This document shows, one piece after another, positions 1 through 64,000 of a DNA stretch of 64,000 bases. Within the stretch, counting starts at the first letter, position 1. Every line of letters begins with the position of its first letter. A model generated the notes under the pieces. It did not search any database, was not told where the DNA came from, and was given only the letters and a program-made list of their open reading frames with translations. The stretch is from Bacteriovoracaceae bacterium (GTDB taxonomy: Bacteria; Bdellovibrionota; Bacteriovoracia; Bacteriovoracales; Bacteriovoracaceae): assembly GCA_048270185.1 (NCBI GenBank), contig JBLWTJ010000002.1, forward strand, positions 448,001 through 512,000, written 5' to 3'. The position numbers were made by a program, and so were the translations under genes.

Positions 1-1019
1 TTCTTTCTCTTTGAATATGGGAAAACATGAAAGTGCGTAAGAGGTAGCTCTTTCATTAAATTAAATGTGTCTTGAAATTGCTCATCTGTTTCACCAGGGA
101 AGCCACAAATAACATCAGCACCAATTCCAGCATTTGGAAAACGAGATGTGATCTTTGTAATAATCTCTCGGTAATCTTCAACGGTGTACTTTCTCTTCAT
201 TCCCGAAAGAATGTCGTTATTTCCACTTTGTAATGGTACGTGAAAGTGATCTAAGAACTTAGATGATGAGGCCATATAATCAAGAAGTTCATCAGTGATT
301 GTATTTGGTTCAACACTTCCCAGACGAATTCTCTCTAGGCCTTCAAGAGCGTTTAATTCTTTTAAAAGATCTAACAGTTTTTCGCCCGAAGTTGTTTCGT
401 ATTCACCAATATTTACACCAGTAAGAACGATCTCTTTAAAACCTTGTGCAACAACTTCGCGAGCTTCAGTAATTGCCTGTGCAATAGAAACAGCTTTTGA
501 GCGTCCACGTGCAAATGGAATAATACAAAATGAACAAACGTAATTACACCCGTCTTGAATTTTTAAGAAAGCTCTCGTGTGCCCTTCTTCTTTTGAAGTT
601 GCAGCACCAAAGAAGTCTTTTGATTTATCAATGTGAATCGCATCGACTTCATCTTCATTTAAGTAATCGAAGACTTTATATTTCTCACTTGTCCCCAAAA
701 CAAGATCAACCCCTGTCATCTTAGCGATACGAGGAGCATCCATTTGAGCATAACAGCCGGCCACGACAATCTTTCCATCTGGAGAAGCTCTGTGGGCCTT
801 ACGAATAAGGTTACGACAAGTTGAGTCCGCCCCATCCGTTACAGTACATGTATTAATAAAAGTAACGTCTGCACTTTCACCAAATTCAACAACCTTATAA
901 CCACGCTCAACAAACCCCTGCGAGATTGTTCCCGTTTCTGAAAAGTTTAAGCGGCAGCCAAGAGTATGAAATGCTACTCTTTTATTTGTTTCTAATGTTG
1001 AATTTACTTCTGTCGTCAC
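1..1019 (-). CDS. mtaB: tRNA t6A37 methylthiotransferase MtaB (radical SAM); runs off the window start
   Basis: Manual minus-strand translation from GTG at 1019: KRVAFHTLGCRLNFSE...FINTCTVT...VVAGCYAQ...RAFLKIQDGCNYVCSFCIIPFARGRS (UPF0004 domain plus CxxxCxxC). Not in the ORF track because its stop lies outside the window. Confidence 0.88.
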   Translation of the reverse strand, partial: MTTEVNSTLETNKRVAFHTLGCRLNFSETGTISQGFVERGYKVVEFGESADVTFINTCTVTDGADSTCRNLIRKAHRASPDGKIVVAGCYAQMDAPRIAKMTGVDLVLGTSEKYKVFDYLNEDEVDAIHIDKSKDFFGAATSKEEGHTRAFLKIQDGCNYVCSFCIIPFARGRSKAVSIAQAITEAREVVAQGFKEIVLTGVNIGEYETTSGEKLLDLLKELNALEGLERIRLGSVEPNTITDELLDYMASSSKFLDHFHVPLQSGNNDILSGMKRKYTVEDYREIITKITSRFPNAGIGADVICGFPGETDEQFQDTFNLMKELPLTHFHVFPYSKRK

Positions 1020-1171
1020 TGAAGTCTACCTTTATAAAGTCCTGTATTAATCGAGTTAAAATAGACTATTGACCTATTTATGGCAACCCAACGGATAAAA
1101 AATACCAGCAGTAAATAAATTTAACTTCCTAAAAAAATTACTATTTTTTACATATTTTTTAAGATTCTATG

Positions 1172-1200
1172 TTGACTTCTGAACCAAGATTACTTATATT
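1172..1200 (+). promoter_or_regulatory. sigma70-type promoter of the tRNA-Lys/tRNA-Glu pair
   Basis: TTGACT-N17-TATATT, ending 21 bp upstream of tRNA-Lys. Confidence 0.7.
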
Positions 1201-1221
1201 CTATTTCACCAAAACACAGAT

Positions 1222-1298
1222 GGTCTCTTAGCTCAGTTGGTTAGAGCATCTCCCTTTTAAGGAGAGGGTCCTGCGTTCGAGTCGCAGAGAGATCACCA
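1222..1298 (+). tRNA. tRNA-Lys(TTT)
   Basis: Cloverleaf GGTCTCT...; anticodon arm TCTCC-CTTTTAA-GGAGA; TTCGA T-loop; encoded CCA. Confidence 0.96.
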
Positions 1299-1340
1299 TT
1301 TTAATGTTTTTTGGTTTCCAAATCCGGGAAATAAGTTAGC

Positions 1341-1418
1341 GCTCCCATCGTCTAGCCCGGTCTAGGACACCGCCTTTTCACGGCGGTAACAGGGGTTCGA
1401 ATCCCCTTGGGAGTACCA
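1341..1418 (+). tRNA. tRNA-Glu(TTC); integration target of the islands
   Basis: GCTCCCA...; anticodon arm CCGCC-TTTTCAC-GGCGG; GGTTCGAATCC; encoded CCA. Confidence 0.96.
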
Positions 1419-1454
1419 GTTTTATAAAGAAGCCAGACCTAGTCTGGCTTTTTT
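1403..1454 (+). repeat. att copy 1 (attL): tRNA-Glu 3' end plus terminator
   Basis: 52 bp identical to 5024-5075; 1401-1426 identical to 13493-13518. Confidence 0.92.
1430..1454 (+). terminator. Rho-independent terminator after tRNA-Glu
   Basis: AAGCCAGAC-CTA-GTCTGGCTT followed by a T run. Confidence 0.85.
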
Positions 1455-1552
1455 GTTTTCTAGCTACGGCGCAAATGAAATTCGGGTGTGCCACTTTAAA
1501 TCCAGCTTTATTGATCCACTATATTATCTATCAAACAAGGCCGTAGAAACAG

Positions 1553-1747
1553 CTAGTATCCACCGCCAATATTCTCCAGGTACTCTTTCATGATCTTGTT
1601 ATATTCCCTATTCATATTCTGATAAAACTGTTGTTGCTCATTCATAAGGTTTTGCTGATTCATCATATGTATTTGCTGTTGTGAGGCTAATTGGCGTCTA
1701 TATACAGACATTAATTTGTGCAAGAAATATAGTATGGGAAATTTCAC
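1553..1747 (-). CDS. small Q/N/M-rich hypothetical protein or gene remnant
   Basis: 64-aa ORF starting 6 bp after the stop of the upstream gene; no recognisable domain. Confidence 0.3.
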   Translation of the reverse strand: MKFPILYFLHKLMSVYRRQLASQQQIHMMNQQNLMNEQQQFYQNMNREYNKIMKEYLENIGGGY

Positions 1748-1753
1748 AGATAT

Positions 1754-3232
1754 CTAAATTTCATTTTTAAAATACTTTCTCATATATGTTGAAAAGTAAG
1801 ATTCATATTTCTCTCTTAAAAAATTATCTTTATAAACAATTCTTTCCCCTTGGAATATTGCTTCCAAATATTGAGCGAATATCCACTTTCGACTTGCAGG
1901 ATCTTTTTTCAGTGCAATGACTTTATCTAGAATATTTACTATTTCCTCCACTTTTCCATTAGCTAAAATTAAAAGTTTATCGAAATCTTCAATCGAAACA
2001 AAAAACACATTACTTTTCGGTATAACAATATCATCAAAGCTATATTTTTTAGATAATGTTTCACCAATAAATTCATCCCAAGCGTTCTCACTATCTCCAA
2101 GATATAACTCCTTGTAAGTTACAGTGATTAGGTATTTTCTCTCCTTCTCGCTTTTTTTTGCTACATAATTCCCTTGTATAATTGATTTAACTATATTTCC
2201 CTTGTACTGATTCATGAGCACTTCGTCCGTTGGAAATACCTTTACACTAGTAGAAGCCTCTATCCCCTTTGCTTCAATTGATAGAGAGTAATCAAGTCCA
2301 GTCAGCAAGAAGTCCACTTGCTTTTCATATCCTTTTTTCTTCAGATCATTTTCATCAAGAAAGCTTATTCTATAATTAAGTAATCTACTTGTTATGTAAT
2401 TTTCAAATGCATTTAAACCGAAATCTCGAGTAAAGCCGCCCTTGCACTCTAGCTTGAGTACATCATAAATTCCAAACTCCACAAGTTCCTGTATTAAATT
2501 AATATCCCATAAGAAATAATAATCTCCAAGTTTGATAAATGGTTTAAAAACAAATGGTGAATGATCAAACATATCATTTGAAATATTTCTAATTGGAAAA
2601 TCTTCAAAAAAATAATCTATCTTATCTAATTCGAGTGAAAAATATTCTAAAAATTTTTCAATTTTAATTCTTTCAATTTCTACAAATAGTTTTGAAAATG
2701 TTTCAACCTTAACATATTCAATGGGTGTACAAGAAAATAATGTCCAAATAGTAAATACAATATCTTGAAACTCGTTTCTTTCAACCCCACACACTCTTAC
2801 TAATGATTTTGAAAAATGAGCATCCATCTTTGAGTTAACTAATAGTTCACTTGCACGTGCTAATGTACTACTACAAAGCGATTTCTGTCCCCACATTTGC
2901 TGAAAGGACATTCTCCTCATAAATTTAAAAATTCCTTTTCCTTCACCATTTAAAAAGTTTAGTCCGCTATCATTACTAAAGTCTTTGATAGCCATTAAAA
3001 TTTTATTAATAGCTAATATATTAACTTCTTCGTCACCATCAATATTTTTCCAGTCAAATAACACCATCCTAGCTAATAACATTATTTCCCAAGGTACATA
3101 GCCTTTTTTCCAAGCATTTAATTGACTTCTAGAGACATGCAAACTTAATATTAAAAGCTCGTATATCAATTCTTCTCTTCTATATGCTCTTATCATTCTT
3201 AAAATTGGCTGAAATTCCTCTAAGCCTCGCAT
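1754..3232 (-). CDS. putative anti-phage protein with C-terminal PD-(D/E)xK nuclease motif (GapS1-like, tentative)
   Basis: Motif FENY...QVDFLL...SIEAKGIE. Start moved to ATG 3232 because of a GAGGT RBS (about 492 aa). Confidence 0.55.
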   Translation of the reverse strand: MRGLEEFQPILRMIRAYRREELIYELLILSLHVSRSQLNAWKKGYVPWEIMLLARMVLFDWKNIDGDEEVNILAINKILMAIKDFSNDSGLNFLNGEGKGIFKFMRRMSFQQMWGQKSLCSSTLARASELLVNSKMDAHFSKSLVRVCGVERNEFQDIVFTIWTLFSCTPIEYVKVETFSKLFVEIERIKIEKFLEYFSLELDKIDYFFEDFPIRNISNDMFDHSPFVFKPFIKLGDYYFLWDINLIQELVEFGIYDVLKLECKGGFTRDFGLNAFENYITSRLLNYRISFLDENDLKKKGYEKQVDFLLTGLDYSLSIEAKGIEASTSVKVFPTDEVLMNQYKGNIVKSIIQGNYVAKKSEKERKYLITVTYKELYLGDSENAWDEFIGETLSKKYSFDDIVIPKSNVFFVSIEDFDKLLILANGKVEEIVNILDKVIALKKDPASRKWIFAQYLEAIFQGERIVYKDNFLREKYESYFSTYMRKYFKNEI

Positions 3233-3392
3233 GCTAACCTCAATATATAATCCTTCAACAAAATAATTTCTATAATTTAAGTTTTCACTCTCTACACGTC
3301 GCATAATACATGAACAATTTATACCTAACAAAATAAAAAACTATTGAACTAATATCTATTTTTTAATAGAAATATCTACACAAGAGAGAATT

Positions 3393-4508
3393 ATGACAGC
3401 CAGCAAAAAAATAGACTTTTCAATTCACGATCTTTATCAATATTTAGAAAATTCATTTTCTGATAATAATGATTTAGATGTAATATACGTAGAAGACAGC
3501 GATGTAAGTAATACTCAAACACATCTAGTTTTTGAAGCAGCAGTTGGTACTGGTTCTAAAAGACTTAAAGTAAACCTATATGAACGCTTAGATGGAAGTA
3601 AAAACCTTACTGCTCCATCCAGTGGCCCATTAAAAGAAATAGGCGAGCAAATAATTGATCTAATTTATAATAATATTACAACAGTTCCCGTAAAGAATGG
3701 TTCACATGTAGTAAGAGGAACAGAAGAAACTCAAGTCCAATCATTTCTAGAAAAAGTTAAAGCAGCAGGAAACATTGTTGAAATATCAAAAGATGATGAC
3801 TCATTCTTTGTGTTTAAAGTAAACAAGATTAAATGCGGTGAAGTAAAAGTAACGTTCTATCGTACAAATGGAACTATAATGCTTCAAGGGGCTAGTAATA
3901 TATATTTTGGTGAAATTGTATCACACTGCATTGCAGAGCTTGGACACAAATTTGATGAAGCATTTAACTCCATAACAAATTCTGTAGATAATCAGTCTGT
4001 TATTAGTTGGAATGTTAATATACTTGAAAGTAATCTTAAATCAAAGCTAGGCAGTGCTTATGATCAACTTTGGCCCCATGATAAGGAAAGACTAAAAACT
4101 CTACAAATATTCGTCGATAATGATTTGAATTTTCCTGATTATTCAATTTTTGTAGCTTACGTTGGATTTGTTGTTGAAGGTGCAATCAAGTGCTTTTTAG
4201 TAAAGACAGGAATGTATTCAGATGAACAGGTAAGTCGAACAGATTTTAAAATGGCACATCCAGACTGTACAAAACAGGCTCCGTTCCACTTCCCTCAAAC
4301 TAGCTCAGTTAATCCTGTTCTTAACTTTGGACTGCCCAATATTTATGCTAATCTAGAGGGTAAGCTTATTGAGTGCTACCAGTTTTTAAGGACTTATAGA
4401 CATGACTTTAGTCACTCTAGAAAAAATATACAGCTAGTTGCGTCAGAAGCCGATGCGAAGGATAATGTGTTAGATGCATTGGACTTAATAAGAGAGCTAT
4501 TACAATGA
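3393..4508 (+). CDS. RnlA/LsoA-like HEPN endoribonuclease toxin
   Basis: 371 aa; two TBP-like repeats (VNLYERLDG.., VTFYRTNGTIMLQG) and a C-terminal HEPN motif RHDFSH (R-x4-H). Confidence 0.65.
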   Translation: MTASKKIDFSIHDLYQYLENSFSDNNDLDVIYVEDSDVSNTQTHLVFEAAVGTGSKRLKVNLYERLDGSKNLTAPSSGPLKEIGEQIIDLIYNNITTVPVKNGSHVVRGTEETQVQSFLEKVKAAGNIVEISKDDDSFFVFKVNKIKCGEVKVTFYRTNGTIMLQGASNIYFGEIVSHCIAELGHKFDEAFNSITNSVDNQSVISWNVNILESNLKSKLGSAYDQLWPHDKERLKTLQIFVDNDLNFPDYSIFVAYVGFVVEGAIKCFLVKTGMYSDEQVSRTDFKMAHPDCTKQAPFHFPQTSSVNPVLNFGLPNIYANLEGKLIECYQFLRTYRHDFSHSRKNIQLVASEADAKDNVLDALDLIRELLQ

Positions 4509-4888
4509 AACTTGAAAGAGTAAGTTTACCAAATTCAAATTTCTTCTTTGTTGTTCATGACAGCAATAATATTGTTATTTTTGAAAATAAGAATATTCCA
4601 TACACTGGCAATAGCGAGGAGTATATAAAATCCCTATCTGCTTATGATCTAAGCTCTAAGAAAGTTTTTATAGATCAATTGGTAGGCTCAGATATCTCAT
4701 GTTACAGAATTTTAAAGCTAAATGAAAAATCTGCTGTTGAACTTGAATTTCTAACACTACCTAAAAAGATCAAGAGCATGATTAATATGTTTTACAATGA
4801 GGGTGTTGACTTTAAGTACCCTAAATTCTTAGAAAAAACATTTTCGAAGAAAAGAAACAATATTTTAAGTTTCGCACTCTCCTCTTAA
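4505..4888 (+). CDS. RnlB-like antitoxin
   Basis: 127 aa, ATGA overlap with the toxin; size and position match RnlB/LsoB. Confidence 0.5.
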   Translation: MKLERVSLPNSNFFFVVHDSNNIVIFENKNIPYTGNSEEYIKSLSAYDLSSKKVFIDQLVGSDISCYRILKLNEKSAVELEFLTLPKKIKSMINMFYNEGVDFKYPKFLEKTFSKKRNNILSFALSS

Positions 4889-5023
4889 TTAAATAACCAT
4901 CTTTCAATCTTATTCATACTACTAATAAAACTATTCAAGTTTTAATAAAGATATATACTTTAATTAATATAGTAATTAAGAAATAATACCTAAGTAACTA
5001 TGATCATTATAATTTAATACACA

Positions 5024-5075
5024 CCCCTTGGGAGTACCAGTTTTATAAAGAAGCCAGACCTAGTCTGGCTTTTTT
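5024..5075 (+). repeat. att copy 2 (junction between islands A and B)
   Basis: CCCCTTGGGAGTACCAGTTTTATAAAGAAGCCAGACCTAGTCTGGCTTTTTT, identical to 1403-1454. Confidence 0.92.
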
Positions 5076-5097
5076 TATGTCTAAAATCTTCTGCTCG

Positions 5098-6408
5098 TTA
5101 TTTGCTCGTCGATCCTACTTTCGTACTATTCTCATTCATGAAGCCTTCGATATTCTCTAAAGCATCTTTTGTAAGATGAGCTGGACGATCTGTATAGACA
5201 TGCTCCACTAATTCTCTGGTCTTCCAACCACCAACAGCTTGTGCATGCTCAATGCCCATTCTCTCTCGCACGAGGTTTGCCATAGAGTGACGTAGAATGT
5301 GAGTCGAACTAAACTTATGGCCTAATCCTGCATTTCTTAGGGCCTTATTATAACGATAGTGGATCGTTCGATAATTAAGAGGCTGGCCATCTAGATGAAA
5401 GACGAAATCACAGGAAACCTTGTTCCCTGTTCTCATATCTTCTACCTTAGAAGCTTTCCTCTCCTCGAATCGTCTTTTAAGAATAGCAAAAAGTCTTGAA
5501 GTCATAAAAACATTTCGATCTTCACCATTTTTAGGACAATCCTTTATATACTGAAATGATTTTTGTGGTCCCCAGACAGCTACATTTTCAATCTCAATGA
5601 TCCCATCCACAAAGTCGACACTTTCCCATTGAAGCCCTGCAACTTCTTGCACCCTACCAGAAAAATAAAATTGAACTTCGGCCAAATCACGCCAGAAGAT
5701 ATCGTCTTTTTCCAATTCTTCAAAAAAAGAAATGAGTTCATGCCTGCGCATTTTCTTCTTTCTTTTGGGAACTTTTCTAATAAGACCCTCTTGCTTATGT
5801 CTTTTAAGAATTGGATTAACAAATTGTGCATCAATATTTTCTCGATACCAATTAAGTACTGCTTTTAGACATTTAAGGTCATCATTAAAATTGTATCTTC
5901 TACTCTGAGGATTATTTATCGCCTCTTCCTTTTTATCCATTAGATATTCGGAAATATAGCTTGCTGTCATTTCAACCATAGGCCTAGACATCATTCCCTT
6001 TAAAAAGAGCTTTCCATTTTGTACTCGTCTATCAAAGGTTGATTTCTCTACTGTGACGAGGTGTTTAGAGACATAAAGTTCCCAAACATCACTAAAGGAG
6101 TAACCAAAATCATTACCATTTTTCATTTTAATGGTGTCATGCCTTTTTATTTCCTTTCCTAAACTTGAAAGTCGCTGGACAAGCTTTCCTTTTTTAAGTT
6201 TGCTTAAAGGAGTTAAATTAAGACTTGGATGGAAATTTTTCTTCCAATCCGCCGCCTCCTCTAACGTCTTAAAGGACGAATAATATCTCTTTCCTCTGAT
6301 ATATTTTTGCACGAGGAAAGTTCCATTAACTAAATCCTTTCTAATCCCTTTTACATCTTTATACGATACTGAAACGTATCTTCGTTTTTTTTCTGTTTTA
6401 TTGTTCAT
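5098..6408 (-). CDS. tyrosine recombinase / integrase
   Basis: Catalytic R (SGRVQE), K (PKNG), HxxR (HILRHS), W (GGW), Y (HVY). Start at ATG 6408 with AGGAG RBS and TAATG coupling to xis. Confidence 0.93.
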   Translation of the reverse strand: MNNKTEKKRRYVSVSYKDVKGIRKDLVNGTFLVQKYIRGKRYYSSFKTLEEAADWKKNFHPSLNLTPLSKLKKGKLVQRLSSLGKEIKRHDTIKMKNGNDFGYSFSDVWELYVSKHLVTVEKSTFDRRVQNGKLFLKGMMSRPMVEMTASYISEYLMDKKEEAINNPQSRRYNFNDDLKCLKAVLNWYRENIDAQFVNPILKRHKQEGLIRKVPKRKKKMRRHELISFFEELEKDDIFWRDLAEVQFYFSGRVQEVAGLQWESVDFVDGIIEIENVAVWGPQKSFQYIKDCPKNGEDRNVFMTSRLFAILKRRFEERKASKVEDMRTGNKVSCDFVFHLDGQPLNYRTIHYRYNKALRNAGLGHKFSSTHILRHSMANLVRERMGIEHAQAVGGWKTRELVEHVYTDRPAHLTKDALENIEGFMNENSTKVGSTSK

Positions 6409-6668
6409 TAACAATCTCCTTGTAATACCCATTCAAGGATTTCGTTAGGAACGAAAAACAAAAACTTACCTTTTTTCCTTCTCGGAATCTTCTCATCTGA
6501 ACACAGATTATAGATATGTCCTACAGAACAATCTAAGAATCTTGCTACATCGCTTACACGCCATATTCTTTTTTTAAAGAGCTGTTCTTCTTCTCGGAAG
6601 AAACTACTTTTTTCTATGCTATTTTCTACTTCATTGCAATTATTAAACCCTCTAATCACACTATCCAT
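6408..6668 (-). CDS. excisionase-like HTH_17/AlpA-type DNA-binding protein
   Basis: WRVSDVARFLDCSVGHIYNLCSDEKIPRRKKGKFLFF..EILEW; directly upstream of int. Confidence 0.8.
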   Translation of the reverse strand: MDSVIRGFNNCNEVENSIEKSSFFREEEQLFKKRIWRVSDVARFLDCSVGHIYNLCSDEKIPRRKKGKFLFFVPNEILEWVLQGDC

Positions 6669-6697
6669 ACTACTCCAATTTTACGTATTACTAATCT

Positions 6698-6823
6698 TGG
6701 CCCGCTCTAACTTACTGAAATATTACCCCCGTCTAAATTGACCTCCTCCACACTACTGGTTGAGTGGGGGAGGTCAATTTCGTAAGGGGGATTTCTAAGT
6801 AAGTTTAAATACTTTGCGGGCCA
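6698..6823. repeat. 126-nt imperfect inverted repeat (candidate origin or structured RNA)
   Basis: Nested pairings TGGCCCGC/GCGGGCCA, AACTTAC/GTAAGTT, GAAAT/ATTTC, CCCCC/GGGGG, AAATTGACCTCC/GGAGGTCAATTT. Confidence 0.8.
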
Positions 6824-6891
6824 TAATTTTTACCATCCACCTTAATCGCCTCTTAGACGCTTCGTAATCCCTCTCTAATCGCCGGTCATAC

Positions 6892-7626
6892 TCAGATCAA
6901 TCGCTCGCCGAAAGTGTTCGTAAAATTGAAGTTATATTGAAAGTTGTAATAGCCAGTCGTATCCTCTAGATTAATTTTTCCTTTCACCAAATGTGGATTA
7001 TGGCAGAATATAAATAGATCTGAATGCTGTGTTTCTAAATGCTCTTGGAAGACTTCTACATACTTTTTCAAAATAGATTCTTCAGGAAAGAAAAAGATAA
7101 CATAATCGAATGTGTCATCTTTTATGAATTTATAATATTTATTTTGAATACGCGTCGAAGACTTTTGAGTTAGCTCTAACTCTACTGCCATTTTCACATT
7201 ATCATCGGCTTGAGTAATCACCTCTAAGACTCCATCAGGATAGTATCCTCCATCTGATCTATCGTAGCTAAAATCTCGATAGACGTGTTCAAGATCAAAC
7301 TCATTAACATTCTTACGTAGACGAAGTTCTCTAATCAACTCAACCATTCTAGTATCGTGAAACATACTGTGATGGTTTGGTGTAAATTTTCCTCCTTTCA
7401 ATAACAATTCGTTTCCAAGCTCAGTCGCAAATATATATTTTTTGCGACTGAAGTAATCCCTATAACCTTGCACAAGGCCCTTTTTCTCTAGGCCTCTCAT
7501 AACCTTATTGAACGTCTTATACGTTCCTTGGTAAATTGATTCTTCAAATAGATTCTCTAGTGTTAGAATTTTCCACTTAATTAGTGGTCTTAAAAGTTGT
7601 AAATGTACTGGGTTGATTTGAATCAT
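6892..7626 (-). CDS. replication-relaxation (Replic_Relax)-like protein
   Basis: N-terminal wHTH, HHSMFHD, YPDGVL...AVELELTQKSSTRIQNK. Likely start ATG 7626 with AAGGAG upstream. Confidence 0.6.
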   Translation of the reverse strand: MIQINPVHLQLLRPLIKWKILTLENLFEESIYQGTYKTFNKVMRGLEKKGLVQGYRDYFSRKKYIFATELGNELLLKGGKFTPNHHSMFHDTRMVELIRELRLRKNVNEFDLEHVYRDFSYDRSDGGYYPDGVLEVITQADDNVKMAVELELTQKSSTRIQNKYYKFIKDDTFDYVIFFFPEESILKKYVEVFQEHLETQHSDLFIFCHNPHLVKGKINLEDTTGYYNFQYNFNFTNTFGERLI

Positions 7627-7853
7627 AACGTCGATAAGTTTCTCCTTAAAAATCGTGAATAAACATGAGAAACAAGGTCTTACCGAAGTAATAAATGAGC
7701 TGTCAAACGCCTGATTTCGCTTACATCTTACATTTGAGGTATTTTTGCTAGTGCCTGACATCTCTAGAAATCTCGGGACATCTCCAGACAGGTCAAAGTG
7801 CTGTAAGAAAAAAAATTAAAAAAATTTTTCTTACACTTATATAATTGTATCTT

Positions 7854-8486
7854 CTATTTTCGTCGTTTCTTACTTACGTGAAATTTATAATAATCTTCAT
7901 AGAACTTTTCATATTGTTTAAAAAACTCTTCATAATATTTACTATTACTTTCTGGTGTATATGGAGGAAGAGGAGGTAAAGGTGCTCGAGGAAAGCCATC
8001 AAAGGGGCCTCCTCCGTTCGGATCTATATAGTTATTAATTGTAATAAAATTATAAAGAATAGCTCCACCAAATATACTTATATTCATTAATAAGTGTATT
8101 GATGTTACCAAATACCCCAATTGATTTAATGAGAATATTTGTTCAACTGATCCTGCAACTGCAACTCCCACCGTAAATGAGAAAACATTTATGATTCTAT
8201 TTATTCCAGTCCCTAAAGAAATGTAGGAAGCTTTATTTTTTGCAATTTCCCCTAACAGAATTTCCCCAAAACCATAATAAAGAAAAAAGAATCCAATATT
8301 TATAGTCAACAAAAAGAGAATTGCTGTGCTAGGAGATATACGAAAATTACAAATCATACTGAGAGCTCTATCTTGAGATATATAACTTCTATTTTCATGA
8401 TATATGGTATTTAGATAGATCAAGATGAGTACCAAACAAGGAATAATTCCTAAGCAAATACCTAAAATTATGTAATGTAAGTTCAT
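7854..8486 (-). CDS. hypothetical membrane protein (about 4 TM, Pro-rich linker)
   Basis: Hydrophobic segments, PRAPLPPLPP, GGAG RBS. Confidence 0.6.
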   Translation of the reverse strand: MNLHYIILGICLGIIPCLVLILIYLNTIYHENRSYISQDRALSMICNFRISPSTAILFLLTINIGFFFLYYGFGEILLGEIAKNKASYISLGTGINRIINVFSFTVGVAVAGSVEQIFSLNQLGYLVTSIHLLMNISIFGGAILYNFITINNYIDPNGGGPFDGFPRAPLPPLPPYTPESNSKYYEEFFKQYEKFYEDYYKFHVSKKRRK

Positions 8487-8630
8487 TTTTTCTCCAAAAT
8501 TTCTGTATAAATTTCAGAATAGGAAGGCACTTTAATCTAGCTCCTCTCTAAGTATAAACATTATCAATTAATAGCATTTATGAACATATTGATGTTAATC
8601 TAAATTTTAAAATCAATAAGTTATATAAGA

Positions 8631-8703
8631 ATATCCATAAAAATATCCATATATATCCAAAAAGAGTGGATATATGGATATATATGGATATAATTATGGA
8701 TAT
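8631..8703. repeat. array of 3x ATATCCA and 4x TGGATAT upstream of fic
   Basis: ATATCCA at 8631, 8643, 8653; TGGATAT at 8667, 8675, 8685, 8697. Confidence 0.85.
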
Positions 8704-8714
8704 AGAGGTAAAAA

Positions 8715-9764
8715 ATGGAAATATGGCAAAAGAATGTTCAAATCACACCCAAAATTCTCAAACTTATAGCTGAGATTGATGAATTTAAAGGCTCGTGGTC
8801 TGCACTTGGCCAGTTAGCTCCAGATAAGCTTATGAGCCTAAAGAAAGTGGCCACAATTGAATCTGTCGCTTCATCAACTAGGATCGAAGGTGTTAAATTA
8901 AGTGACTCAGAAGTAAAGGCTCTCTTGTCTGGTCTTGATGTGAATTCATTTAAAAGCCGTGATGAAGAAGAAGTCGCAGGTTATGCAGAAGCAATGAACC
9001 TTATCTTTGAAAGCAGTTCAGAACTTATCCCAAATGAAAATATTATCAAACAACTTCATCAAGAGTTACTAAAATTTAGCTCAAAAGACATTCGTCACAG
9101 AGGCGAATATAAAAAACTTAATAATCATGTTGAGGCATTTGCTCCGGACGGAAAAAGTCTCGGTATTATTTTTCAAACCTCAACTCCTCTTGAAACTCCT
9201 TACAAGATGGAATCTCTATCTGACTGGCTTTCTAAATCTACGAGTGAACCTGAAATACATATCTTAATTACCATAGCGATTTTCACAGTGAGTTTTTTGG
9301 CAATTCACCCCTTTCAAGATGGAAATGGAAGACTATCACGTGCACTCACGGCCCTCCTACTTCTAAGAGCAGGTTACGACTACACTCCCTATTCTTCTCT
9401 GGAAAGAGTCATAGAAGAAAATAAAGATTTATATTACTTGAAGCTTAGAGAAGCGCAAACTGAAAATGAAGAGAGTGCTGACGGGCTTATTAGCTGGATA
9501 ACTTTCTTTCTTGAATGTCTTGTTAAGCAGAAGAATTCTCTTAAGAGAAAGGTTGAGAAAGAAAAAATATTAAAATCTCTTCCAAAGCTTTCAGAGAAAA
9601 TTCTCATCCTATTAAAAGAACATGAAAAACTATCTGTTAGTGACATTGTTAAGCTTACAGGAGCTAATAGAAACACGGTCAAATCACACGTTTTTAGCCT
9701 TGTAGAAGACAATGAAATTCAAAAAGGTGGACAAGGTAAAGGGACTTACTATTTTTTAACCTAA
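8715..9764 (+). CDS. Fic family AMPylase with C-terminal HTH
   Basis: HPFQDGNGRLSR catalytic motif; N-terminal SSTRIEG autoinhibitory motif; wHTH tail. Confidence 0.92.
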   Translation: MEIWQKNVQITPKILKLIAEIDEFKGSWSALGQLAPDKLMSLKKVATIESVASSTRIEGVKLSDSEVKALLSGLDVNSFKSRDEEEVAGYAEAMNLIFESSSELIPNENIIKQLHQELLKFSSKDIRHRGEYKKLNNHVEAFAPDGKSLGIIFQTSTPLETPYKMESLSDWLSKSTSEPEIHILITIAIFTVSFLAIHPFQDGNGRLSRALTALLLLRAGYDYTPYSSLERVIEENKDLYYLKLREAQTENEESADGLISWITFFLECLVKQKNSLKRKVEKEKILKSLPKLSEKILILLKEHEKLSVSDIVKLTGANRNTVKSHVFSLVEDNEIQKGGQGKGTYYFLT

Positions 9765-9788
9765 AATGTATCCACATAGGAGAATTAA

Positions 9789-11534
9789 ATGAGCTTTAGA
9801 GTAAAGCCAAATCGTCTTAAGTCTTTAATCACAAGAGGTTTTTTTCCAAAAGAAATACCATGCTGTTTTAGGCCAACAAACTTTTCAGATATTGTAGATC
9901 TATCTCCGGATGAACTAAATCAAAATAAACGTCAATCAGCAAAACTCATTTCACACAATGTAACACGATTTGGTTCATTTACTAGAAAACTAGGAATACC
10001 AAATCCTATCACATTTTATCGTTTATCATCTTTAATATCTGAGCATTTTAATGAAATCCTTCCTCTAACTATAAAATCTAGCTACGGAGTAACTTTTCCA
10101 AAATCATCAACCACTGGAAGAGCTTTCGTCTGGGAATCAGATTGGCAAGAATGGAAAGAAGAAAAGATAAAAAGACAAGCAGGGTATAAATATGCTCTCA
10201 AAACAGATATTTCTAACTTTTATCCCAGTATATACACTCATATAATCCCTTGGGTTCTTCATGGAAAAAAACATTCAAAATCTAATAAAAGAGATAAAAC
10301 ATTACTTGGTAATAGAATAGATTCTTCAATTGGCTTTTCACAAGATAATCAAACACAAGGGTTACCAATTGGTCCAGACACATCATTTCTCATATCCGAA
10401 TTGATTCTAAACAAAATAGACACTACAATAAAAAAGCAACTCAAAAGTGCAAAAATTAAACATAGTGCTATTCGATTTGTAGATGACTGTGAATTTTATT
10501 TTCTCAATAATGACGATGCAAATAAAGCGTTAAACATCATTTCAAGAGTATATTCTAATTTTGAATTAGCACTAAGTCCTCACAAGACTGAAATATACAA
10601 ACTCCCTTTAGAATTTGAAAAAAAATGGGTGTCACAAATAAGAAGCTATCCTAGCCCCATTGCGACAAAAAAGTCCCAAAAGAGTAAACGTCAACTAATC
10701 ATTGACTACTTTGACTTTATCATAGAGCTCCAAAGAGAGAATCCTCACGAACAGGTAATTTCATATGCGATGGCCAGAATTGAAAAAGAGTTTTATCTAC
10801 TTGATGATGAACTGTTATTTTTCTCATTACTCATAAATTTAATCCCATTAGATACGAGTATATTAAAGTGGATAATTCATTTTCTTAATCTTGACTCAAA
10901 ACTACTAGAATCAAATATGCTACAAAATCTATTTCAAGAAGTTATTCCTAGAATTGCTCTTGATTGTAGCGAACATGGAAAGCACAATGATACACTTTGG
11001 GCATTAATTATTTCATATATATTTGATATTTCCTTCTCAAAAAAAATGAGCAATGAAATTTATAAACTAGGAAACTCTTTTGTAAAGATTCTTTGTCTCG
11101 ACTTAACTCTTGTTAGCCTAATGAAAATTGAAAAATCACTGTCTCCAAAAGAAGATGATTTCTTTGAAGAAGACTGGCTTCTTTTTTACACAGTATTTAC
11201 TAACGATGAATTCATTAATTTTAGATCTAACAAAAGTAACGGTATCAAAAAAAATATCTTTTTCAAGATGTTAAAAAATAATAATGTCTCTTTCTATGAG
11301 CCCTTTCCTTCCGATGACTCTATAGAGGCTATTCAGGAATATGTAGCAAAGCTATGTGACAAAATTGAAAGCACAGAGTACAAAATTGAAATTGATGGTG
11401 ACTTCTATGACCCAGAAGACCCACATCTAAGCCAATGTCTCCGATGTGGAGCATTCTTCACCCCTTCTGAACAAGAACAAATTTGTAATTCATGCTGGGA
11501 TGATATAACTCATGAAGACGACATTCCATTTTAA
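9789..11534 (+). CDS. Abi/UG-class (AbiK/Abi-P2/DRT4-like) reverse transcriptase with helical C-domain, CxxC-CxxC ribbon and DDIPF tail
   Basis: RKLGIPNP; TDISNFYPSIYTHIIPWVLHGK; QTQGLPIGPDTS; RFVDD; LSPHKT. Confidence 0.88.
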   Translation: MSFRVKPNRLKSLITRGFFPKEIPCCFRPTNFSDIVDLSPDELNQNKRQSAKLISHNVTRFGSFTRKLGIPNPITFYRLSSLISEHFNEILPLTIKSSYGVTFPKSSTTGRAFVWESDWQEWKEEKIKRQAGYKYALKTDISNFYPSIYTHIIPWVLHGKKHSKSNKRDKTLLGNRIDSSIGFSQDNQTQGLPIGPDTSFLISELILNKIDTTIKKQLKSAKIKHSAIRFVDDCEFYFLNNDDANKALNIISRVYSNFELALSPHKTEIYKLPLEFEKKWVSQIRSYPSPIATKKSQKSKRQLIIDYFDFIIELQRENPHEQVISYAMARIEKEFYLLDDELLFFSLLINLIPLDTSILKWIIHFLNLDSKLLESNMLQNLFQEVIPRIALDCSEHGKHNDTLWALIISYIFDISFSKKMSNEIYKLGNSFVKILCLDLTLVSLMKIEKSLSPKEDDFFEEDWLLFYTVFTNDEFINFRSNKSNGIKKNIFFKMLKNNNVSFYEPFPSDDSIEAIQEYVAKLCDKIESTEYKIEIDGDFYDPEDPHLSQCLRCGAFFTPSEQEQICNSCWDDITHEDDIPF

Positions 11535-11558
11535 AGGAATTTATATATTGGAGAAAAT

Positions 11559-12317
11559 ATGGGCCACTACGATACACAACAAGTTTGTTTAAACGGACAC
11601 CAAATTACAGATTCAGTAAAAAAACACCCTAATGGGAAAAAGGACTTTTGCAATACATGCGGAGCAAAAACAATTACGACATGCCAAAACTGTGGTGCTG
11701 AAATAAAAGGGCATTACTATACTCCAGGTATTGTAAGTATGTTTTCTGCAAGTATTCCAAGTAACTGTGACAGCTGCGGAGCTGAACACCCATGGACTAC
11801 TGCCAGTAAATCAAATGCAACAAAAGCAGCATCTTCAGAAGCTCCATCAATAAATGATTCTATTGAGTTAATAAAATTAATTAGTCAAAGGTTTCATATG
11901 TTTGCAAGACAAATGCAAAATAGGCATTCTAATCGCTCAACTCTAGAATTTAATGATGAATATGATGTGCAAGATGCTTTCCATGCAATTCTTAAATTAC
12001 ATTTTGATGATGTTCGAGCAGAAGAGTATGTCCCAAGTTATGCTGGATCCTCTTCACGTATCGACTTTTTAATACACGATGAAGAAATTGCAATTGAAAT
12101 TAAAAAAACAAGAAATGGACTAAAAGACAAAGAGGCTGGTGAACAGATTGCCATTGATATACAAAGATACGAGACTCACCCGAAGTGCAAAAAACTTATT
12201 TGTTTTATCTATGATCCTGAAGGTAGAATTGGGAATCCAACAGGAATTGAAAGAGATTTAACAAAAAAGGTAAATGAATTACAAGTTATTACAATAGTTG
12301 CACCAAAAGGGCACTAA
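11559..12317 (+). CDS. DUF2321-like Zn-ribbon domain fused to a DpnII/MboI-like PD-(D/E)xK nuclease domain
   Basis: QVCLNGH..FCNTCGAKTITTCQNCGAEIKG..CDSCGAEHPWT; EYDVQD..RIDFLI..AIEIKKTR..FIYDP. Confidence 0.75.
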   Translation: MGHYDTQQVCLNGHQITDSVKKHPNGKKDFCNTCGAKTITTCQNCGAEIKGHYYTPGIVSMFSASIPSNCDSCGAEHPWTTASKSNATKAASSEAPSINDSIELIKLISQRFHMFARQMQNRHSNRSTLEFNDEYDVQDAFHAILKLHFDDVRAEEYVPSYAGSSSRIDFLIHDEEIAIEIKKTRNGLKDKEAGEQIAIDIQRYETHPKCKKLICFIYDPEGRIGNPTGIERDLTKKVNELQVITIVAPKGH

Positions 12318-12341
12318 GTTTCGCGTTTATAAGGGAGTTCT

Positions 12342-13358
12342 ATGCAGGAACATTTTGGATATTTTCCCAAGAAGAACTGGGAGGAACTATCAAATGAACA
12401 ACAAGAGTACTTCTATTCACTTTCAGAAGAAGAGTTGATTTCTCGTTGGAAGACTGAGGACGGATATAAAATACTCGAAGAAATCTTATCTCTAAATAAA
12501 AAGATGAACCTTTCTGGCAAACCATATGAAAGACCAGACTATAGTAAAATTACTGGTACAGTTAAAAGTGACTTGTCAAAAAAACCTCCAAAGTTTGATT
12601 TGAGAGGTATAAATCTTCAAGAATACAAAGCTTCAACAATTGATGAGATTGTTCCACATAACTTTTCATTCTGTGACCTTAGATATTCAAACTTTAAAAA
12701 TGGCAATTATAGTAACTCACATTTTAATAATTCCGATATATTATATAGCGATTTTTCTGGTTCAATATTAGATGAATGTAATTTCTCAAAATCAAACCTA
12801 ACATTGAGTGATTTCAGTTACACAAACCTAGACCATGCAAACTTTAGTAATAGCTGGATAACTAGCCTGAGATTAAAAAAAGCCTCTCTCTCATATGTTA
12901 AGTTTTCTAACGATACAAAGTTTTATGACATAGATATTAGTGAAATCTCAGGAAATGCAAACCCTTTCTTCACTTCACATGTACGTAGAACACTATATCT
13001 GAACAACTTCAGAGAGCAGAGTTCTACAAACAACCTGTTATATCACGCATGGAAAATCACAAGTAATTGTGGAGAAAGTTTCTTTCGATGGTACATAACA
13101 GCATCATGTATTATAGCCCTTTTTGGTTTTATATTCTCCTTGATGCCTGAAGTATTACATAGCGGAACAACTAAAGAGTTAACACCATTCACTTTTTATT
13201 ACTTTAGCACAGTCACCTTCACAACTCTTGGCTTTGGAGATATCACCCCCGTTGGTTTAGTAGGAGAAGCTCTTGTAACAATTGAAGTTATTTTAGGATA
13301 CATAATGCTAGGTGGATTAATTAGTATATTTTCAAACAAATTCATTGCAAAAGATTAA
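12342..13358 (+). CDS. pentapeptide-repeat protein with C-terminal 2TM K+-channel-like domain
   Basis: S/C-D/N-F/L-S-x repeats; pore helix and filter FYYFSTVTFTTLGFGDITP flanked by two TM helices. Confidence 0.85.
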   Translation: MQEHFGYFPKKNWEELSNEQQEYFYSLSEEELISRWKTEDGYKILEEILSLNKKMNLSGKPYERPDYSKITGTVKSDLSKKPPKFDLRGINLQEYKASTIDEIVPHNFSFCDLRYSNFKNGNYSNSHFNNSDILYSDFSGSILDECNFSKSNLTLSDFSYTNLDHANFSNSWITSLRLKKASLSYVKFSNDTKFYDIDISEISGNANPFFTSHVRRTLYLNNFREQSSTNNLLYHAWKITSNCGESFFRWYITASCIIALFGFIFSLMPEVLHSGTTKELTPFTFYYFSTVTFTTLGFGDITPVGLVGEALVTIEVILGYIMLGGLISIFSNKFIAKD

Positions 13359-13492
13359 TATTGCTCGTTTTTGCTCGTCGATAGCCATGAATTAAGATGA
13401 AAAATGATGAAAAGTCCCGAGAAAGAAAAAGGCAAGCCTTTGAAATCGCTCGTAACGCCTTAGAATGATTGATTAAATTTACACGATTGGAT

Positions 13493-13518
13493 ATCCCCTT
13501 GGGAGTACCAGTTTTATA
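13493..13518 (+). repeat. att copy 3 (attR)
   Basis: ATCCCCTTGGGAGTACCAGTTTTATA, identical to 1401-1426. Confidence 0.9.
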
Positions 13519-13520
13519 TT

Positions 13521-13544
13521 AGGCCAGTCTTTGACTGGCCTTTT
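13521..13544 (+). terminator. terminator after attR (probably the original chromosomal tRNA-Glu terminator)
   Basis: AGGCCAGTC-TTT-GACTGGCCT-TTT. Confidence 0.75.
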
Positions 13545-13565
13545 ATATTTTTGGAGGCAGCAATT

Positions 13566-13750
13566 GCCACGATGGCAAATTGATGCCGAACAACGCCGAC
13601 CGACCAGTATGGGAGGTCAGGTGAATCAACTAAGCAAAATAGCCTCACCTACTTTTACTGACAATAATTCAAACAGAAGCGCCACGATGGCAAATTGATG
13701 CCGAACAACGCCGACCGACCACTATGGGAGGTCAGGTGAATCAACTAAGC
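13566..13750. repeat. two 70-bp structured direct repeats (13566-13635, 13681-13750)
   Basis: 69/70 identical; each copy has two CCA-nnn-TGG hairpins. Confidence 0.9.
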
Positions 13751-13830
13751 TATTCCACCCTTCCCCCATTCGTACAAAATCAATTTCTAGCTTACAATAT
13801 TACTTTATCCCTTTAATAAATGAGAAAGTA

Positions 13831-14958
13831 TTGAGCTTAGACTTCTATAATAAACTTCCAATTATCAGCGAATTCACACAAATGGCGGACTTGAGCTTCT
13901 ATCAAGACCTACCGGATGATTGGATTATTATTGTTACAGATGTCATCGATTCAACCAAGGCCGTCGCGGCCGGAAAGTATAAAGATGTTAATACCATTGG
14001 GGCCGCAACGATTTCATGTGTGCAGGCCAAGCTTAAAACGCTTGGTTTTCCCTTTGTCTTTGGAGGCGATGGTGCAACTCTTGTGCTACCAACGAATCTC
14101 TATGAAGAAGTTAAAAGCGATCTAGTGGCCCTAATGAAAATCTCACAAGATAAGTTTGGGCTTAGTATGCGTGTTGGGGCCATTTCAAATAAAGAGCTTC
14201 TTGATAAAGGTATTAAAACAAAAGTCTCGCGTTATCAAATCAATCCCAAGCAGGCCATTGCCGTCTTTAGTGGAGGCGGACTTAAGCTTGCGGATAAAAT
14301 TATAAAAGATGAATACGATAAGTATCAACTGACGGCTTCTCAGGATACAAATTCCGACCTGAGTAATCTCTCATGTCGCTGGAACCCTATTCCAAGTAAA
14401 TTTGGAAAGATTCTAACTTTGCTTATTGAATCAAAATCTCAAGATGAGAATTATTATAATGAGATTCTAACCAATCTGGATCAAATTCTTGAAGGACAAG
14501 TTTTAAATCGAGGACCGATGAACTTGGATAAGATGACGTATAAGGGATTCTTTCAACTATTATTTGAAGAGTCTCGCCTATCCCTATCACTGGATCGTTT
14601 GAAGAGTATCTTCTTTTCAATAGTTTTATTCAAGTGGGGCAAATACAAAGACTATCCAAATGTGGAAAATTACCGCAAGCAGATGGGGCTTCACAGTGAT
14701 TATAAGAAATTTGATGACATGATTAGACTGGTTCTCGACTGTGGCCCAGAACAAGTTAATAAGATCGAAAAATATCTTAAGGATGAATATCAAAAGGGTC
14801 ACTTAATCTACGGAACTCATCTTTCTAACACAGCTCTTATGACTTGCTTAGTGGAAACAATTGAAGATGGAGATCATATTCACTTTATAGATGGTGGTGA
14901 TGGTGGTTACACAGCAGCTTCAATTCAATTAAAAGAGCAGGCCTTACTGCGAGAGTGA
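13831..14958 (+). CDS. DUF3095 family protein (nucleotide cyclase-like)
   Basis: TDVIDSTKAV..GKYKDVN, FVFGGDGAT, HIHFIDGGDGGY. Confidence 0.75.
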   Translation: MSLDFYNKLPIISEFTQMADLSFYQDLPDDWIIIVTDVIDSTKAVAAGKYKDVNTIGAATISCVQAKLKTLGFPFVFGGDGATLVLPTNLYEEVKSDLVALMKISQDKFGLSMRVGAISNKELLDKGIKTKVSRYQINPKQAIAVFSGGGLKLADKIIKDEYDKYQLTASQDTNSDLSNLSCRWNPIPSKFGKILTLLIESKSQDENYYNEILTNLDQILEGQVLNRGPMNLDKMTYKGFFQLLFEESRLSLSLDRLKSIFFSIVLFKWGKYKDYPNVENYRKQMGLHSDYKKFDDMIRLVLDCGPEQVNKIEKYLKDEYQKGHLIYGTHLSNTALMTCLVETIEDGDHIHFIDGGDGGYTAASIQLKEQALLRE

Positions 14959-15753
14959 TATCGCTTCTTCGACAACATTGCCTTTAAAACCTCGACGTTC
15001 AATATAGCGTCTAAAGAAGCCTGAGGCCTTAGCGATGAGGGTTTGTCTTTTTGGAATAACGATCTGTTCAGAACGTTGCTCAATTCCTTGAATGATCTCG
15101 CGAACAACTTCATCAATTGAGATCATCTTCCAAGGTCCTGATTGATTTCCACCCCATAACTTTTCACCGACTGGATCACTTGTTACTCCATCCATTAAAG
15201 GGGACGCAAAGAATGTAGGATGGAAGCTTCCTACATCGACACCTAAGTGCTTAACTTCAAGGCGAATACTATTACAGATGGCGTGAAGACCGGCTTTACT
15301 TGCTGCATATGAAGCTTGCAATGGACAGTGAACAAATGAGGCCATGGAACAGATAGCGGCCATGTAACCTTCGCTAAGGGCAATATAAGGAAGGGCCGCT
15401 TTAAAAGTTCTCCAGGAACCGTTTAAGTTAATATCAATAACTCGTGAAAAGTCTTCTTCATTAGTTGTCATCATTGGGGCCACTTGTGTAATACCTGCAT
15501 TGGCAATGACGATATCGATGCAACCATAGTGAGAATTAATCTCTTTCATCGCAACTTCAAGGGAAGAGTAATCTCTTACATCGGCACTGAAGCCAACTGC
15601 ATCTAAATCTCTGGCCAACTCATTAACCTGTGTTAAGTCGAGATCAATAAGAGCAAGCTTGGCGCCACGTTTAACTAACTCATAAGATAGAGCACGCCCT
15701 AAGCCTCCAGTGGAGCCAGTAATGGCAATCACTTTATCTTTTACTTCTCTCAT
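14944..15753 (-). CDS. short-chain dehydrogenase/reductase
   Basis: TGSTGGLG, NAG, YAASK; start placed at ATG 15753. Confidence 0.9.
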   Translation of the reverse strand: MREVKDKVIAITGSTGGLGRALSYELVKRGAKLALIDLDLTQVNELARDLDAVGFSADVRDYSSLEVAMKEINSHYGCIDIVIANAGITQVAPMMTTNEEDFSRVIDINLNGSWRTFKAALPYIALSEGYMAAICSMASFVHCPLQASYAASKAGLHAICNSIRLEVKHLGVDVGSFHPTFFASPLMDGVTSDPVGEKLWGGNQSGPWKMISIDEVVREIIQGIEQRSEQIVIPKRQTLIAKASGFFRRYIERRGFKGNVVEEAISLSQ

Positions 15754-15926
15754 AAATTCTCCCGATATCGCTTTGGTATAGCACAAGTAAATCTATCGAA
15801 TTGAGTCTTTGTAATAATTCCATCTTCCAAAGAAGGCTAAATAGCGAATTTCACGAGATATTAGTCAATCTAAACAAGCAAAAATGCCCCCTAATCAATT
15901 GTTTAAATTTAAAATGATATAATTAA

Positions 15927-16769
15927 TTGATGAGATGGATTTTGCTAATCGCCCTATTTCTACTAAATATCATGGCCTTTGCTCAAGAAAAGTTCGCCAA
16001 TGAATTCTCATTTAAAATCGAAAATGATGCCGCCTTTGAAACCGATAAGTATTACTCCAATGGAGCTGAACTACTTTATCAGAGAAGATTCTTTCACTCG
16101 TCATCAATGACGAAACTTCGCTTTGGCCTTACTCACCAAATCTACACTCCAGAGGCGACATTTGATGAGACCGTTGTTGAAGGGGATCATCCATATACAG
16201 GTGTTTACTATGGAACTCTAGGACTACTTCACGTCAATAATAGCTTCTATTTAAAAACTGATTTATGGATTGGCAAGCAAGGCCCTGATGCCAAAGCAGG
16301 TATCCTACAAAATCTCTTTCACAAGATGACCCCTTCTTCGCAAGTTAATGGATGGACAAATCAAACGGCCAATAGCTCATTTTATAACGGTGATATTAAA
16401 TTTATAAAAATTAATCGTTCACAATTTTTAGAATTATCACCATGGATGAATATCAGGTATGGTGGTCTAATTAAAGATTACGAGTTGGGACTTAAGACTT
16501 CTCTCTTTCTTGGCCCTCTTCAACTCTTTGCCAACGGATCTGTTGTCTATAATGAATATAACTCAACTCTTCAAGGCCCAAAGAATGGTGAGTCGGTCTA
16601 TGTTATTGCGGAGGACAAGATGAATGATCTCTACTATAAAGCCGACGTTGGTTTTCATCTCATCTTTAGTCGCGTGCGATTTACGATTAAGGCCAATTGG
16701 TATAGTGCTCAATTTGAGGGGGCCAGTGATCATACCTACGCCACTTTTGAGACGGCCTTCTACTTCTAA
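15927..16769 (+). CDS. lipid A 3-O-deacylase LpxR (DUF2219) family outer-membrane protein
   Basis: Signal peptide; END...DKYYSNG; HQIYTP; HPYTG; QNLFH; GWTNQ; C-terminal F. Confidence 0.75.
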   Translation: MMRWILLIALFLLNIMAFAQEKFANEFSFKIENDAAFETDKYYSNGAELLYQRRFFHSSSMTKLRFGLTHQIYTPEATFDETVVEGDHPYTGVYYGTLGLLHVNNSFYLKTDLWIGKQGPDAKAGILQNLFHKMTPSSQVNGWTNQTANSSFYNGDIKFIKINRSQFLELSPWMNIRYGGLIKDYELGLKTSLFLGPLQLFANGSVVYNEYNSTLQGPKNGESVYVIAEDKMNDLYYKADVGFHLIFSRVRFTIKANWYSAQFEGASDHTYATFETAFYF

Positions 16770-17306
16770 TTAATCCCTTAGAATTGAGTAATACTTCATA
16801 TCCCAAAATTGGTTGCGGTGATAGATCTCGCGTCTCAATGTCCCTTCATAAGTCATGCCTAATTTTTGCATAACTCTTTCACTGGCAAGATTTTCGGCCT
16901 TACAGCGACACTGAATACGTTCAATATCAAAGTGCTCAAAGCAATACTCAATGACAGCATCAGCGGCTTCCACCACGATCCCCTGGCCCCAGTAGTCATC
17001 ATTAATGACATAGGCCAATTCCATAGACTTATTCTTCGTTGAAACCCAAAAGCACCCAACACAGCCAATTAGCTTATCGCTTCCCTTAAGAGTTATGGCA
17101 AATGGTTCGGGAACTCCTTGCTCATAATTGCTAAAGGCATACTTTTCGATGAAGTGAACACTATCGGCGACACTTTCATGGGGCTCCCATAAGGTATATT
17201 TTGAAACGTGAGGTCTTTGGCCATACTCAAAAATAGCATCTTGGTCGGATAAGCGAATATCCCTTAGCACAAGTCTTTTTGTTTCAATAGATGGAGGCTT
17301 CCACAT
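16770..17306 (-). CDS. RimJ/RimL family GNAT N-acetyltransferase
   Basis: IETKRLVLR, YWGQGI, NLASERVMQKLGM. Confidence 0.88.
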   Translation of the reverse strand: MWKPPSIETKRLVLRDIRLSDQDAIFEYGQRPHVSKYTLWEPHESVADSVHFIEKYAFSNYEQGVPEPFAITLKGSDKLIGCVGCFWVSTKNKSMELAYVINDDYWGQGIVVEAADAVIEYCFEHFDIERIQCRCKAENLASERVMQKLGMTYEGTLRREIYHRNQFWDMKYYSILRD

Positions 17307-17473
17307 GAGGCTGTTCCTTATTTTAGGCTAAATATGAGAATTTATTATAGCACTGAAAAAAAGTGTAAAAAACTGCAATTTTTTGTTGTGCAGAAAAATG
17401 GAAGGGAATATTATATAGCAAATATATATAACTTAGATATGTATTTTTTTCGTAAACCAAATGAGGATTAACT

Positions 17474-17707
17474 ATGAAAAAACTATTACTTCTACTCCTA
17501 ATTGCTTCAGCAACTTTCACGTATGCTAATGAAGACTATTCTGATTCAACAGCTACAGAAACTAGCTCAGATTTTGAAAGTGCAGTTGAAGAATCAGCAC
17601 CAGCTACAGACTGTGCTTCAACAGGAGACTGTGTTGAAGAATCATCACAATCAAATTCTCTCGACGCCGAGCTCTCTGATGATTCAGATCTCGAAGTTGA
17701 GCAATAA
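17474..17707 (+). CDS. small secreted acidic protein
   Basis: Signal peptide MKKLLLLLLIASATFTYA; GAGG RBS. Confidence 0.65.
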   Translation: MKKLLLLLLIASATFTYANEDYSDSTATETSSDFESAVEESAPATDCASTGDCVEESSQSNSLDAELSDDSDLEVEQ

Positions 17708-17765
17708 TAAGAATTCCCACCGCAGCAGCCCTCCAGCTGCTGCATTCGTTTACGACCGGTAACTC

Positions 17766-18206
17766 TTGGTTTATACTCAAAACGTGAAAGATTTAGAATT
17801 TTCAAGAATACTTCTCGATTTAATGCCAATTATCATTCGCTCAATAAGAAGTGAATTAAAAGAGGCTGCATCTCCGCGAATTTCCTACCCTCAATTTAGG
17901 GCACTTTCAAATATTGGAAGAGGGCTTCAAACTGTTGGAGAACTTGCAGAACATCATGGTATTAGCCAACCGGCCATGACCAAGACAATTAATATTTTAG
18001 TTGGAGAGAAGTTAGTTTCAAAAAACAAGTCGACAGAAGATGCTCGACTAACAATTCTCACTCTTAGTTCCAAAGGCCAAATACTCTACAAAGAAGTTTG
18101 GGGCGAAGTACAAGAAAAAATTTCTTTAAAACTAAAAGACTTCCCTATCAAAAACAGAAAGGCGATGGTTAGCAATCTTGAAAAGCTCAGAAGTATTATC
18201 GCTTAA
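17766..18206 (+). CDS. MarR family regulator
   Basis: ELAEHHGISQPAMTKTINILV...DAR..LTLSSKG. Confidence 0.88.
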   Translation: MVYTQNVKDLEFSRILLDLMPIIIRSIRSELKEAASPRISYPQFRALSNIGRGLQTVGELAEHHGISQPAMTKTINILVGEKLVSKNKSTEDARLTILTLSSKGQILYKEVWGEVQEKISLKLKDFPIKNRKAMVSNLEKLRSIIA

Positions 18207-19072
18207 GATTTATTGAAGCGATTTATATAAGTACAGTGCTGACAGAATTTTTCAACTCGTTTATTTTGATCAAAGCCCTTTCTCATTGCAACAGCTCTCT
18301 CAGACTTTAAAATTGAGTCGAGACTTTCATCAAAAGCATTGCCTAGTGGAATTTGGCATTCTTTATCCAAGCAACATGGAACAACAGTACCATCAGCATG
18401 AATTCCGATATGTGACTTTAAAGCATGACAGCGACCAGCTTCACCTTGATTTGGAAGATCCCAAGATGGCCAGTCAAAGTGAGAATCAAAGTGGAGATAG
18501 ACGCGATTCCATATTCTCTTACTCTTAATGGATTCGACTTGAGTATTACGATTGATCTCAACTTCATAGAAAGACTCAAGAGTTTGAAAAACTTCTTCAT
18601 TCTCCTTCATGATTTTTTCATTGCGTCCTAGGTTCCAAAGACGATAGTTCACATAGGTCTCAGGTGCAGATTCATTAAGCTCTTTTGAAAACTCAAGAAT
18701 TGGCATTAGGTAGGCACCAAAGTCACGATTGGGAAAATTGTCTTTATAACTTTGAATCGAGAAGTTAATTTGTCTAAGAACTTTACTCTTTAATAGAATC
18801 TCTTTACGTGAGGCGATGACCACACCATTTGTTGTAATTTGAACTGGTACTTCATGACGCTCACAAATTTCCATAACTTTGACAAAATTAGGATGGGCCA
18901 GTGGCTCTCCCATTAAGTGGAGGCAAACTTGTTTGGCCAGAGGCTTTGCTTCAATAAGAACCTTTTCAAAATCTTGCGGTCCCATCACTCTCTTGTCGCG
19001 TTCAACGACAGGACAGAATGTACACTGCAAATTACAGATATTTGAAATTTCGATAAAGATTCGATCTAGCAT
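18203..19072 (-). CDS. radical SAM/SPASM(Twitch) protein
   Basis: CNLQCTFC; C-terminal GTVVPCC..LGN..CQHC. Confidence 0.88.
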   Translation of the reverse strand: MLDRIFIEISNICNLQCTFCPVVERDKRVMGPQDFEKVLIEAKPLAKQVCLHLMGEPLAHPNFVKVMEICERHEVPVQITTNGVVIASRKEILLKSKVLRQINFSIQSYKDNFPNRDFGAYLMPILEFSKELNESAPETYVNYRLWNLGRNEKIMKENEEVFQTLESFYEVEINRNTQVESIKSKRIWNRVYLHFDSHFDWPSWDLPNQGEAGRCHALKSHIGIHADGTVVPCCLDKECQIPLGNAFDESLDSILKSERAVAMRKGFDQNKRVEKFCQHCTYINRFNKS

Positions 19073-19108
19073 GGCAACTTTCTAACACCCTTCATCATTT
19101 CTGTCAGT

Positions 19109-19136
19109 AAAAAAGGCCTAGAATACTCTAGGCCTT
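19109..19136 (-). terminator. Rho-independent terminator
   Basis: AAGGCCTAGA-ATAC-TCTAGGCCTT with an A-run on the + strand. Confidence 0.7.
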
Positions 19137-19179
19137 ATTGATTCTCTCTAGTAGAAATATATTCTACTTCCTCGAAAAA

Positions 19180-20136
19180 TTATTTAATTTGGATATTTCC
19201 TGCATTGATGTTCTCAAGAGACTCTTCAAGATTAGGAACTGTTAGTCTTAGCTTGATATATGCATCAATTGTATTGTCATCAAGAAGAGCATTTAGGTCT
19301 TCACCATTCTTGATATTTTCATTGATGTTATATCTAATCAGTTCACGAAGTCCTGCAAGACCTTCAACATCATTTCTCTCAATCATTTGCTCAATTTGCT
19401 CTCTTTCTTTTCTGTTGAAATCAAATAATTGAGAAATACCAGTTGTTGCTTTAGATACTAGGTAGAAAGCTGCACCGATACCATTTGAAGTAAGAGAAAT
19501 TCCTTTACCAGTGTACTCAATACCTTTTTCTAGGTTTTCAGCACCTAATAAGAACTCAGAAACTTTCGTTGATTGCTCACTCGCTTTAGCAATTAGTTCA
19601 ACGATTTCTTCAACAGTCATTTGAGTAAGATCTAGTGGTTTCTCAAGAACTCTTGAAAGGAATTCACTAATATCTGAAAGTAGATCTGAAGCTTCAGAAG
19701 TACCGTCAAATGCGAAATCTAAGATCTCAAGTAGTAGATCTCCAGTTTGCTCAAGAGTTGGCTCTAGGAAAATATAAATTTTCTTAGAAACTTCCATTCC
19801 TTTTGCTGTCCCTTTAGCTGAAACTTCAAATACCATTGCAATACCATCAGCAGTTAGACGGAAAGCAGGTTTTGATACTTCTGAAAGTTTAACAATATGT
19901 TTAGCAATCTTTTCTGAAGCTTTGTATGAAGATTCAAGATTCTTTGAAATGAATGCCTTTAGGTGTTCACCAGTAAAGTCTGCTACTTCAATTGTTTCAT
20001 CAGTTGCACTTTTCCCTGCATCATAGATCGCTTCAGATACTTTTGAAGAAGCACCTAGAGAAGCATCTCTTAAATCAGATGCATTTACTTGTAGTGCGAT
20101 TAGTGTAAGTAGTGCTGCTGCTGTCATTCTTTTCAT
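19180..20136 (-). CDS. secreted helical hypothetical protein
   Basis: Signal peptide; AGGAG RBS; co-oriented 43 bp downstream of the DUF4105 gene. Confidence 0.75.
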   Translation of the reverse strand: MKRMTAAALLTLIALQVNASDLRDASLGASSKVSEAIYDAGKSATDETIEVADFTGEHLKAFISKNLESSYKASEKIAKHIVKLSEVSKPAFRLTADGIAMVFEVSAKGTAKGMEVSKKIYIFLEPTLEQTGDLLLEILDFAFDGTSEASDLLSDISEFLSRVLEKPLDLTQMTVEEIVELIAKASEQSTKVSEFLLGAENLEKGIEYTGKGISLTSNGIGAAFYLVSKATTGISQLFDFNRKEREQIEQMIERNDVEGLAGLRELIRYNINENIKNGEDLNALLDDNTIDAYIKLRLTVPNLEESLENINAGNIQIK

Positions 20137-20179
20137 GTTAATCTCCTTTGGTTTTGTTCTTTGTTTGTTTTTGTTGTTA

Positions 20180-22237
20180 TTAATTCGAATATACTTTCAA
20201 TGAAATAATTCTTGCTTCATCTCTGATATTTCTAATTAGGTCTAATATTCTTGCTAAATCCTGTACTTCTTTCTCATAATTACTTTTTACATCTTCTAAA
20301 AGTTGATTCTCTAATTCCTCTAGCTCTGCACTTTTAATATTATGATTTTCAAAATCTGAATCTTTTAAGACGAGAGGAATCCCATAACTTCCATCAACTG
20401 GCTTAACTCGGCTAGCTTTACGAAGTTCATTCCACTTTCTAATTCTTTCTCCAATTTCATTTTCAGCTTCTTCATTCTTTTCAAGGAAAGTTCCTACTTC
20501 CTCATCAATAGATGCTTGCTTAATTTTAAAGATCGCTCCCGTTAGAATTGATAGATCATTCATTTTAGATTCAACATCAATCGTTTCACTTAGATCTCTT
20601 AATTCATTAAATTTTTCAAAGAGACGATCAACATCAAATTCCTCAAGGATATCCTTTATAAATTTCTCTCTCTTATATTCTTTAAATTGGTGTGATCTTT
20701 TCGGATGACCAACACGACGTCTTTTAATTTTAAAGTCTGATGCTTCAACTCCAAAAAGTGATTTTTTAACATCTTTTAAAAGCTCAATATCACTTGGGAA
20801 GAACATCCCATTCTTTTGAGCTTCTGAATGGTCTTCGAGGTCTTCTTCTTTTGCAAATTCACTATCTGTAAATTTGTCTAAAAGTGAATATGGAAGAATA
20901 ACTCTCTTATAAGCAAATTCATTATTAGGTAGAGCTGCTTGGAAGAGCTCGTTAGATTCAGAAGCACAGTTATTTGTAATAAACTTATAGTCACCTTCAT
21001 ATTCCCAGTAGACTTCTAACACCTTGTGAATGAAAGCCTGTTTCTGCTCGTTAGATAGATATAGTGGTTGGCTAATTAGATCTCTTAACTCTCCACCATT
21101 GTACTCATTTAATACTTCAGGAAATGAAAGCATGAAAAGAACAGAGTCATAGCCCCCAAGAATTCCTTTTAGAGTATTACTTTTAATATCAGTTACGTTT
21201 GCACGATATGAAAGAACCACATGATAAAGCTTGTCTTTAAGGCAGTTCTTATCCACCTTCTTTCTAAATGGTGCACAAAGAACAATTCGATACATTGAGT
21301 GACCAAATCCTGAAACCATTGAGTCACCTTTTGAAGCCAGTAGATAGTCAATACGATAAACTCGATCTGGATTAATATCTCTCGTTACTTTCAAGTCATC
21401 TAAAATGATTTCAGTAAAGATCTTGCAATCACTTTCAGGAAATGGAGTATGCCCTAAAAGCTCGCTATAGAATTTATAATAAGATGGTCTCTTACACTTG
21501 TAGTCTTTATCCATTAGGAAGAATTCAAGGTTAACGGCATTGTGCTCTTTTAGATTTTCATATTCATAGGCATCAACCGATCTCTTTGAAGTAAGGTTCT
21601 TTGTTTTCTTCTTAAACATTCCCTTCTTCCAATTAGCAAGCTTGAAGAATGAGTATAGGCCACTGATTGAATTACGATTCGTTTCTTGAGATAGGATGGC
21701 ACGACACTCTGTTGAGACGCGATTATTATCTTCCTTTTCACGCTTACACACACGGGCCTTTGCCTTGTGTTCAGCACTTCTTACTTTCTTAAGGTCATAT
21801 AAGTGAGCAAGCTCGTGAAGAATTGTTGCCTTTGCCTTTCTTACATAGTTCTTATGGCCACAATTGAATTGAATTGATTCTTCATCACCTTTAATAATTT
21901 CTTTTAGAAAGAGTGATGTAATCTTGATTTCTTTTTGATTAAAGAAGCTCACACTTCCATACTTAACAGGAACGCTCTCAGTACAACGATCGGCAGGTAG
22001 GTCTGTGATGCCTTTATTATCTTTAAAGTCTTCGAAAGAGATTTTAATTTTTCGGCCGATGGCCTCTCTCATTACGTGAGGTACTTTTTCATCAACTGAT
22101 TTTAAGAAAGACTCTAATTTTGCATGGTATTCTTTTGGAACTGAGTCTTTATTTAACTTAAACATTGGCCCAGAATAGGCGAACGCTGTTGCTGTCAATA
22201 AAGTAGTCACAATACTCTTTAAAATTAGCTCTCTCAT
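20180..22237 (-). CDS. secreted DUF4105 (Lnb-like) domain protein with N-terminal HExxH motif
   Basis: Signal peptide; ILHELAH; SGFGHS; YKFITNNCA. Confidence 0.7.
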   Translation of the reverse strand: MRELILKSIVTTLLTATAFAYSGPMFKLNKDSVPKEYHAKLESFLKSVDEKVPHVMREAIGRKIKISFEDFKDNKGITDLPADRCTESVPVKYGSVSFFNQKEIKITSLFLKEIIKGDEESIQFNCGHKNYVRKAKATILHELAHLYDLKKVRSAEHKAKARVCKREKEDNNRVSTECRAILSQETNRNSISGLYSFFKLANWKKGMFKKKTKNLTSKRSVDAYEYENLKEHNAVNLEFFLMDKDYKCKRPSYYKFYSELLGHTPFPESDCKIFTEIILDDLKVTRDINPDRVYRIDYLLASKGDSMVSGFGHSMYRIVLCAPFRKKVDKNCLKDKLYHVVLSYRANVTDIKSNTLKGILGGYDSVLFMLSFPEVLNEYNGGELRDLISQPLYLSNEQKQAFIHKVLEVYWEYEGDYKFITNNCASESNELFQAALPNNEFAYKRVILPYSLLDKFTDSEFAKEEDLEDHSEAQKNGMFFPSDIELLKDVKKSLFGVEASDFKIKRRRVGHPKRSHQFKEYKREKFIKDILEEFDVDRLFEKFNELRDLSETIDVESKMNDLSILTGAIFKIKQASIDEEVGTFLEKNEEAENEIGERIRKWNELRKASRVKPVDGSYGIPLVLKDSDFENHNIKSAELEELENQLLEDVKSNYEKEVQDLARILDLIRNIRDEARIISLKVYSN

Positions 22238-22341
22238 ATTATTCCTTAAACAGTTGTTTAAACTTTATCCAGCTTTTAATTCTTGTTAGCATTGCTAGCT
22301 AGCTGAAACTTGGTTTTACTTCTTTGTTTGGAATAATATGA

Positions 22342-22357
22342 TGCAATTGGGATGCCA
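22342..22357 (-). promoter_or_regulatory. sigma54 -24/-12 promoter
   Basis: Minus strand reads TGGCATCCCAATTGCA, versus consensus TGGCACG-N4-TTGCW. Confidence 0.7.
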
Positions 22358-22376
22358 AAATAGAATCTGTTCAGTC

Positions 22377-22655
22377 CTACTCAATACGCCCGTTGCCTAT
22401 CTTATCAAGCTCTTCTCCACAAATATTTATAGGAGCTTGGCCATCTGCCCCTAGTGGAATCGACTCAATTAGTGTTCCTTCGACGTCATCATCACTATCA
22501 AATCCTCGACATTCAATTGAGCGCTCCCGGTAACTAATGATCTTATAGTGATACTCATTGACTGAAGCTGGGCCTCGGTCAACTCCATCAGAGCTGACTC
22601 TAATACAGGCCGGTAGAAAAACAATGATAATTAGGATTAGTTCTAAGAATTGCAT
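22377..22655 (-). CDS. small putative lipoprotein
   Basis: Hydrophobic N-terminus with LPAC; RGPAS motif. Confidence 0.5.
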   Translation of the reverse strand: MQFLELILIIIVFLPACIRVSSDGVDRGPASVNEYHYKIISYRERSIECRGFDSDDDVEGTLIESIPLGADGQAPINICGEELDKIGNGRIE

Positions 22656-22731
22656 AGAACTTATTTCGGAGAGAAGAGAATTTATGGGAGTTAAAATAGA
22701 TTAAAAAAAGGGGCCTTAAAGACCCCTAGAA

Positions 22732-23358
22732 TTAATTATTACTTGTATTTGAATTATTACCTAGGCCATTAATCAAGTGCCTTGAAGTAAAACGAATATA
22801 ATCAATACTCTCTTCAGCACCAAATGAAGATGTATAGGCATGAAAACTTGATAAGAAGTGATGCCAGAACATTCTTCTAAAGCCTTCCTCCTCTTCAGTT
22901 CTAATGATAATTCCCGAACTTCTAAAGAGAGGTTGCACCCAGCTCCAATATAAATCGACAATCTGTGGAGTTAATCTAGCAGCAACAGAATTCGTATCAT
23001 TCAAATTCTTTGTATTATAAGCTAGGGATAAAAACTCATCAGCAATATTCTTGTGAATCATCAGCTCTTGAAAAATTGCCTTATAATTGGCCGCTAAAAT
23101 CTCAGCGTTTTGTGCACCTTCTTCAATTGAAAATGGTTTAACAGTGATTGCTGTATTTAAGTTCTCACGAAATAGACTGAAGATCACATCCTCCTTAGAC
23201 TTAAAGTAATTATAGTAAGTCCCAATTCCCAGTCCACACACTTGGGCCAACTCTCGCATTCCTACTTCGTCGACACCTTTTTGAGTAAATAATTCCATCG
23301 AATTCTTTAGAATCATTTCTCTTGTTCTCTGTTTCTTGATTTCTCTTAAACCTGCCAT
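22732..23358 (-). CDS. TetR/AcrR family regulator
   Basis: LREIKKQRTRE...GIGTYYNYFKSKED. Confidence 0.9.
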   Translation of the reverse strand: MAGLREIKKQRTREMILKNSMELFTQKGVDEVGMRELAQVCGLGIGTYYNYFKSKEDVIFSLFRENLNTAITVKPFSIEEGAQNAEILAANYKAIFQELMIHKNIADEFLSLAYNTKNLNDTNSVAARLTPQIVDLYWSWVQPLFRSSGIIIRTEEEEGFRRMFWHHFLSSFHAYTSSFGAEESIDYIRFTSRHLINGLGNNSNTSNN

Positions 23359-23587
23359 AACACCTCCTTCATGGTCAGCGTAGCTCTAAAGAGCTTCCGA
23401 GCGAAAAGGTCGAGAACTCTTTCTAATTTGATCATAGGCGATTTATGGATGACGCTCATCTTAATTAAGTTAAAAGATGGTAATTAGTTGGTAAATTAAT
23501 AGTCAGGTAATTTTGAAGGTTGATCACATTTAAAACGTTATGATTGCTCATTGTCTAAGTATTAGACATTTGCGATAATAGCTAACT

Positions 23588-24235
23588 ATGTTGAATATAA
23601 TAATTCCTAAACTAATTTCGTGGTATTTGAGGTTTGTAAAACTCACTTCTCGCATCACAATCCTCAATAGTGAAAACCTAGAAAAGGCCAAGCAAATGTC
23701 AGCTAGTGGTAATTACACTTTATCATGTTGGCACGAGCACTATCCAACTTGTGTTCTCTCAGAGGTTGATACAGGCCTAGTTGTCATGGCATCTAAATCA
23801 AAAGATGGAACACTTGCGGCCAACACGGTTGAGGCCCTTGGCTTTACACCAACTAGAGGTAGTTCTTCTCGTGGCGGAAGTGAGGCCCTAAAATCCATGA
23901 TTAAATTGATAAAGAGTCAGAAGTTAAACTCGGCCATCACTGTTGATGGACCACGTGGCCCTCGACGCATTCCTAAGAAGGGAACATTTGTTGTTTCACT
24001 TGAGGCCCAAGTTCCTATATTAAATCTTCAAGCGATTTCCACAAGACGATTTTGCTTTAGTAAGAGTTGGGATCAAACTAATTTACCACTACCTTTTGGC
24101 CACATTTACATCAACTATGGTGAGCCAATTTTGATTACTGAACTCAATAAAGACTCCTTAAACGAGTATTCTCAGCAACTTATCGCACAACAGCAAAAGT
24201 TAACTGATGAAATTCGTCAGTACTTAGTATTTTAA
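23588..24235 (+). CDS. DUF374 / lysophospholipid acyltransferase family protein
   Basis: WH, SKSKDG, RGSSSRGG, TVDGPRGP, SWD. Confidence 0.85.
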   Translation: MLNIIIPKLISWYLRFVKLTSRITILNSENLEKAKQMSASGNYTLSCWHEHYPTCVLSEVDTGLVVMASKSKDGTLAANTVEALGFTPTRGSSSRGGSEALKSMIKLIKSQKLNSAITVDGPRGPRRIPKKGTFVVSLEAQVPILNLQAISTRRFCFSKSWDQTNLPLPFGHIYINYGEPILITELNKDSLNEYSQQLIAQQQKLTDEIRQYLVF

Positions 24236-24377
24236 GTTACTGAATTTAGGTCATATACGATCTAATTTTGATGAATTAAGTCGTGAAATTATGTGTCGGA
24301 AGTGGTACAAAATTAGGCTATAGTTAAGAATTCAAAAATAATATAAATATTTTAAATTTAATTACAAGTGAGATGTT

Positions 24378-26084
24378 ATGGCAGAGAATATGCTAGAAAT
24401 TAAAAACCTAACAATTGAATTTCGTACTGAAGATGAAACAGTTAAGGCCGTTAAAAGCTTAAACCTAAGTATTCCAAAGGGAAAAACAGTTGGGCTCGTT
24501 GGTGAGTCAGGTTCAGGAAAGTCAGTTACTTCTCTTGCAATCATGGGGCTAATCCCTAATCCTCCAGGTAAAATCAGCGAAGGTGAAATTCTTTTCCACG
24601 GTGAAGACTTAACAAAAGCTTCAAACGAAAGAATGAGAAAACTTCGTGGAAATAAGATCGCCATGATTTTCCAAGAGCCAATGACTTCTTTAAACCCAGT
24701 ATTTACAACTGGTAATCAAATTGATGAAGTTCTAATGCTTCACCAAAATATGACAAAAGAACAAGCTCGTAAAAGAACTATCGAACTATTCGAAGAAGTT
24801 GGTATTCCATCTCCAAAAGAATCAGTTGATAAATACCCACACCAAATGTCAGGTGGTCAAAAGCAACGTGTAATGATCGCAATGGCAATGGCCTGTGAAC
24901 CAGAACTACTTATTTGTGATGAGCCAACAACAGCTCTTGACGTTACAATCCAAAAGCAAGTTCTTGAGCTAATGTTCGAGCTTCAAAGAAAACACAATAT
25001 GAGTATGCTTTTCATCACACACGATCTTGCTGTTATTGCAGACATTGCTGATGAAGTTGCTGTTATGTTCAGAGGTGATCTTGTTGAGCAAAATACAACA
25101 AAAGCACTTTTTGAAAATCCACAACACCCATATACAAAAGGTCTTCTTGCTTGTCGTCCAAGCCTTGAAGAAAATCCAGTTAGACTTCTAACTGTAGAAG
25201 ACTTCCTAAACGCAAAAGAAGATATCGATGTTTCTTCACTTGAAATGAAGAAGCCAAGACCAATTAGTGAAACGGAAAACCCAGTTATTCTTGAGGTTAC
25301 AAACTTCAATAAGCACTTCCCTATTAAAGGTGGACTATTCGGTCGCACAGTTGATTGGTTTAAAGCCGTTGATGATGTAACTTTAAAAGTAAGAAAAGGT
25401 CGTACACTTGGTCTTGTAGGTGAATCAGGATGTGGAAAGACAACTCTAGGTCGTTCTATCCTAAGACTTCTTGAGCCAACTGCCGGAGAAGTAATTTACA
25501 ACGGTGTAAACGTTACTAATCTAAATAAGAAAGAAATGAGAGAGATTCGTGAGAAGATGCAAATTATCTTCCAAGACCCGTACTCATCTCTTAACCCAAG
25601 AATGACAATTGGTGATATTATCACTGAACCAATGGTTATTCACAATATGGGTGGTTCTAAGAAAGATAGATACCAAGTTGCAGCAGACCTTCTTGAGAAA
25701 GTAGGACTTAAAGGTGATTACCTTAACCGTTATCCACACGAATTCTCAGGTGGACAACGTCAACGTATCTGTATTGCTCGTGCCCTTTCTCTTAAGCCAG
25801 AATTTATTATCTGTGACGAATCGGTATCAGCACTTGATGTATCAGTTCAAGCTCAAGTTCTTAATCTACTTCAAGATCTACAAGATGAACTAGGTCTAAC
25901 TTATATCTTCATTTCACACGACCTTTCTGTTGTTAAGTATATCTCAGATGAAATCGGTGTAATGAACAAAGGTAAGATCGTTGAGTACGGTCCGGCCGAA
26001 GAGGTTTACCACAACCCACAAGATGAATACACAAAGAAGCTTCTAAGTGCTATTCCAAAGGGAGTTCCAAAAGAACTTCTATAA
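24378..26084 (+). CDS. oligopeptide/dipeptide ABC transporter ATP-binding protein (fused duplicate ATPase)
   Basis: Two Walker A motifs ([16 protein letters not shown]), two SGGQ signatures, HPYT. Confidence 0.95.
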
Positions 26085-26114
26085 AATTTAACAATTTTTA
26101 CTTTAAATATTAAG

Positions 26115-26140
26115 AAGGAGGCCAATTGCCTCCTTTTTTT
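26115..26140 (+). terminator. Rho-independent terminator
   Basis: AAGGAGGC-CAATT-GCCTCCTT-TTTTT. Confidence 0.8.
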
Positions 26141-26178
26141 ATACCTAAATATTTCTTATAATATGAGCTCTAGGAGGA

Positions 26179-27153
26179 ATGTATATGCCGGTTATCGAAA
26201 GCCAATACAAGTGTCATCAGACCTTACAGAATGGACACCTTCAGACAATCATCCCCTTCTTCATTAGAAGAAATATAAAACATGAAATTGAAGAGTTTAA
26301 GCTCGATTTACCAGATGGTGACTTTCTTCACTACTACCTATCCCGCGCTCAAAAGCCTATTAAGCATCTTATTATTATTTCTCATGGCCTTGAAGGAAAC
26401 GGACGAGATCGCTATATTCTAGAGATGAAGCAAAAATTCTGCGAAGAAGGTTTTGATGTCATTTCATGGGATATGCGTTCATGCGGCGGACGTATTAATC
26501 AGACACAAAAATTCTATAATGCTCAAGATTATCATGACCTTAAATTCTTAATTGAAAGCGTTGCTAAGAATTATGACAAGGTATCGCTTATGGGAATAAG
26601 TCTTGGCGGAGCAATTACGGCAAACTACTTAGGAAGAAAACCAAAAGAGATTCACCCTAAGATTCATCGTGCTTTCATCCTCTCCTCACCCATGGACCTT
26701 AATGGCTGCTCACTCAAGCTAAAGAGAAATATTTCACGCCATATCTATCGACATGTTTTCATTTACTCAATGAAAAAGAAAGTCATTGAGAAGTCAAAAC
26801 TGATGGAACTTCCAGTAGATCTCGAGAAAGTCAAAGGGATTCGATTTATTGATGAGTTTGATGATTATGTAACAGCTCCTATCTATGGGTACCGCGATGG
26901 TGAACATTACCGTTCGGAAGCCTCTCCTCTAAACTACCTAGAAAATATTGAAGTTCCTTTTTATATTCTAAACGCCTATGACGATCCTTTCTTGTCTGAA
27001 GAAAGTTATCCATTTGACTTGGCCAAGAGAAAAGAAAATATTTTTTTAGAAGTCCCGAAAAATGGTGGACACGTTGGCTTTATTAAATCGCCTAATGAGA
27101 AATACTATTTTTACGAAGAACGCATATTAGATTTTTTAAAAATGAAAATTTAG
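26179..27153 (+). CDS. YheT family alpha/beta hydrolase
   Basis: NGHLQTI, HGLEG, GISLGG, DDPF, GGHVGF. Confidence 0.88.
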   Translation: MYMPVIESQYKCHQTLQNGHLQTIIPFFIRRNIKHEIEEFKLDLPDGDFLHYYLSRAQKPIKHLIIISHGLEGNGRDRYILEMKQKFCEEGFDVISWDMRSCGGRINQTQKFYNAQDYHDLKFLIESVAKNYDKVSLMGISLGGAITANYLGRKPKEIHPKIHRAFILSSPMDLNGCSLKLKRNISRHIYRHVFIYSMKKKVIEKSKLMELPVDLEKVKGIRFIDEFDDYVTAPIYGYRDGEHYRSEASPLNYLENIEVPFYILNAYDDPFLSEESYPFDLAKRKENIFLEVPKNGGHVGFIKSPNEKYYFYEERILDFLKMKI

Positions 27154-27189
27154 AAAAAAAAAGGCTTCCTTCTGGAAGCCTTCTTTTTT
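27154..27189. terminator. bidirectional terminator
   Basis: A-run, AGGCTTCC...GGAAGCCT, T-rich run, between convergent genes. Confidence 0.75.
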
Positions 27190-27197
27190 GATGTTTA

Positions 27198-28346
27198 TTA
27201 TTTGCTAAAAGTTAACTTATAATCTGCAGTTGCTCCTTTGTACCCGTAAACCTTAATATAGTATACGTTAGAGCTATTTACTTTTAATCTTACTGCTTCA
27301 TTATCTGTTGAAGATTGTTTCTTCGATACGGCTTCAAATTTTCCATTTACTTTCTTGTAAACGATAAAGTCGAGATCACCCTCACTATGCTTAAAGAAGA
27401 TTCTAAAGTCTAAGATCTTCCCTGCTGTCATTTCTACTTTGTAGAAATCAACGTCACTTGCACTTGAGATTGAAAAGCTCTTTGAAGTTCCCGAAGCTAA
27501 AGTGATGGCAGTTTCAAAAGAAGTTCCATCTTGAGTGTTATCATCTGAGCTATCATCGTCACTATCATCTCCTGTCGTGAAAACCGTTGGAAAGTTATCG
27601 TTGATGTGTGGAACGATTTTACTCATTGGAACACCACCGTTTTTAACACCACGTCCTCCCCAGCTTCCACCGTATCCAGCGTGGTGAATGGCAAATACTT
27701 TATTCGAGTCGGCATTAAACACTGGTGAACCTGAAGAACCACCAAGAGTATCTGCATCGTAGAAAACATCTGTAGCAAATCCTACAACTTTCCCTTCAGA
27801 TACTTTCTTACTCCAGTCACAGTAGTAATCAGTGTAGTAGTCACAGTTTTGGTGAATAACATAAACACTATCGCCTTCAACTGCCTCAGTTGTATCTAAT
27901 TCAACCTTTCCATATGTTTGACCAGGCATCCCGCTACATTTAACAAGTGCGTAGTCTAGAGTTTCATCATTTCCAATAAATTCACTACACGTGATTTCGG
28001 CCCAATTTTCTTTTGAAACACCCTTTTCGTGTTTCATAAAAACTTTCATTCCCACAACATCAGAAGCACTTCCGATACAGTGATGATTTGTCATCAGCAC
28101 ACTGTCAGTAATTAGAAAACCAGTACAACGTCCACCATTTGAAAATTGAACATCTGCAACTGCTTTAGAATTTTTCCTAATATCGCTTGAATCATCAAAG
28201 GCAATGGCCTCTGTCCAATTAACTTCACCTACAATAATCGAGCCTGATGTAATATCAACGGCCGAACCTGGTGAAACTGATTTTCCGCATGATGTTGCGA
28301 ATACAGTTGATAAAGCGACTAAAACTAACATTTGCTTCTTAAACAT
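27198..28346 (-). CDS. trypsin-like serine protease lipoprotein with C-terminal PPC domain
   Basis: Lipobox ATSC; CTGFLI..TNHHC; LDYAL; DTLGGSSGSPV; DVDFY..GDLDF..YYIKVYGY. Confidence 0.85.
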   Translation of the reverse strand: MFKKQMLVLVALSTVFATSCGKSVSPGSAVDITSGSIIVGEVNWTEAIAFDDSSDIRKNSKAVADVQFSNGGRCTGFLITDSVLMTNHHCIGSASDVVGMKVFMKHEKGVSKENWAEITCSEFIGNDETLDYALVKCSGMPGQTYGKVELDTTEAVEGDSVYVIHQNCDYYTDYYCDWSKKVSEGKVVGFATDVFYDADTLGGSSGSPVFNADSNKVFAIHHAGYGGSWGGRGVKNGGVPMSKIVPHINDNFPTVFTTGDDSDDDSSDDNTQDGTSFETAITLASGTSKSFSISSASDVDFYKVEMTAGKILDFRIFFKHSEGDLDFIVYKKVNGKFEAVSKKQSSTDNEAVRLKVNSSNVYYIKVYGYKGATADYKLTFSK

Positions 28347-28539
28347 ACCCTCTCTCCTCGAATCGTCCTGCTAGGAATTCCCAAGTTCTCTCTTTGAACT
28401 TTGTGAATGGGTAAGTTATAAAAAATTAAATATACTTAAAGAATACAAGGACTTAATTTACATACTAAAAAGGCCTAGATTTAAGCAAATGTAAGAAAAT
28501 ACACCATTATTACAGAGATTAATGGTGCTAAAAAGTCAC

Positions 28540-29469
28540 CTAATCAATAGGTACTATTGATACATCATTATTTTTGTAGCTTTTTAGTTCTTTGGGAATA
28601 ATTTTAAGAATAGTCTCTTCTAGGGCGTCAATAACCTTCTCCTTATGGAAAATTCTCCCATAAGCTATTGAAACTTCGCGTGTAGGTATTGGTGGCGCAA
28701 AAGAGCGTACCATTTTCTTTCTAATTCCATGAATATCGAGCATATCGAGATGTGGAATGATTGTGTAGCCACTATCTTTGGCAACGAGATTTTTAATTGT
28801 CTCTAGTGAACCGCTTTCGAAGTGATGGTAGCCCTTAACTTTCTTACAAAGATTTAGAACCTGGCCACGAAGACAGTGCCCTTCTTGAAGAAGCCATAGG
28901 CCATCTTTATCAAGGTCATCATACTCAAGCTGTTTCTTATTAAAGAGCTCATGGTCTTTTGAAACAAAACCATAGAGTGGTTCATAGAATAAAACTCTCT
29001 CAACAAGTTGATTATTATGTAATGGTGTTACAAGAAGTCCTGCATCAAGTTCATCGCGATCGAGCTTATCAATAATCTCTTCAGTTGTTCTCTCTTCAAT
29101 GATCAATTCTACTTTTGGAAATTCTTTAACGAAGCGACTTAGGAAAAGTGGAACGAGGTATGGAGCAAGAGTTGGAATAACACCGAGCTTGAACTCACCT
29201 TCAATTCCAACAATTGGATCACTTGCAATATCTTTTAATTTTTTAAACTCTTTATTTACGACACGAGCTTGGGCGATAAATGTTTCACCTTCAATTGTAG
29301 GTACAATTGGATTTTTCGATCGATCAAATATAACAAAACCAAGACTGTCTTCGAGCTTTTGTATTTGCATACTAAGAGTCGGCTGAGAAACATGACATTC
29401 TTCTGATGCTTTTCTAAAGTGTCGATGCTTATCAACGGCCAGTACGTATTCGAGTTGTGTAATGGTCAT
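28540..29469 (-). CDS. oxyR: OxyR-like LysR regulator
   Basis: LysR HTH; EGHCLRGQVLNLC keeps both redox cysteines; GSLETI. Confidence 0.78.
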   Translation of the reverse strand: MTITQLEYVLAVDKHRHFRKASEECHVSQPTLSMQIQKLEDSLGFVIFDRSKNPIVPTIEGETFIAQARVVNKEFKKLKDIASDPIVGIEGEFKLGVIPTLAPYLVPLFLSRFVKEFPKVELIIEERTTEEIIDKLDRDELDAGLLVTPLHNNQLVERVLFYEPLYGFVSKDHELFNKKQLEYDDLDKDGLWLLQEGHCLRGQVLNLCKKVKGYHHFESGSLETIKNLVAKDSGYTIIPHLDMLDIHGIRKKMVRSFAPPIPTREVSIAYGRIFHKEKVIDALEETILKIIPKELKSYKNNDVSIVPID

Positions 29470-29532
29470 ATTTCTTTCCCAAGCTTGATTTATAATATCT
29501 ATACTATATTATACTTCATAATCGGAGTCTAT

Positions 29533-30942
29533 ATGCAGAACAAAATCGACCTATACCAAAGTCTTACAACTTTGGACTTAATTATATTTTTCGCCATTCT
29601 CTTATTAACAATTGCAAGTGTAATCTACGGGCAATACCGAATGAATAAGACAAGTGAGAAAGAAACATTTCTCGACCTACTAATCATGGGGCGAAGACTT
29701 ACTCTTCCTCTATTCGTGGCAACACTTGTTGCAACTTGGTATGGGGGAATTTTTGGTGTAACAGAAATTGCATTTAACCAAGGAATTTATAATTTCGTTA
29801 CTCAAGGTGTTTTCTGGTATGTCGCTTATATTATATTTGCACTTTTCTTAATTAAAAAAATTGAACCATACAAAGCAGTTACTCTTCCAAACTTGGTCGA
29901 GAAAATGTTTGGACCTAAGTCAGCAAAACTTACGGCCATCTTTAACTTCTTCAACGTCATCCCAGTCGCCTATGCCATTAGTCTTGGAATCTTTTTACAA
30001 CTTATTTTTGGTGGTAGTTTATTATTTAATACTTCAATTGGTGTAACTTTTGTCGTTCTCTACTCAATGTGGGGAGGACTTCGTTCAGTAGTTTTTTCTG
30101 ACTTAATTCAATTCTTTGTCATGTGTATTGCTGTTGCTCTGGTTCTTGGATTTTCATACTTTGAATTTGGTGGCATTTCATTTCTCAAGGCAAATTTACC
30201 GGAGAGCTATTGGTCACTAACAGGGAAGAACTCTGTTGCCACAACATTTGTCTGGGGATTTATTGCTCTTTCAACTCTTGTAGATCCAAACTTTTACCAG
30301 CGCTGTTTTTCAGCAACAAGCTCTGCTGTTTCTAAAAAAGGTATTTTGATCTCAACCGCTATTTGGTTCTGTTTTGATATTTGCACAACCTTTGGAGCAA
30401 TGTATGCCAAGGCCGTTATCCCAGAAGCACAAAGTGGTCATGCTTACTTAACATATGCAATTCAAATTCTACCTGATGGATTAAGAGGATTTATGCTAGC
30501 AGGGATTATTGCAACCATTCTTTCAACTCTTGATTCATACCTCTTTATTGCTGGAACAAATCTCGCTTATGACCTTGCACCAAGGAAATTCAAAGGAAAA
30601 ATATGGGTTCACCACTTTGGTGTTATCTTCGTTGCCATTTTAACCGTAATTATGTCTGAATATTTTCAAGGTAATATCAAGGCCGTTTGGAAGACTCTGG
30701 GTTCTTTTTCCGCATCGTGTCTATTACTTCCAGTGCTTTATGGCTATGTCTTCCCTAAGAGAATCTCAGACATGCAATTCGTAACAGCCTGTTTAATGGG
30801 GGTTGTGACAACTGCAACATGGCGTCATATTCCCAAGCAAGGCTTCTACAATAATATTGATGAACTTTACATCGGGATTATCGCTACGAGTCTAACACTA
30901 TTTCTGTACCACCTAATTAGGGATAAAAAAGTAGTCGGATAA
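29533..30942 (+). CDS. sodium:solute symporter family protein
   Basis: Many TM helices; ATLVATWYGG; GGLRSVVFSD; STLDS; start moved to ATG 29533. Confidence 0.85.
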   Translation: MQNKIDLYQSLTTLDLIIFFAILLLTIASVIYGQYRMNKTSEKETFLDLLIMGRRLTLPLFVATLVATWYGGIFGVTEIAFNQGIYNFVTQGVFWYVAYIIFALFLIKKIEPYKAVTLPNLVEKMFGPKSAKLTAIFNFFNVIPVAYAISLGIFLQLIFGGSLLFNTSIGVTFVVLYSMWGGLRSVVFSDLIQFFVMCIAVALVLGFSYFEFGGISFLKANLPESYWSLTGKNSVATTFVWGFIALSTLVDPNFYQRCFSATSSAVSKKGILISTAIWFCFDICTTFGAMYAKAVIPEAQSGHAYLTYAIQILPDGLRGFMLAGIIATILSTLDSYLFIAGTNLAYDLAPRKFKGKIWVHHFGVIFVAILTVIMSEYFQGNIKAVWKTLGSFSASCLLLPVLYGYVFPKRISDMQFVTACLMGVVTTATWRHIPKQGFYNNIDELYIGIIATSLTLFLYHLIRDKKVVG

Positions 30943-31003
30943 GGGGCGAAAAGTGTATGCTTAGTGCTTAATTTCATAGGGATTTTAAGCCAAAGGATTA
31001 CAT

Positions 31004-33343
31004 ATGTCTGATTCAAAAAAAATCGAAGACAAGTCTCACGCAGACAAGCAAAAAATTGAAAAAGCACTTAACTACCACTCAATGGGTCGCCCAGGAAAAA
31101 TCGAAGTTATCGCAACTAAGCCTTGCTTAACAGCTTCTGATTTAACGAAAGCATATTCACCAGGTGTTGCCCACCCATGTTTAGAGATCGCAAAGAACCC
31201 TGAAGATGTTTACAAATACACAGCGAAAGGAAACTTAGTTGGTGTTGTATCTAACGGTTCAGCTGTTCTAGGACTAGGAAATATCGGTCCAGCTGCAGGA
31301 AAGCCTGTTATGGAAGGAAAAGGTATTCTCTTTAAGCGTTTCGCTGATATTGATGTTTTTGACATTGAAGTTGATGAGTCAACTGTTGATGGAATGGTAA
31401 ACGTTGTAAAAGCTCTTGAGCCTACTTTTGGTGGGATCAATCTTGAAGATATTAAAGCACCAGAGTGTTTTGAAATCGAAAAGCAACTAATCGAGAAGAT
31501 GGATATTCCTGTTTTTCACGATGACCAACACGGTACTGCCATTATCGCTGCCGCAGGATTTATCAATGCTCTCGAAATTTCTAAAAAGAAAATTGATAAG
31601 GTAAAAGTTGTCTTCTCAGGAGCTGGTGCAGCCTCGATGGCATGTGCAAAGCTATTCTTCCACCTGGGAGTTAAGAGAGATAATCTACTAATGACAGACT
31701 CTCGCGGAGTTATTTATAAAGGCCGTGAAAGCGGAATGAATGAATATAAAGAAGAGTTCGCAGTTGAGACAAAAGCCAGAACTCTTGGAGATGCAATGGT
31801 TGATGCTGACGTATTCATCGGTTGTTCTGCAAAGGGTGTTCTTACAAAAGAAATGGTTAAGACAATGGCAAAGAGTCCAATTATCTTTGCCATGGCAAAC
31901 CCGGATCCAGAAATTCTTCCAAGTGAAGTAGAAGAAGTACGTGATGATGCAATTATGGCAACAGGACGTTCTGACTTCCCTAACCAAGTTAACAACGTTC
32001 TAGGATTCCCTTCGATCTTTAGAGGGGCCCTTGATGTTCGCGCTCGTAAAATCAATGAAGAAATGAAACTTGCAGCTGTTTACGCTCTTGCTGATCTTGC
32101 TAAAGAAGAAGTTCCAGATGAAGTTAAACTTGCATATCAAGGTGAAGATTTTAAATTTGGACGCAACTATATTATTCCAAAGCCATTTGATACTCGAGTA
32201 CTAACAAAGCTTGCTCCAGCGGTAGCAAAAGCTGCAATGGATACAGGAGTTGCACGTAGCCAAATCACTGACCTACACGAGTATGCCGAACACTTAGGAA
32301 GTCGTCTTTCATCTTCAGGTGCTTTCATGAAAACGGTTAGAGATCGTCTAGCCGCTCATATTAAGCGTACTGGTGAAAAAGTAAGAATGGTATTTGCAGA
32401 AGGTGTAAATACGAGAATTCTACACGTTGTAAAAACTCTACTTGATGGAAACGCTATTGAGCCTATTCTTCTTGGGCACCCAGTTGATATTAAAGCAAAG
32501 ATTAAGTCACTTGGCTTTGAAGAGTTCCTTGATGGAAAAGTTGAAATAATCCGTCCAAGAAAGGCCGCTAATTTTAAAGAATTCTATACAGAATATTGTG
32601 AGATGAAACAACGTGAAGGTGTTTCAATTGCAGCTGCTGAAGATATGATGATTCAAGAAAATTTCTATGGATCAATGATGGTTAAGAAAGGTCTTGCTGA
32701 TACATTCATTGCTGGTCCTTCTCTAAACTACAGTGACTGTCTTTCACCAATTCTTAAAGTAATTGGTTCAAAACCAGGAATGAAAGCTGCTGGTGTTTTT
32801 ATCTTAGTATTTAAGGACCGAGTTCTCTTCCTTGCTGATACAACAGTTCAACCTGATCCAACAGCAGAAGATCTAGCAGAAATCGCTAACTCGACTGCAG
32901 AGCTTTATAAATCACTAATGAAGAGAGAGCCAAGAATTGCTTTCTTAAGTTATTCAAACTTTGGTGATTCAAAACTAGCTGATGCAAAGAAAATGAAGAA
33001 TGCAACAAAGCTTGCAAAAGAAAAATATCCTGAATTAAATGTAGATGGTGAAATGCAAGCTGATGTAGCTGTCAATGATGGTATTATGAAAAATCTATTT
33101 GGCTTCTCTGAATTAAATGGATCAGCAGATATCCTAATTTTCCCAGAGCTAAACTCTGCTAATATCTCATATAAGTTACTTGCTCAATTAAGTGAAGCTT
33201 CGGCAATTGGACCAATCCTAATTCCACTTAATAAGCCAGTAAATATCATTCAAAGAACTGCTTCAATCAAAGAAATCGTTGACTCTTGTCGCCTAACGGC
33301 CCTTAGAGCTCTTGAAGATAAAGTAAAAAGAGAGGACGTATAA
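31004..33343 (+). CDS. maeB: NADP-dependent malic enzyme with PTA-like domain
   Basis: [29 protein letters not shown]-terminal VDGEMQAD. Confidence 0.95.
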
Positions 33344-33729
33344 TGACTTTTCAAAAAAATATTATCTCAACAGATAAAGCACCAAGTGCAGTAGGAACTT
33401 ACTCTCAAGGAGTTGAGTACAATGGGACGTATTTCTTCTCTGGTCAGATTGGGATCGACCCAGCAACGAGTGAGTTAAAAGAAGGATTTGTTCCTCAACT
33501 AGATCAAATTATGAAGAATATTGATGGGCTACTTGAGTCACAAAACTTAACTCGTGAGCACATCATCAAAACTTCAATTTTCGTAACTGATCTTGCAAAC
33601 TTTGGTGAAGTTAATATTGCTTATGAAAATTTCTTCACAGCACCTTACCCTGCAAGAAGCTGTGTACAAGTACCAGCTCTACCAAAAGGTGCCGTTGTAG
33701 AAATCGAAGTAATTGCAGCTAAAAATTAA
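33343..33729 (+). CDS. RidA/YjgF family deaminase
   Basis: APSAVGTYSQ, SGQIG, PARSCVQVPALPKG. Confidence 0.92.
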   Translation: MTFQKNIISTDKAPSAVGTYSQGVEYNGTYFFSGQIGIDPATSELKEGFVPQLDQIMKNIDGLLESQNLTREHIIKTSIFVTDLANFGEVNIAYENFFTAPYPARSCVQVPALPKGAVVEIEVIAAKN

Positions 33730-33731
33730 TT

Positions 33732-34370
33732 ATGTTCGATAGAAAGTACGTTTTTGAAACGAAACAGACGAGAGCTTGGAGAAAAGCGGTTGCGCTTTTC
33801 TCTAAGTTTCTCTTCTTCTTTCTAGGCTACTCTCTTCTGTCTTATATTCTTATTCTTTATTCTCAAAACGAGAACGTAAAAACAAAAGAAACATTTTACA
33901 AGAAAAGACCTGATATTATTGTTGTCTTCACAGGAGATAGAGGACGTATTCAAGAGGCCATCGGTCTTGCTAAAGAGTATAGCCAAGAAAATATTCTCAT
34001 CTCTGGAGTTCACAGCAAGAATAGTGTAAACACGCTTGTTCAATCTCATCAAATTTCAGATGAGATCAATCACGACTTTCTCGATATTGACTACAATGCT
34101 CGAAATACTTACGAAAATGTCCTTGAAACACTTCAGGCCCTGCGTAAGAAGAATGGAATTGAAACTGTCCTTATCGTTTCTCACGACTATCATATTCTGA
34201 GGATCAAATCGATTCTCAATAGCCGACGTCGCAAGAGTGACCATTACCAATTTTACTTTTGGGGTGTGAAGTCTCCACTGACTTCCATCAGAAGTCTTAA
34301 AATTATCTACAAAGAAGTATTTAAATACTTCAGAACTTTAACTTACCTAGCTCTAGCTAGTAAGGATTAA
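33732..34370 (+). CDS. YdcF/DUF218 family membrane protein
   Basis: VVFTG..GRI, ISG, ARNTYEN, VSHDYHILR. Confidence 0.8.
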   Translation: MFDRKYVFETKQTRAWRKAVALFSKFLFFFLGYSLLSYILILYSQNENVKTKETFYKKRPDIIVVFTGDRGRIQEAIGLAKEYSQENILISGVHSKNSVNTLVQSHQISDEINHDFLDIDYNARNTYENVLETLQALRKKNGIETVLIVSHDYHILRIKSILNSRRRKSDHYQFYFWGVKSPLTSIRSLKIIYKEVFKYFRTLTYLALASKD

Positions 34371-34391
34371 AATATCCATACAGGAGGAATA

Positions 34392-35843
34392 ATGAATATC
34401 GTTCCATCGATTATGGCGAATACAAAAAGCGCCGCAAAAAATCTACGTTCAACAACAACTAAGATTTACCTTTTAACTAATGAAGCTTTAAAAGATAGTA
34501 AAATTACTCACTCTGAGAATATTCCAGAGTGGATCATTAAAAGAATTGGTGAAGAGAAAGAAGTTAGTATTCTAGGAAATGAAGGACCAATTATCTTTAA
34601 GGTAATTGAAACTGCTGTTGAAGACCAGCACTATAATTTAATCTCAGATAGTAACTATGCTATTGCTAGAGAAGCACTTGGTAGCCTAGCTCCTGCAATA
34701 AAAGCTGAACGTTCAAAAAAGGTTGAAGTTTCATTCTATGGACTTGATAAAGAAGCTGTTTCAGGTGCCATTATTGGACTTGAGCTAGCTCTTTATAGCT
34801 ATAAAGAGGAATTAGTTCACGGTGCTATCTCTTTCTCTCAAGATGGTAAGAAAGTGACAAAGTCAGCTCTTGATGCTGCTCTAAATACGGCTCAAGGAAT
34901 TAACACTGCAAGGCACTTAGTAAACCTTCCGGCAAACTTCTTAAATCCTGTGACTTATGCAAATGCTGTTAAGAAATATTTTGCAAAGTCGACAACAATG
35001 AAAGTAAGCATTTACGATGAAAAGAAATTAGAGAAGGAAAAGTGCGGACTTATCCTATCTGTCGGGCAAGCCTCTGATACTCCTCCAAGAATCGTTCATC
35101 TAAAATATCGCCCAATTGGTGCCACAGGAAAACCGACGGCCATCGTAGGAAAGGGTATTACCTTTGACTGTGGTGGACTAAATATCAAAGGCGGTGCAGG
35201 AATGGCCGTCATGAAAAAAGATATGGGTGGTTCTGCAACGGTAATGGGATTTGCAACTTGGCTTGAAAAATCAGGTATTAAGAAGAAGGTTGATCTCTAT
35301 CTTGCGCTTGCAGAAAATAGCATTAGTTCAAATGCATCTCGTCCAGGAGATATCTATACATCAAGAAACGGATTATCAGTTGAAATTGGAAATACTGATG
35401 CAGAAGGAAGACTAGCACTTGCAGATGCCATCGATATTGCAATTACGCAAAAAGAAAAACCAGAAGTTCTCATCGATTTTGCAACTCTAACAGGTGCTGC
35501 AAAAGTCTCAATGGGAGATCATGTAACAAGTATGTTCTCAAATGATGATGAACTTGCTGATAAACTCTTAAAAGCATCTCAAGCAAATGGAGACCTATCT
35601 TGGAGAATGCCTCTGTATCAACCATACTTTAAAGGGTTTGATTCAAAATTCGCCGATATGAATAATATGTCAGTTGTTAAAGGTGGATCAATTGGAGCAG
35701 CTCTCTTCCTCGAAAAATTCGTAGGTGACACAAAGTGGGCACACTTTGATATCTTTGGTTGGACAAGTGGCTTTAGACCTTCACTTCTACAAGAAGGTGG
35801 ATCAGGTCAAGGTGTTGAAACTTTAATTGGATACTTTAAGTAA
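34392..35843 (+). CDS. M17 leucyl aminopeptidase
   Basis: VGKGITFDCGG, MKKDMGG, NTDAEGRL, ATLTGA. Confidence 0.93.
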   Translation: MNIVPSIMANTKSAAKNLRSTTTKIYLLTNEALKDSKITHSENIPEWIIKRIGEEKEVSILGNEGPIIFKVIETAVEDQHYNLISDSNYAIAREALGSLAPAIKAERSKKVEVSFYGLDKEAVSGAIIGLELALYSYKEELVHGAISFSQDGKKVTKSALDAALNTAQGINTARHLVNLPANFLNPVTYANAVKKYFAKSTTMKVSIYDEKKLEKEKCGLILSVGQASDTPPRIVHLKYRPIGATGKPTAIVGKGITFDCGGLNIKGGAGMAVMKKDMGGSATVMGFATWLEKSGIKKKVDLYLALAENSISSNASRPGDIYTSRNGLSVEIGNTDAEGRLALADAIDIAITQKEKPEVLIDFATLTGAAKVSMGDHVTSMFSNDDELADKLLKASQANGDLSWRMPLYQPYFKGFDSKFADMNNMSVVKGGSIGAALFLEKFVGDTKWAHFDIFGWTSGFRPSLLQEGGSGQGVETLIGYFK

Positions 35844-35851
35844 GAAAATAT

Positions 35852-35880
35852 AAAAGCAGGCATAAAGCCTGCTTTTTTTT
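35852..35880. terminator. bidirectional terminator
   Basis: AAAAGCAGGC-ATAAA-GCCTGCTTTTTTTT. Confidence 0.8.
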
Positions 35881-35888
35881 GAAAGGGG

Positions 35889-38075
35889 TTATCCCCTTGT
35901 AACTGAAATAACAGAGTCTAAGGCCTCTAAACCAGAGATCGTCTTTAGAAGTTCAGAATAGTCCTTCACTTCAATTTCAAAGATTAGACTACCCTTACGA
36001 TCTTGAGTTGATCTTGCAACCGCAGAACGGATATTAACCCCTAGGTTTCCAAGTTCTTTTGAAATCATCGAAAGAATACCTGGGCGATCATGAGTTAGAA
36101 CACGAATATTTACCGGATGCTTAAAGCTGAAGTTTTCATTCCACTCAACTGTGATCTGTCTTCCAACATCACCAATATCATAGCGAGTACAGTCTGAGCG
36201 GTGAATAGTAATCCCACGTCCACGAGTAATGTAACCAATAATTGGATCCCCTGGAATTGGATTACAACAACGGGCCATTCGAACCATTAAGTCATCAAGG
36301 CCATCGACGATAACGGCATTGTCTTTGTGAGCACGCTTCTTCGCTGTCTTTGAAATTGTAGAAGAAAGAGAGTGAATTTCTTTTTTCTTCTCTTCATCAA
36401 CATCTTCTTGCTTAAGACCTGGTATACATTCAATAACTTTATCAACATGTAATTTACCCGCACCAATATTATTGTAAATCTCACTGAAAGTTTTAATATT
36501 AGTAAGCTTCTCTTTTGCTTGTTCGAGATCGTTGCGTTTAAGAACTGCTTTTAAAGTCGTCCCAAGAACCTTGAATGCCTTATCAAGAGTTTCTTTACCA
36601 ACTTCAATATTGCGCTCTCTCTCTGCTTTAAGAAGCCAAGACTTAATCTTTGCTTTTGCCTTTGAAGACTTAACAATATTAAGCCAATCTTTATTTGGTG
36701 TTTGAGTTTTACTAGTCAGGATTTCAATTGTGTCCCCTGAGCGAAGAACGTACTTAAGTGGTACCATTCTTCCATTAACTTTTGATCCCACACAACGGTG
36801 TCCGATATCAGTATGAACACGATAAGCAAAATCGAGAGGAGTTGAGTTGTCTTGAAGTTCAAAAACATCTCCGTTTGGTGTGAAGACGAAAACTCCCCCA
36901 ACATCTAGATCGTTTTTAACGTGAGACATGAACTCAGTACTATTATCTGTATCTTTATTGTACTCAAGAAGCTCTTGTACCCAATCAAGTTTTGTCTTAC
37001 CTGAAGACATCCCTTCCTTATATTTCCAGTGGGCCGCAATCCCTCGCTCAGCGACTTCATGCATCTCTTGAGTACGAATCTGAATTTCAATTCTTTCAGC
37101 TTTAGGTCCAACAACAGTCGTGTGTAGTGACTGATAGTTGTTAACCTTAGGAATCGCGATATAGTCTTTAAAGCGACCTGGAATTGGAGTGAAGGCCGAG
37201 TGAATAACTCCTAGGGCCTTATAACATTCTGTAATATTATTTACGATAATTCTAAAAGCAAGAATGTCGTGGATTTGATCGAAGTCAACACCTCGAGAAA
37301 CCATTTTCTTGTAAATTGAATAGAAGTGTTTAGATCGACCAGTAATATCTGCTTTCACAGAGTATTCAAAAAGCTTTTCGATGATAACACCAATTGTATC
37401 ACCAATATAAACTTCACGATCAGATTTCTTCATCGCAACTTTTTCAGCTAAACGATAGTAAACATCTGGGTGAAGATAGCGAAGACAAATATCTTCAAGC
37501 TCAATCTTAACAGAGTTAATACCCAGTCGAGATGCTAAAGGTACGTAGATATCAAGTGTCTCTTCTGCAATTCTCTTTTGCTTCTCTTCGCGCATATACT
37601 GAAGAGTTTTCATATTATGCATACGATCAGCAAGCTTTACAATAATAACTCGAAGATCCTGTGCCATGGCCACAACCATCTTACGGAAGTTTTCCGCCTG
37701 TGATTGTTCCTTTGACTTAAACTTCATCTTAGAGATTTTTGTCAATCCAACAACGATTTGTGCAATTTCAGTTGTAAACTCTTTTTCAATCTCTTCTGGA
37801 GTGACATTACAGTCTTCCACAACATCGTGTAAAAGACCCGCGATGATAGTATCAAGATCCATGTGAAGCTTTACAAGTGTCGCTGCTACGTTTAATGGGT
37901 GAATGATATACTTTTCACCAGAGCTTCTCATTTGCCCTTCGTGAGACTTTTCAGCGAAGAGATAAGCTTTTCTTAGAAGAGTAAAATTCGCGTCTGGATA
38001 ATAAGTTTCAACGCGTCGGCATAATTCATCAATGTTTAATTCACGCTCATGGGCGAAGTCTAGTTGCTGGTACAT
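35889..38075 (-). CDS. spoT: bifunctional (p)ppGpp synthetase/hydrolase RelA/SpoT
   Basis: HD motif LLHDVVED, KLADRMHNM, YQSLHT, AAHWKYK, TGS, CCNP, ACT. Confidence 0.93.
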   Translation of the reverse strand: MYQQLDFAHERELNIDELCRRVETYYPDANFTLLRKAYLFAEKSHEGQMRSSGEKYIIHPLNVAATLVKLHMDLDTIIAGLLHDVVEDCNVTPEEIEKEFTTEIAQIVVGLTKISKMKFKSKEQSQAENFRKMVVAMAQDLRVIIVKLADRMHNMKTLQYMREEKQKRIAEETLDIYVPLASRLGINSVKIELEDICLRYLHPDVYYRLAEKVAMKKSDREVYIGDTIGVIIEKLFEYSVKADITGRSKHFYSIYKKMVSRGVDFDQIHDILAFRIIVNNITECYKALGVIHSAFTPIPGRFKDYIAIPKVNNYQSLHTTVVGPKAERIEIQIRTQEMHEVAERGIAAHWKYKEGMSSGKTKLDWVQELLEYNKDTDNSTEFMSHVKNDLDVGGVFVFTPNGDVFELQDNSTPLDFAYRVHTDIGHRCVGSKVNGRMVPLKYVLRSGDTIEILTSKTQTPNKDWLNIVKSSKAKAKIKSWLLKAERERNIEVGKETLDKAFKVLGTTLKAVLKRNDLEQAKEKLTNIKTFSEIYNNIGAGKLHVDKVIECIPGLKQEDVDEEKKKEIHSLSSTISKTAKKRAHKDNAVIVDGLDDLMVRMARCCNPIPGDPIIGYITRGRGITIHRSDCTRYDIGDVGRQITVEWNENFSFKHPVNIRVLTHDRPGILSMISKELGNLGVNIRSAVARSTQDRKGSLIFEIEVKDYSELLKTISGLEALDSVISVTRG

Positions 38076-38641
38076 TAGTTCCTTAAGATTCCTTCAAAAA
38101 TATCACTAAGATCAGTATAAGCTTTTTCAAGATCATCGTTAACAACAAGATAGTCGTAATCATCTTTGCGCTTTAATTCGCGGCGAGCATTATCTAATCT
38201 AATATTTAAACTTTCATCCGTTTCAGTTCCACGGCCACGTAGTCTCGACTCTAGTGCCTCAACACTTGGAGGAGCAATAAAAATTACGCGGGCACGATCA
38301 CCAAAGTATTCTTTAAATGAGTCTGTCCCTTGTACGTCGAGATCGAAAAGAAGATTATGTCCTTTTGAAATCTCATCTTCAACGAAGTTCTTTGAAGTAC
38401 CGTAGTAATTCCCGTGAACTTTTGCCCACTCAAGGAATTCATCATTTTCTTTTCTCTTTAAAAACTCATCTTCGCTAATAAAGTTATAGTGAACTCCATT
38501 CACTTCCCCCTCACGAGCTGCTCTTGTGGTAAAAGACACAGACTCTAACAGGTCTTGGAATTCATTTTTAATTCTCTTAATAAGAGTTGATTTTCCAGAC
38601 CCTGAAGGTGCGACGATGACAATTATTTTTCCGTTACTCAT
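38075..38641 (-). CDS. gmk: guanylate kinase
   Basis: APSGSGKST, SFTTRAAREGE, YYGT. Confidence 0.95.
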   Translation of the reverse strand: MSNGKIIVIVAPSGSGKSTLIKRIKNEFQDLLESVSFTTRAAREGEVNGVHYNFISEDEFLKRKENDEFLEWAKVHGNYYGTSKNFVEDEISKGHNLLFDLDVQGTDSFKEYFGDRARVIFIAPPSVEALESRLRGRGTETDESLNIRLDNARRELKRKDDYDYLVVNDDLEKAYTDLSDIFEGILRN

Positions 38642-38644
38642 AAT

Positions 38645-39526
38645 TTACTCGAGGTTTAAACCTTGCTCTCTAATCTTTTCTAGTTGAACTTTCATCTGAA
38701 CAACAGCTTCAGAAATTTCTTGCAGAGTTGACTTCGACCCAGTTGTATTCGTTTCACGATTTAATTCTTGGATAAGAAAATCGATCTGGCGACCAACTTC
38801 TCCTCCATTTGAGATTAAATTATTCAATTTTGATAAGTGAGCGTTAATTCGATTAATTTCTTCGTGAATGTCCATCTTCTCTAAATAGAAGATTACCTCT
38901 TGCATGAAGCGTGGTTCATCTGAAGGAATAACTGTTTTAAATTCTTCAAATTTCTTCTCAAGTCTTTCTTTTATAGCAGATTGAAATTCATCTGACTTCG
39001 AAGTAATAATAGCAAATTGTTCTTCATAAGATTCTTGGTGTTTTTTAATTACTTGAATTAGCTTTTCGCCTTCACCTTTTCTTGAACCTTTAAGATCTTC
39101 AATTGCACCGGCCATTGCTTCAAGAGCAAATGATCCCATTTGCTCAATTGAAGATTCATCAATTTCTTTCATGAATTCATTTCTTAAAAAATCAGTTGGC
39201 TTAATATCGAGAGTTACATTATTAGCATCGGCCATTACTTTCATTGAAGAAATAAAAGCACTAACCTTTTCAGTATCCATATCTTCGAAACGGGATTTTG
39301 ATTCTAGTCTTTTGTAATTTACATTAATATCAAAGCTTCCTCGCTTAAAGTTCTTATTGATAAGATTTCTCATATCAAGTTCGATACTATTAAACAGTGA
39401 AGACATCTTGAATCTAATGTCCTTGAATCGGTGATTCACAGTCTTAATTTCGACTGTTACTTGTAGTTTTTCATTACCGGCTTCGGACTTTCCAAAACCT
39501 GTCATCGAATATATTTCTTTGGCCAT
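38645..39526 (-). CDS. yicC: YicC/YloC family endoribonuclease
   Basis: SMTGFG, VNHRF, GRQIDFLIQELNRETNT, IREQ..NLE. Confidence 0.92.
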   Translation of the reverse strand: MAKEIYSMTGFGKSEAGNEKLQVTVEIKTVNHRFKDIRFKMSSLFNSIELDMRNLINKNFKRGSFDINVNYKRLESKSRFEDMDTEKVSAFISSMKVMADANNVTLDIKPTDFLRNEFMKEIDESSIEQMGSFALEAMAGAIEDLKGSRKGEGEKLIQVIKKHQESYEEQFAIITSKSDEFQSAIKERLEKKFEEFKTVIPSDEPRFMQEVIFYLEKMDIHEEINRINAHLSKLNNLISNGGEVGRQIDFLIQELNRETNTTGSKSTLQEISEAVVQMKVQLEKIREQGLNLE

Positions 39527-39614
39527 TTACTCTCCCAATTAATGACTTTTTTATCCTAATTAAATGACCTTATCAACCGCTTGGGCCTTATAATATTAAA
39601 TATTTAATGCTCTT

Positions 39615-40271
39615 TTACTCGAGAGACCAACCATCTACTTTCCCTTGACTAAAATAAACGAATTTCTTCTCGCCATTTTCAAAAAAGGTCCATCTTTCAT
39701 TACCTAATTGTGGATTACCGGCCGTGTCAACACGATGTGGATTCCCCCACCTTTGAATAACACTTCCCTTATCCATCCCTATTTCAATTTCTCTGTGGGC
39801 CTGAGCTCTTGGTGAGTAGTGAAAAACTGAAGCAGGATTTCTTGTTTCAAATTTCTTCTGCTTAGCAAATTGAGTTAGGTTGCGATTATAATTTCTTCGA
39901 GCATAGCGATCTAGACTTAAGTAGTAGAGTTTTTGTGAATCATTTTGAAACATATTTTCTTTACGATAAAAGGCCTCGCGATCTTCTGGACGCATTGAAT
40001 TTAGTTTAGTGGCCAACTCTTTTTTTAGCCTCTGCTCCTGAGTCCACTCAGGGTAATCCTCTTCGCTTGCAGGCGTTCGGCTCATCATCTTATCTCGGGT
40101 ATAAGGTGCAACACTTGGGTCTCCCCCTACTGTATCAAAGGTTTTTCCAGGGCTAAATAGTGAAAATTGCTCAGTATCATCCCCCATTTGATCGATAAAA
40201 CGTCTATCCATTGAGATAGGGCCACACGATACTACCCCCAATAATGTCACCAGAAAAAATGCTCTAAGCAT
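39615..40271 (-). CDS. lipoprotein with C-terminal SmpA/BamE-like domain
   Basis: Lipobox VVSC; GMDKGSVIQRWGNP..ERW..VYF..GKV. Confidence 0.6.
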   Translation of the reverse strand: MLRAFFLVTLLGVVSCGPISMDRRFIDQMGDDTEQFSLFSPGKTFDTVGGDPSVAPYTRDKMMSRTPASEEDYPEWTQEQRLKKELATKLNSMRPEDREAFYRKENMFQNDSQKLYYLSLDRYARRNYNRNLTQFAKQKKFETRNPASVFHYSPRAQAHREIEIGMDKGSVIQRWGNPHRVDTAGNPQLGNERWTFFENGEKKFVYFSQGKVDGWSLE

Positions 40272-40401
40272 GATGTCTCCTTACTAATTCTCTCCCATGC
40301 TCCTCTCTCTACGGTGAAAACCGGAGGAATTCTTAAGATTTCCCCATATTGGGCCCACCTTAAGAAAATTCTTCCCAATAAAGTGAAATCCTCAAGAATA
40401 C

Positions 40402-40428
40402 TTAGGAAATATTTAAATAAGCCGATGA
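40402..40428 (+). promoter_or_regulatory. possible sigma28 (FliA) promoter
   Basis: TTAG-N15-GCCGATGA upstream of the FliL-like gene; weak -35. Confidence 0.4.
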
Positions 40429-40470
40429 GTAGCGATGAAATACCTTGGGGATTATTGAGGATAAATAGAA

Positions 40471-41340
40471 ATGATGAATAAGTGGATGAAGATTGAAGAG
40501 TTTTTAAATACTTTGCTAACAAGAATAGCAAATTCATTTAAAAATATGACGCCGAAGCGTCTAACGCAGTCTTACGCCAACTTTAAAGCTTCATGTCACA
40601 AGCTCTTTGTAAAAGTAAGCAAAATTCCTGAAATTTTAACAGGCCCATTTAAGCGCTGGCTTAAGACAAAGATATCGATGGCCCTCGTTTTCATCCTAGC
40701 TCAAAAACAAAATCTTGCGTCACTATCAAAGTCTATTAGTGAGTTTAAACTTTCATCTCAAGTTCCACTGAATGCATTTAATGCATCAAAAGCTTTCTTT
40801 ACAAAGAATGTTGTCGCCAAACTTGCGGCCGTCTCACCAGCGAAGGCCGTCGGTATAACTTGTACAGTCACTGCTTTTTCACTAACTGGAATCTCTGTTT
40901 ATCAGAATATTCAAGAGATTAATGAAAAGAATAATCCAAAGAAAACTCGTGAAGTTGCAAGTGTTGATGAAGAATTTAGAAAACAGTGGAGTCGCTCTAG
41001 CTTTCGAAATGCACACGATCGTACAATCTTCTTAAGAGGAGTTGATATTCCTATCTATATTAAAAATAGAGATGGGATGAAGTCTCTTCTTATTGATGTA
41101 AGACTTGAAACAAGTAATCGCTATACTGCTAAATTCTTCTATATCCCAAAGAATGAAGTTCTGATTAGAGATCGTTTAAATAGTTCTCTTCAAGCAGTTG
41201 TACCAGATTTCCCTCTTCAACCAGAAGGAAAGAAAATAATTAAAGAAAAAGTACGCCTTGAAGTAAATAAACTTATCGAAGAACTCAAAATAGAAGGAAA
41301 TGTCGATAAGGTCTATATTCATTCAATCTTAAATGGATAG
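40471..41340 (+). CDS. membrane protein with FliL-like C-terminal domain
   Basis: One TM; C-terminal IRDRL...EGKKIIKEKVRLEVNKL..VDKVYI. Confidence 0.5.
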   Translation: MMNKWMKIEEFLNTLLTRIANSFKNMTPKRLTQSYANFKASCHKLFVKVSKIPEILTGPFKRWLKTKISMALVFILAQKQNLASLSKSISEFKLSSQVPLNAFNASKAFFTKNVVAKLAAVSPAKAVGITCTVTAFSLTGISVYQNIQEINEKNNPKKTREVASVDEEFRKQWSRSSFRNAHDRTIFLRGVDIPIYIKNRDGMKSLLIDVRLETSNRYTAKFFYIPKNEVLIRDRLNSSLQAVVPDFPLQPEGKKIIKEKVRLEVNKLIEELKIEGNVDKVYIHSILNG

Positions 41341-42579
41341 TACACTTCTTACCGTTTGATTTGAAACACCAAGAATCTTGGCCGCGGCACTAACATTTTG
41401 ATCACAACGTTCATATATCTTTTTAAAGTAGCGCCACTTTAGTTCTCTGTATGATAAAACATCATCACAATTAAGCCCGTTATCAACTAGCCCCTTAAGC
41501 TCTAAGAGTGATTCATCCATCTCACAATATGAGATCAAATTAGCTCTTGTCTTTAGCTTCTTCTTTTTTAAATGGGCCTGTAATTGTCTAATATTTCCTG
41601 GCCACTCATAATCGCGATAGAACGATTTAAGCTTTGGATGAATTGTAACGCCAAAGCGACTTTCGTATGAATTTAATAAAGAATCGATTTTTTCTATATC
41701 TCTACGAAGAGGATCAAGTGTGATAACTTCCTCTGAACTAATTCGGTAATAAAAGTCTCTTCGCATCTCATCCTTTTCGACAAGATTTTTTAGGGCCCTC
41801 CCCGATGCAACGATCACTCTTGTCTTAATTACCTGAGCAGTATTAGAGCCTACGGGATAGAAGAGTCCACTATCCAAGAAAAGCAAGAGCTTTGCCTGGA
41901 GATCTTTTGATATTGAATCAATCTCATCGAGAAAGAGTGTTCCATTCTCTGCAGTCTTCAAGGCACCTTGCTTATCACAGATGGCACCAGTAAAAGCTCC
42001 TTTAACATGTCCAAATAGTTCTGACTCTAAGACTCCTTTAGAATATGCACTCAAATTCAAATGCACAAATCGACCTAAGGGATTTGCAGAATCGTGAATC
42101 TTCTTGGCCAAGAATGTCTTACCAGTACCTGTCTCTCCCTCAATTAAAACATTTAACTCAGGATGAATCTCTAATTCCTTACTTTCTTCGACGTCACTAC
42201 TTATCTGCTTTGAAACTTCGATACGATTATGTCCTAATTGAAAGACATCTCCCTTCTTTAAAACAGCATATGAAGAATATGTTCCGTTTATTTTAAAGAG
42301 TTCTCCACTTAGACTTCTTAGGCAAAAGCACTGGCCAATACTATAGTCAATAAGATCTATTCGATACTTGGATGCTCTAAGCTCCTGCCCATGCAAGAGT
42401 GGCAATATAATATTATTTCCTTCAATGGCCATCTCGTCTCCAGTTAAATCAATGTGATAGAGAGTACGATTGAGGACAATTTTTCTTTTTCTGCCAAATA
42501 AAGGTGTAATTTCTATAGAGTCATAGATCCTGCAAAATGTCTCTTTTACAATGGCGTCAACTTTTGGTACTTCTAACAT
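41329..42579 (-). CDS. sigma54-dependent enhancer-binding protein (FHA-like N-terminus, AAA+, Fis HTH)
   Basis: GETGTGKT, ESELFGHVKGAFTGA, LFLDEI, WPGNIRQL; start at ATG 42579 with GGAGG RBS. Confidence 0.88.
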   Translation of the reverse strand: MLEVPKVDAIVKETFCRIYDSIEITPLFGRKRKIVLNRTLYHIDLTGDEMAIEGNNIILPLLHGQELRASKYRIDLIDYSIGQCFCLRSLSGELFKINGTYSSYAVLKKGDVFQLGHNRIEVSKQISSDVEESKELEIHPELNVLIEGETGTGKTFLAKKIHDSANPLGRFVHLNLSAYSKGVLESELFGHVKGAFTGAICDKQGALKTAENGTLFLDEIDSISKDLQAKLLLFLDSGLFYPVGSNTAQVIKTRVIVASGRALKNLVEKDEMRRDFYYRISSEEVITLDPLRRDIEKIDSLLNSYESRFGVTIHPKLKSFYRDYEWPGNIRQLQAHLKKKKLKTRANLISYCEMDESLLELKGLVDNGLNCDDVLSYRELKWRYFKKIYERCDQNVSAAAKILGVSNQTVRSVLSI

Positions 42580-42631
42580 CGATAACCTCCTTAAATTTAA
42601 GCAATTACGTACTAAACAAAAGAGTGGAAAT

Positions 42632-43306
42632 ATGGAATATAAACTGGCCAAAGGAACAACTAAGTTCAGATATGGAATGACCGATGCACAACAGCTCGTT
42701 GAGTGGCTTACAGAAGAGAAGCCAATCGGAGTAAGTTTTATTGGACGTTCAAATGCTGGGAAATCTTCAACGATCAACTCTCTTTTTGGAAAGAGTACAG
42801 CGGTTACATCAAAGACTCCTGGTCGCACAAGACAAGTAAATATTTTTGAATTTCAATTAGAGAAGAATGGAAAAATAGTTGAAGAACTGCCAAAGTTCTA
42901 TCTCTTTGACCTTCCAGGATATGGGCACGCAAAAGTTTCAAAAGAAATGCAAGCAGATTGGGCAGAACTAATGGATAATTTCTTTCATAACTGCGGCCAT
43001 CAAAACCTAATGCTTAATCTTCAAGATGCAAGACATCCAAATCAAAAAGCTGACCTCGACTTTAGAGATTACTTAAGGCCACTTGGTCACGAAGCTTTTA
43101 TGCTCTTTAATAAGCTTGATAAACTTAAGACACAAAAAGAGAGAGCAGCACTTAATAAGTTAAAACCAGCAATCTTCAAAGAATGTAAATGGGTGACGCA
43201 AATTCACTTTATCTCGGCCCTTAAAGGTCAAGGTATCGATCAACTAGAAGGGGCCATTATTAATTACCTTCTTCTACAAAATGAATTAAGTAATCAAGAA
43301 TCTTAG
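42632..43306 (+). CDS. engB: ribosome biogenesis GTPase EngB/YsxC
   Basis: GRSNAGKSS, SKTPGRT, DLPGYG, NKLD, SA. Confidence 0.9.
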   Translation: MEYKLAKGTTKFRYGMTDAQQLVEWLTEEKPIGVSFIGRSNAGKSSTINSLFGKSTAVTSKTPGRTRQVNIFEFQLEKNGKIVEELPKFYLFDLPGYGHAKVSKEMQADWAELMDNFFHNCGHQNLMLNLQDARHPNQKADLDFRDYLRPLGHEAFMLFNKLDKLKTQKERAALNKLKPAIFKECKWVTQIHFISALKGQGIDQLEGAIINYLLLQNELSNQES

Positions 43307-43593
43307 TCTTTTGACTTAATTTTTGAAACGTCTTTCTCCATTAATTGAAGCTGCTCTTCATAGCTGTTGATTTCTTCGAGAAGTTCACTAACTTTTGGAT
43401 TCTCCCATTCAAGAATTCCAGACTTTAGATGCTTGGCCGCAAGCTGCCCTAACTCTTGATACTTTTCATTGAGCAGTGAATTCGTGTGGGAAGCCGTTAG
43501 CATTTTCTTACCAATGACAGTGGCCTTAGAAAGTTCTTGAGAACAGTCATCGACTATTTTCTTAATCTTGGTTTTCCATTCCTCTTTTTGCAT
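43303..43593 (-). CDS. small coiled-coil hypothetical protein
   Basis: 96-aa ORF with helical composition. Confidence 0.6.
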   Translation of the reverse strand: MQKEEWKTKIKKIVDDCSQELSKATVIGKKMLTASHTNSLLNEKYQELGQLAAKHLKSGILEWENPKVSELLEEINSYEEQLQLMEKDVSKIKSKD

Positions 43594-43644
43594 AATTCAC
43601 TCTTTCGGATAGAATATTAATGACTAGCCTTATTTTACAAAAAG

Positions 43645-44562
43645 ATGAGTATGATTTCATTAGAATTTTTCACTAAAAAATTTCACCTATTTGAACAAGT
43701 TCTGGAGTCAAAATTCTCTAAGTACAAGGATTTATTGAACGAAGAAGATCACAGAAAGCTTGATGATTCCTATCAACATTTCATCAGTAAATACGGCCCA
43801 AGCGAAGACCCTTGGGGACTCAATATAAACAAGTCTCGCAAGAGCTACAAAGTCCTCTATGCGATCTATCGCCACTACTTCAAGGTAAGGTTCTTTGGTA
43901 AAGAAAATATCAAAGACGAACAATATATGGTGATTTCAAATCACTCCGGTCAAATTGCCATCGACGGACTCTTAATTGGCTGTGCTTTTGCATTTGAAAC
44001 AAAGCCGCAAAGGATTCTTAGGGCCATGGTTGAGCGTTTCTATACCGCTTTGCCATTTATCAATAAGTGGTCGGCAGAGTGTGGTGCTGTTCTTGGTGAC
44101 CGAGAAAATTGTCTCAATCTATTAGCTCGAGGTGAATCACTTCTCATTTTTCCTGAAGGTGTTCGAGGTGTCTCCAAGAGCACTAAGAATTTTTATCAGG
44201 TTCAAGAATTTACACCAGGCTTTTTGAGAATGGCCCTTAAGAGTGGAGTTAAGATTCTTCCCGTTGCCGTTATCGGCGCAGAAGAAATCTTCCCCTATGT
44301 ATATCAGGCAAAGCCAATTGCGGACTTTCTAGGGCTTCCGGCCTTACCCCTTAGTGCGAATTACTTTCCTCTTCCCTCTCCTGTTGATATCCATGTAGGA
44401 AAACCAATTGAGCTCGGAGAAGATATCACTTCAGAAAGTGAAGATAGCTTAATCACGCCAAAGCTTCGAGAAATTGAAGCAATCATTCAAGGAATGGTCA
44501 ATGAAGGGTTAAAGACTCGCAGACCTTGGGCATTTAAAAAGGATACATCTGATGGACTCTAG
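43645..44562 (+). CDS. lysophospholipid acyltransferase
   Basis: NHSGQIAIDG, IFPEG, ILPVAV. Confidence 0.85.
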   Translation: MSMISLEFFTKKFHLFEQVLESKFSKYKDLLNEEDHRKLDDSYQHFISKYGPSEDPWGLNINKSRKSYKVLYAIYRHYFKVRFFGKENIKDEQYMVISNHSGQIAIDGLLIGCAFAFETKPQRILRAMVERFYTALPFINKWSAECGAVLGDRENCLNLLARGESLLIFPEGVRGVSKSTKNFYQVQEFTPGFLRMALKSGVKILPVAVIGAEEIFPYVYQAKPIADFLGLPALPLSANYFPLPSPVDIHVGKPIELGEDITSESEDSLITPKLREIEAIIQGMVNEGLKTRRPWAFKKDTSDGL

Positions 44563-45499
44563 GCCAACGATTCTCATTTTGGGAGCGGCCGGAGGCCTTG
44601 CCAATATTCTTAGTGGTATCCTTTCAAAAAGAAAGAGCGATTATCGAGTTATCGGAATTGACTCAAGGCCATTAAAAAACGAATTAGATTTTGATAATTT
44701 TACATTCTTACAAATGCGCTATACGCGCAGAAATTTTGAAAAATTATTTCGAGAAAATCGATTTGAGGTCATCTATCACTTAGGTCGTATCTCATCGCCA
44801 GGAGGTAATCTTGAAGCGCGCTTAAGCTTTAGCCTCGTTAATACAAATAAAGTACTAGAACTAGCAGAGAAATATGCCGTGAAAAAAGTTATCTTTCTTA
44901 GCACTTTTCACGTTTATGGAGCACAGTCCGACAATCCAGTCTTTATCAAAGAAGATGCTGCTTTACGAGCAAGTATTAAGCATGCTGAACTTCGCGATGT
45001 AACTGAAATAGATAGTATGTGCTTAAGCTGGATGTGGAAAAATAAAGATAAAATTGAAACCGTTATTTTAAGACCTTGTAATATTATTGGTCCACAGATT
45101 CAAAATACGATTACAAAGTATTTAACATCTGACTTAAGCCCTGTTCCAATTGACTACAATCCGATGATGCAATTTATTCATGAATATGACATGGCCAATA
45201 TTCTTTTTGCTAGTCTCGATAAAGTTCCTACTGGTATATACAATGTTGCTCCAGATGAAGTGATCTCTTTGCAAGAAGCAAAGAGTATTATTAATGCTAA
45301 GAGTATTCCATTTCCAATATTTGCACTTGCACCTGTAACAAAATTTATCAAGAAATTATGGGTCTTTCCTGAATACTTAGTGGATTATATTAAATACTCT
45401 TGTGTCATTGATAATTCAGCAATCTCGAAGTATCTCGACAACGACTTCATTCAATATAGAACAAAGAAGGCCCTTTCTCTTTTGAAAAAGCGCTATTAA
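44552..45499 (+). CDS. NAD-dependent epimerase/dehydratase
   Basis: LGAAGGL, STFHVYGA, ILRP, QFIHEYD. Confidence 0.82.
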   Translation: MDSRPTILILGAAGGLANILSGILSKRKSDYRVIGIDSRPLKNELDFDNFTFLQMRYTRRNFEKLFRENRFEVIYHLGRISSPGGNLEARLSFSLVNTNKVLELAEKYAVKKVIFLSTFHVYGAQSDNPVFIKEDAALRASIKHAELRDVTEIDSMCLSWMWKNKDKIETVILRPCNIIGPQIQNTITKYLTSDLSPVPIDYNPMMQFIHEYDMANILFASLDKVPTGIYNVAPDEVISLQEAKSIINAKSIPFPIFALAPVTKFIKKLWVFPEYLVDYIKYSCVIDNSAISKYLDNDFIQYRTKKALSLLKKRY

Positions 45500-45524
45500 T
45501 TGCTCTTTAAGAAAGAGTTTCCAA

Positions 45525-45553
45525 TTGACTGATTTCATTCGAATGAATAGACT
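45525..45553 (+). promoter_or_regulatory. sigma70-type promoter of tRNA-Leu
   Basis: TTGACT-N17-TAGACT. Confidence 0.65.
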
Positions 45554-45564
45554 ATATCTTCGAT

Positions 45565-45650
45565 GCCTTGGTGGTGGAATGGTAGACACGACGGATTCAA
45601 AATCCGTTGACCGCAAGGTCGTGGGGGTTCAAGTCCCCCCCGAGGCACCA
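45565..45650 (+). tRNA. tRNA-Leu(CAA)
   Basis: Anticodon arm ACGGA-TTCAAAA-TCCGT, long variable arm GACC-GCAA-GGTC, encoded CCA. Confidence 0.95.
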
Positions 45651-45651
45651 T

Positions 45652-46347
45652 CTACCTGAGAATATGTAGTTTTTCACAATATTGCCCTTTTCCTTTCAAC
45701 TTATCGTTGAAAGTCCAATAAAAAACAGCACTACTCCCCAGCTCAAAGCATCGTCTTTTGCAGTTAGCATGAAATGCCTTAAATAAGCCAGTGCCACGAA
45801 ACTCTTCATCGACAAATCCATTTAGCAACATTGACGTAGCCTTTCCATGAACAAGAGTCGCTCCAGCACAAATATCATCTCTTTTATTACTAGCAACAAA
45901 CGTTTCTACCTTACTATCACTATGACTTAAGACCTTTAGAATATTAATTTGTGTCGCTATTGGTAAATTATAGCTATTGTCACAAACTAATGTTTGATAT
46001 TTCTCACTATTGCCAAAATATAAATCTAGTACTTTATAATTAAGCTCAAGTTCATCGAAATTATGAATCTCAGTCTCCACTATATACTCTGGAGACAAAA
46101 TAACATCTTTATTCAACCTAGAACTATCCACGAAGCTTTCAAAACAATTAAACCACAAATCATCTGTGCCAATATTAAGAGATTGCTCTGCTATTTCATT
46201 ATCTGAAATCTTATTTAGCACGAAATTTGGCGTCATTATCGGATTAACAAAGAATTTATTTCTAAAACCAATCATGTTCTTTGTTCTTACAATATCTCGC
46301 TTAAAAACATCTAAATAGAAATTTATAACAGATTCTGCCACATTCAT
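45652..46347 (-). CDS. GNAT-fold protein, last gene of the isonitrile operon
   Basis: Motif A FVDEEFRGTGLF; 4-bp overlap with the P450 gene. Confidence 0.6.
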   Translation of the reverse strand: MNVAESVINFYLDVFKRDIVRTKNMIGFRNKFFVNPIMTPNFVLNKISDNEIAEQSLNIGTDDLWFNCFESFVDSSRLNKDVILSPEYIVETEIHNFDELELNYKVLDLYFGNSEKYQTLVCDNSYNLPIATQINILKVLSHSDSKVETFVASNKRDDICAGATLVHGKATSMLLNGFVDEEFRGTGLFKAFHANCKRRCFELGSSAVFYWTFNDKLKGKGQYCEKLHILR

Positions 46348-47603
46348 TCTAAAATCACTGGAAGTGTTTTAAATCCTGAAAAAGATAATGAATAGTGATC
46401 TCTTTCTACCTTACCTGATCCTAGTCTCATATTTGGATACTTTTCAATCAGGTAGTTAAATAACTTATTCATTTCTATTCGTCCTAATCTAGCACCAAGA
46501 CAATAGTGGGCTCCATGTCCATATGAAAAGTGGTTATAATGCTTTCTGTTTAAATCGACACTTTCAGGATTAGAAAAAATCAATTCATCACGATTAATAC
46601 AATGAGTACTAATAAAAATAGTATCTCCTTTCTTAATAAATTGATCTCCAATCTTTGTATCAGATGAAGCAACCCTAAATATAAAAGTTACAGCTGGATC
46701 TAGTCTTTTAAACTCCTCTATCATATTTGGAATTAATTTATGGTTAGATCTAACTTCGTCTAAGATGCTTTCCCCTGTTAATAATTGATACATTATATTA
46801 TTTATTTGATCAGTTGTTGTAACCTGCCCTGCTACTAGCATCATGATGGCCTGAGAAATCAGATCATCTTCAGAGAAATTAAACTGACTTGCAACTTTTA
46901 ACATTCCAGAGAAGAAATCATTTTTTGGTAATTCTTTTCGACTTCTTAAAAGTTCATGAAAATAACTTTTCAATTCACTAGCAGCTTTATCAACACGAAT
47001 TCCATCCTTATTCTCGTAACCACTGCCACCACCAAAAAAACCTGTCATAACATTTGACCACTCACAAAATTGAGTTCTATCATCTTCAGGAATACAAAAT
47101 AATTCGGCTAAAATTATAGAAGGCAGACGTCCCGAAATATCTCTTACAAAGTCTATTTCACCGTTAACACTTTTCTCTTTCGCCTCCTTAACAAAAGAAT
47201 CTAAAAAGCCTGGAATTCTCTGTGCGTAATAATCAATCAAGTCATCGTTTAACCCAAAAGTTGCAATACTTCTTCTTTGCTTATGGTCTTCCCCGTCTCT
47301 CATAACCATCATTTTTGAGACAACATCAAAAAAATTAGATATCAAACTCAAGTCTAAGTTCGGCATCCTAGAAATAAAGAAAGAACTTCTGTCACAACTA
47401 ATATGGGGGTCCTTGAGGGCCTGTTTTGCAAGTTTTGCATTTGTAACTACATGAAAGTTACCTTGTGGCCAAAAGAATATATCACCATATGATTTAACAT
47501 ATTTATAAAAATCATTATGAAATGTTTCAGGCTTTGATTTCTTTTTAAAATCATGAAAACCTTGAGCGTCTTTAATATTGTTTGATTGCATTATCTGTTC
47601 CAT
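46344..47603 (-). CDS. cytochrome P450
   Basis: AGQVTT I-helix, EEFKRLDP (ExxR), FSYGHGAHYCLG heme motif. Confidence 0.95.
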   Translation of the reverse strand: MEQIMQSNNIKDAQGFHDFKKKSKPETFHNDFYKYVKSYGDIFFWPQGNFHVVTNAKLAKQALKDPHISCDRSSFFISRMPNLDLSLISNFFDVVSKMMVMRDGEDHKQRRSIATFGLNDDLIDYYAQRIPGFLDSFVKEAKEKSVNGEIDFVRDISGRLPSIILAELFCIPEDDRTQFCEWSNVMTGFFGGGSGYENKDGIRVDKAASELKSYFHELLRSRKELPKNDFFSGMLKVASQFNFSEDDLISQAIMMLVAGQVTTTDQINNIMYQLLTGESILDEVRSNHKLIPNMIEEFKRLDPAVTFIFRVASSDTKIGDQFIKKGDTIFISTHCINRDELIFSNPESVDLNRKHYNHFSYGHGAHYCLGARLGRIEMNKLFNYLIEKYPNMRLGSGKVERDHYSLSFSGFKTLPVILE

Positions 47604-47611
47604 TTCTTCAC

Positions 47612-48370
47612 CTATCTAATTTGTATTCTTCTTAAGTGTCTTTCGCCTGTCTCTAATTCAACAATTTCTTCTCGACCGTGAAGTAGAGAGTAATTGTCAG
47701 CAAATAAAATATCTCCCTCTTCCCAATTATGCAGATATCGATACTTTTCTTTTTTAAGATGACGTTCCAACTTCTTTAAAGGCCCAGTTATATCTTTTTC
47801 AATGATTCTCTTTACTGGATTTTTACTGGTTTCAACTTCTTCGCCGATTCTTATTAGATGTCGTCCTGTTTCAGGATGAATATCAATAATACTTTGTTCA
47901 ATTACTCCTCCATAATGAGCAACCTTATCTGTTTGATAAGTTATCTTCTTACCCAAGAGCTCGCTTCGTAACTCATCAGAAAGGTCTTCTAAAGCGCTCA
48001 TAGAATCCAAAAAAATAGTTCTCCCTTCCATCACTGTATTCTTAATGCATTGAAAACCAAGAATACTTGGAGTCTCGTGGAATGCACCATCCCAATGGAG
48101 GGGAACTTTCTCATTTGAAAATATATAGTTTTTACTTTGTTCACTATTTTTAAGGTTTAAAATATGACCAAAGTCCCACGAAATAAACGGTTCATCATTT
48201 GTCGAACATGATAATATTCGACATAATTTTTCAAACTCATCTTCACTCAAGGTTCCAACACCTCTTATTACTAAAACTTTTTTCTCAATAATTATCTTTC
48301 TAAAACTAGTACTTTCTTCAAACAGTTCACGCTTAGAGCTAAGGCTTATAATTTCTGGGGTAAATCTCAT
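47612..48370 (-). CDS. PvcB/IsnB-like Fe(II)/2-oxoglutarate dioxygenase (TauD family)
   Basis: WDFGHIL, VPLHWDGAF (HxD), GRTIF, DNYSLLHGR, RHLRRIQ. Confidence 0.88.
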   Translation of the reverse strand: MRFTPEIISLSSKRELFEESTSFRKIIIEKKVLVIRGVGTLSEDEFEKLCRILSCSTNDEPFISWDFGHILNLKNSEQSKNYIFSNEKVPLHWDGAFHETPSILGFQCIKNTVMEGRTIFLDSMSALEDLSDELRSELLGKKITYQTDKVAHYGGVIEQSIIDIHPETGRHLIRIGEEVETSKNPVKRIIEKDITGPLKKLERHLKKEKYRYLHNWEEGDILFADNYSLLHGREEIVELETGERHLRRIQIR

Positions 48371-49299
48371 GAAACAACTCCAAGTTCAAAAAAGCTGTAA
48401 TTATTTTCTGATTTTAAAGTTGCACCAATATTTAAAACTTCACAATGTCTCATAAGTACAAACTCATCATTCTTCTTAACAGGTACTCTATGCCAAGGTG
48501 TCCCCCAGCTCTCTTCACTTGGTAAAAGTTGAACTGGAAACTTTACTGACTCGACATCTTGAGGATGAATACTTAAACGAAACCCATGTGGAAATTTTCT
48601 TTCAACTAATTCACTCCATGCATTAGAACGAAGAACAACTTTATAGGCTTTTTCCTTAGAAATTTTATTAACTTGATTTTTAGAAAGATCTGACAGAAGT
48701 ACAGTGAAATCTTCTTTTAAAAAACGATGTATTCCATTAAAAAGATTTTTTGCCTTTACGCTGACTTTCACATCATTTCGAACACAGGATTCTGTTTTAG
48801 AAAACTGTTGTTCAAGCCTATATCGCATTTGATCGAAACTCAACTTAGAACAATACTCATCCTCTAAATCAAAAAACTTAATATTATTTAAAGCATAAGT
48901 CTCTACAATATTTTTTAATTCCTTTTGGTATATAGATACATCTTCTTCTGTTATTCCCACCAAATCACTAAACACTCTTCCATCTGAACAAACTAATATT
49001 TCCGCTCCTCGAGAGTGTATACTTGATACTTTATTGGCCAATTCATTTAAGTTCATTAGAGCTTGAACCTCTCCCATGTCAGGAAAAGAAGAAAATGTCT
49101 TTTCACGATTAGCACTCTTGGCCGGAAATGCAGGAATTACAAAAGTGATTTTTTCATCTAATTGAATAGCGGTAGTTAGTTTATAGACGTGTACAGGATT
49201 TAAGTCATTAATTTCACATGGACCACTTGTAAAATTAGCTACTTTAACTAACTCCTCAAGAATTGAATCTACTTTATTTTGAACATTAGAACTTGTCAT
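48367..49299 (-). CDS. L-tyrosine/L-tryptophan isonitrile synthase (PvcA/IsnA/Dit1 family)
   Basis: PAFPAKSAN, PDMGE, CSDGRVFSD, RSNAWS, RLSIHPQ, WGTPWH. Confidence 0.92.
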   Translation of the reverse strand: MTSSNVQNKVDSILEELVKVANFTSGPCEINDLNPVHVYKLTTAIQLDEKITFVIPAFPAKSANREKTFSSFPDMGEVQALMNLNELANKVSSIHSRGAEILVCSDGRVFSDLVGITEEDVSIYQKELKNIVETYALNNIKFFDLEDEYCSKLSFDQMRYRLEQQFSKTESCVRNDVKVSVKAKNLFNGIHRFLKEDFTVLLSDLSKNQVNKISKEKAYKVVLRSNAWSELVERKFPHGFRLSIHPQDVESVKFPVQLLPSEESWGTPWHRVPVKKNDEFVLMRHCEVLNIGATLKSENNYSFFELGVVS

Positions 49300-49384
49300 A
49301 TCTCCTCCTCGACAAGAACTAAACTATTAGACTTACAAATATAAATAAAATATAGTATTTGTATTAATATAATAGGTAAAACTT

Positions 49385-50251
49385 ATGATGATATCTCCAA
49401 CAGATCTTCAATACTTTATAGAGATCGCACAGACTAAGAATATTTCAAGAGCGGCAGAACGTATTGGTATCTCACAGCCATCATTAACTTTAGCAATAAA
49501 GCGAATTGAAGAAGCTCTAGGAGTCGATATTTTTATAAGATCAAAAAAGGGTGTAAGCCTTACAAAAGCTGGTCTTCATCTTTTAAAACACTCTAAGGAA
49601 ATGGGCCAATTTTGGGATCAACTAAAGTCAGAAGCTGTTGGCTCAGTTAACGAAATAAAAGGAACATTATCTTTAGGGTGTCATCCATCAGTCGGCCTTT
49701 ATACACTAGATAAGTTTCTTCCATCGATACTCCAAAGTAATAATGATTTGGAATTTAATCTAATCCATAATTTATCTCGAAAAATTACAGAAGAGGTTAT
49801 TTCTTTAAAACTTGATATCGGGCTTGTTATAAATCCAGTTAAACACCCCGATCTTATCATTCAAAACTTATTTAATGATGTTATGACTTTATGGAAGTCA
49901 AAAATACAAACACCTACGACAGACATAAAGTCAGGTTCAGCAGTTTTAATTTGCGATCCTGAGTTATTACAGACTCAAGATATCAAAAAAAAATTAAGTA
50001 AAAGAGGTATTAAATATAGCCGTATAATAACAAGCAGTAGCCTAGAGAATATAGCGTCTCTAGTTAAATCAGGTGCGGGCATTGGTATCCTTCCAACGAG
50101 AGTAGCAAGAAAATTAGCTGGTAGTAATATTCAAGTAGTTCCTGATGCGCCGACATTCAATGATGTCTTGTCATTGATTTACAGAGTAGAGAATAGAAAC
50201 GTAAAATCGATTCAGTATGTAATTGGAGAAATTTCAAGAAAATTAAAATAA
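49385..50251 (+). CDS. LysR family regulator divergent from the isonitrile operon
   Basis: NISRAAERIGISQPSLTLAIKRIE; GAGIGILP. Confidence 0.9.
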   Translation: MMISPTDLQYFIEIAQTKNISRAAERIGISQPSLTLAIKRIEEALGVDIFIRSKKGVSLTKAGLHLLKHSKEMGQFWDQLKSEAVGSVNEIKGTLSLGCHPSVGLYTLDKFLPSILQSNNDLEFNLIHNLSRKITEEVISLKLDIGLVINPVKHPDLIIQNLFNDVMTLWKSKIQTPTTDIKSGSAVLICDPELLQTQDIKKKLSKRGIKYSRIITSSSLENIASLVKSGAGIGILPTRVARKLAGSNIQVVPDAPTFNDVLSLIYRVENRNVKSIQYVIGEISRKLK

Positions 50252-50306
50252 ATAATCTACTTTACTCTATGGGACAGGCCGCTACACAATTTATAAATAA
50301 AGGCTT

Positions 50307-51803
50307 CTACAAAGAAGCCTTTTTCTTTTTTATCTCTTCGACAAACCAAGTCACTAATTTATCATAAAGAGTATCCCCTAATACTTGATCTTCAATACCA
50401 TCATCAATATTCGGGTTGTCGTTGATCTCCACAACGTAAACATTGCCTTGGGTATCTTGTTTAAGATCGACGCCATAGAGTCCACGGCCGATCGGTTTTG
50501 TGGCCTTAAGAGCAGTTTTAATTATCTGAGATGGAGCCTTATCAACAGGGTATGTTTTAAAGTTACCACTAAACTCTTCTGTTGATTTATCTTTTTCGTG
50601 ATTATAGATCTGCCAATGACCTTCACTCATAAAGTATTGGCATGCAAAAATCGCTTCATTCCCTAAAACCCCCACACGCCAATCAAATTCAGTATAGAGA
50701 TATTTTTGAACGAGAACAAGATCACTTTTCTTTAGAAACTCAGTAATGATTCTGATAGCCTCTTCTTTTGTACTCGCTTTTTTTACACCGACACTAAAAG
50801 AACCATCAGGAATCTTAACCACAAGAGGAAGAGAAAAACGTTCAATTAAATCCTCAACCGTTTCATTCTTTGCATCTGAAACATAACGCCCCGGAATTGA
50901 CTGAACTCCCAAGCGTTCAAGAAGATTTGAAATAAAAATTTTATTTGTACACTTTAGAATTGAACTTGGATCATCTATAACGACAATCCCCTCTGTTTCA
51001 GCAATCTTTGCCAAGCGATAAGTTGAATTCTGTATTGATGTTGTCTTGCGAATAAAGAGAGCATCGAATTCACTCAATCGACTGGCATCCTTTGTGGAAA
51101 TATGTTCGCACCAGACTCCGGCTCTTTCACAAGCTCTTTTAAATTTCTTTAAAGCACCTTCATCACTTGGAGCTTGTTCCTCATCTGGATCAAGAAGAAT
51201 GGCCAAGTCATATAGATAATGTTTTCTATTCTTAGGAAGACGCCACATTTTCAAACTATAATTCTCTAATGAGTTTGCAAAGAACTCTTCTTCGCTCTCT
51301 AAAAGATCGCGTATTCCAAGTTGCTCAACACTTGAAAATTGCCAATGATCATCTTTCTTTTTTAGAACGACTTCTAGTATTGGAGCTGGATAGTAATCAA
51401 AGACCTTGCGCGCGATGGGCTCAAATAACTTACTACTAACTTTAGAGAAGAATATACGAAACGAAATCTCACTTTCTAAGATCTTCTTGCCACTATGAAG
51501 AGAAAAATCATCTAAGGAATCATTAAAGTCCTTAAGATCGTGGAGATAGTACTTCTTCTTACTAAGATCATTTAATGTCTTAAGACTTGGAATCACTTTA
51601 TGATTTCGGGCTTCTGCCAGCATACTGCAATAGTAGCCAGACTTTAAATAGCTCATTTTATTACATAAATTGATGACTTTAAGGTTCTTTTTTTCCTGAA
51701 GAGTACGATCAAAAAGATAGTCGTTAACAGCAATAACTTGGTCTGATGGAAAATAAGGTTTCCAGTCCTTAATATTATCAACAACCACTATTAATTTATC
51801 CAC
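50307..51803 (-). CDS. RimK-family ATP-grasp ligase with N-terminal RLAN-like domain
   Basis: INLC..SYLKSGYYCSMLAEAR; KIPDGSFS; DWRVGVL; YGVDLK; EINDNPNID. Confidence 0.85.
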   Translation of the reverse strand: MDKLIVVVDNIKDWKPYFPSDQVIAVNDYLFDRTLQEKKNLKVINLCNKMSYLKSGYYCSMLAEARNHKVIPSLKTLNDLSKKKYYLHDLKDFNDSLDDFSLHSGKKILESEISFRIFFSKVSSKLFEPIARKVFDYYPAPILEVVLKKKDDHWQFSSVEQLGIRDLLESEEEFFANSLENYSLKMWRLPKNRKHYLYDLAILLDPDEEQAPSDEGALKKFKRACERAGVWCEHISTKDASRLSEFDALFIRKTTSIQNSTYRLAKIAETEGIVVIDDPSSILKCTNKIFISNLLERLGVQSIPGRYVSDAKNETVEDLIERFSLPLVVKIPDGSFSVGVKKASTKEEAIRIITEFLKKSDLVLVQKYLYTEFDWRVGVLGNEAIFACQYFMSEGHWQIYNHEKDKSTEEFSGNFKTYPVDKAPSQIIKTALKATKPIGRGLYGVDLKQDTQGNVYVVEINDNPNIDDGIEDQVLGDTLYDKLVTWFVEEIKKKKASL

Positions 51804-51860
51804 CTAAAACCTCTTTTGGGTTATATTAATACACATAAGTTAATATCAGTTTGGTAGAAA

Positions 51861-52958
51861 ATGGAAGATATAAAGTTTCGTACGGCAAAAATAAATGACA
51901 TTTCAACACTTGTTAAAATTGAACAGGAATGTTTTAGCTATGACCAACTGACTCAGGCAAACTTCAAGCACATAATCCAAAAGGCCAATGCCGACTTTTC
52001 TCTTATCCTCTATAGTGGAGAGATCGCAGGATATGGAATTCTATTCTACAGAAAAGGGACATCCCTTTGTCGTCTCTACTCTATTGCCATTTCTCCTAGG
52101 TTTAGAGGTAAAGGCCTTGGCGATAAGCTACTTACTCACCTAGAACATCTTGCAAAAGAAGGAGACTCAACTTACTTAAGACTTGAAGTAAAAGAAGAAA
52201 ACAAGGCTGGAATTGAGCTCTATCAAAAACATGGCTTCGTAAAATTCTTAGAAAAAGAAGACTATTATGAAGACCACTCTTTAGCGCTTTGTTTTGAAAA
52301 GAAAATTCAAAAGGCCGACCTTAAAACTAAGAAGGCAAAGGTTCCTTTTTACAAACAGACAACTGATTTTACCTGTGGTCCCTCTAGCCTCATGATGGCC
52401 ATGAAAGCTTTAAACCCAAAAAGAAAAAACACTCGAACTGAAGAGATTCAAATTTGGCGTGAAGCTACGACGATTTTTATGACTTCAGGTCATGGTGGAT
52501 GCGGCCCTCATGGCCTAGCTCTTGCCGCCCATAAGAGAGGATTCGCACCTAAACTATACCTTAATACAAAAGAATATCTCTTTGTTGAGGGTGTAAGGCA
52601 AAAGACGAAAAAAGAAATCATAAAGCTTGTACAAGACTCTTTTGTGAAAGAACTTAAAATGCATAATATCCCGATGTCACAAAAAAGAGTCGACTGGAAT
52701 GAGCTTGAGACTATCATTGAAAGTGGAGGTATTCCTCTCGTTCTCATCTCATCTTATCGACTGACAAATTCGAAGGTTCCTCACTGGGTCGTCATCACAG
52801 GAATATCTAAAGAGTTTATCTACTTTAATGACCCATACGTCGAAGAAAACGACACGGTCTTAACAAATACAGATATACCGGTTAGAAAAGATGAGTTTGA
52901 AGCCATGGCAAAGTATGGAAGCAAACAAATCAAATCATTTTTGGCGCTCTACCCGTAA
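51861..52958 (+). CDS. GNAT acetyltransferase fused to a C39-like peptidase (DUF3335-type)
   Basis: LYSIAI..FRGKGLG; QTTDFTCGP, WREATTIFMTSGHGGC, PHWVV, NDP. Confidence 0.85.
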   Translation: MEDIKFRTAKINDISTLVKIEQECFSYDQLTQANFKHIIQKANADFSLILYSGEIAGYGILFYRKGTSLCRLYSIAISPRFRGKGLGDKLLTHLEHLAKEGDSTYLRLEVKEENKAGIELYQKHGFVKFLEKEDYYEDHSLALCFEKKIQKADLKTKKAKVPFYKQTTDFTCGPSSLMMAMKALNPKRKNTRTEEIQIWREATTIFMTSGHGGCGPHGLALAAHKRGFAPKLYLNTKEYLFVEGVRQKTKKEIIKLVQDSFVKELKMHNIPMSQKRVDWNELETIIESGGIPLVLISSYRLTNSKVPHWVVITGISKEFIYFNDPYVEENDTVLTNTDIPVRKDEFEAMAKYGSKQIKSFLALYP

Positions 52959-52980
52959 TAAAATATTCTATAAAAGTGCA

Positions 52981-54105
52981 CTATTTGAATTGCACGTCAA
53001 AATTATCATAGAAAAACTTAATATCGCTTTGTAGATGATCTAATTTTTCGTTCTTCAGAAGTAAATACCCATAATCTTGGCCAACACCTTCACGAGTTGT
53101 GAGGATATCACCTTTTTCAATCTTTAAAGAAAATTTATGAATACTGCTAAGGCCCTGAATTTCTTCAACACCTAATACATCTGTGACATTTCCTTGTCCC
53201 GGATGAATAACAATAGACGATGCATAATATTTTAGTTCATTGAACTTGATATTTTGATCACCTATCTCGATAGCGACAAAGACGTCCCAAAAGTTTTGAT
53301 GGTAGGCAAGCTTCATGGCATCCATGATATAGCCGCCAGGTGGCCTAAGAGCAACTTCACCAAATAAGATCTCTCCACTCTCTTGAATATAGTACTCTAA
53401 ATGGGTCATTCCCCACTTAAGTTTTAAGGCCTTAAGAACATTATTATTTAACTCGTGAATTTTCTCTTTTATCTCTTCGCTATAATTACCTGGAAGAATA
53501 TTACAAGCACCATTTTTGAAGTACTGAGTAATATTTGTAAAGAGCACTTCTCCATCTTTTACAAAGGATTCAATACTTCCTTCTGTACCTCTAATTGGTT
53601 TTTCAAAGTATGAAACCTTATCAAGATATAATTCCACTTCTTCAAGGGTATTAAGAAAGCTTACACCTCGCCCCCCTGAACTGAGCTTAACTTTATTCAC
53701 AATAGGTAAGCCTAGAGACCCGACTATTTCTTGGGCCGTTTTTCCTTTTGAAGACTTAAACTTTGTCATGGGAATTTGATGTTTTGAGAGATACTTCTTC
53801 ATCTCAAGCTTGTCAGTACAATGTGTGATGACACTATCTTTATTTCGATAGAGATCAAGCCAACGTCTAAGACGACTTGCGGGAACAACAGCAGCTTCTG
53901 TGGCAGCGATGACATGAGTAACATCAGAAAAGAGTTCTGCGTACTTCACAATACAATCTTTCTTTGTTGGAAATTTTCCTATTATGTTCTGAATACTTTG
54001 ACGCGAATTCTTTAATTCGCTCTCACTCCAGATGATATAGGGAATATTTCTGTTTTCCAGCGCCTTGGCAGCACCAATTCGAAAACCAATTAATAAGACA
54101 GTCAT
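52981..54105 (-). CDS. ATP-grasp domain protein (L-amino acid ligase-like)
   Basis: DKLEMK, SSGGRGV, THLEY, GEVALRPPGG. Confidence 0.8.
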   Translation of the reverse strand: MTVLLIGFRIGAAKALENRNIPYIIWSESELKNSRQSIQNIIGKFPTKKDCIVKYAELFSDVTHVIAATEAAVVPASRLRRWLDLYRNKDSVITHCTDKLEMKKYLSKHQIPMTKFKSSKGKTAQEIVGSLGLPIVNKVKLSSGGRGVSFLNTLEEVELYLDKVSYFEKPIRGTEGSIESFVKDGEVLFTNITQYFKNGACNILPGNYSEEIKEKIHELNNNVLKALKLKWGMTHLEYYIQESGEILFGEVALRPPGGYIMDAMKLAYHQNFWDVFVAIEIGDQNIKFNELKYYASSIVIHPGQGNVTDVLGVEEIQGLSSIHKFSLKIEKGDILTTREGVGQDYGYLLLKNEKLDHLQSDIKFFYDNFDVQFK

Positions 54106-54190
54106 AAGCTCTCACATTTAATTATACATAAATTTTAAGCTTACTTGTTTTGAAACGCCAATAAAAAAGCCCTCTTTCGAGGGCCTTTTC

Positions 54191-56299
54191 TTATCTTGTA
54201 ATTGTCGTCATATTTGAACAGTTATTCTTCTTATAAAATTTCTGAAGACCGACTGTTTTATCGCGGTTATTCATTATCTCAACCATAATTTGCCCTAGAC
54301 GGTCTGCACGGATTCCCTTTTGACCAAATTTATTATCAAGATAGTCCTGTGCTTCTTCAATTGACATTTTCTTCCCATAGAAATCAATTGTCTTTGCAAC
54401 GACTTCTGCTTCTTCTAAAGAATACTTCTTTCCTTCAACTTCAACTTCGCTCTTCCCTAATTCACGGTGAGATTTAATTTTCTTTAAGTAATTCTTTGCA
54501 CTAATAATTCTTCGTGCAAGTATTGCAGAATCATTATGCTGCTTAATCTTCTTACGATCTTTATTGTGATCAGGGCTCCCAAAGATATCATTATTAGTAG
54601 CTAAGAAATCGTAACCAAGTTCTGATAATTTTTGAGCATATACCCAAATTTGTCTTGTTGTTTCAACATCAACACATGCGTTTAGTAGTTTATCTTCTCC
54701 AAGTCTTTTTGATTCACCACTTTTAGTAATTTCATAATCTTTTTCTAAATCTTTATAGTGATCTTTAAAGTTCTTATTTTGCTCTTCTGAAAGTGATCTC
54801 ATTTTATCAACGAATTCACGACCATACTTACCGTAAACATGGTTTCTAACGATATCTAAAGATTTAATAATTTCTCTTAGATCGCCATCTTTCGAATCTT
54901 GAGAAGAGTATTCTTTTTTTGAAATAATCGCACCAAGCCTCTTATCAAGTTCTCCAACTTTTGCGTATGCATCAGTAATCTCTTTCTCACGCTTTTTAAG
55001 ATCCTCACTCTTTAGTAATTCTCTAAATTCTTTCACTGTGATTTCTTCTTCTCCTAATTTAATACGATAAGAATCATCAAAACTCTTGCGTGCACTCTCT
55101 CTTTTTGTTTGAATATTTATTAAAACACGATTAAATGAACTGGCCATATCAGCTAAGAAGTCTTTATTAAAGTCTTTAACACTTAGATTCATTAACTCCA
55201 TTGCATTATCAAGTTGTGATAATTTTTGCTTAAATAGCATATTAAGGAATCGATCAGCTCCTTGAGATTCAGAAATATAAGTATCAAGATACTTATCAAG
55301 AAGTGGCTTTGAGTATGTAAGCTCCCCTAGGATTTCAGCTTGCTGGTATGTTGCGGATTTACCAGGTAGATCAGTTAATGGAGTTTTCATTTTTTCATAA
55401 AGTGATGAAATTAGCTTTTCAACTTCAGCATCCACTTTCTTCACTTCTTCTTCTTTAATTTTATTAAACTCTGCTTCAACACTATCCTTTGCTTTCTTAA
55501 AAGTTTCGAATTCTTTCTTCACTTCAGAAAGAAGATGTGCTGAAATTTCTTTATCTGTGTAGTGGCGGTCAGTATCAATATCGAAAACCTCTAATGCCTT
55601 TACTTGATTTCTAACATCATAGTATGCGCAGTTAAGTTTAACGAATGTATTGATATCTTCTTCTGTATCGAATTCAAATCGATCACTAAAGATATTATTA
55701 ATAAATCGAAGCATTGATGCGACTGCAAGGCCACCATAAGCAACAGTTACACCAGATGGAGAATATAGACCAAATTGTGCAAAAGTTTGAATAATATCAG
55801 CAGATCTTTCTAAAAAAGGAGTTCTTTCTAAATTCGAACAACGATTATTTGAAAAGAGCGTGTTCATTCCATTCATCACTTGTGTTAATGGAACACCTTC
55901 GATTTTGATATCTTCAGTCGTTGGAACAATATCTGTTGTCTCCTTACCTTGTTCTTCTTTTAATTTATTAAGTTGGTCTTCAAGTTCATTTGAACTTGTA
56001 AGAATTTGATCAATTAGATTTTCATTACCATCAAAACAGTCGTCTTTAAAAACTGTCACTACGGCCTTAAGACTATTAAGTGTTTCTTCATAGCTTCTAG
56101 TATTATTAAGAGGACAAAATTCAGGCCTTGTTAGTGGTAGCTTATTTCTACCAACGATTTCCTTAATCTCTTTATCAAGTTGAGTATCAAGCTTGTTGTA
56201 CTTTAATGTTTTAACATAGTTACTAAAGTCCGAGGCGTGAACATTGATGGCCGAACTTAAAATTAATGCGCTCGTTAGAAATGGCATAACTCTCTTCAT
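54191..56299 (-). CDS. large secreted hypothetical protein
   Basis: Signal peptide ending VHA; coiled-coil rich; AGGAG RBS. Confidence 0.75.
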   Translation of the reverse strand: MKRVMPFLTSALILSSAINVHASDFSNYVKTLKYNKLDTQLDKEIKEIVGRNKLPLTRPEFCPLNNTRSYEETLNSLKAVVTVFKDDCFDGNENLIDQILTSSNELEDQLNKLKEEQGKETTDIVPTTEDIKIEGVPLTQVMNGMNTLFSNNRCSNLERTPFLERSADIIQTFAQFGLYSPSGVTVAYGGLAVASMLRFINNIFSDRFEFDTEEDINTFVKLNCAYYDVRNQVKALEVFDIDTDRHYTDKEISAHLLSEVKKEFETFKKAKDSVEAEFNKIKEEEVKKVDAEVEKLISSLYEKMKTPLTDLPGKSATYQQAEILGELTYSKPLLDKYLDTYISESQGADRFLNMLFKQKLSQLDNAMELMNLSVKDFNKDFLADMASSFNRVLINIQTKRESARKSFDDSYRIKLGEEEITVKEFRELLKSEDLKKREKEITDAYAKVGELDKRLGAIISKKEYSSQDSKDGDLREIIKSLDIVRNHVYGKYGREFVDKMRSLSEEQNKNFKDHYKDLEKDYEITKSGESKRLGEDKLLNACVDVETTRQIWVYAQKLSELGYDFLATNNDIFGSPDHNKDRKKIKQHNDSAILARRIISAKNYLKKIKSHRELGKSEVEVEGKKYSLEEAEVVAKTIDFYGKKMSIEEAQDYLDNKFGQKGIRADRLGQIMVEIMNNRDKTVGLQKFYKKNNCSNMTTITR

Positions 56300-56417
56300 T
56301 TAAATCTCCTAATAACTCGCTGTGCGTAGCGTTATGTTATCGATAAAATGAACAGATTTCAGCTAGATAAGGCCAATGTGAAAATTATATAGAATGTAAC
56401 AGTCTGAAATTAGGTTA

Positions 56418-56747
56418 TTATTTCTTAAAAATATCTAATTTTAATTCTAAAATCTCACCCATCCATAGAGTATTTTGAGTATGATCAAGAAGGTCATCCC
56501 CTGTATTAGCGTGAGTAAAAACTGTTAAATCTTGACGATTCTCCAGTAGCCAAGGAATCATTTCATTAAGCTTATCAGCATTGTAGAGCAACTGACAGCT
56601 CCAGCGAGGATGTGGACCTACTTCTTTCTGGTGAGCTCGGCCAATTTGGACAAATGACAACTCACGGGCCTTATCCAAGACAGTTAGGGCAAGATCATAA
56701 GTGCTTTCATCGTAATATAAATGTGAGTGATAATCTAAAACTTTCAT
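56418..56747 (-). CDS. DOPA 4,5-dioxygenase family protein
   Basis: YHSHLYY, VGPHP..SCQ, HANTGDDLLDH..WMG. Confidence 0.85.
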   Translation of the reverse strand: MKVLDYHSHLYYDESTYDLALTVLDKARELSFVQIGRAHQKEVGPHPRWSCQLLYNADKLNEMIPWLLENRQDLTVFTHANTGDDLLDHTQNTLWMGEILELKLDIFKK

Positions 56748-56853
56748 AGGCCTAATATCTTGGAAAAAGCTGCAATTTGCAAGTCTCTTTGCATGTATCA
56801 GTAACTCAGCCTACAATTAAATAAATTGATATCAATAAACATGAGGTAGCACG

Positions 56854-58266
56854 ATGAAATCTGAAGTAAGTATTCCCAAGCTTATTATTACAATTCTAGT
56901 AGGAATTGGTATTTGGAATATATCTATTCCACAGGGACTAGAACCGAAAGCTTGGCATCTCTTTGCAATTTTTATAAGTACGATCTTAGGAGTCATTTTA
57001 AAGGCCATGCCGATGGGCTCAATGTGTATGTTTGGTCTTACAGTGAGTTTATTTACCGGAACTCTAAATTTGAAGAAAGAAGCATTAACAGGTTTTTCCA
57101 ATAGCACGATTTGGCTAATCGTCATTGCTTTCTTTATTGCTCATGGTTTTGTCAAAACAGGTCTTGGTTCACGTATTGCTTATTTCTTTGTCTATACACT
57201 AGGAAAGAAAACACTTGGACTTTCATATGGCCTGGCCCTATCTGATTTAGTCCTTGCCCCGGCCACTCCCTCTAATACAGCAAGAGGTGGTGGAATTATC
57301 TATCCAATCATGAAGTCATTAGCATTGAGTTATGATTCAAAACCAAACGATCCATCAAGAAAGAAAATAGGTGAATTCCTAACTCTAACTTGCTTTCAGG
57401 CCTGTGTTGTTACTTCTGCAATGTTCTTAACTGCGATGGCCGCCAATCCTCTTATTGCGCAATTTGCAGCAGATAATGGAGTTAAAATAACTTGGGGGAG
57501 TTGGGCCTTAGCGGCAATTGTTCCAGGGATTGTCTCCCTCATTGTCGTTCCATATGTGATTTACAAACTATATAAACCAGAAATCACAGAAACTCCTGCT
57601 GCCAAGGAATTGGCCAGACAGAAACTAAAAGAGATGGGGCCAATTTCAAAGAAAGAATGGATCATGCTTGCTACATTCCTATTTCTTATCGTTTTTTGGA
57701 TTCTTGGAAGTACATTAAAAATTGCTTCAACGACAACGGCTTTTGGAGGACTTGTTATTTTACTGGTCACAGGAGTTCTCACTTGGGAGGATATAAAATC
57801 TGAAAAAGGTGCATGGGATACACTTATTTGGTTTGGTGTTCTCGTTATGATGGCCAACTATCTTAACAAATTTGGATTCGTTCCTTGGTTTAGCCAATAT
57901 GTTTCTAAAGAAGTAGCGACCTTATCATGGACCATGGCCTTCCCTGTTCTTCTAGGAATTTACTTCTATTCACACTATATTTTTGCATCGGCAACGGCTC
58001 ACGTAACGGCCATGGCCGCAGTATTTATGGCAGTAGGAATTAACGTTGGTGTTCCACCATATCTAATGGCCATCTCACTGGGATTCTTTTCAAATCTCTT
58101 TGGTTCACTAACACATTACGGAATGGGCCCTGCACCTGTTCTCTTTGGTTCAGGTTATGTTGAATTATCTGACTGGTGGAAAGTTGGATTTATCATTTCG
58201 ATCGTTAATATTCTTATTTGGATGATTGTCGGTGGAGCTTGGTGGAAGTTGCTTGGATTATTCTAA
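56854..58266 (+). CDS. DASS family anion transporter (CitT/2-oxoglutarate-malate type)
   Basis: PSNTARGGGII, SAMFLTAMAANP, FASATAH, THYGMGPAP. Confidence 0.9.
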   Translation: MKSEVSIPKLIITILVGIGIWNISIPQGLEPKAWHLFAIFISTILGVILKAMPMGSMCMFGLTVSLFTGTLNLKKEALTGFSNSTIWLIVIAFFIAHGFVKTGLGSRIAYFFVYTLGKKTLGLSYGLALSDLVLAPATPSNTARGGGIIYPIMKSLALSYDSKPNDPSRKKIGEFLTLTCFQACVVTSAMFLTAMAANPLIAQFAADNGVKITWGSWALAAIVPGIVSLIVVPYVIYKLYKPEITETPAAKELARQKLKEMGPISKKEWIMLATFLFLIVFWILGSTLKIASTTTAFGGLVILLVTGVLTWEDIKSEKGAWDTLIWFGVLVMMANYLNKFGFVPWFSQYVSKEVATLSWTMAFPVLLGIYFYSHYIFASATAHVTAMAAVFMAVGINVGVPPYLMAISLGFFSNLFGSLTHYGMGPAPVLFGSGYVELSDWWKVGFIISIVNILIWMIVGGAWWKLLGLF

Positions 58267-58293
58267 AACAAAGGGAGCTCTGAGCTCCCCTTT

Positions 58294-59196
58294 TTATTTC
58301 ATTATAATTAATTTTGATTGGCTTTGATTAAAATGAAAAACTTGTCCTTCGCTAGAAATTTTCTCAATATGATCGTAGATCAATTGAGGGTCTGGAAAAT
58401 CAAACACTCTTAATTCCTCTTTTGGCTTAATACTCATATCTAAATCAGAAGAGATGAGACTCCAGATTCCTGCAGGACGAGAGTTCTCAGGATCTCCGAT
58501 AAGATCATCAGACAAGTAAACGCGTCTTTTATACATATTTGCATAAGTTGAAAGGCCAGCAAGCTCCAATAATGACTCAGCCATTGTCGCGCATCCTGCT
58601 CCTTCAAACTTTAAAGGGTCAGCACCAAAGCCATAAATATTTCCGGCTACTTTTGAGTTCTTTGTTTTTTCTGTATAAGTTTTCGCAAAATCGAGGGCCT
58701 TAGCGCAGTTAGCCTCTGTTACAGGAAAAGAAATTGCAGCAAAATGATCTTTAGAAATATAGTCATCGATCTTCTTATAAAACTCATCACGCTTATCAAG
58801 TTTTCCAGAAACAGTTAAAAGAGGTATGTCTTTATACAACGATGGATTATTAAGAATACTAAAGCCGTAGCCCCCTAAAATATATCGCTGGAAAGCTTGA
58901 AGGTCTTTCGCACTTTGACCAATGAAGAAATTCTTACGCTCTCCATCAATTGTACAATTTATTTCAGTTGTCACATGCCCAAGAATACTAGGAGTTAGTG
59001 GAAAGTAATACTTATTCTTAATAAGTGAAAAAAGTAAATCACGTGGTTTTTTCCACTGTAATTCATAAGTAGAAGGAACAACCTGAAGTGTAATAGTATT
59101 TGGAAGTTTCCTAAATGTTTCGTCAGCTAGTTCATTAAAAGTTTGAGTGTTAGCAAAAAGATTTAAGCTTAAAATTAGCGTTAAAATTAATTTCAT
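58294..59196 (-). CDS. secreted hypothetical protein
   Basis: Signal peptide; LGH...EGAGCA motifs. Confidence 0.65.
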   Translation of the reverse strand: MKLILTLILSLNLFANTQTFNELADETFRKLPNTITLQVVPSTYELQWKKPRDLLFSLIKNKYYFPLTPSILGHVTTEINCTIDGERKNFFIGQSAKDLQAFQRYILGGYGFSILNNPSLYKDIPLLTVSGKLDKRDEFYKKIDDYISKDHFAAISFPVTEANCAKALDFAKTYTEKTKNSKVAGNIYGFGADPLKFEGAGCATMAESLLELAGLSTYANMYKRRVYLSDDLIGDPENSRPAGIWSLISSDLDMSIKPKEELRVFDFPDPQLIYDHIEKISSEGQVFHFNQSQSKLIIMK

Positions 59197-59333
59197 TCGA
59201 ATTCCCTAATTTAATTTTATAGATCATCATATCCTATTTTCCTCATTATTTCACTATGGGCAAGCTACTGTAATCACATAAAAAAAGGAGTGCATAATGC
59301 ACTCCTTATAATTCGTAAAATTGTAAATTTATT

Positions 59334-60992
59334 TTAGGCAGCTTTTGAAGTGCCACCTTTAGGTGTTGCAGCCAACTTGATAACTTTAGCAGCAGGCGCC
59401 GAGGCAGCCCCCTTATCTTCTTGAACAAGAGACTTGAGATTACCGATATCACTTCCAATATTCACAACTGATTGACTTAGTTCAGATGAAGCAGTTTTAA
59501 GATCATGTGCAGACTGACTTGTTAGGCCTGCTGAGCTTGAGATCTCTGCCATGGCCTTGTTAACTTCTTCAACACCAATAAGTTGCTCTTTTGAAGCAGA
59601 GGCTACTTCATCTGAGTTAGCAGCAACTTGATCGAAGTTATTCATAACTTGATTAAACACTTCCTGACACTGAGTACTGATCTCAACACTTTTATTAATT
59701 TTTTCTCTACTTAAACTAAGTGAATTATTAACATGAGTATTTGAATCTTCAACAATCTCAGTAACTCGCTTTAGACTTTCGACAAGAAGTTTTGAGATTT
59801 CATCAGCAGATTCACCAGACATTTTTGCTAAATTACCAACTTCTTCTGCAACAACAGAGAAGCCTTTTCCATTTTCCCCAGCTCTTGCAGCTTCGACAGA
59901 AGCATTAAAAGAAAGAAGCTTTGTTTGGAATACGATATCGTTAATAACTTGAGTTTTGGCATTGATCTCTTGAAATACCTGAATAATTTCATTTAGTTCA
60001 CCATTACTCTTTTCTACAGTATGAGCAAGTGTTGTTGTGCTATTATCAATTTCACCAACACCTTTAGCTAAATCAGAAAGGTAACGTACACCATCCCCAA
60101 CAAGCTCCTGACTCTTTCTAATTAAACTCGCAACATTATTTGATCCATCAGTATTACTCTTAATCATCTGAGAAATTTCATGTAAAGAACTTGAAGTCTG
60201 AGTTGCTGCAGCAGAAAGTTGTTCTGATACAGAACTTAGAGCTACTGACTTTTGTTTAAATGTATTAGATACGTTATCGAGATTTGTACCCTCATTAGAG
60301 ATTGATTCAACAACTTCATTAATACTTCCATCAATTCTCTTGGCCATAAAGACACAAATCCCAATTGAACCAAAAACACTGGCAATTGAAATAATCATCA
60401 TAAGAAAAATAGAATTATTATAAGTTGCATCAGCATCTTCAAACTCTTTCTTTCCCATATCAAGAATGAGCTCTTGAAGCTTATCTAATTCCGTTCTTGC
60501 ATTTTCAAACTTAGTATTGATTGAATTCATCGAATCTGAGATTAATCGTTCTTGAGAGACACCACTTGGAAAGGTACCGTCTTTATTAAGAGGGAATTCT
60601 TTATCACTTGTTACAGAAAATACTGACAAATTCTTTCTAAAAGCAGCGGCAATAGCAATTTCTTCTTTAGAATCACCAAGCTTAGCGTAATCTTCAAAAC
60701 GCTCTGTAACCTGACCTTTATTTTTAAAATAATCTTTGGCCAGTGCTGCCTTTTGTTTTGAATTGAGGCCTGCTAGTAAAAGAGATCTTTCAGCAACAAG
60801 CATCTGTTGGAAATCTCTATCGGCTTGAACAAGACTATTAATACTTGGAAGCCTCTTAGTAAAGACAGTGTATAGATGTGATTTAACGGAGCTTAGTGAG
60901 TTGTAACCAACGAATGCAATCACTAGTTGAATGATTAGCATGGTTGATGACAACGCGATTAATTGCTTTTTAATTGTCCATTTTGTTTTCAT
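59334..60992 (-). CDS. methyl-accepting chemotaxis protein (four-helix-bundle sensor)
   Basis: Two TM helices; [36 protein letters not shown]. Confidence 0.93.
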
Positions 60993-61037
60993 AATAATCC
61001 CTCTTTGACTTTTTAATCTCTCTTTAAAAAGTGAAAA

Positions 61038-62918
61038 CTATTTTAGCTTACTCAATATTTGATCTGTAATCTTATTTAGTGGTAATGATACACATGAAGC
61101 TCCCATATCAAATGCTTTCTTTGGCATTCCATAAACCACTGAGGATTCTTCATCTTGAGTTATCGTAAAAAAACTTTTTTCCTTTAGCTTTAATAAACCT
61201 TTTGCACCATCTGCTCCCATACCTGTCAATAGTGCTGCTGTCACTCTAAACCCTGCTTTATCAGCAATGTCTTCAAACATATAATCAACGCTAGGTTTAT
61301 GTCCTGAATACACAGGTGTTTCTTCATCTAGTCTTATATGAAGCTTCCCCGCTTTTAATTTTGTTCCCATATGAATTCCACCAGGAGCAATATACACTGT
61401 ATTATTTCTGAGCTCTTCGCCGTCAATAGCCTCATGAACATCAAATGGGCACAGTTCATTTAAACGATTTGCAAAGGCCGTTGAGAAGACTGGAGGTATA
61501 TGTTGAACGATAATAATTGGAGGAAACTCTTTAGGCATTTTGAGTAATAATTGCTTAATTGCTTCTGTTCCGCCAGTTGATGCACCGATTGCAATAACCT
61601 GTCTCTCAGAAAATGAGAAAGTCTCAGCACCAATCCAAGATGTTAGCTTACTCTTCTTCGTTTTCACGATATTGTCGTAAGCCAAATCAATCTTTTCTAA
61701 AAGTGCCTTTTTGAAATTAAAAATATCATTAAACTCCGGCTTCTTTAGATAGTCGAATGCTCCGTCTTCAAGACAGCGCATAACAATATCACTATCACTC
61801 TTACTCACAGAGCTAATCAGAATTGTTTGTATTGTTTGATCTGTTGGTAAATTCTTTAGAAGATCATGACCACTCATTTTTGGCATATTAATATCGAGGG
61901 TAATAACATCAGGCTTTAATTCTTTGATCTTACTAAGTCCATCGAGACCGTCAACAGCTTCACCGACAATTTCATAACCAGGATTATCTACTAAACATCG
62001 TTTAATAAGTTTTCTAACCGTTGCGGAGTCATCAACAATCAGGATTTTCTTTTTTGTGTTCTCACGCTTTTTAATTTCACGCTTCATTTCATATTTAGAT
62101 TTAAAATAGATTGACTGACCTAAACTTTGAAAACCTTCATGTTGCCTTAGAGTTTCAGATATTCCAATAAAGAGATATCCTTTATTATTAATACATTCTG
62201 AAAACTTACGCATAACCTTATTGATTTGATCTTCATTAAAATAGATAAAGACGTTACGACAAAAAATTAAGTCATAGACATCTTTATATTCATTACTATT
62301 ATCATCAACAAGGTTATTTATTTTAAATCGACAGTGTTTTTTTAATTCATCTGATACTTTTACAAATTCTTGGATGTCACCACTTCCACGCATCCAATTA
62401 CCCTTCAAATACTCTGAAGGAACTTTCTGAAGTTCCTTCCAGTAATATATTCCTTTCTTTGCATGGGCAACTGACTTTTCACATATATCAGTTGCAAGAA
62501 TTTCAAAGCTCATTTTAGGATCAATTTGTTTTAAATGCTTTTTTAAAATCATTGCAAGAGTGTAAACTTCATCTCCCTTACTACAAGCAGCACACCATAT
62601 TTTAATTGAGTTTCTGCCACTATTTTTCACACGATCTACAATTTTAGGCAGAGATTTTATAAGAAATTCAAAATGTCCTTTCTCTCTCATAAAGAAGGTA
62701 TAGTGTGTTGTAATGAGGGAAATTAATTCGGCTTTTTCAGTGTTACCAGGTGTTTTTATTAATCTTAAGTAATCATTGGCATCACTTAGGCTTAAAGCAT
62801 TCATTCTCTTATCAATGCGAGATTTAACCATGGCCTCATTTTGTGTTGTAAAATGGGCCCCAGTTTCTTTGGCCATAAGCCCTGCAATCTCTAAATAGCT
62901 CTTAGCTAAACCACTCAT
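61038..62918 (-). CDS. CheR methyltransferase - receiver - CheB methylesterase fusion
   Basis: IWCAACSKGDE, DLIFCRNVFIYF; IVDDS..LDINMP; IGASTGG, QHIP, KPSVD, LTGMGADG. Confidence 0.9.
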   Translation of the reverse strand: MSGLAKSYLEIAGLMAKETGAHFTTQNEAMVKSRIDKRMNALSLSDANDYLRLIKTPGNTEKAELISLITTHYTFFMREKGHFEFLIKSLPKIVDRVKNSGRNSIKIWCAACSKGDEVYTLAMILKKHLKQIDPKMSFEILATDICEKSVAHAKKGIYYWKELQKVPSEYLKGNWMRGSGDIQEFVKVSDELKKHCRFKINNLVDDNSNEYKDVYDLIFCRNVFIYFNEDQINKVMRKFSECINNKGYLFIGISETLRQHEGFQSLGQSIYFKSKYEMKREIKKRENTKKKILIVDDSATVRKLIKRCLVDNPGYEIVGEAVDGLDGLSKIKELKPDVITLDINMPKMSGHDLLKNLPTDQTIQTILISSVSKSDSDIVMRCLEDGAFDYLKKPEFNDIFNFKKALLEKIDLAYDNIVKTKKSKLTSWIGAETFSFSERQVIAIGASTGGTEAIKQLLLKMPKEFPPIIIVQHIPPVFSTAFANRLNELCPFDVHEAIDGEELRNNTVYIAPGGIHMGTKLKAGKLHIRLDEETPVYSGHKPSVDYMFEDIADKAGFRVTAALLTGMGADGAKGLLKLKEKSFFTITQDEESSVVYGMPKKAFDMGASCVSLPLNKITDQILSKLK

Positions 62919-62932
62919 TAATAAACCTTATC

Positions 62933-64000
62933 CTAAACTACTTTATCAAATCGAGTGTCGTTCTCATCAGGATACTCATCTGATGAAACTTCCATTACTG
63001 GGCTATCATTGACAATTTCAAATGGCTCCTCACTGAAGGTAACTTCTTCAATAACAGGCTCTACTTCTTTAACAGCTGTTATCTCTTTTGGTGTTTCAAA
63101 TACAGGAAATGACTCTTCTTCATAAACAGGGGCATCATCTTCAACTCCTGCAATCGAATCAAGTAAACTTTCCTTTGAGACAGTGACAGCGGATCCTGTT
63201 GTACCTTGTACAACAGCTTCAAGCTCTTCAACAATTGAGTTTAAAATCGCAGTTTGCTCTGATAAGCTCTGAGCAAACCCAGAAGTTTCTTGTGCAATTG
63301 TAGAATTTGTATGAGTTACATCATCTAGTTCATTCATTGCATCAGTTATATTATTGATACCTTCTGCCTGTTCTTGAGAAGCATTAGAGATCTCAGTCAT
63401 CATTTCTGATACTGATTCAACATTAACAACTACACTATCAAGGATTTTTCCACAGCTTTCAGAAACTTCAACACCTCGTCCAATACTGCCTTGCGCTTCA
63501 GTAACTAACTTAGAAACACTACTTTGTGTCTCGTCAACAATTGATTGAACCTTCTTAATCGAATCACTCAAAAGAGACTCAATCTCAAGCGCTGCATTAC
63601 CACTCATTTGAGCGAGGTTTCCTACTTCTTCAGCAACAACTGCGAAGCCCTTACCATGCTCACCGGCACGTGCTGCTTCTACCGATGCATTGAATGAAAG
63701 TAGTTTTGTCTGAAAAACAATATCATTAATAACATTCGTTTTTTGTGAGATTTCATTAATGACATCAACAATTTTTACAATTTCTTCATTACTTCGAGTC
63801 ATCTCTTTCATGATTGCATCGTTATTCCCGCTGATCTGTCCAATGGCCTCAACCATATCATTTACCGCGTGCTTACCGTCAAGGGCCACTCGTTGAGACT
63901 CTGCTGCTTTTTCACTGGAAATCTTTGCATTCTCAACGCTCTTATTGACCATTGCTGTGATCTCATTTAGAGTCGCAACAGTCTCTTGTATAGCACTTGC
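62933..64000 (-). CDS. methyl-accepting chemotaxis protein (N-terminal part outside the window)
   Basis: [31 protein letters not shown]; the frame stays open to the window end. Confidence 0.9.

Follow-up and report, generated by a model that had tools for sequence, protein, structure and literature searches.

The window is the whole 64,000-nt stretch of a Bacteriovoracaceae bacterium genome that was analysed (GCA_048270185.1, contig JBLWTJ010000002.1, 448,001 to 512,000, forward strand), and all coordinates are positions in it. Island B in this window is a tRNA-Glu integrative element, and its cargo end is a block of four genes (8715-13358) that encode, all on the + strand, a Fic protein (349 aa), a reverse transcriptase (RT; 581 aa), a nuclease (252 aa) and a channel (338 aa). 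The 3' end of the tRNA-Glu gene is repeated at 1403, 5024 and 13495, and the features of the element are as follows:

1341-1418, tRNA-Glu gene whose 3' end is duplicated
5024..5039, + strand, left att copy of island B, a duplicate of the tRNA-Glu 3' end (repeat family D1)
5092..5109, + strand, a pair of TGCTCGT direct repeats that are likely arm-type sites for the integrase, with a matching pair at 13362-13378
5098..6432, - strand, tyrosine integrase of island B (Phage_integrase, E 6.8e-15)
6408..6668, - strand, excisionase-like HTH_17 protein (HTH_17, E 1.1e-7)
6892..7761, - strand, replication-relaxation (MobC-like) protein, weak NF041423 match (E 8e-4), homologues in loci L201 and L202
7854..8486, - strand, variable cargo gene for a hydrophobic protein of 210 aa without a Pfam, PADLOC or NCBIfam match
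8631..8703, + strand, inverted-repeat operator (inverted repeat I1), likely Fic-wHTH binding site, overlapping a promoter-like site
8715..9764, + strand, Fic protein (Pfam Fic, PADLOC SoFic)
9789..11534, + strand, DRT6/UG12 RT by profile and fold (PADLOC Drt6; best Foldseek match 9wy8)
11559..12317, + strand, DUF2321+REase_DpnII-MboI nuclease, defence candidate (profile matches; 55-sequence alignment)
12342..13358, + strand, pentapeptide/K+-pore channel of HalA-like build without HalB, defence candidate (profile and fold matches)
13362..13378, + strand, second TGCTCGT pair, directly 3' of the stop of the channel gene, likely arm sites of the right end
13495..13510, + strand, right att copy of island B, a repeat of the tRNA-Glu 3' end

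Defence cargo hotspots are known for integrative elements and phage satellites. Island B is composed like such an array: it shares with the known hotspots the integrase, the att repeats at a tRNA, the variable cargo by the att end and the tandem arrangement of islands, and differs only in its particular set of cargo genes. An earlier reading of the sequence alone had described four co-oriented genes that fill the cargo slot of island B, each with a ribosome-binding site, separated by 24-bp gaps and without visible terminators, and the att repeats, the integrase and the ORF coordinates bear this out. All three intergenic gaps are exactly 24 bp and contain GGAG, and GAGG sits 5' of the Fic start. 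No terminator-like site lies within the block on the + strand, the first being at 13521-13541, beyond attR, in a scan that counts as weak because it returned 3 sites against the 3.2 expected by shuffling. Profile searches again gave the domains Fic+wHTH, RVT_1, DUF2321+REase_DpnII-MboI and Pentapeptide+Ion_trans_2, and the motifs FVDD, Fic His, RID/EIK and GFG were all recovered.

Three equal gaps have a P of ~0.001 per run; among the 149 four-gene runs of the genome, 2 are equally spaced (this block and one run of -8,-8,-8), where ~0.15 would be expected by chance; the spacing is odd, yet genome-wide significance is absent. A cassette mechanism for the gaps was rejected, as the three spacers have nothing but the ribosome-binding site in common. 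Codon usage and GC3 separate the four genes neither from the genome nor from one another. Elsewhere the block turned up only in elements nearly identical to island B (~98% nucleotide identity), which come from two studies. A 9147-bp contig of one such element spans all four genes, with 112 differences in ~4.9 kb and an exchanged left flank, and in a near-identical element (run X1) 794 bp at the variable cargo gene are replaced by 1441 other bases. That the four genes are kept as a block in these elements indicates shared descent and is still compatible with selection on the block.

The Fic protein and the nuclease

The Fic protein is a SoFic-like class II AMP-transferase with a C-terminal winged helix and H198 in the motif HPFQDGNGR; S54-x-x-x-E58-G59 is presumably an inhibitory-type motif. 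It matches PADLOC SoFic over nearly its whole length (164 bits) and reaches 58 bits with the NCBIfam SoFic equivalog, whose cut-off is 550. The operator (8631-8703) overlaps the best promoter-like site (8667-8694) and is conserved in an alignment of the window with 11 Fic orthologues; nucleotide similarity begins at 8621-8635 for seven of eight Fic orthologue loci. The operator is a likely binding site of the Fic-wHTH protein. SoFic itself binds the 100 bp that precede its start (10.64898/2026.07.09.737422). Fic motif, C-terminal winged helix and likely binding to the own promoter are common to SoFic and the protein in island B, whereas here no small AS1-like gene lies downstream of Fic, and the RT gene begins 24 bp on. 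Fic-wHTH probably arrived as a self-contained unit of promoter/operator and gene. It is probably an autorepressor, and in this way would set how strongly the downstream genes are expressed by read-through. The earlier suggestion that Fic regulates the other genes is plausible as promoter control, and only in that sense.

The nuclease joins a DUF2321 zinc-ribbon domain to a REase_DpnII-MboI PD-(D/E)xK domain in which D169, E180 and K182 are conserved (55-sequence alignment). This two-domain build is common to many of its homologues, and a full-length homologue lies in ICE cargo beside AbiEi/AbiEii; a search of viral contigs gave nothing useful. The nuclease is a defence candidate, and would probably cut DNA after its zinc-ribbon domain senses a trigger.

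A DRT6-type reverse transcriptase with an SSB-like tip

By profile and fold, the RT is a DRT6/UG12 class 1 defence RT, a known single-gene defence. It scores 422.5 bits with the PADLOC UG12 model (PDLC03748) and 274 with the UG15 model (PDLC03752), the reverse of the order for a named Drt4 (P0221; 269 and 541, respectively); two older Drt4-labelled models score the RT at 402 and 395. The best Foldseek match of its predicted model is 9wy8, a hexameric DRT6 (TM 0.88 of the target, rmsd 3.1), and DRT6 is also its best match among the sequences of solved structures. The catalytic motif F230-V-D232-D233 conforms to [YF]xDD, with both aspartates invariant in 45/45 sequences, and the model has the alpha-helical repeat region of the DRT6 fold at ~280-524. 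DRT6 is described as a single-gene system in PMC13213688 (Table 1) and PMC9226505; the RT fits a single gene without ncRNA, as Rfam matches in 1-16000 are limited to tRNAs, the 24-bp gaps on either side leave no room for one, and no recurring neighbour of the RT was seen in viral loci. Shared with 9wy8 are the RT and alpha-repeat domains, the catalytic aspartates and the lack of room for an ncRNA upstream; the RT of island B differs in an added C-terminal zinc ribbon with an SSB-like DDIPF tip and in its place inside a likely operon.

The RT has the fold of DRT4/UG15 enzymes in common with them, and its H151 and D178, invariant in 45/45 sequences, align to the DRT4 RNase residues H160/D192 (10.64898/2026.10.21.760695), so that an effector may be built into the RT itself. 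The RT does not fit DRT4/UG15: the NCBIfam Drt4 score is 251 bits against a cut-off of 450, and Ser117 stands in the variable column of the DRT4 priming Tyr125. The sequence-only reading had called the enzyme an Abi-type RT (AbiK/Abi-P2). It is a class 1 UG/Abi RT, but its HMM and fold scores for AbiK and Abi-P2 lie under those for DRT6. That reading mentions neither the named system DRT6 nor the zinc ribbon and SSB-like tip of the RT, nor the HalA-like build of the channel.

The C-terminus of the RT consists of a CxxC..CxxC zinc ribbon (present in 3/262 RT homologues) and DDIPF, a tip identical over five residues to that of the host SSB. A terminal PF occurs in 14/250 full-length DRT6-like RTs, against 0.27% expected, and is scattered over the tree, consistent with gains in ~13 separate lineages. 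The strict DDIPF motif is rare (2/117 and 1/145 homologues) and absent from the two closest homologues of the RT; DDIPF as a family-wide feature was therefore rejected, and only recurrent gain of the tip is claimed. The tip would likely let the RT dock onto host DNA-processing enzymes, and a host-SSB tip on the defence enzyme itself, with ~13 gains, suggests that the RT enters the SSB partner network. Host ExoI is reported to restrain DRT4, DRT6 and DRT10, and phage SSB-like proteins are reported to trigger them; one of these phage proteins has the C-terminus FDDDIPF, and here the defence enzyme itself carries the same tip. The literature surveyed (mostly without subscription papers) held nothing on an RT-borne SSB-like tip. 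In the host, ExoI is found only on a 5.8-kb contig of the assembly, and none of five complete relatives has it; host ExoI is a doubtful partner of the RT tail.

DRT6 makes protein-primed untemplated DNA (PMC12783706). In island B, the DRT6 hexamer would probably produce such single-stranded DNA constantly, and a phage SSB-like protein that protects or binds it would lead to abortive infection, possibly via the RNase His/Asp pair conserved with DRT4. The DDIPF tip may draw in nucleases of the host that interact with SSB and would limit the length of the product, or may compete with the tail of a phage SSB.

A channel of HalA-like build in mobile cargo

The channel combines a pentapeptide beta-helix with a two-helix K+-type pore (TTLGFGD, 294-300), which is the build of the Hailong effector. 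With HalA (9nyi) it shares a cytoplasmic beta-helix, a C-terminal two-helix pore and its length class, but it has no HalB and lies far under the HalA family cut-off (16 bits against 250; best E-value in the clade 4.8e-9), with 12% identity and a TM of 0.30. No HalB nucleotidyltransferase is encoded in the island, and among six loci of the channel's clade one weak PolyA_pol match (E 0.0075) lies two genes downstream in L004. HalA above its cut-off was found in 0/251 genomes, 400 genomes of another class yielded no clade member but the seed, phage and plasmid records gave nothing useful, and the ESM Atlas returned unnamed pentapeptide-channel clusters only.

The clade is monophyletic (support 1.0) and was seen at six loci, one of them 1.7 kb long. 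A clade channel is the first gene after Tn7 tnsD, beside PDC-S26 and GmrSD, in L086; L087 has one near PDC-S02 and L085 one near DUF3644/HEC-08, while in L005 it adjoins an HsdR_N gene and in L004 it lies within a prophage-like region. The channel is thus a candidate defence protein from a small clade in mobile or defence cargo. It is quite unlikely that only the DRT6 is a working defence, and that the other three proteins are passengers (selfish, related to stress or serving ion homeostasis) without an anti-phage role. The defence HMMs do not match the channel, and distant pentapeptide channels occur mostly in housekeeping or signalling contexts, with an HDOD gene directly 3' in 71/156 of the loci listed and PADLOC matches in 3/87 sampled neighbours; Fic, far under the SoFic family cut-off, is common in the host family, often close to toxin-antitoxin or integrase genes. 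The cargo setting of the monophyletic channel clade, the retained catalytic residues of the nuclease and its homologue adjoining AbiEi/AbiEii argue against such passengers. The role of these three proteins here may be defensive, as judged from context.

Neighbourhoods of the four genes

In the unrelated genomes examined the four genes do not travel together. No true co-occurrence was found among the 188 channel loci listed and 52 RT, 14 Fic and 4 nuclease loci; these exclude the nearest homologues of the RT (51-52% identity) and of the nuclease (61-67%), and include only a minority of the nearest channel homologues (~50%). The channel loci listed contain no Fic, no nuclease and a single RT match, which looks like an RT of a group II intron. 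The other three genes are all absent from the RT loci (50 and 2 more); 46 of the RT loci are viral, and many of these are redundant or belong to other class 1 RTs. At the Fic loci (51-95% identity) the other three genes never lie 3' of Fic, and one locus has a group II intron-type RT upstream; the nuclease loci hold no other block member. Both of these RT matches near block members (L148 and L201) were judged by inspection to be of group II intron type. In G015 a 95%-identical Fic adjoins tRNA-Glu and is followed by unrelated genes. Fic, nuclease and channel have very different distributions within the host family (41, 1 partial and 0, respectively, in 200 genomes), and the RT gave only 2 distant matches among 100 relatives and likewise 2 among 300 genomes of the phylum.

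On these neighbourhoods a conserved four-gene system was rejected, and the genes are likely separate since they are not together in the unrelated genomes checked. Of the two observations that the sequence-only reading had named as jointly refuting a single system, the first, that the genes never co-occur elsewhere, agrees with the unrelated neighbourhoods examined. Between its two proposals, a stack of independent single-gene defences is upheld; one undescribed sensor/effector circuit is disfavoured by the missing co-occurrence and the differing family distributions. The literature surveyed, again mostly without subscription papers, contained no report of this gene combination. The set is likely a cargo stack and not new as a system. 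Very probably, the block is a stack, behind one promoter, of four proteins that are each a single-gene defence or a candidate for one, and each of them likely acts alone.

A circuit like the Hailong guard would join two of them: DRT6 single-stranded DNA, in place of HalB oligo-dA, would keep the HalA-like channel shut, and the channel would open when this DNA is removed or masked by a nuclease or SSB of the phage. HalA is the top Foldseek match of the channel (E 1.8e-7, 315 columns) and, among the 50 matches listed, the known structure whose alignment takes in the pore as well as the beta-helix (Z 10.4, 225 residues, rmsd 11.6). Protein-primed untemplated DNA is also the product of HalB (PMC13434031), DRT10 is a proposed precedent for RT-made DNA acting on a membrane effector, the island has no HalB-like gene, and the block genes likely share a transcript. 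However, a class 1 RT occurs at none of the channel loci listed and a channel at none of the RT loci; the two other genomes with the channel clade gave weak partial RT matches only, genome-wide (E ~1e-6); the channel falls far short of the HalA cut-off; the cytoplasmic region is neutral to acidic in 14/15 clade members; and the nuclease gene stands between those for RT and channel. Such a circuit is very unlikely, and there is equally little to expect of its lineage-specific form, in which a DRT6 whose ssDNA length is tuned by the SSB-mimic tail gates an orphan HalA-like potassium channel in HalB's stead.

In the favoured stack of independent proteins, the channel probably depolarises the cell once a cue releases its beta-helix. 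A clade of HalA-like channels in mobile cargo without HalB prompts one to ask how they are gated without a DNA-making partner. The chances are roughly balanced that DRT6 enzymes repeatedly evolve SSB-tip mimics docking onto host DNA-processing enzymes and that, together with this, the channel clade is a new single-gene defence.

The cargo block and its near-identical copies

Four genes form the right end of an 8.5-kb tRNA-Glu integrative element (island B), which is flanked by duplicates of the tRNA-Glu 3' end (5024 and 13495). They are best read, with a high degree of confidence, as a stack of independent cargo behind a predicted Fic-controlled promoter.

1419-5039, second island (island A)
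8631-8703, 29-bp inverted repeat
8715-9764, + strand, gene 1, Fic protein
9789-11534, + strand, gene 2, reverse transcriptase (RT)
11559-12317, + strand, gene 3, nuclease
12342-13358, + strand, gene 4, pentapeptide channel
13495-13510, attR, right att copy

Paired TGCTCGT repeats are found at each end of the element, which by domain and family matches also encodes a tyrosine integrase, an HTH_17 protein, and a weak MobC-like protein. Inspection of the open reading frames and spacers bears out the four genes with ribosome-binding sites and the three 24-bp gaps described in the sequence-only reading. Equal gaps (P about 0.001 per run) occur in 2 of the 149 four-gene runs of the genome, and the spacing is thus an unexplained curiosity. 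A single predicted transcript covering the four genes is plausible because the sole + strand terminator-like site is located beyond attR.

Near-identical elements are present in sequencing runs from two studies. Run X1 yields a 9147-bp contig that extends from att to att and includes all four genes, with 112 differences over 8631-13522 and a left cargo that differs from that of the window. Runs X2 and X3, both from the second study, bridge the Fic-RT junction, and X3 also bridges the nuclease-channel junction. The block is therefore co-inherited among near-identical elements, as a stack and a single circuit would alike predict. To the left of the operator is a variable slot (7837-8630) with at least three versions (window; run X1; runs X2 and X3), all of which join at 8631, where the inverted repeat starts.

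Island A is without an integrase of its own. At 1754-4888 it encodes a GapS1-like protein (227.6 bits vs a cut-off of 320) and an RnlA-like gene (weak Pfam match) overlapping a 127-aa open reading frame, probably a toxin-antitoxin pair. Two 70-bp direct repeats just outside attR (13566-13750; 99% identical, spacing 115) are possibly an intergenic repeat element.

The Fic gene and its operator

The Fic protein has an HPFQDGNGR motif (H198) and a C-terminal winged helix. It scores 164 bits against SoFic in PADLOC, and 58 bits vs a cut-off of 550 in NCBIfam. SoFic is reported to act as a toxin against phages, paired with the small antitoxin AS1 (PMC12249575), and to bind the 100-bp stretch ahead of its own gene (10.64898/2026.07.09.737422). 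The 29-bp inverted repeat overlaps the best promoter-like site and aligns upstream of Fic in all 11 aligned loci among the 14 closest; nucleotide similarity among Fic loci begins at this repeat and ends at the end of Fic. No RT, nuclease, or channel follows Fic at any of the 14, and in genome G015 a 95%-identical Fic adjoins tRNA-Glu and is followed by unrelated genes. Operator and Fic thus appear to be a self-contained unit whose promoter later cargo would use.

Fic homologues (E<=1e-30) are found in 41/200 family genomes. In two 51% homologues, the corresponding place upstream of Fic is taken by another repeated word, of the GGGTG type (L208:8040-8173 and L209:8570-8703), which suggests that operator and winged helix change together. 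At the G015 locus (L197:7424-9858), two copies of a tRNA-Lys/tRNA-Glu pair enclose a small insert, and the Fic unit lies directly after the second.

A DRT6-type reverse transcriptase with an SSB-like tip

The top HMM for the RT is Drt6 (422.5 bits), and a named Drt4 gives the UG12 and UG15 model scores in the opposite order. Its AlphaFold model (pLDDT 89.6) best matches the hexameric DRT6 structure 9wy8 (TM 0.88 of target, rmsd 3.1). Residues D140, H151, D178, D232, and D233 are invariant in 45/45 aligned sequences; counted along the alignment, H151 and D178 correspond to H160 and D192, the reported RNase pair of DRT4 (10.64898/2026.10.21.760695). The column of the DRT4 priming residue Tyr125 is variable and holds Ser in the RT. 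DRT6 is described as a single gene whose product synthesises untemplated DNA linked to protein; it is toxic when ExoI is missing, and phage ORF55 activates it (PMC12783706, PMC13213688, PMC9226505). A C-terminal tyrosine, present in 61/262 DRT6-like proteins (P0121-P0237, P0358-P0502) in which the internal priming column is variable, could be the priming residue.

The RT terminates in a CxxC-x12-CxxC zinc ribbon followed by DDIPF, identical to the last five residues of the chromosomal SSB. The ribbon is common only to the RT and its two closest homologues (3/262), and these two end four residues before the RT does. A terminal PF is found in 14/262 RT homologues (14/250 of those of at least 490 aa, with 12 shorter ones dropped) vs 20/7500 internal positions of those tails (binomial p 1.5e-14 for the terminal excess); elsewhere, it ends 5/2065 genome ORFs and 0/240 channel and nuclease homologues. 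The 14 occupy 13 separate places in a rough, quickly built tree covering 219 sequences, and related sequences in it are not wholly independent. The tail is acidic in 11 of the 14, and the strict [DE][DE][ILVM]PF fits only 3. A phage trigger of DRT4 and DRT10 reportedly has a DDIPF end (10.64898/2026.10.27.754916; 10.64898/2026.04.29.721553). Judged from sequence, an SSB-like function of the tail is putative; its simplest mechanism is disfavoured because ExoI is confined to a small contig in this assembly and is absent from 5/5 relatives. The small contigs C8 and C23, which carry a second SSB and the sole ExoI, may be contamination, as the five relatives lack ExoI.

Nuclease, channel, and the possibility of a circuit

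The nuclease combines a DUF2321 zinc ribbon with REase_DpnII-MboI, a widespread build, and its cysteines and D169/E180/K182 are kept in 95% or more of the 55 sequences aligned. A full-length homologue stands alone in Klebsiella ICE cargo, adjoining AbiEi/AbiEii; Fic, RT, and channel are absent at three further loci (one full-length, two single-domain).

The channel belongs to a tight, monophyletic clade (support 1.0) of about 45 full-length homologues with 40-50% identity. The top Foldseek match of its model (pLDDT 89.2) is HalA (E 1.8e-7, 12% identity, TM 0.30), and VIA-align places both channel domains onto HalA (Z 10.4, rmsd 11.6), with several generic pentapeptide proteins ranking higher. 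Unlike Hailong as described (PMC13434031), the channel is without HalB. Its likeness to HalA raises the prospect of a Hailong-like circuit of RT and channel, which we consider very improbable: the channel falls below the HalA family cut-off, no channel, Fic, or nuclease is found near RT homologues in 50 loci (2 plasmid, 2 short genome, and 46 viral, many of them redundant or members of different class 1 groups) or in 2 more, and among the 188 channel loci in the matches listed, none has Fic or a nuclease and one has an RT, of the group II intron type. These neighbourhood counts cover contigs other than those of the closest homologues. Of the two possibilities offered by the sequence-only reading, the independent stack is therefore favoured over the single sensor/effector circuit. 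What appears to be new is a DRT6 with a zinc ribbon and SSB-like tip, and a HalA-like clade without HalB, rather than the four-gene combination.

That Fic, nuclease, and channel are non-defensive passengers is unlikely. The five flanked loci of the channel clade among the matches listed differ in their neighbours, and all are in mobile or defence contexts. A PADLOC match lies within two genes at 2/5 of the channel-clade loci vs 3/24 random distant-clade loci (3/87 proteins), a weak contrast given the small numbers and the different choice of neighbours in the two sets.

Channel homologues have other associations. An HDOD-domain gene is directly downstream of distant pentapeptide channels at 71/156 loci (L004-L163; e.g., L012, L014, L016), mostly in one clade (59/61 tips). 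In a prophage-like region (L004:7995-10641), the genes after a tight-clade channel are one for a membrane protein and one with a weak likeness to nucleotidyltransferases (PolyA_pol E 0.0075), the sole HalB-like hint among the loci examined. Paralogous pentapeptide channels or pentapeptide proteins are arranged in tandem at L006, L015, L121, and L122.

Follow-up and report, generated by a model that had tools for sequence, protein, structure and literature searches.

Work of 2025-2026 portrays the defence reverse transcriptases (RTs) DRT4, DRT6 and DRT10 as governed by a host ssDNA exonuclease and by phage SSB-like proteins, with a short sensory C-terminal piece as third player in the case of DRT4. 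In delta-sbcB cells both DRT4 and DRT6 prove toxic, and the ssDNA that they make is degraded by ExoI (PMC12783706). The C-terminal subdomain of DRT4 (residues 508-540) binds the phage SSB gp44, which is the trigger; the subdomain is required for defence and RNase activation and is dispensable for ssDNA synthesis, and its deletion is non-toxic (10.64898/2026.10.21.760695). AlphaFold 3 models place this subdomain against the OB-like sheet of gp44 and, at low confidence, place the acidic tail of gp44 in the DNA channel of DRT4 (10.64898/2026.10.21.760695). AbiK loses its defence activity when its 46 C-terminal residues are removed (10.64898/2026.10.21.760695). The experimentally studied DRT6 ends in ..GDIFE, yet it still defends (PMC12783706).

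On the phage side, RecT proteins have the last 7 residues of the host SSB as their recognition site (10.1101/2020.04.14.041095), and escape mutants of AbiK and DRT2 map to phage annealing proteins (10.64898/2026.10.27.754916). The phage SSB-like trigger 0087 of Bas48/Bas52, which acts on DRT4 and DRT10, ends in DDIPF, and this is also the tip of E. coli SSB (10.64898/2026.10.27.754916). Here a host-type tip is present on a phage protein, whereas in the locus described below it is present on a defence enzyme.

The locus is found in a stretch of 64,000 nucleotides from a Bacteriovoracaceae bacterium, termed the window. It encodes a DRT6-type RT with a C-terminal tip identical to that of the host SSB. 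DRT6 itself is already known. A literature search returned no report of a defence RT with an SSB tip, and the initial annotation likewise knew of no account of the architecture.

Family and layout of the reverse transcriptase

The RT gene spans 9789..11534 on the plus strand and, in the list of open reading frames, encodes 581 amino acids (P0001) from an ATG start, with AGGAGA eight bases 5′ of the start codon. The motifs quoted in the initial annotation are all present: IPNP (residues 70-73), DISNFYPSIYTHIIPWVLHGK (residues 140-160), GLPIG (residues 191-195) and the catalytic FVDD (residues 230-233, nt 10476-10487), which has the xxDD form of the palm domain. FFKMLKNNNVSFY (residues 491-503, nt 11259-11297) closes the core. 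Residues D140, Y149, H151, D232, K266, W463 and F502 are invariant among 107 homologues. The RT fingers/palm and the helical alpha-Rep domain together comprise residues 1-503 (9789..11297, plus strand). An AlphaFold2 model of the protein has a mean pLDDT of 91.1, and the core, residues 1-503, is confident, mostly above 90. Residues from about 300 to 500 are helical at high pLDDT and constitute an alpha-helical repeat domain that replaces the thumb. The end of the helical domain near residue 503, followed by a four-Cys element and an SSB-type tip, had been read correctly from the sequence.

Profile, PDB sequence and fold matches assign the RT to DRT6/UG12, within class 1 of the UG/Abi RTs. The best-matching family profile is PADLOC Drt6 (PDLC03748; E 6.3e-127 over residues 8-517); Pfam RVT_1 also matches (E 1.1e-12). 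DRT6 is the best PDB sequence match (9wy8; E 1.9e-45), and this solved DRT6 (9wy8_A) is also the best fold match, with a TM of 0.87 normalised to the target and E 3.5e-26. The protein is not AbiK proper. AbiK profiles give E values of 2.8e-46 and 2.2e-43 against the 6.3e-127 of Drt6 in PADLOC, and AbiK structures rank below those of DRT6 and DRT4 in the fold search (TM 0.52-0.58; PDB sequence 1.8e-14). Thus the description as an Abi-type RT stands at the level of class 1 UG/Abi, and the placement in the AbiK clade does not. Two PADLOC models labelled Drt4 (PDLC02177 and PDLC02179) score nearly equal to Drt6 on the RT; the same two models score alongside Drt6 for all DRT6-like homologues tested, and a genuine DRT4 (P0101) prefers PDLC02180.

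The solved DRT6, a hexamer (PDB 9wy8), has the RT motifs and the helical alpha-Rep domain in common with the window RT, with only 26% identity in the fold alignment. By homology to it, the RT is expected to form a hexamer, to synthesize untemplated, protein-primed ssDNA that stays attached to the enzyme, and to act in anti-phage defence (PMC12783706). AbiK and Abi-P2 are class 1 UG/Abi RTs as well, and protein-primed untemplated synthesis would be expected in the window RT by this homology also. The priming Tyr125 of DRT4 aligns with a loop in which no conserved residue was detected, and a priming residue was not found there. No Rfam family was detected in the window between 4000 and 16000.

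DRT4 (UG15) represents the sister family (E 4e-30; TM 0.77 normalised to the target). Like the window RT, it has a flexible C-terminal piece that follows the alpha-Rep domain. The DRT4 subdomain, however, is not SSB-like and has no detectable sequence similarity to the tail of the window RT, and therefore the analogy is one of position only.

The acidic tail and its SSB-type end

Family profiles stop at about residue 504-517. The remainder of the protein, residues 504-581, contains 21 acidic and 4 basic residues. Its first part (residues 504-549; 11298..11435, plus strand) is modelled as a helix at 512-530 that leads into an acidic flexible linker, where alignment with the homologues P0002 and P0003 reveals a clade-conserved EYKIE[IV]DG. 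This is followed by a putative Zn ribbon, CLRC-x12-CNSC (11436..11495, plus strand), in which CLRC comprises residues 550-553 (nt 11436-11447) and CNSC residues 566-569 (nt 11484-11495). C550, C553, C566 and C569 are invariant in all three members of the clade (the window RT, P0002 and P0003), and among 201 homologues two CxxC pairs are found in the tails of only these three. The putative ribbon has no Pfam match; AlphaFold2 folds it into two short strands and a helix (pLDDT 66-76). The linker at 529-542 has a pLDDT below 50, and the last block averages 45. A predicted model of a flexible tip on a tether would be expected to show such a pattern.

The solved DRT6 also has a long acidic C-terminal tail beyond its ordered core; the chain in the fold library is 495 residues. 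A KIE..DF.D stretch is loosely common to the two tails in a loose alignment. Unlike the window RT, the solved protein, whose tail matches P0059 and ends in ..DEDEDGDIFE, has no SSB tip and no Cys pairs. Many DRT6 proteins have a long, acidic and flexible tail, so that the special features here are restricted to the exact tip and the putative Zn ribbon.

Family tails are hypervariable, as expected of a specificity element. The net charge is -5 or lower in 75 of the 201, and the last residue is aromatic in 84 of the 201 compared with 12.8% of host ORFs. These properties, together with the folding of SSB tips back onto their own OB fold, raise the question of whether the tail, with its terminal aromatic residue, mimics ssDNA and is not a hook for the SSB interactome, sitting either in the OB-fold groove of a host or phage SSB or in the DNA channel of the RT itself, where it would gate synthesis or pre-load SSB. 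The AlphaFold 3 placements of DRT4 with gp44, which have the gp44 tail in the channel at low confidence, point in the same direction (10.64898/2026.10.21.760695). A generic acidic mimic, however, has no need of an exact D-D-[IL]-P-F, and the manner in which the I or L follows the host SSB (see below) is left without explanation. We consider ssDNA mimicry quite improbable.

The tail terminates in WDDITHEDDIPF (residues 570-581; 11496..11531, plus strand), which is followed by the stop codon. The host SSB is encoded on the same contig as the RT (C2) and ends in SFTSDDIPF, and the RT ends in THEDDIPF. The last five residues (11517-11531), when compared with the host SSB C-terminus as had been proposed at the outset, are identical. 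As in bacterial SSBs (..DDIPF/..DDLPF), the tip of the RT (..HEDDIPF) is acidic, has [IL]-P-F at the free end, lies at the extreme C-terminus and follows a low-confidence, flexible stretch. The likeness ends there. SSB has an OB fold, and the window RT is a polymerase that would make its own ssDNA; Pfam SSB has no match on the RT, which lacks an OB fold and is modelled with an RT fold. Thus, the RT is not an SSB, and the tip alone is in common.

The tip is a rarity in this genome. Only 2 of 2452 ORFs of at least 150 amino acids on the five main contigs of the host have a D[IL]PF end, namely SSB and the RT. Over the entire assembly, a DDIPF end is found in 3 of 3563 ORFs of at least 80 amino acids. 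The third ORF, on contig C8, encodes an SSB that was rejected as a second host SSB, since this contig has 99.0% identity with Vibrio megaplasmids and represents Vibrio megaplasmid DNA. A further source considered for the tip was gene conversion with the 3′ end of ssb as donor. The identical run is 11 bases, falls inside the five codons, and there is no likeness downstream; conversion is not supported.

Tips among relatives and their hosts

The two closest relatives, P0002 and P0003, retain the four Cys residues and end four residues earlier, without DIPF. Conservation of the tail in close homologues, on which the initial annotation had made its reading depend in part, holds for the Cys element and fails for the last four residues. 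The tip would appear to be a recent gain, and since the nearest relatives are without it, it is not needed for basic function. A search with the tail only returned the query alone and no other protein with the tail of this RT. Two metagenome scans for closer relatives found nothing above 23-27% identity, and a search of the ESM Atlas yielded no usable match.

SSB-like tips are found in 17 of 267 homologues, with 14 parsimony changes on the tree (mean with shuffled labels, 16.7). The stricter D[IL]PF end is found in 7 of the 267, with 6 changes, and one further example is encoded on a viral contig (L117). Relative to the other ORFs of the host (1 of 2451), D[IL]PF is approximately 60 times more frequent in the RT family. 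This distribution indicates that SSB-like tips arose repeatedly and independently in the family.

The I or L of the D[IL]PF RTs is that of the host SSB in all four cases with a known genome, the pairing being based on the best 80 of 584 genome-resolved relatives. The window RT and its host SSB both have IPF; three Bacteroidota RTs have LPF, as do the SSBs of their hosts (L015/G061, L063/G062 and L095/G256). With a two-state character and only about three lineages that are independent, such a match has a roughly 1 in 8 likelihood of arising by chance. P0262, which ends in DDDDLPF, comes from a Mucilaginibacter. DRT6-like genes were detected in only 5 of 401 genomes searched from the Bacteroidota phylum. 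Acidic/aromatic ends of other kinds do not match the tip of the host SSB: RT ends of DDDPF (L037), EDNGF (L035) and NEEIF (L057) are paired with host SSB ends of DDDIPF, EDIPF and DSLPF, respectively, and an RT ending in EDGDF (L080) is paired with a tip-less host SSB.

Perhaps the tip has no specific function and is a neutral read-through of four residues on an already acidic tail, whose resemblance to SSB is due to chance. The tip is short, the nearest relatives are without it, and the tail-only search found no second case, all of which agree with this. On the other hand, its occurrence in 2 of 2452 ORFs, the enrichment in the family, the repeated origins and the host matching would be hard to obtain by drift, and we regard a functionless tip as very unlikely. 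The same observations, i.e. identity to the host SSB tip, near uniqueness in the genome, convergence among relatives and host matching, favour the initial proposal that the tip mimics SSB. That it is a functional SSB-tip mimic of some kind is likely.

Possible partners of the tip and the gene neighbourhood

The tip probably lets the RT dock proteins that normally read the SSB tail. The reading we favour, albeit tentatively, is that of a host-matched SSB-tip decoy for trigger sensing. The flexible C-terminal piece of the RT would have evolved to reproduce the partner-docking tip of the host SSB (..DDIPF-COOH). The copy would be tethered by a disordered acidic linker and preceded by a small four-Cys knot. 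Since the RT would carry both ssDNA and an SSB-type tip, the enzyme with its product would resemble SSB-coated ssDNA, and readers of SSB tips should bind to it. A phage protein of replication or recombination might then engage both the ssDNA and the tip, a ‘two-factor’ contact that would switch the RT to a toxic, abortive-infection state. RecT-type annealing proteins are candidate triggers, and so are other factors that take over the host SSB tip or compete for it; we know of no phage of this host. Binding by the tip, the identity of the partner and the sensing role are what we infer from these comparisons.

A broader form of the decoy reading, which is more doubtful, is that at least five DRT6 lineages independently copied the SSB tip of their own host, and that the RT with its covalent ssDNA lures phage proteins. 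Docking of phage proteins of recombination or replication that have to read ssDNA together with the SSB tip of the host, such as RecT-type annealing proteins, would be the second factor, which fires abortive infection.

The tip might instead bring a nuclease or helicase of the host, itself a client of SSB, to the newly made ssDNA on the RT, and this client would keep the ssDNA trimmed in uninfected cells, as the RT-linked DNA would be too short for SSB coating. Phage SSB-like proteins, by having the same tip or by 3′-end protection, would outcompete the client, and the product would accumulate and kill the cell. The toxicity of DRT4 and DRT6 in delta-sbcB cells and the degradation of their ssDNA by ExoI are in favour (PMC12783706), as is the suppression of DRT10 toxicity by SbcB. 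The DDIPF end of the phage trigger 0087 is a further point in favour (10.64898/2026.10.27.754916). The main contigs of the host encode PriA, RecJ and RecQ, all above family cut-offs, and five DEDDh exonucleases, and the host-matched tip fits recruitment equally well as sensing.

ExoI, which had been named among the nucleases that the tail could recruit, is nevertheless rejected as the native partner: the only ExoI of the assembly is on a 5.8-kb contig (C23) that has 99.2% identity with a Vibrio vulnificus megaplasmid across its full length (100%), and the protein is 99% identical to one from Vibrio cholerae. Because this ExoI resides on co-assembled Vibrio megaplasmid DNA and is not a host gene, it is not the client of the RT here. 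A search of 60 other genomes from the host's phylum at E ≤ 1e-20 detected no ExoI, nor was the family found in the four other genomes having an RT with an SSB-like tip (three D[IL]PF, and one DDDPF from Geobacteraceae). In addition, ExoI restrains the studied DRT6, which has no SSB tip, deletion of the DRT4 C-terminal subdomain is non-toxic, and a housekeeping restraint is expected to be conserved, whereas the tips are scattered across the tree. Nuclease or helicase recruitment is rather unlikely. Sequestration of host replication factors by the tail was rejected by reasoning as implausible on stoichiometry, because an RT of low copy number would hardly increase the thousands of tips that SSB already provides.

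A natural DRT6 whose tail reproduces the host SSB tip residue by residue provides an easily mutated handle on partner choice by variable tails. As E. coli SSB has the DDIPF tip (10.64898/2026.10.27.754916), E. coli should be a suitable test host. If the decoy reading is true, it would link the SSB interactome, phage recombinases and RT-based immunity, and the tail sequence would suggest what a given RT senses. The RT would represent a host-mimicry sensor within a polymerase, and the tails of class 1 UG/Abi RTs might provide a general rule for trigger specificity.

The RT gene is part of a tightly spaced cluster of four genes on the same strand with 24-base gaps. Upstream, and separated by one such gap, is a gene for a Fic-domain protein with a winged-helix C-terminus (8715..9764, plus strand), which is SoFic-like (Pfam Fic E 8e-16; PADLOC SoFic E 1.6e-48). 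The immediate downstream neighbour (11559..12317, plus strand) encodes a DUF2321 Zn-ribbon domain and a DpnII/MboI-type REase domain (Pfam E 3e-29 and 1e-55; PADLOC Aga_Helical-REase E 3e-34). A role for it as a conserved effector or partner of the RT is unsupported; at other DRT6 loci, 28 close-downstream ORFs include none from its families. The final gene of the cluster (12342..13358, plus strand) encodes a protein with pentapeptide-repeat and ion-channel domains by Pfam. Consensus scans place a terminator-like hairpin at 13521-13541 and the best promoter-like site at 8667-8694; promoter-like sites are no more numerous than expected by chance. A tyrosine integrase gene (5098..6432, minus strand; Pfam Phage_integrase E 6.8e-15) borders the island, and the G+C content of the RT gene is 31.7%, compared with 36.0% for the window.

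A DRT6/UG12 reverse transcriptase

The reverse transcriptase (RT) gene is located at 9789–11534 (+) and has 581 codons, with an ATG start and the sequence AGGAGA eight bases upstream. Its sole Pfam match is the RVT_1 palm (E 1.1e-12). The PADLOC Drt6 model spans residues 8–517 at E 6.3e-127, and AbiK models match at E 2.8e-46 and 2.2e-43. Two Drt4-labelled PADLOC models give nearly the same scores as Drt6; they co-score with Drt6 in all 26 DRT6-like homologues scanned, and a genuine DRT4 (homologue P0101) prefers another model. The two behave as DRT6-type models.

The best sequence match among solved structures is an MBP-fused DRT6, entry 9wy8 (E 1.9e-45), with DRT4/UG15 (4e-30), Abi-P2 (1e-24) and AbiK (1.8e-14) ranked lower. 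A fold search with an AlphaFold2 model built from 107 homologues (mean pLDDT 91.1, pTM 0.88) places 9wy8_A first (target-normalised TM 0.87, E 3.5e-26), and the DRT4, AbiK and Abi-P2 structures again rank below it. On the basis of PADLOC and of the sequence and fold matches to 9wy8, the 'Abi-type' label of the initial annotation holds for the class (class 1 UG/Abi), but the family is DRT6/UG12 and not the AbiK clade to which it had likened the core motifs. UG12 was termed DRT6 by Mestre et al. (PMC9226505); the words 'acidic' and 'SSB' do not occur in the accessible part of that article.

Only two proteins, P0002 and P0003, show ~52% identity to the RT in a search of 5.8 billion clustered proteins, and the next-best relatives have at most 32%. 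An exhaustive search of 1.84 billion representatives finds 3554 relatives at E ≤ 0.001, of which 749 also pass E ≤ 1e-30.

The cysteine knot and the terminal tip

DRT6-family profiles end near RT residue 504–517, and residues 504–581 contain 21 acidic versus 4 basic residues. The motifs quoted by the initial annotation are all present where it placed them, including CLRC (11436–11447, +) and CNSC (11484–11495, +) in the tail, and the terminal WDDITHEDDIPF. In the AlphaFold2 model the tail shows a helix (512–530), an unconfident linker (529–542, pLDDT < 50), a moderately confident Cys-rich knot (~66–76) and a low-confidence end (45).

Cysteines C550, C553, C566 and C569 are invariant in the alignment with P0002 and P0003, and the three tails have EYKIE[IV]DG in common. 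Two CxxC pairs in the tail are found in three of 201 family members, namely these same three proteins. P0002 and P0003, which end in MLKD and ILED, stop four residues short of the RT (..THEDDIPF). Because the cysteines are invariant but these relatives end earlier, the alignment identifies the knot as a trait of this small clade, and the SSB tip as a recent four-residue extension.

Tails were compared in 263 pooled homologues, 201 of which have a recognisable core-end motif (..V.FY). The median tail past this motif is 32 residues (n=201), and net charge is –5 or lower in 75 of the 201; that the tail acts as a generic ssDNA mimic is considered improbable. The last residue is aromatic in 84 tails (Y 57, F 25, W 2), versus 12.8% of host ORFs. 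Thirteen of the 201 have a P[FWY] end and carry two or more acidic residues within the final eight positions, e.g. P0194 (..NDDIPF), P0262 (..DDDDLPF) and P0204 (..EDEDLPF). The best 80 of 584 genome-resolved relatives, with 77 complete C-termini and three that run off the contig, contribute ..VYDDLPF (locus L015), ..EDEDLPF (L063) and ..DPDDDPF (L037). A DRT6-like gene is present in five of 401 Bacteroidota-phylum genomes, and one of the five (L095) ends in ..EPTDLPF; an RT on a viral contig (L117) ends in ..DDDDDDDLPF.

A FastTree tree was made from 267 cores, leaving out proteins that were <480 aa, >700 aa, incomplete or without the core-end motif. The 17 SSB-like tips on it require 14 parsimony changes, against a mean of 16.7 with shuffled labels, and the seven D[IL]PF ends require six; only L015, L063 and P0262, the last from a Mucilaginibacter, share a clade (support 0.98). 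Judged by these counts, the SSB-like tip arose many times in the family.

Other terminal sequences are also found. Terminal Y and F (57/201 and 25/201) compare with 4.6% and 7.4% of host ORFs, and Y often follows glycine runs (..GGGGY, ..PGGY) in DRT6 homologues within P0004–P0263 and L005–L084; there seems to be a second, non-SSB terminal motif. P0249 (..EDLPED) and P0233 (..EDLDWED) are sisters of ..DDLPF RTs in a Bacteroidota clade and have no terminal Phe, and neither has the near-tip of the solved DRT6 (..GDIFE). These may be decayed or alternative tips.

The tip and the host SSB

The host SSB, encoded on the same contig as the RT (C2), ends in ..SFTSDDIPF. The five main contigs have 2452 ORFs that reach 150 aa, and just two of these, the host SSB and the RT, show a D[IL]PF end. 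Similar matching is observed elsewhere: RT ends DDLPF (L015, genome G061), EDLPF (L063, G062, with two SSBs) and TDLPF (L095, G256) all occur with a host SSB ending in DDLPF. The RT thus agrees with its host at the I/L position in all four D[IL]PF cases where the genome SSB was looked up. It should be pointed out that this is a two-state character with about three independent observations, since the three LPF cases come from two lineages, and the matching is suggestive and not proof. Seven RTs with looser acidic/aromatic ends show no match with their own host's SSB tip: DDDPF with DDDIPF (L037), EDNGF with EDIPF (L035), EDGDF with an SSB that has no canonical tip (L080), NEEIF with DSLPF (L057), GNNPF with DDIPF (L018), and SIEYF and PFSPI, each with DDLPF (L094, L092). 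A tip without function is judged very unlikely.

A second SSB ending in DDIPF and an ExoI homologue were rejected as host genes. The small contigs that carry them, C8 and C23, match ~0.9 Mb megaplasmids of Vibrio vulnificus and Vibrio parahaemolyticus from end to end at 99% identity, and the ExoI shares 99% identity with a protein of Vibrio cholerae; these genes are co-assembled foreign DNA. They lie outside the window (loci L002, L004) and encode a divergent 551-aa ExoI and a 244-aa SSB. Also outside the window, contig C19 has a 165-aa ORF (1279–1776, +) with N-terminal CxxC pairs and an SSB-tip-like end, ..EFSEDLPF.

DRT4 and DRT6 are reported to perform untemplated, protein-primed ssDNA synthesis; ExoI breaks down this ssDNA in uninfected cells, and both systems are toxic in delta-sbcB cells (PMC12783706). 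SbcB suppresses DRT10 toxicity (10.64898/2026.04.29.721553). In agreement with such exonuclease data, the tip might recruit a host SSB-client nuclease or helicase that trims the nascent product, a brake that phage competition would lift, and the main host contigs do encode PriA, RecJ, RecQ and several DEDDh exonucleases. However, ExoI was not found in the host, in 60 sampled genomes of the phylum or in four other tip-bearing hosts; the DRT6 studied is ExoI-restrained (PMC12783706) yet has no such tip; and the tip is scattered over the tree, not conserved. Recruitment, the main rival reading, is therefore regarded as rather doubtful.

The reading tentatively favoured is that the tip is part of a decoy sensor. 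The RT with its attached ssDNA would imitate SSB-coated ssDNA, and the response would fire once a phage protein able to recognise ssDNA and tip alike makes the second contact. This is preferred because the tail is at the position of the trigger-sensing subdomain of DRT4, is hypervariable across the DRT6 family and copies the host SSB tip. DRT4 residues 507–540 are flexible and absent from the structural model (PMC12783706). In DRT4, the C-terminal subdomain binds gp44, an SSB of the phage, and is required for defence and RNase activation, but is dispensable for synthesis; its deletion causes no toxicity, and AbiK no longer defends once its last 46 residues are removed (10.64898/2026.10.21.760695). 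Escape from AbiK and DRT2 maps to annealing proteins of the phage, and the DDIPF tip described in the same work belongs to the phage trigger 0087 rather than to the RT (10.64898/2026.10.27.754916). The last seven residues of the host SSB are a specific recognition target of phage RecT proteins (10.1101/2020.04.14.041095).

Full-text literature searches, whose coverage leaves out most subscription papers, turned up no defence RT described with an SSB-type tip or a Zn ribbon, and the accessible part of a review (PMC13213688) has nothing further on RT tails. The protein stands out as a DRT6 whose SSB tip is host-matched and convergent in the family, and in this lineage follows a clade-specific Cys knot.

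Genomic context

The RT is the second of four same-strand genes (8715–13358, +) in which every intergenic gap is exactly 24 bases. A Fic/SoFic-like gene (8715–9764, +; Pfam, PADLOC) precedes it. Directly after it are a gene for a DUF2321 zinc ribbon with a DpnII/MboI-type nuclease (11559–12317, +) and, last, a pentapeptide-repeat and ion-channel (Ion_trans_2) gene (12342–13358, +) with no PADLOC match. Consensus scans alone place the best promoter-like site at 8667–8694, before the run, and a terminator-like hairpin at 13521–13541, after it. The run may be a stacked defence operon. A DUF3095 protein (13831–14958, +; E 5e-108) adjoins the defence genes, and Pfam identifies an integrase at 5098–6432. 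The G+C content of the RT gene is 31.7% versus 36.0% for the window, and an Rfam scan around the RT found no family.

The DUF2321 nuclease is not supported as a conserved DRT6 partner: its families match none of 28 same-strand ORFs that start within 150 bases after the RT in the best 80 of 584 loci. Its product also matches the PADLOC Argonaute-associated helical-REase model (E 3e-34), and may be a stand-alone defence nuclease. In a single case, from Acidobacteriaceae, a DEDDh (RNase_T) exonuclease gene directly follows a DRT6 (L047:4137–4970, +; Pfam E 1.3e-23), which is of note because a 3′-5′ exonuclease restrains DRT6 in E. coli.
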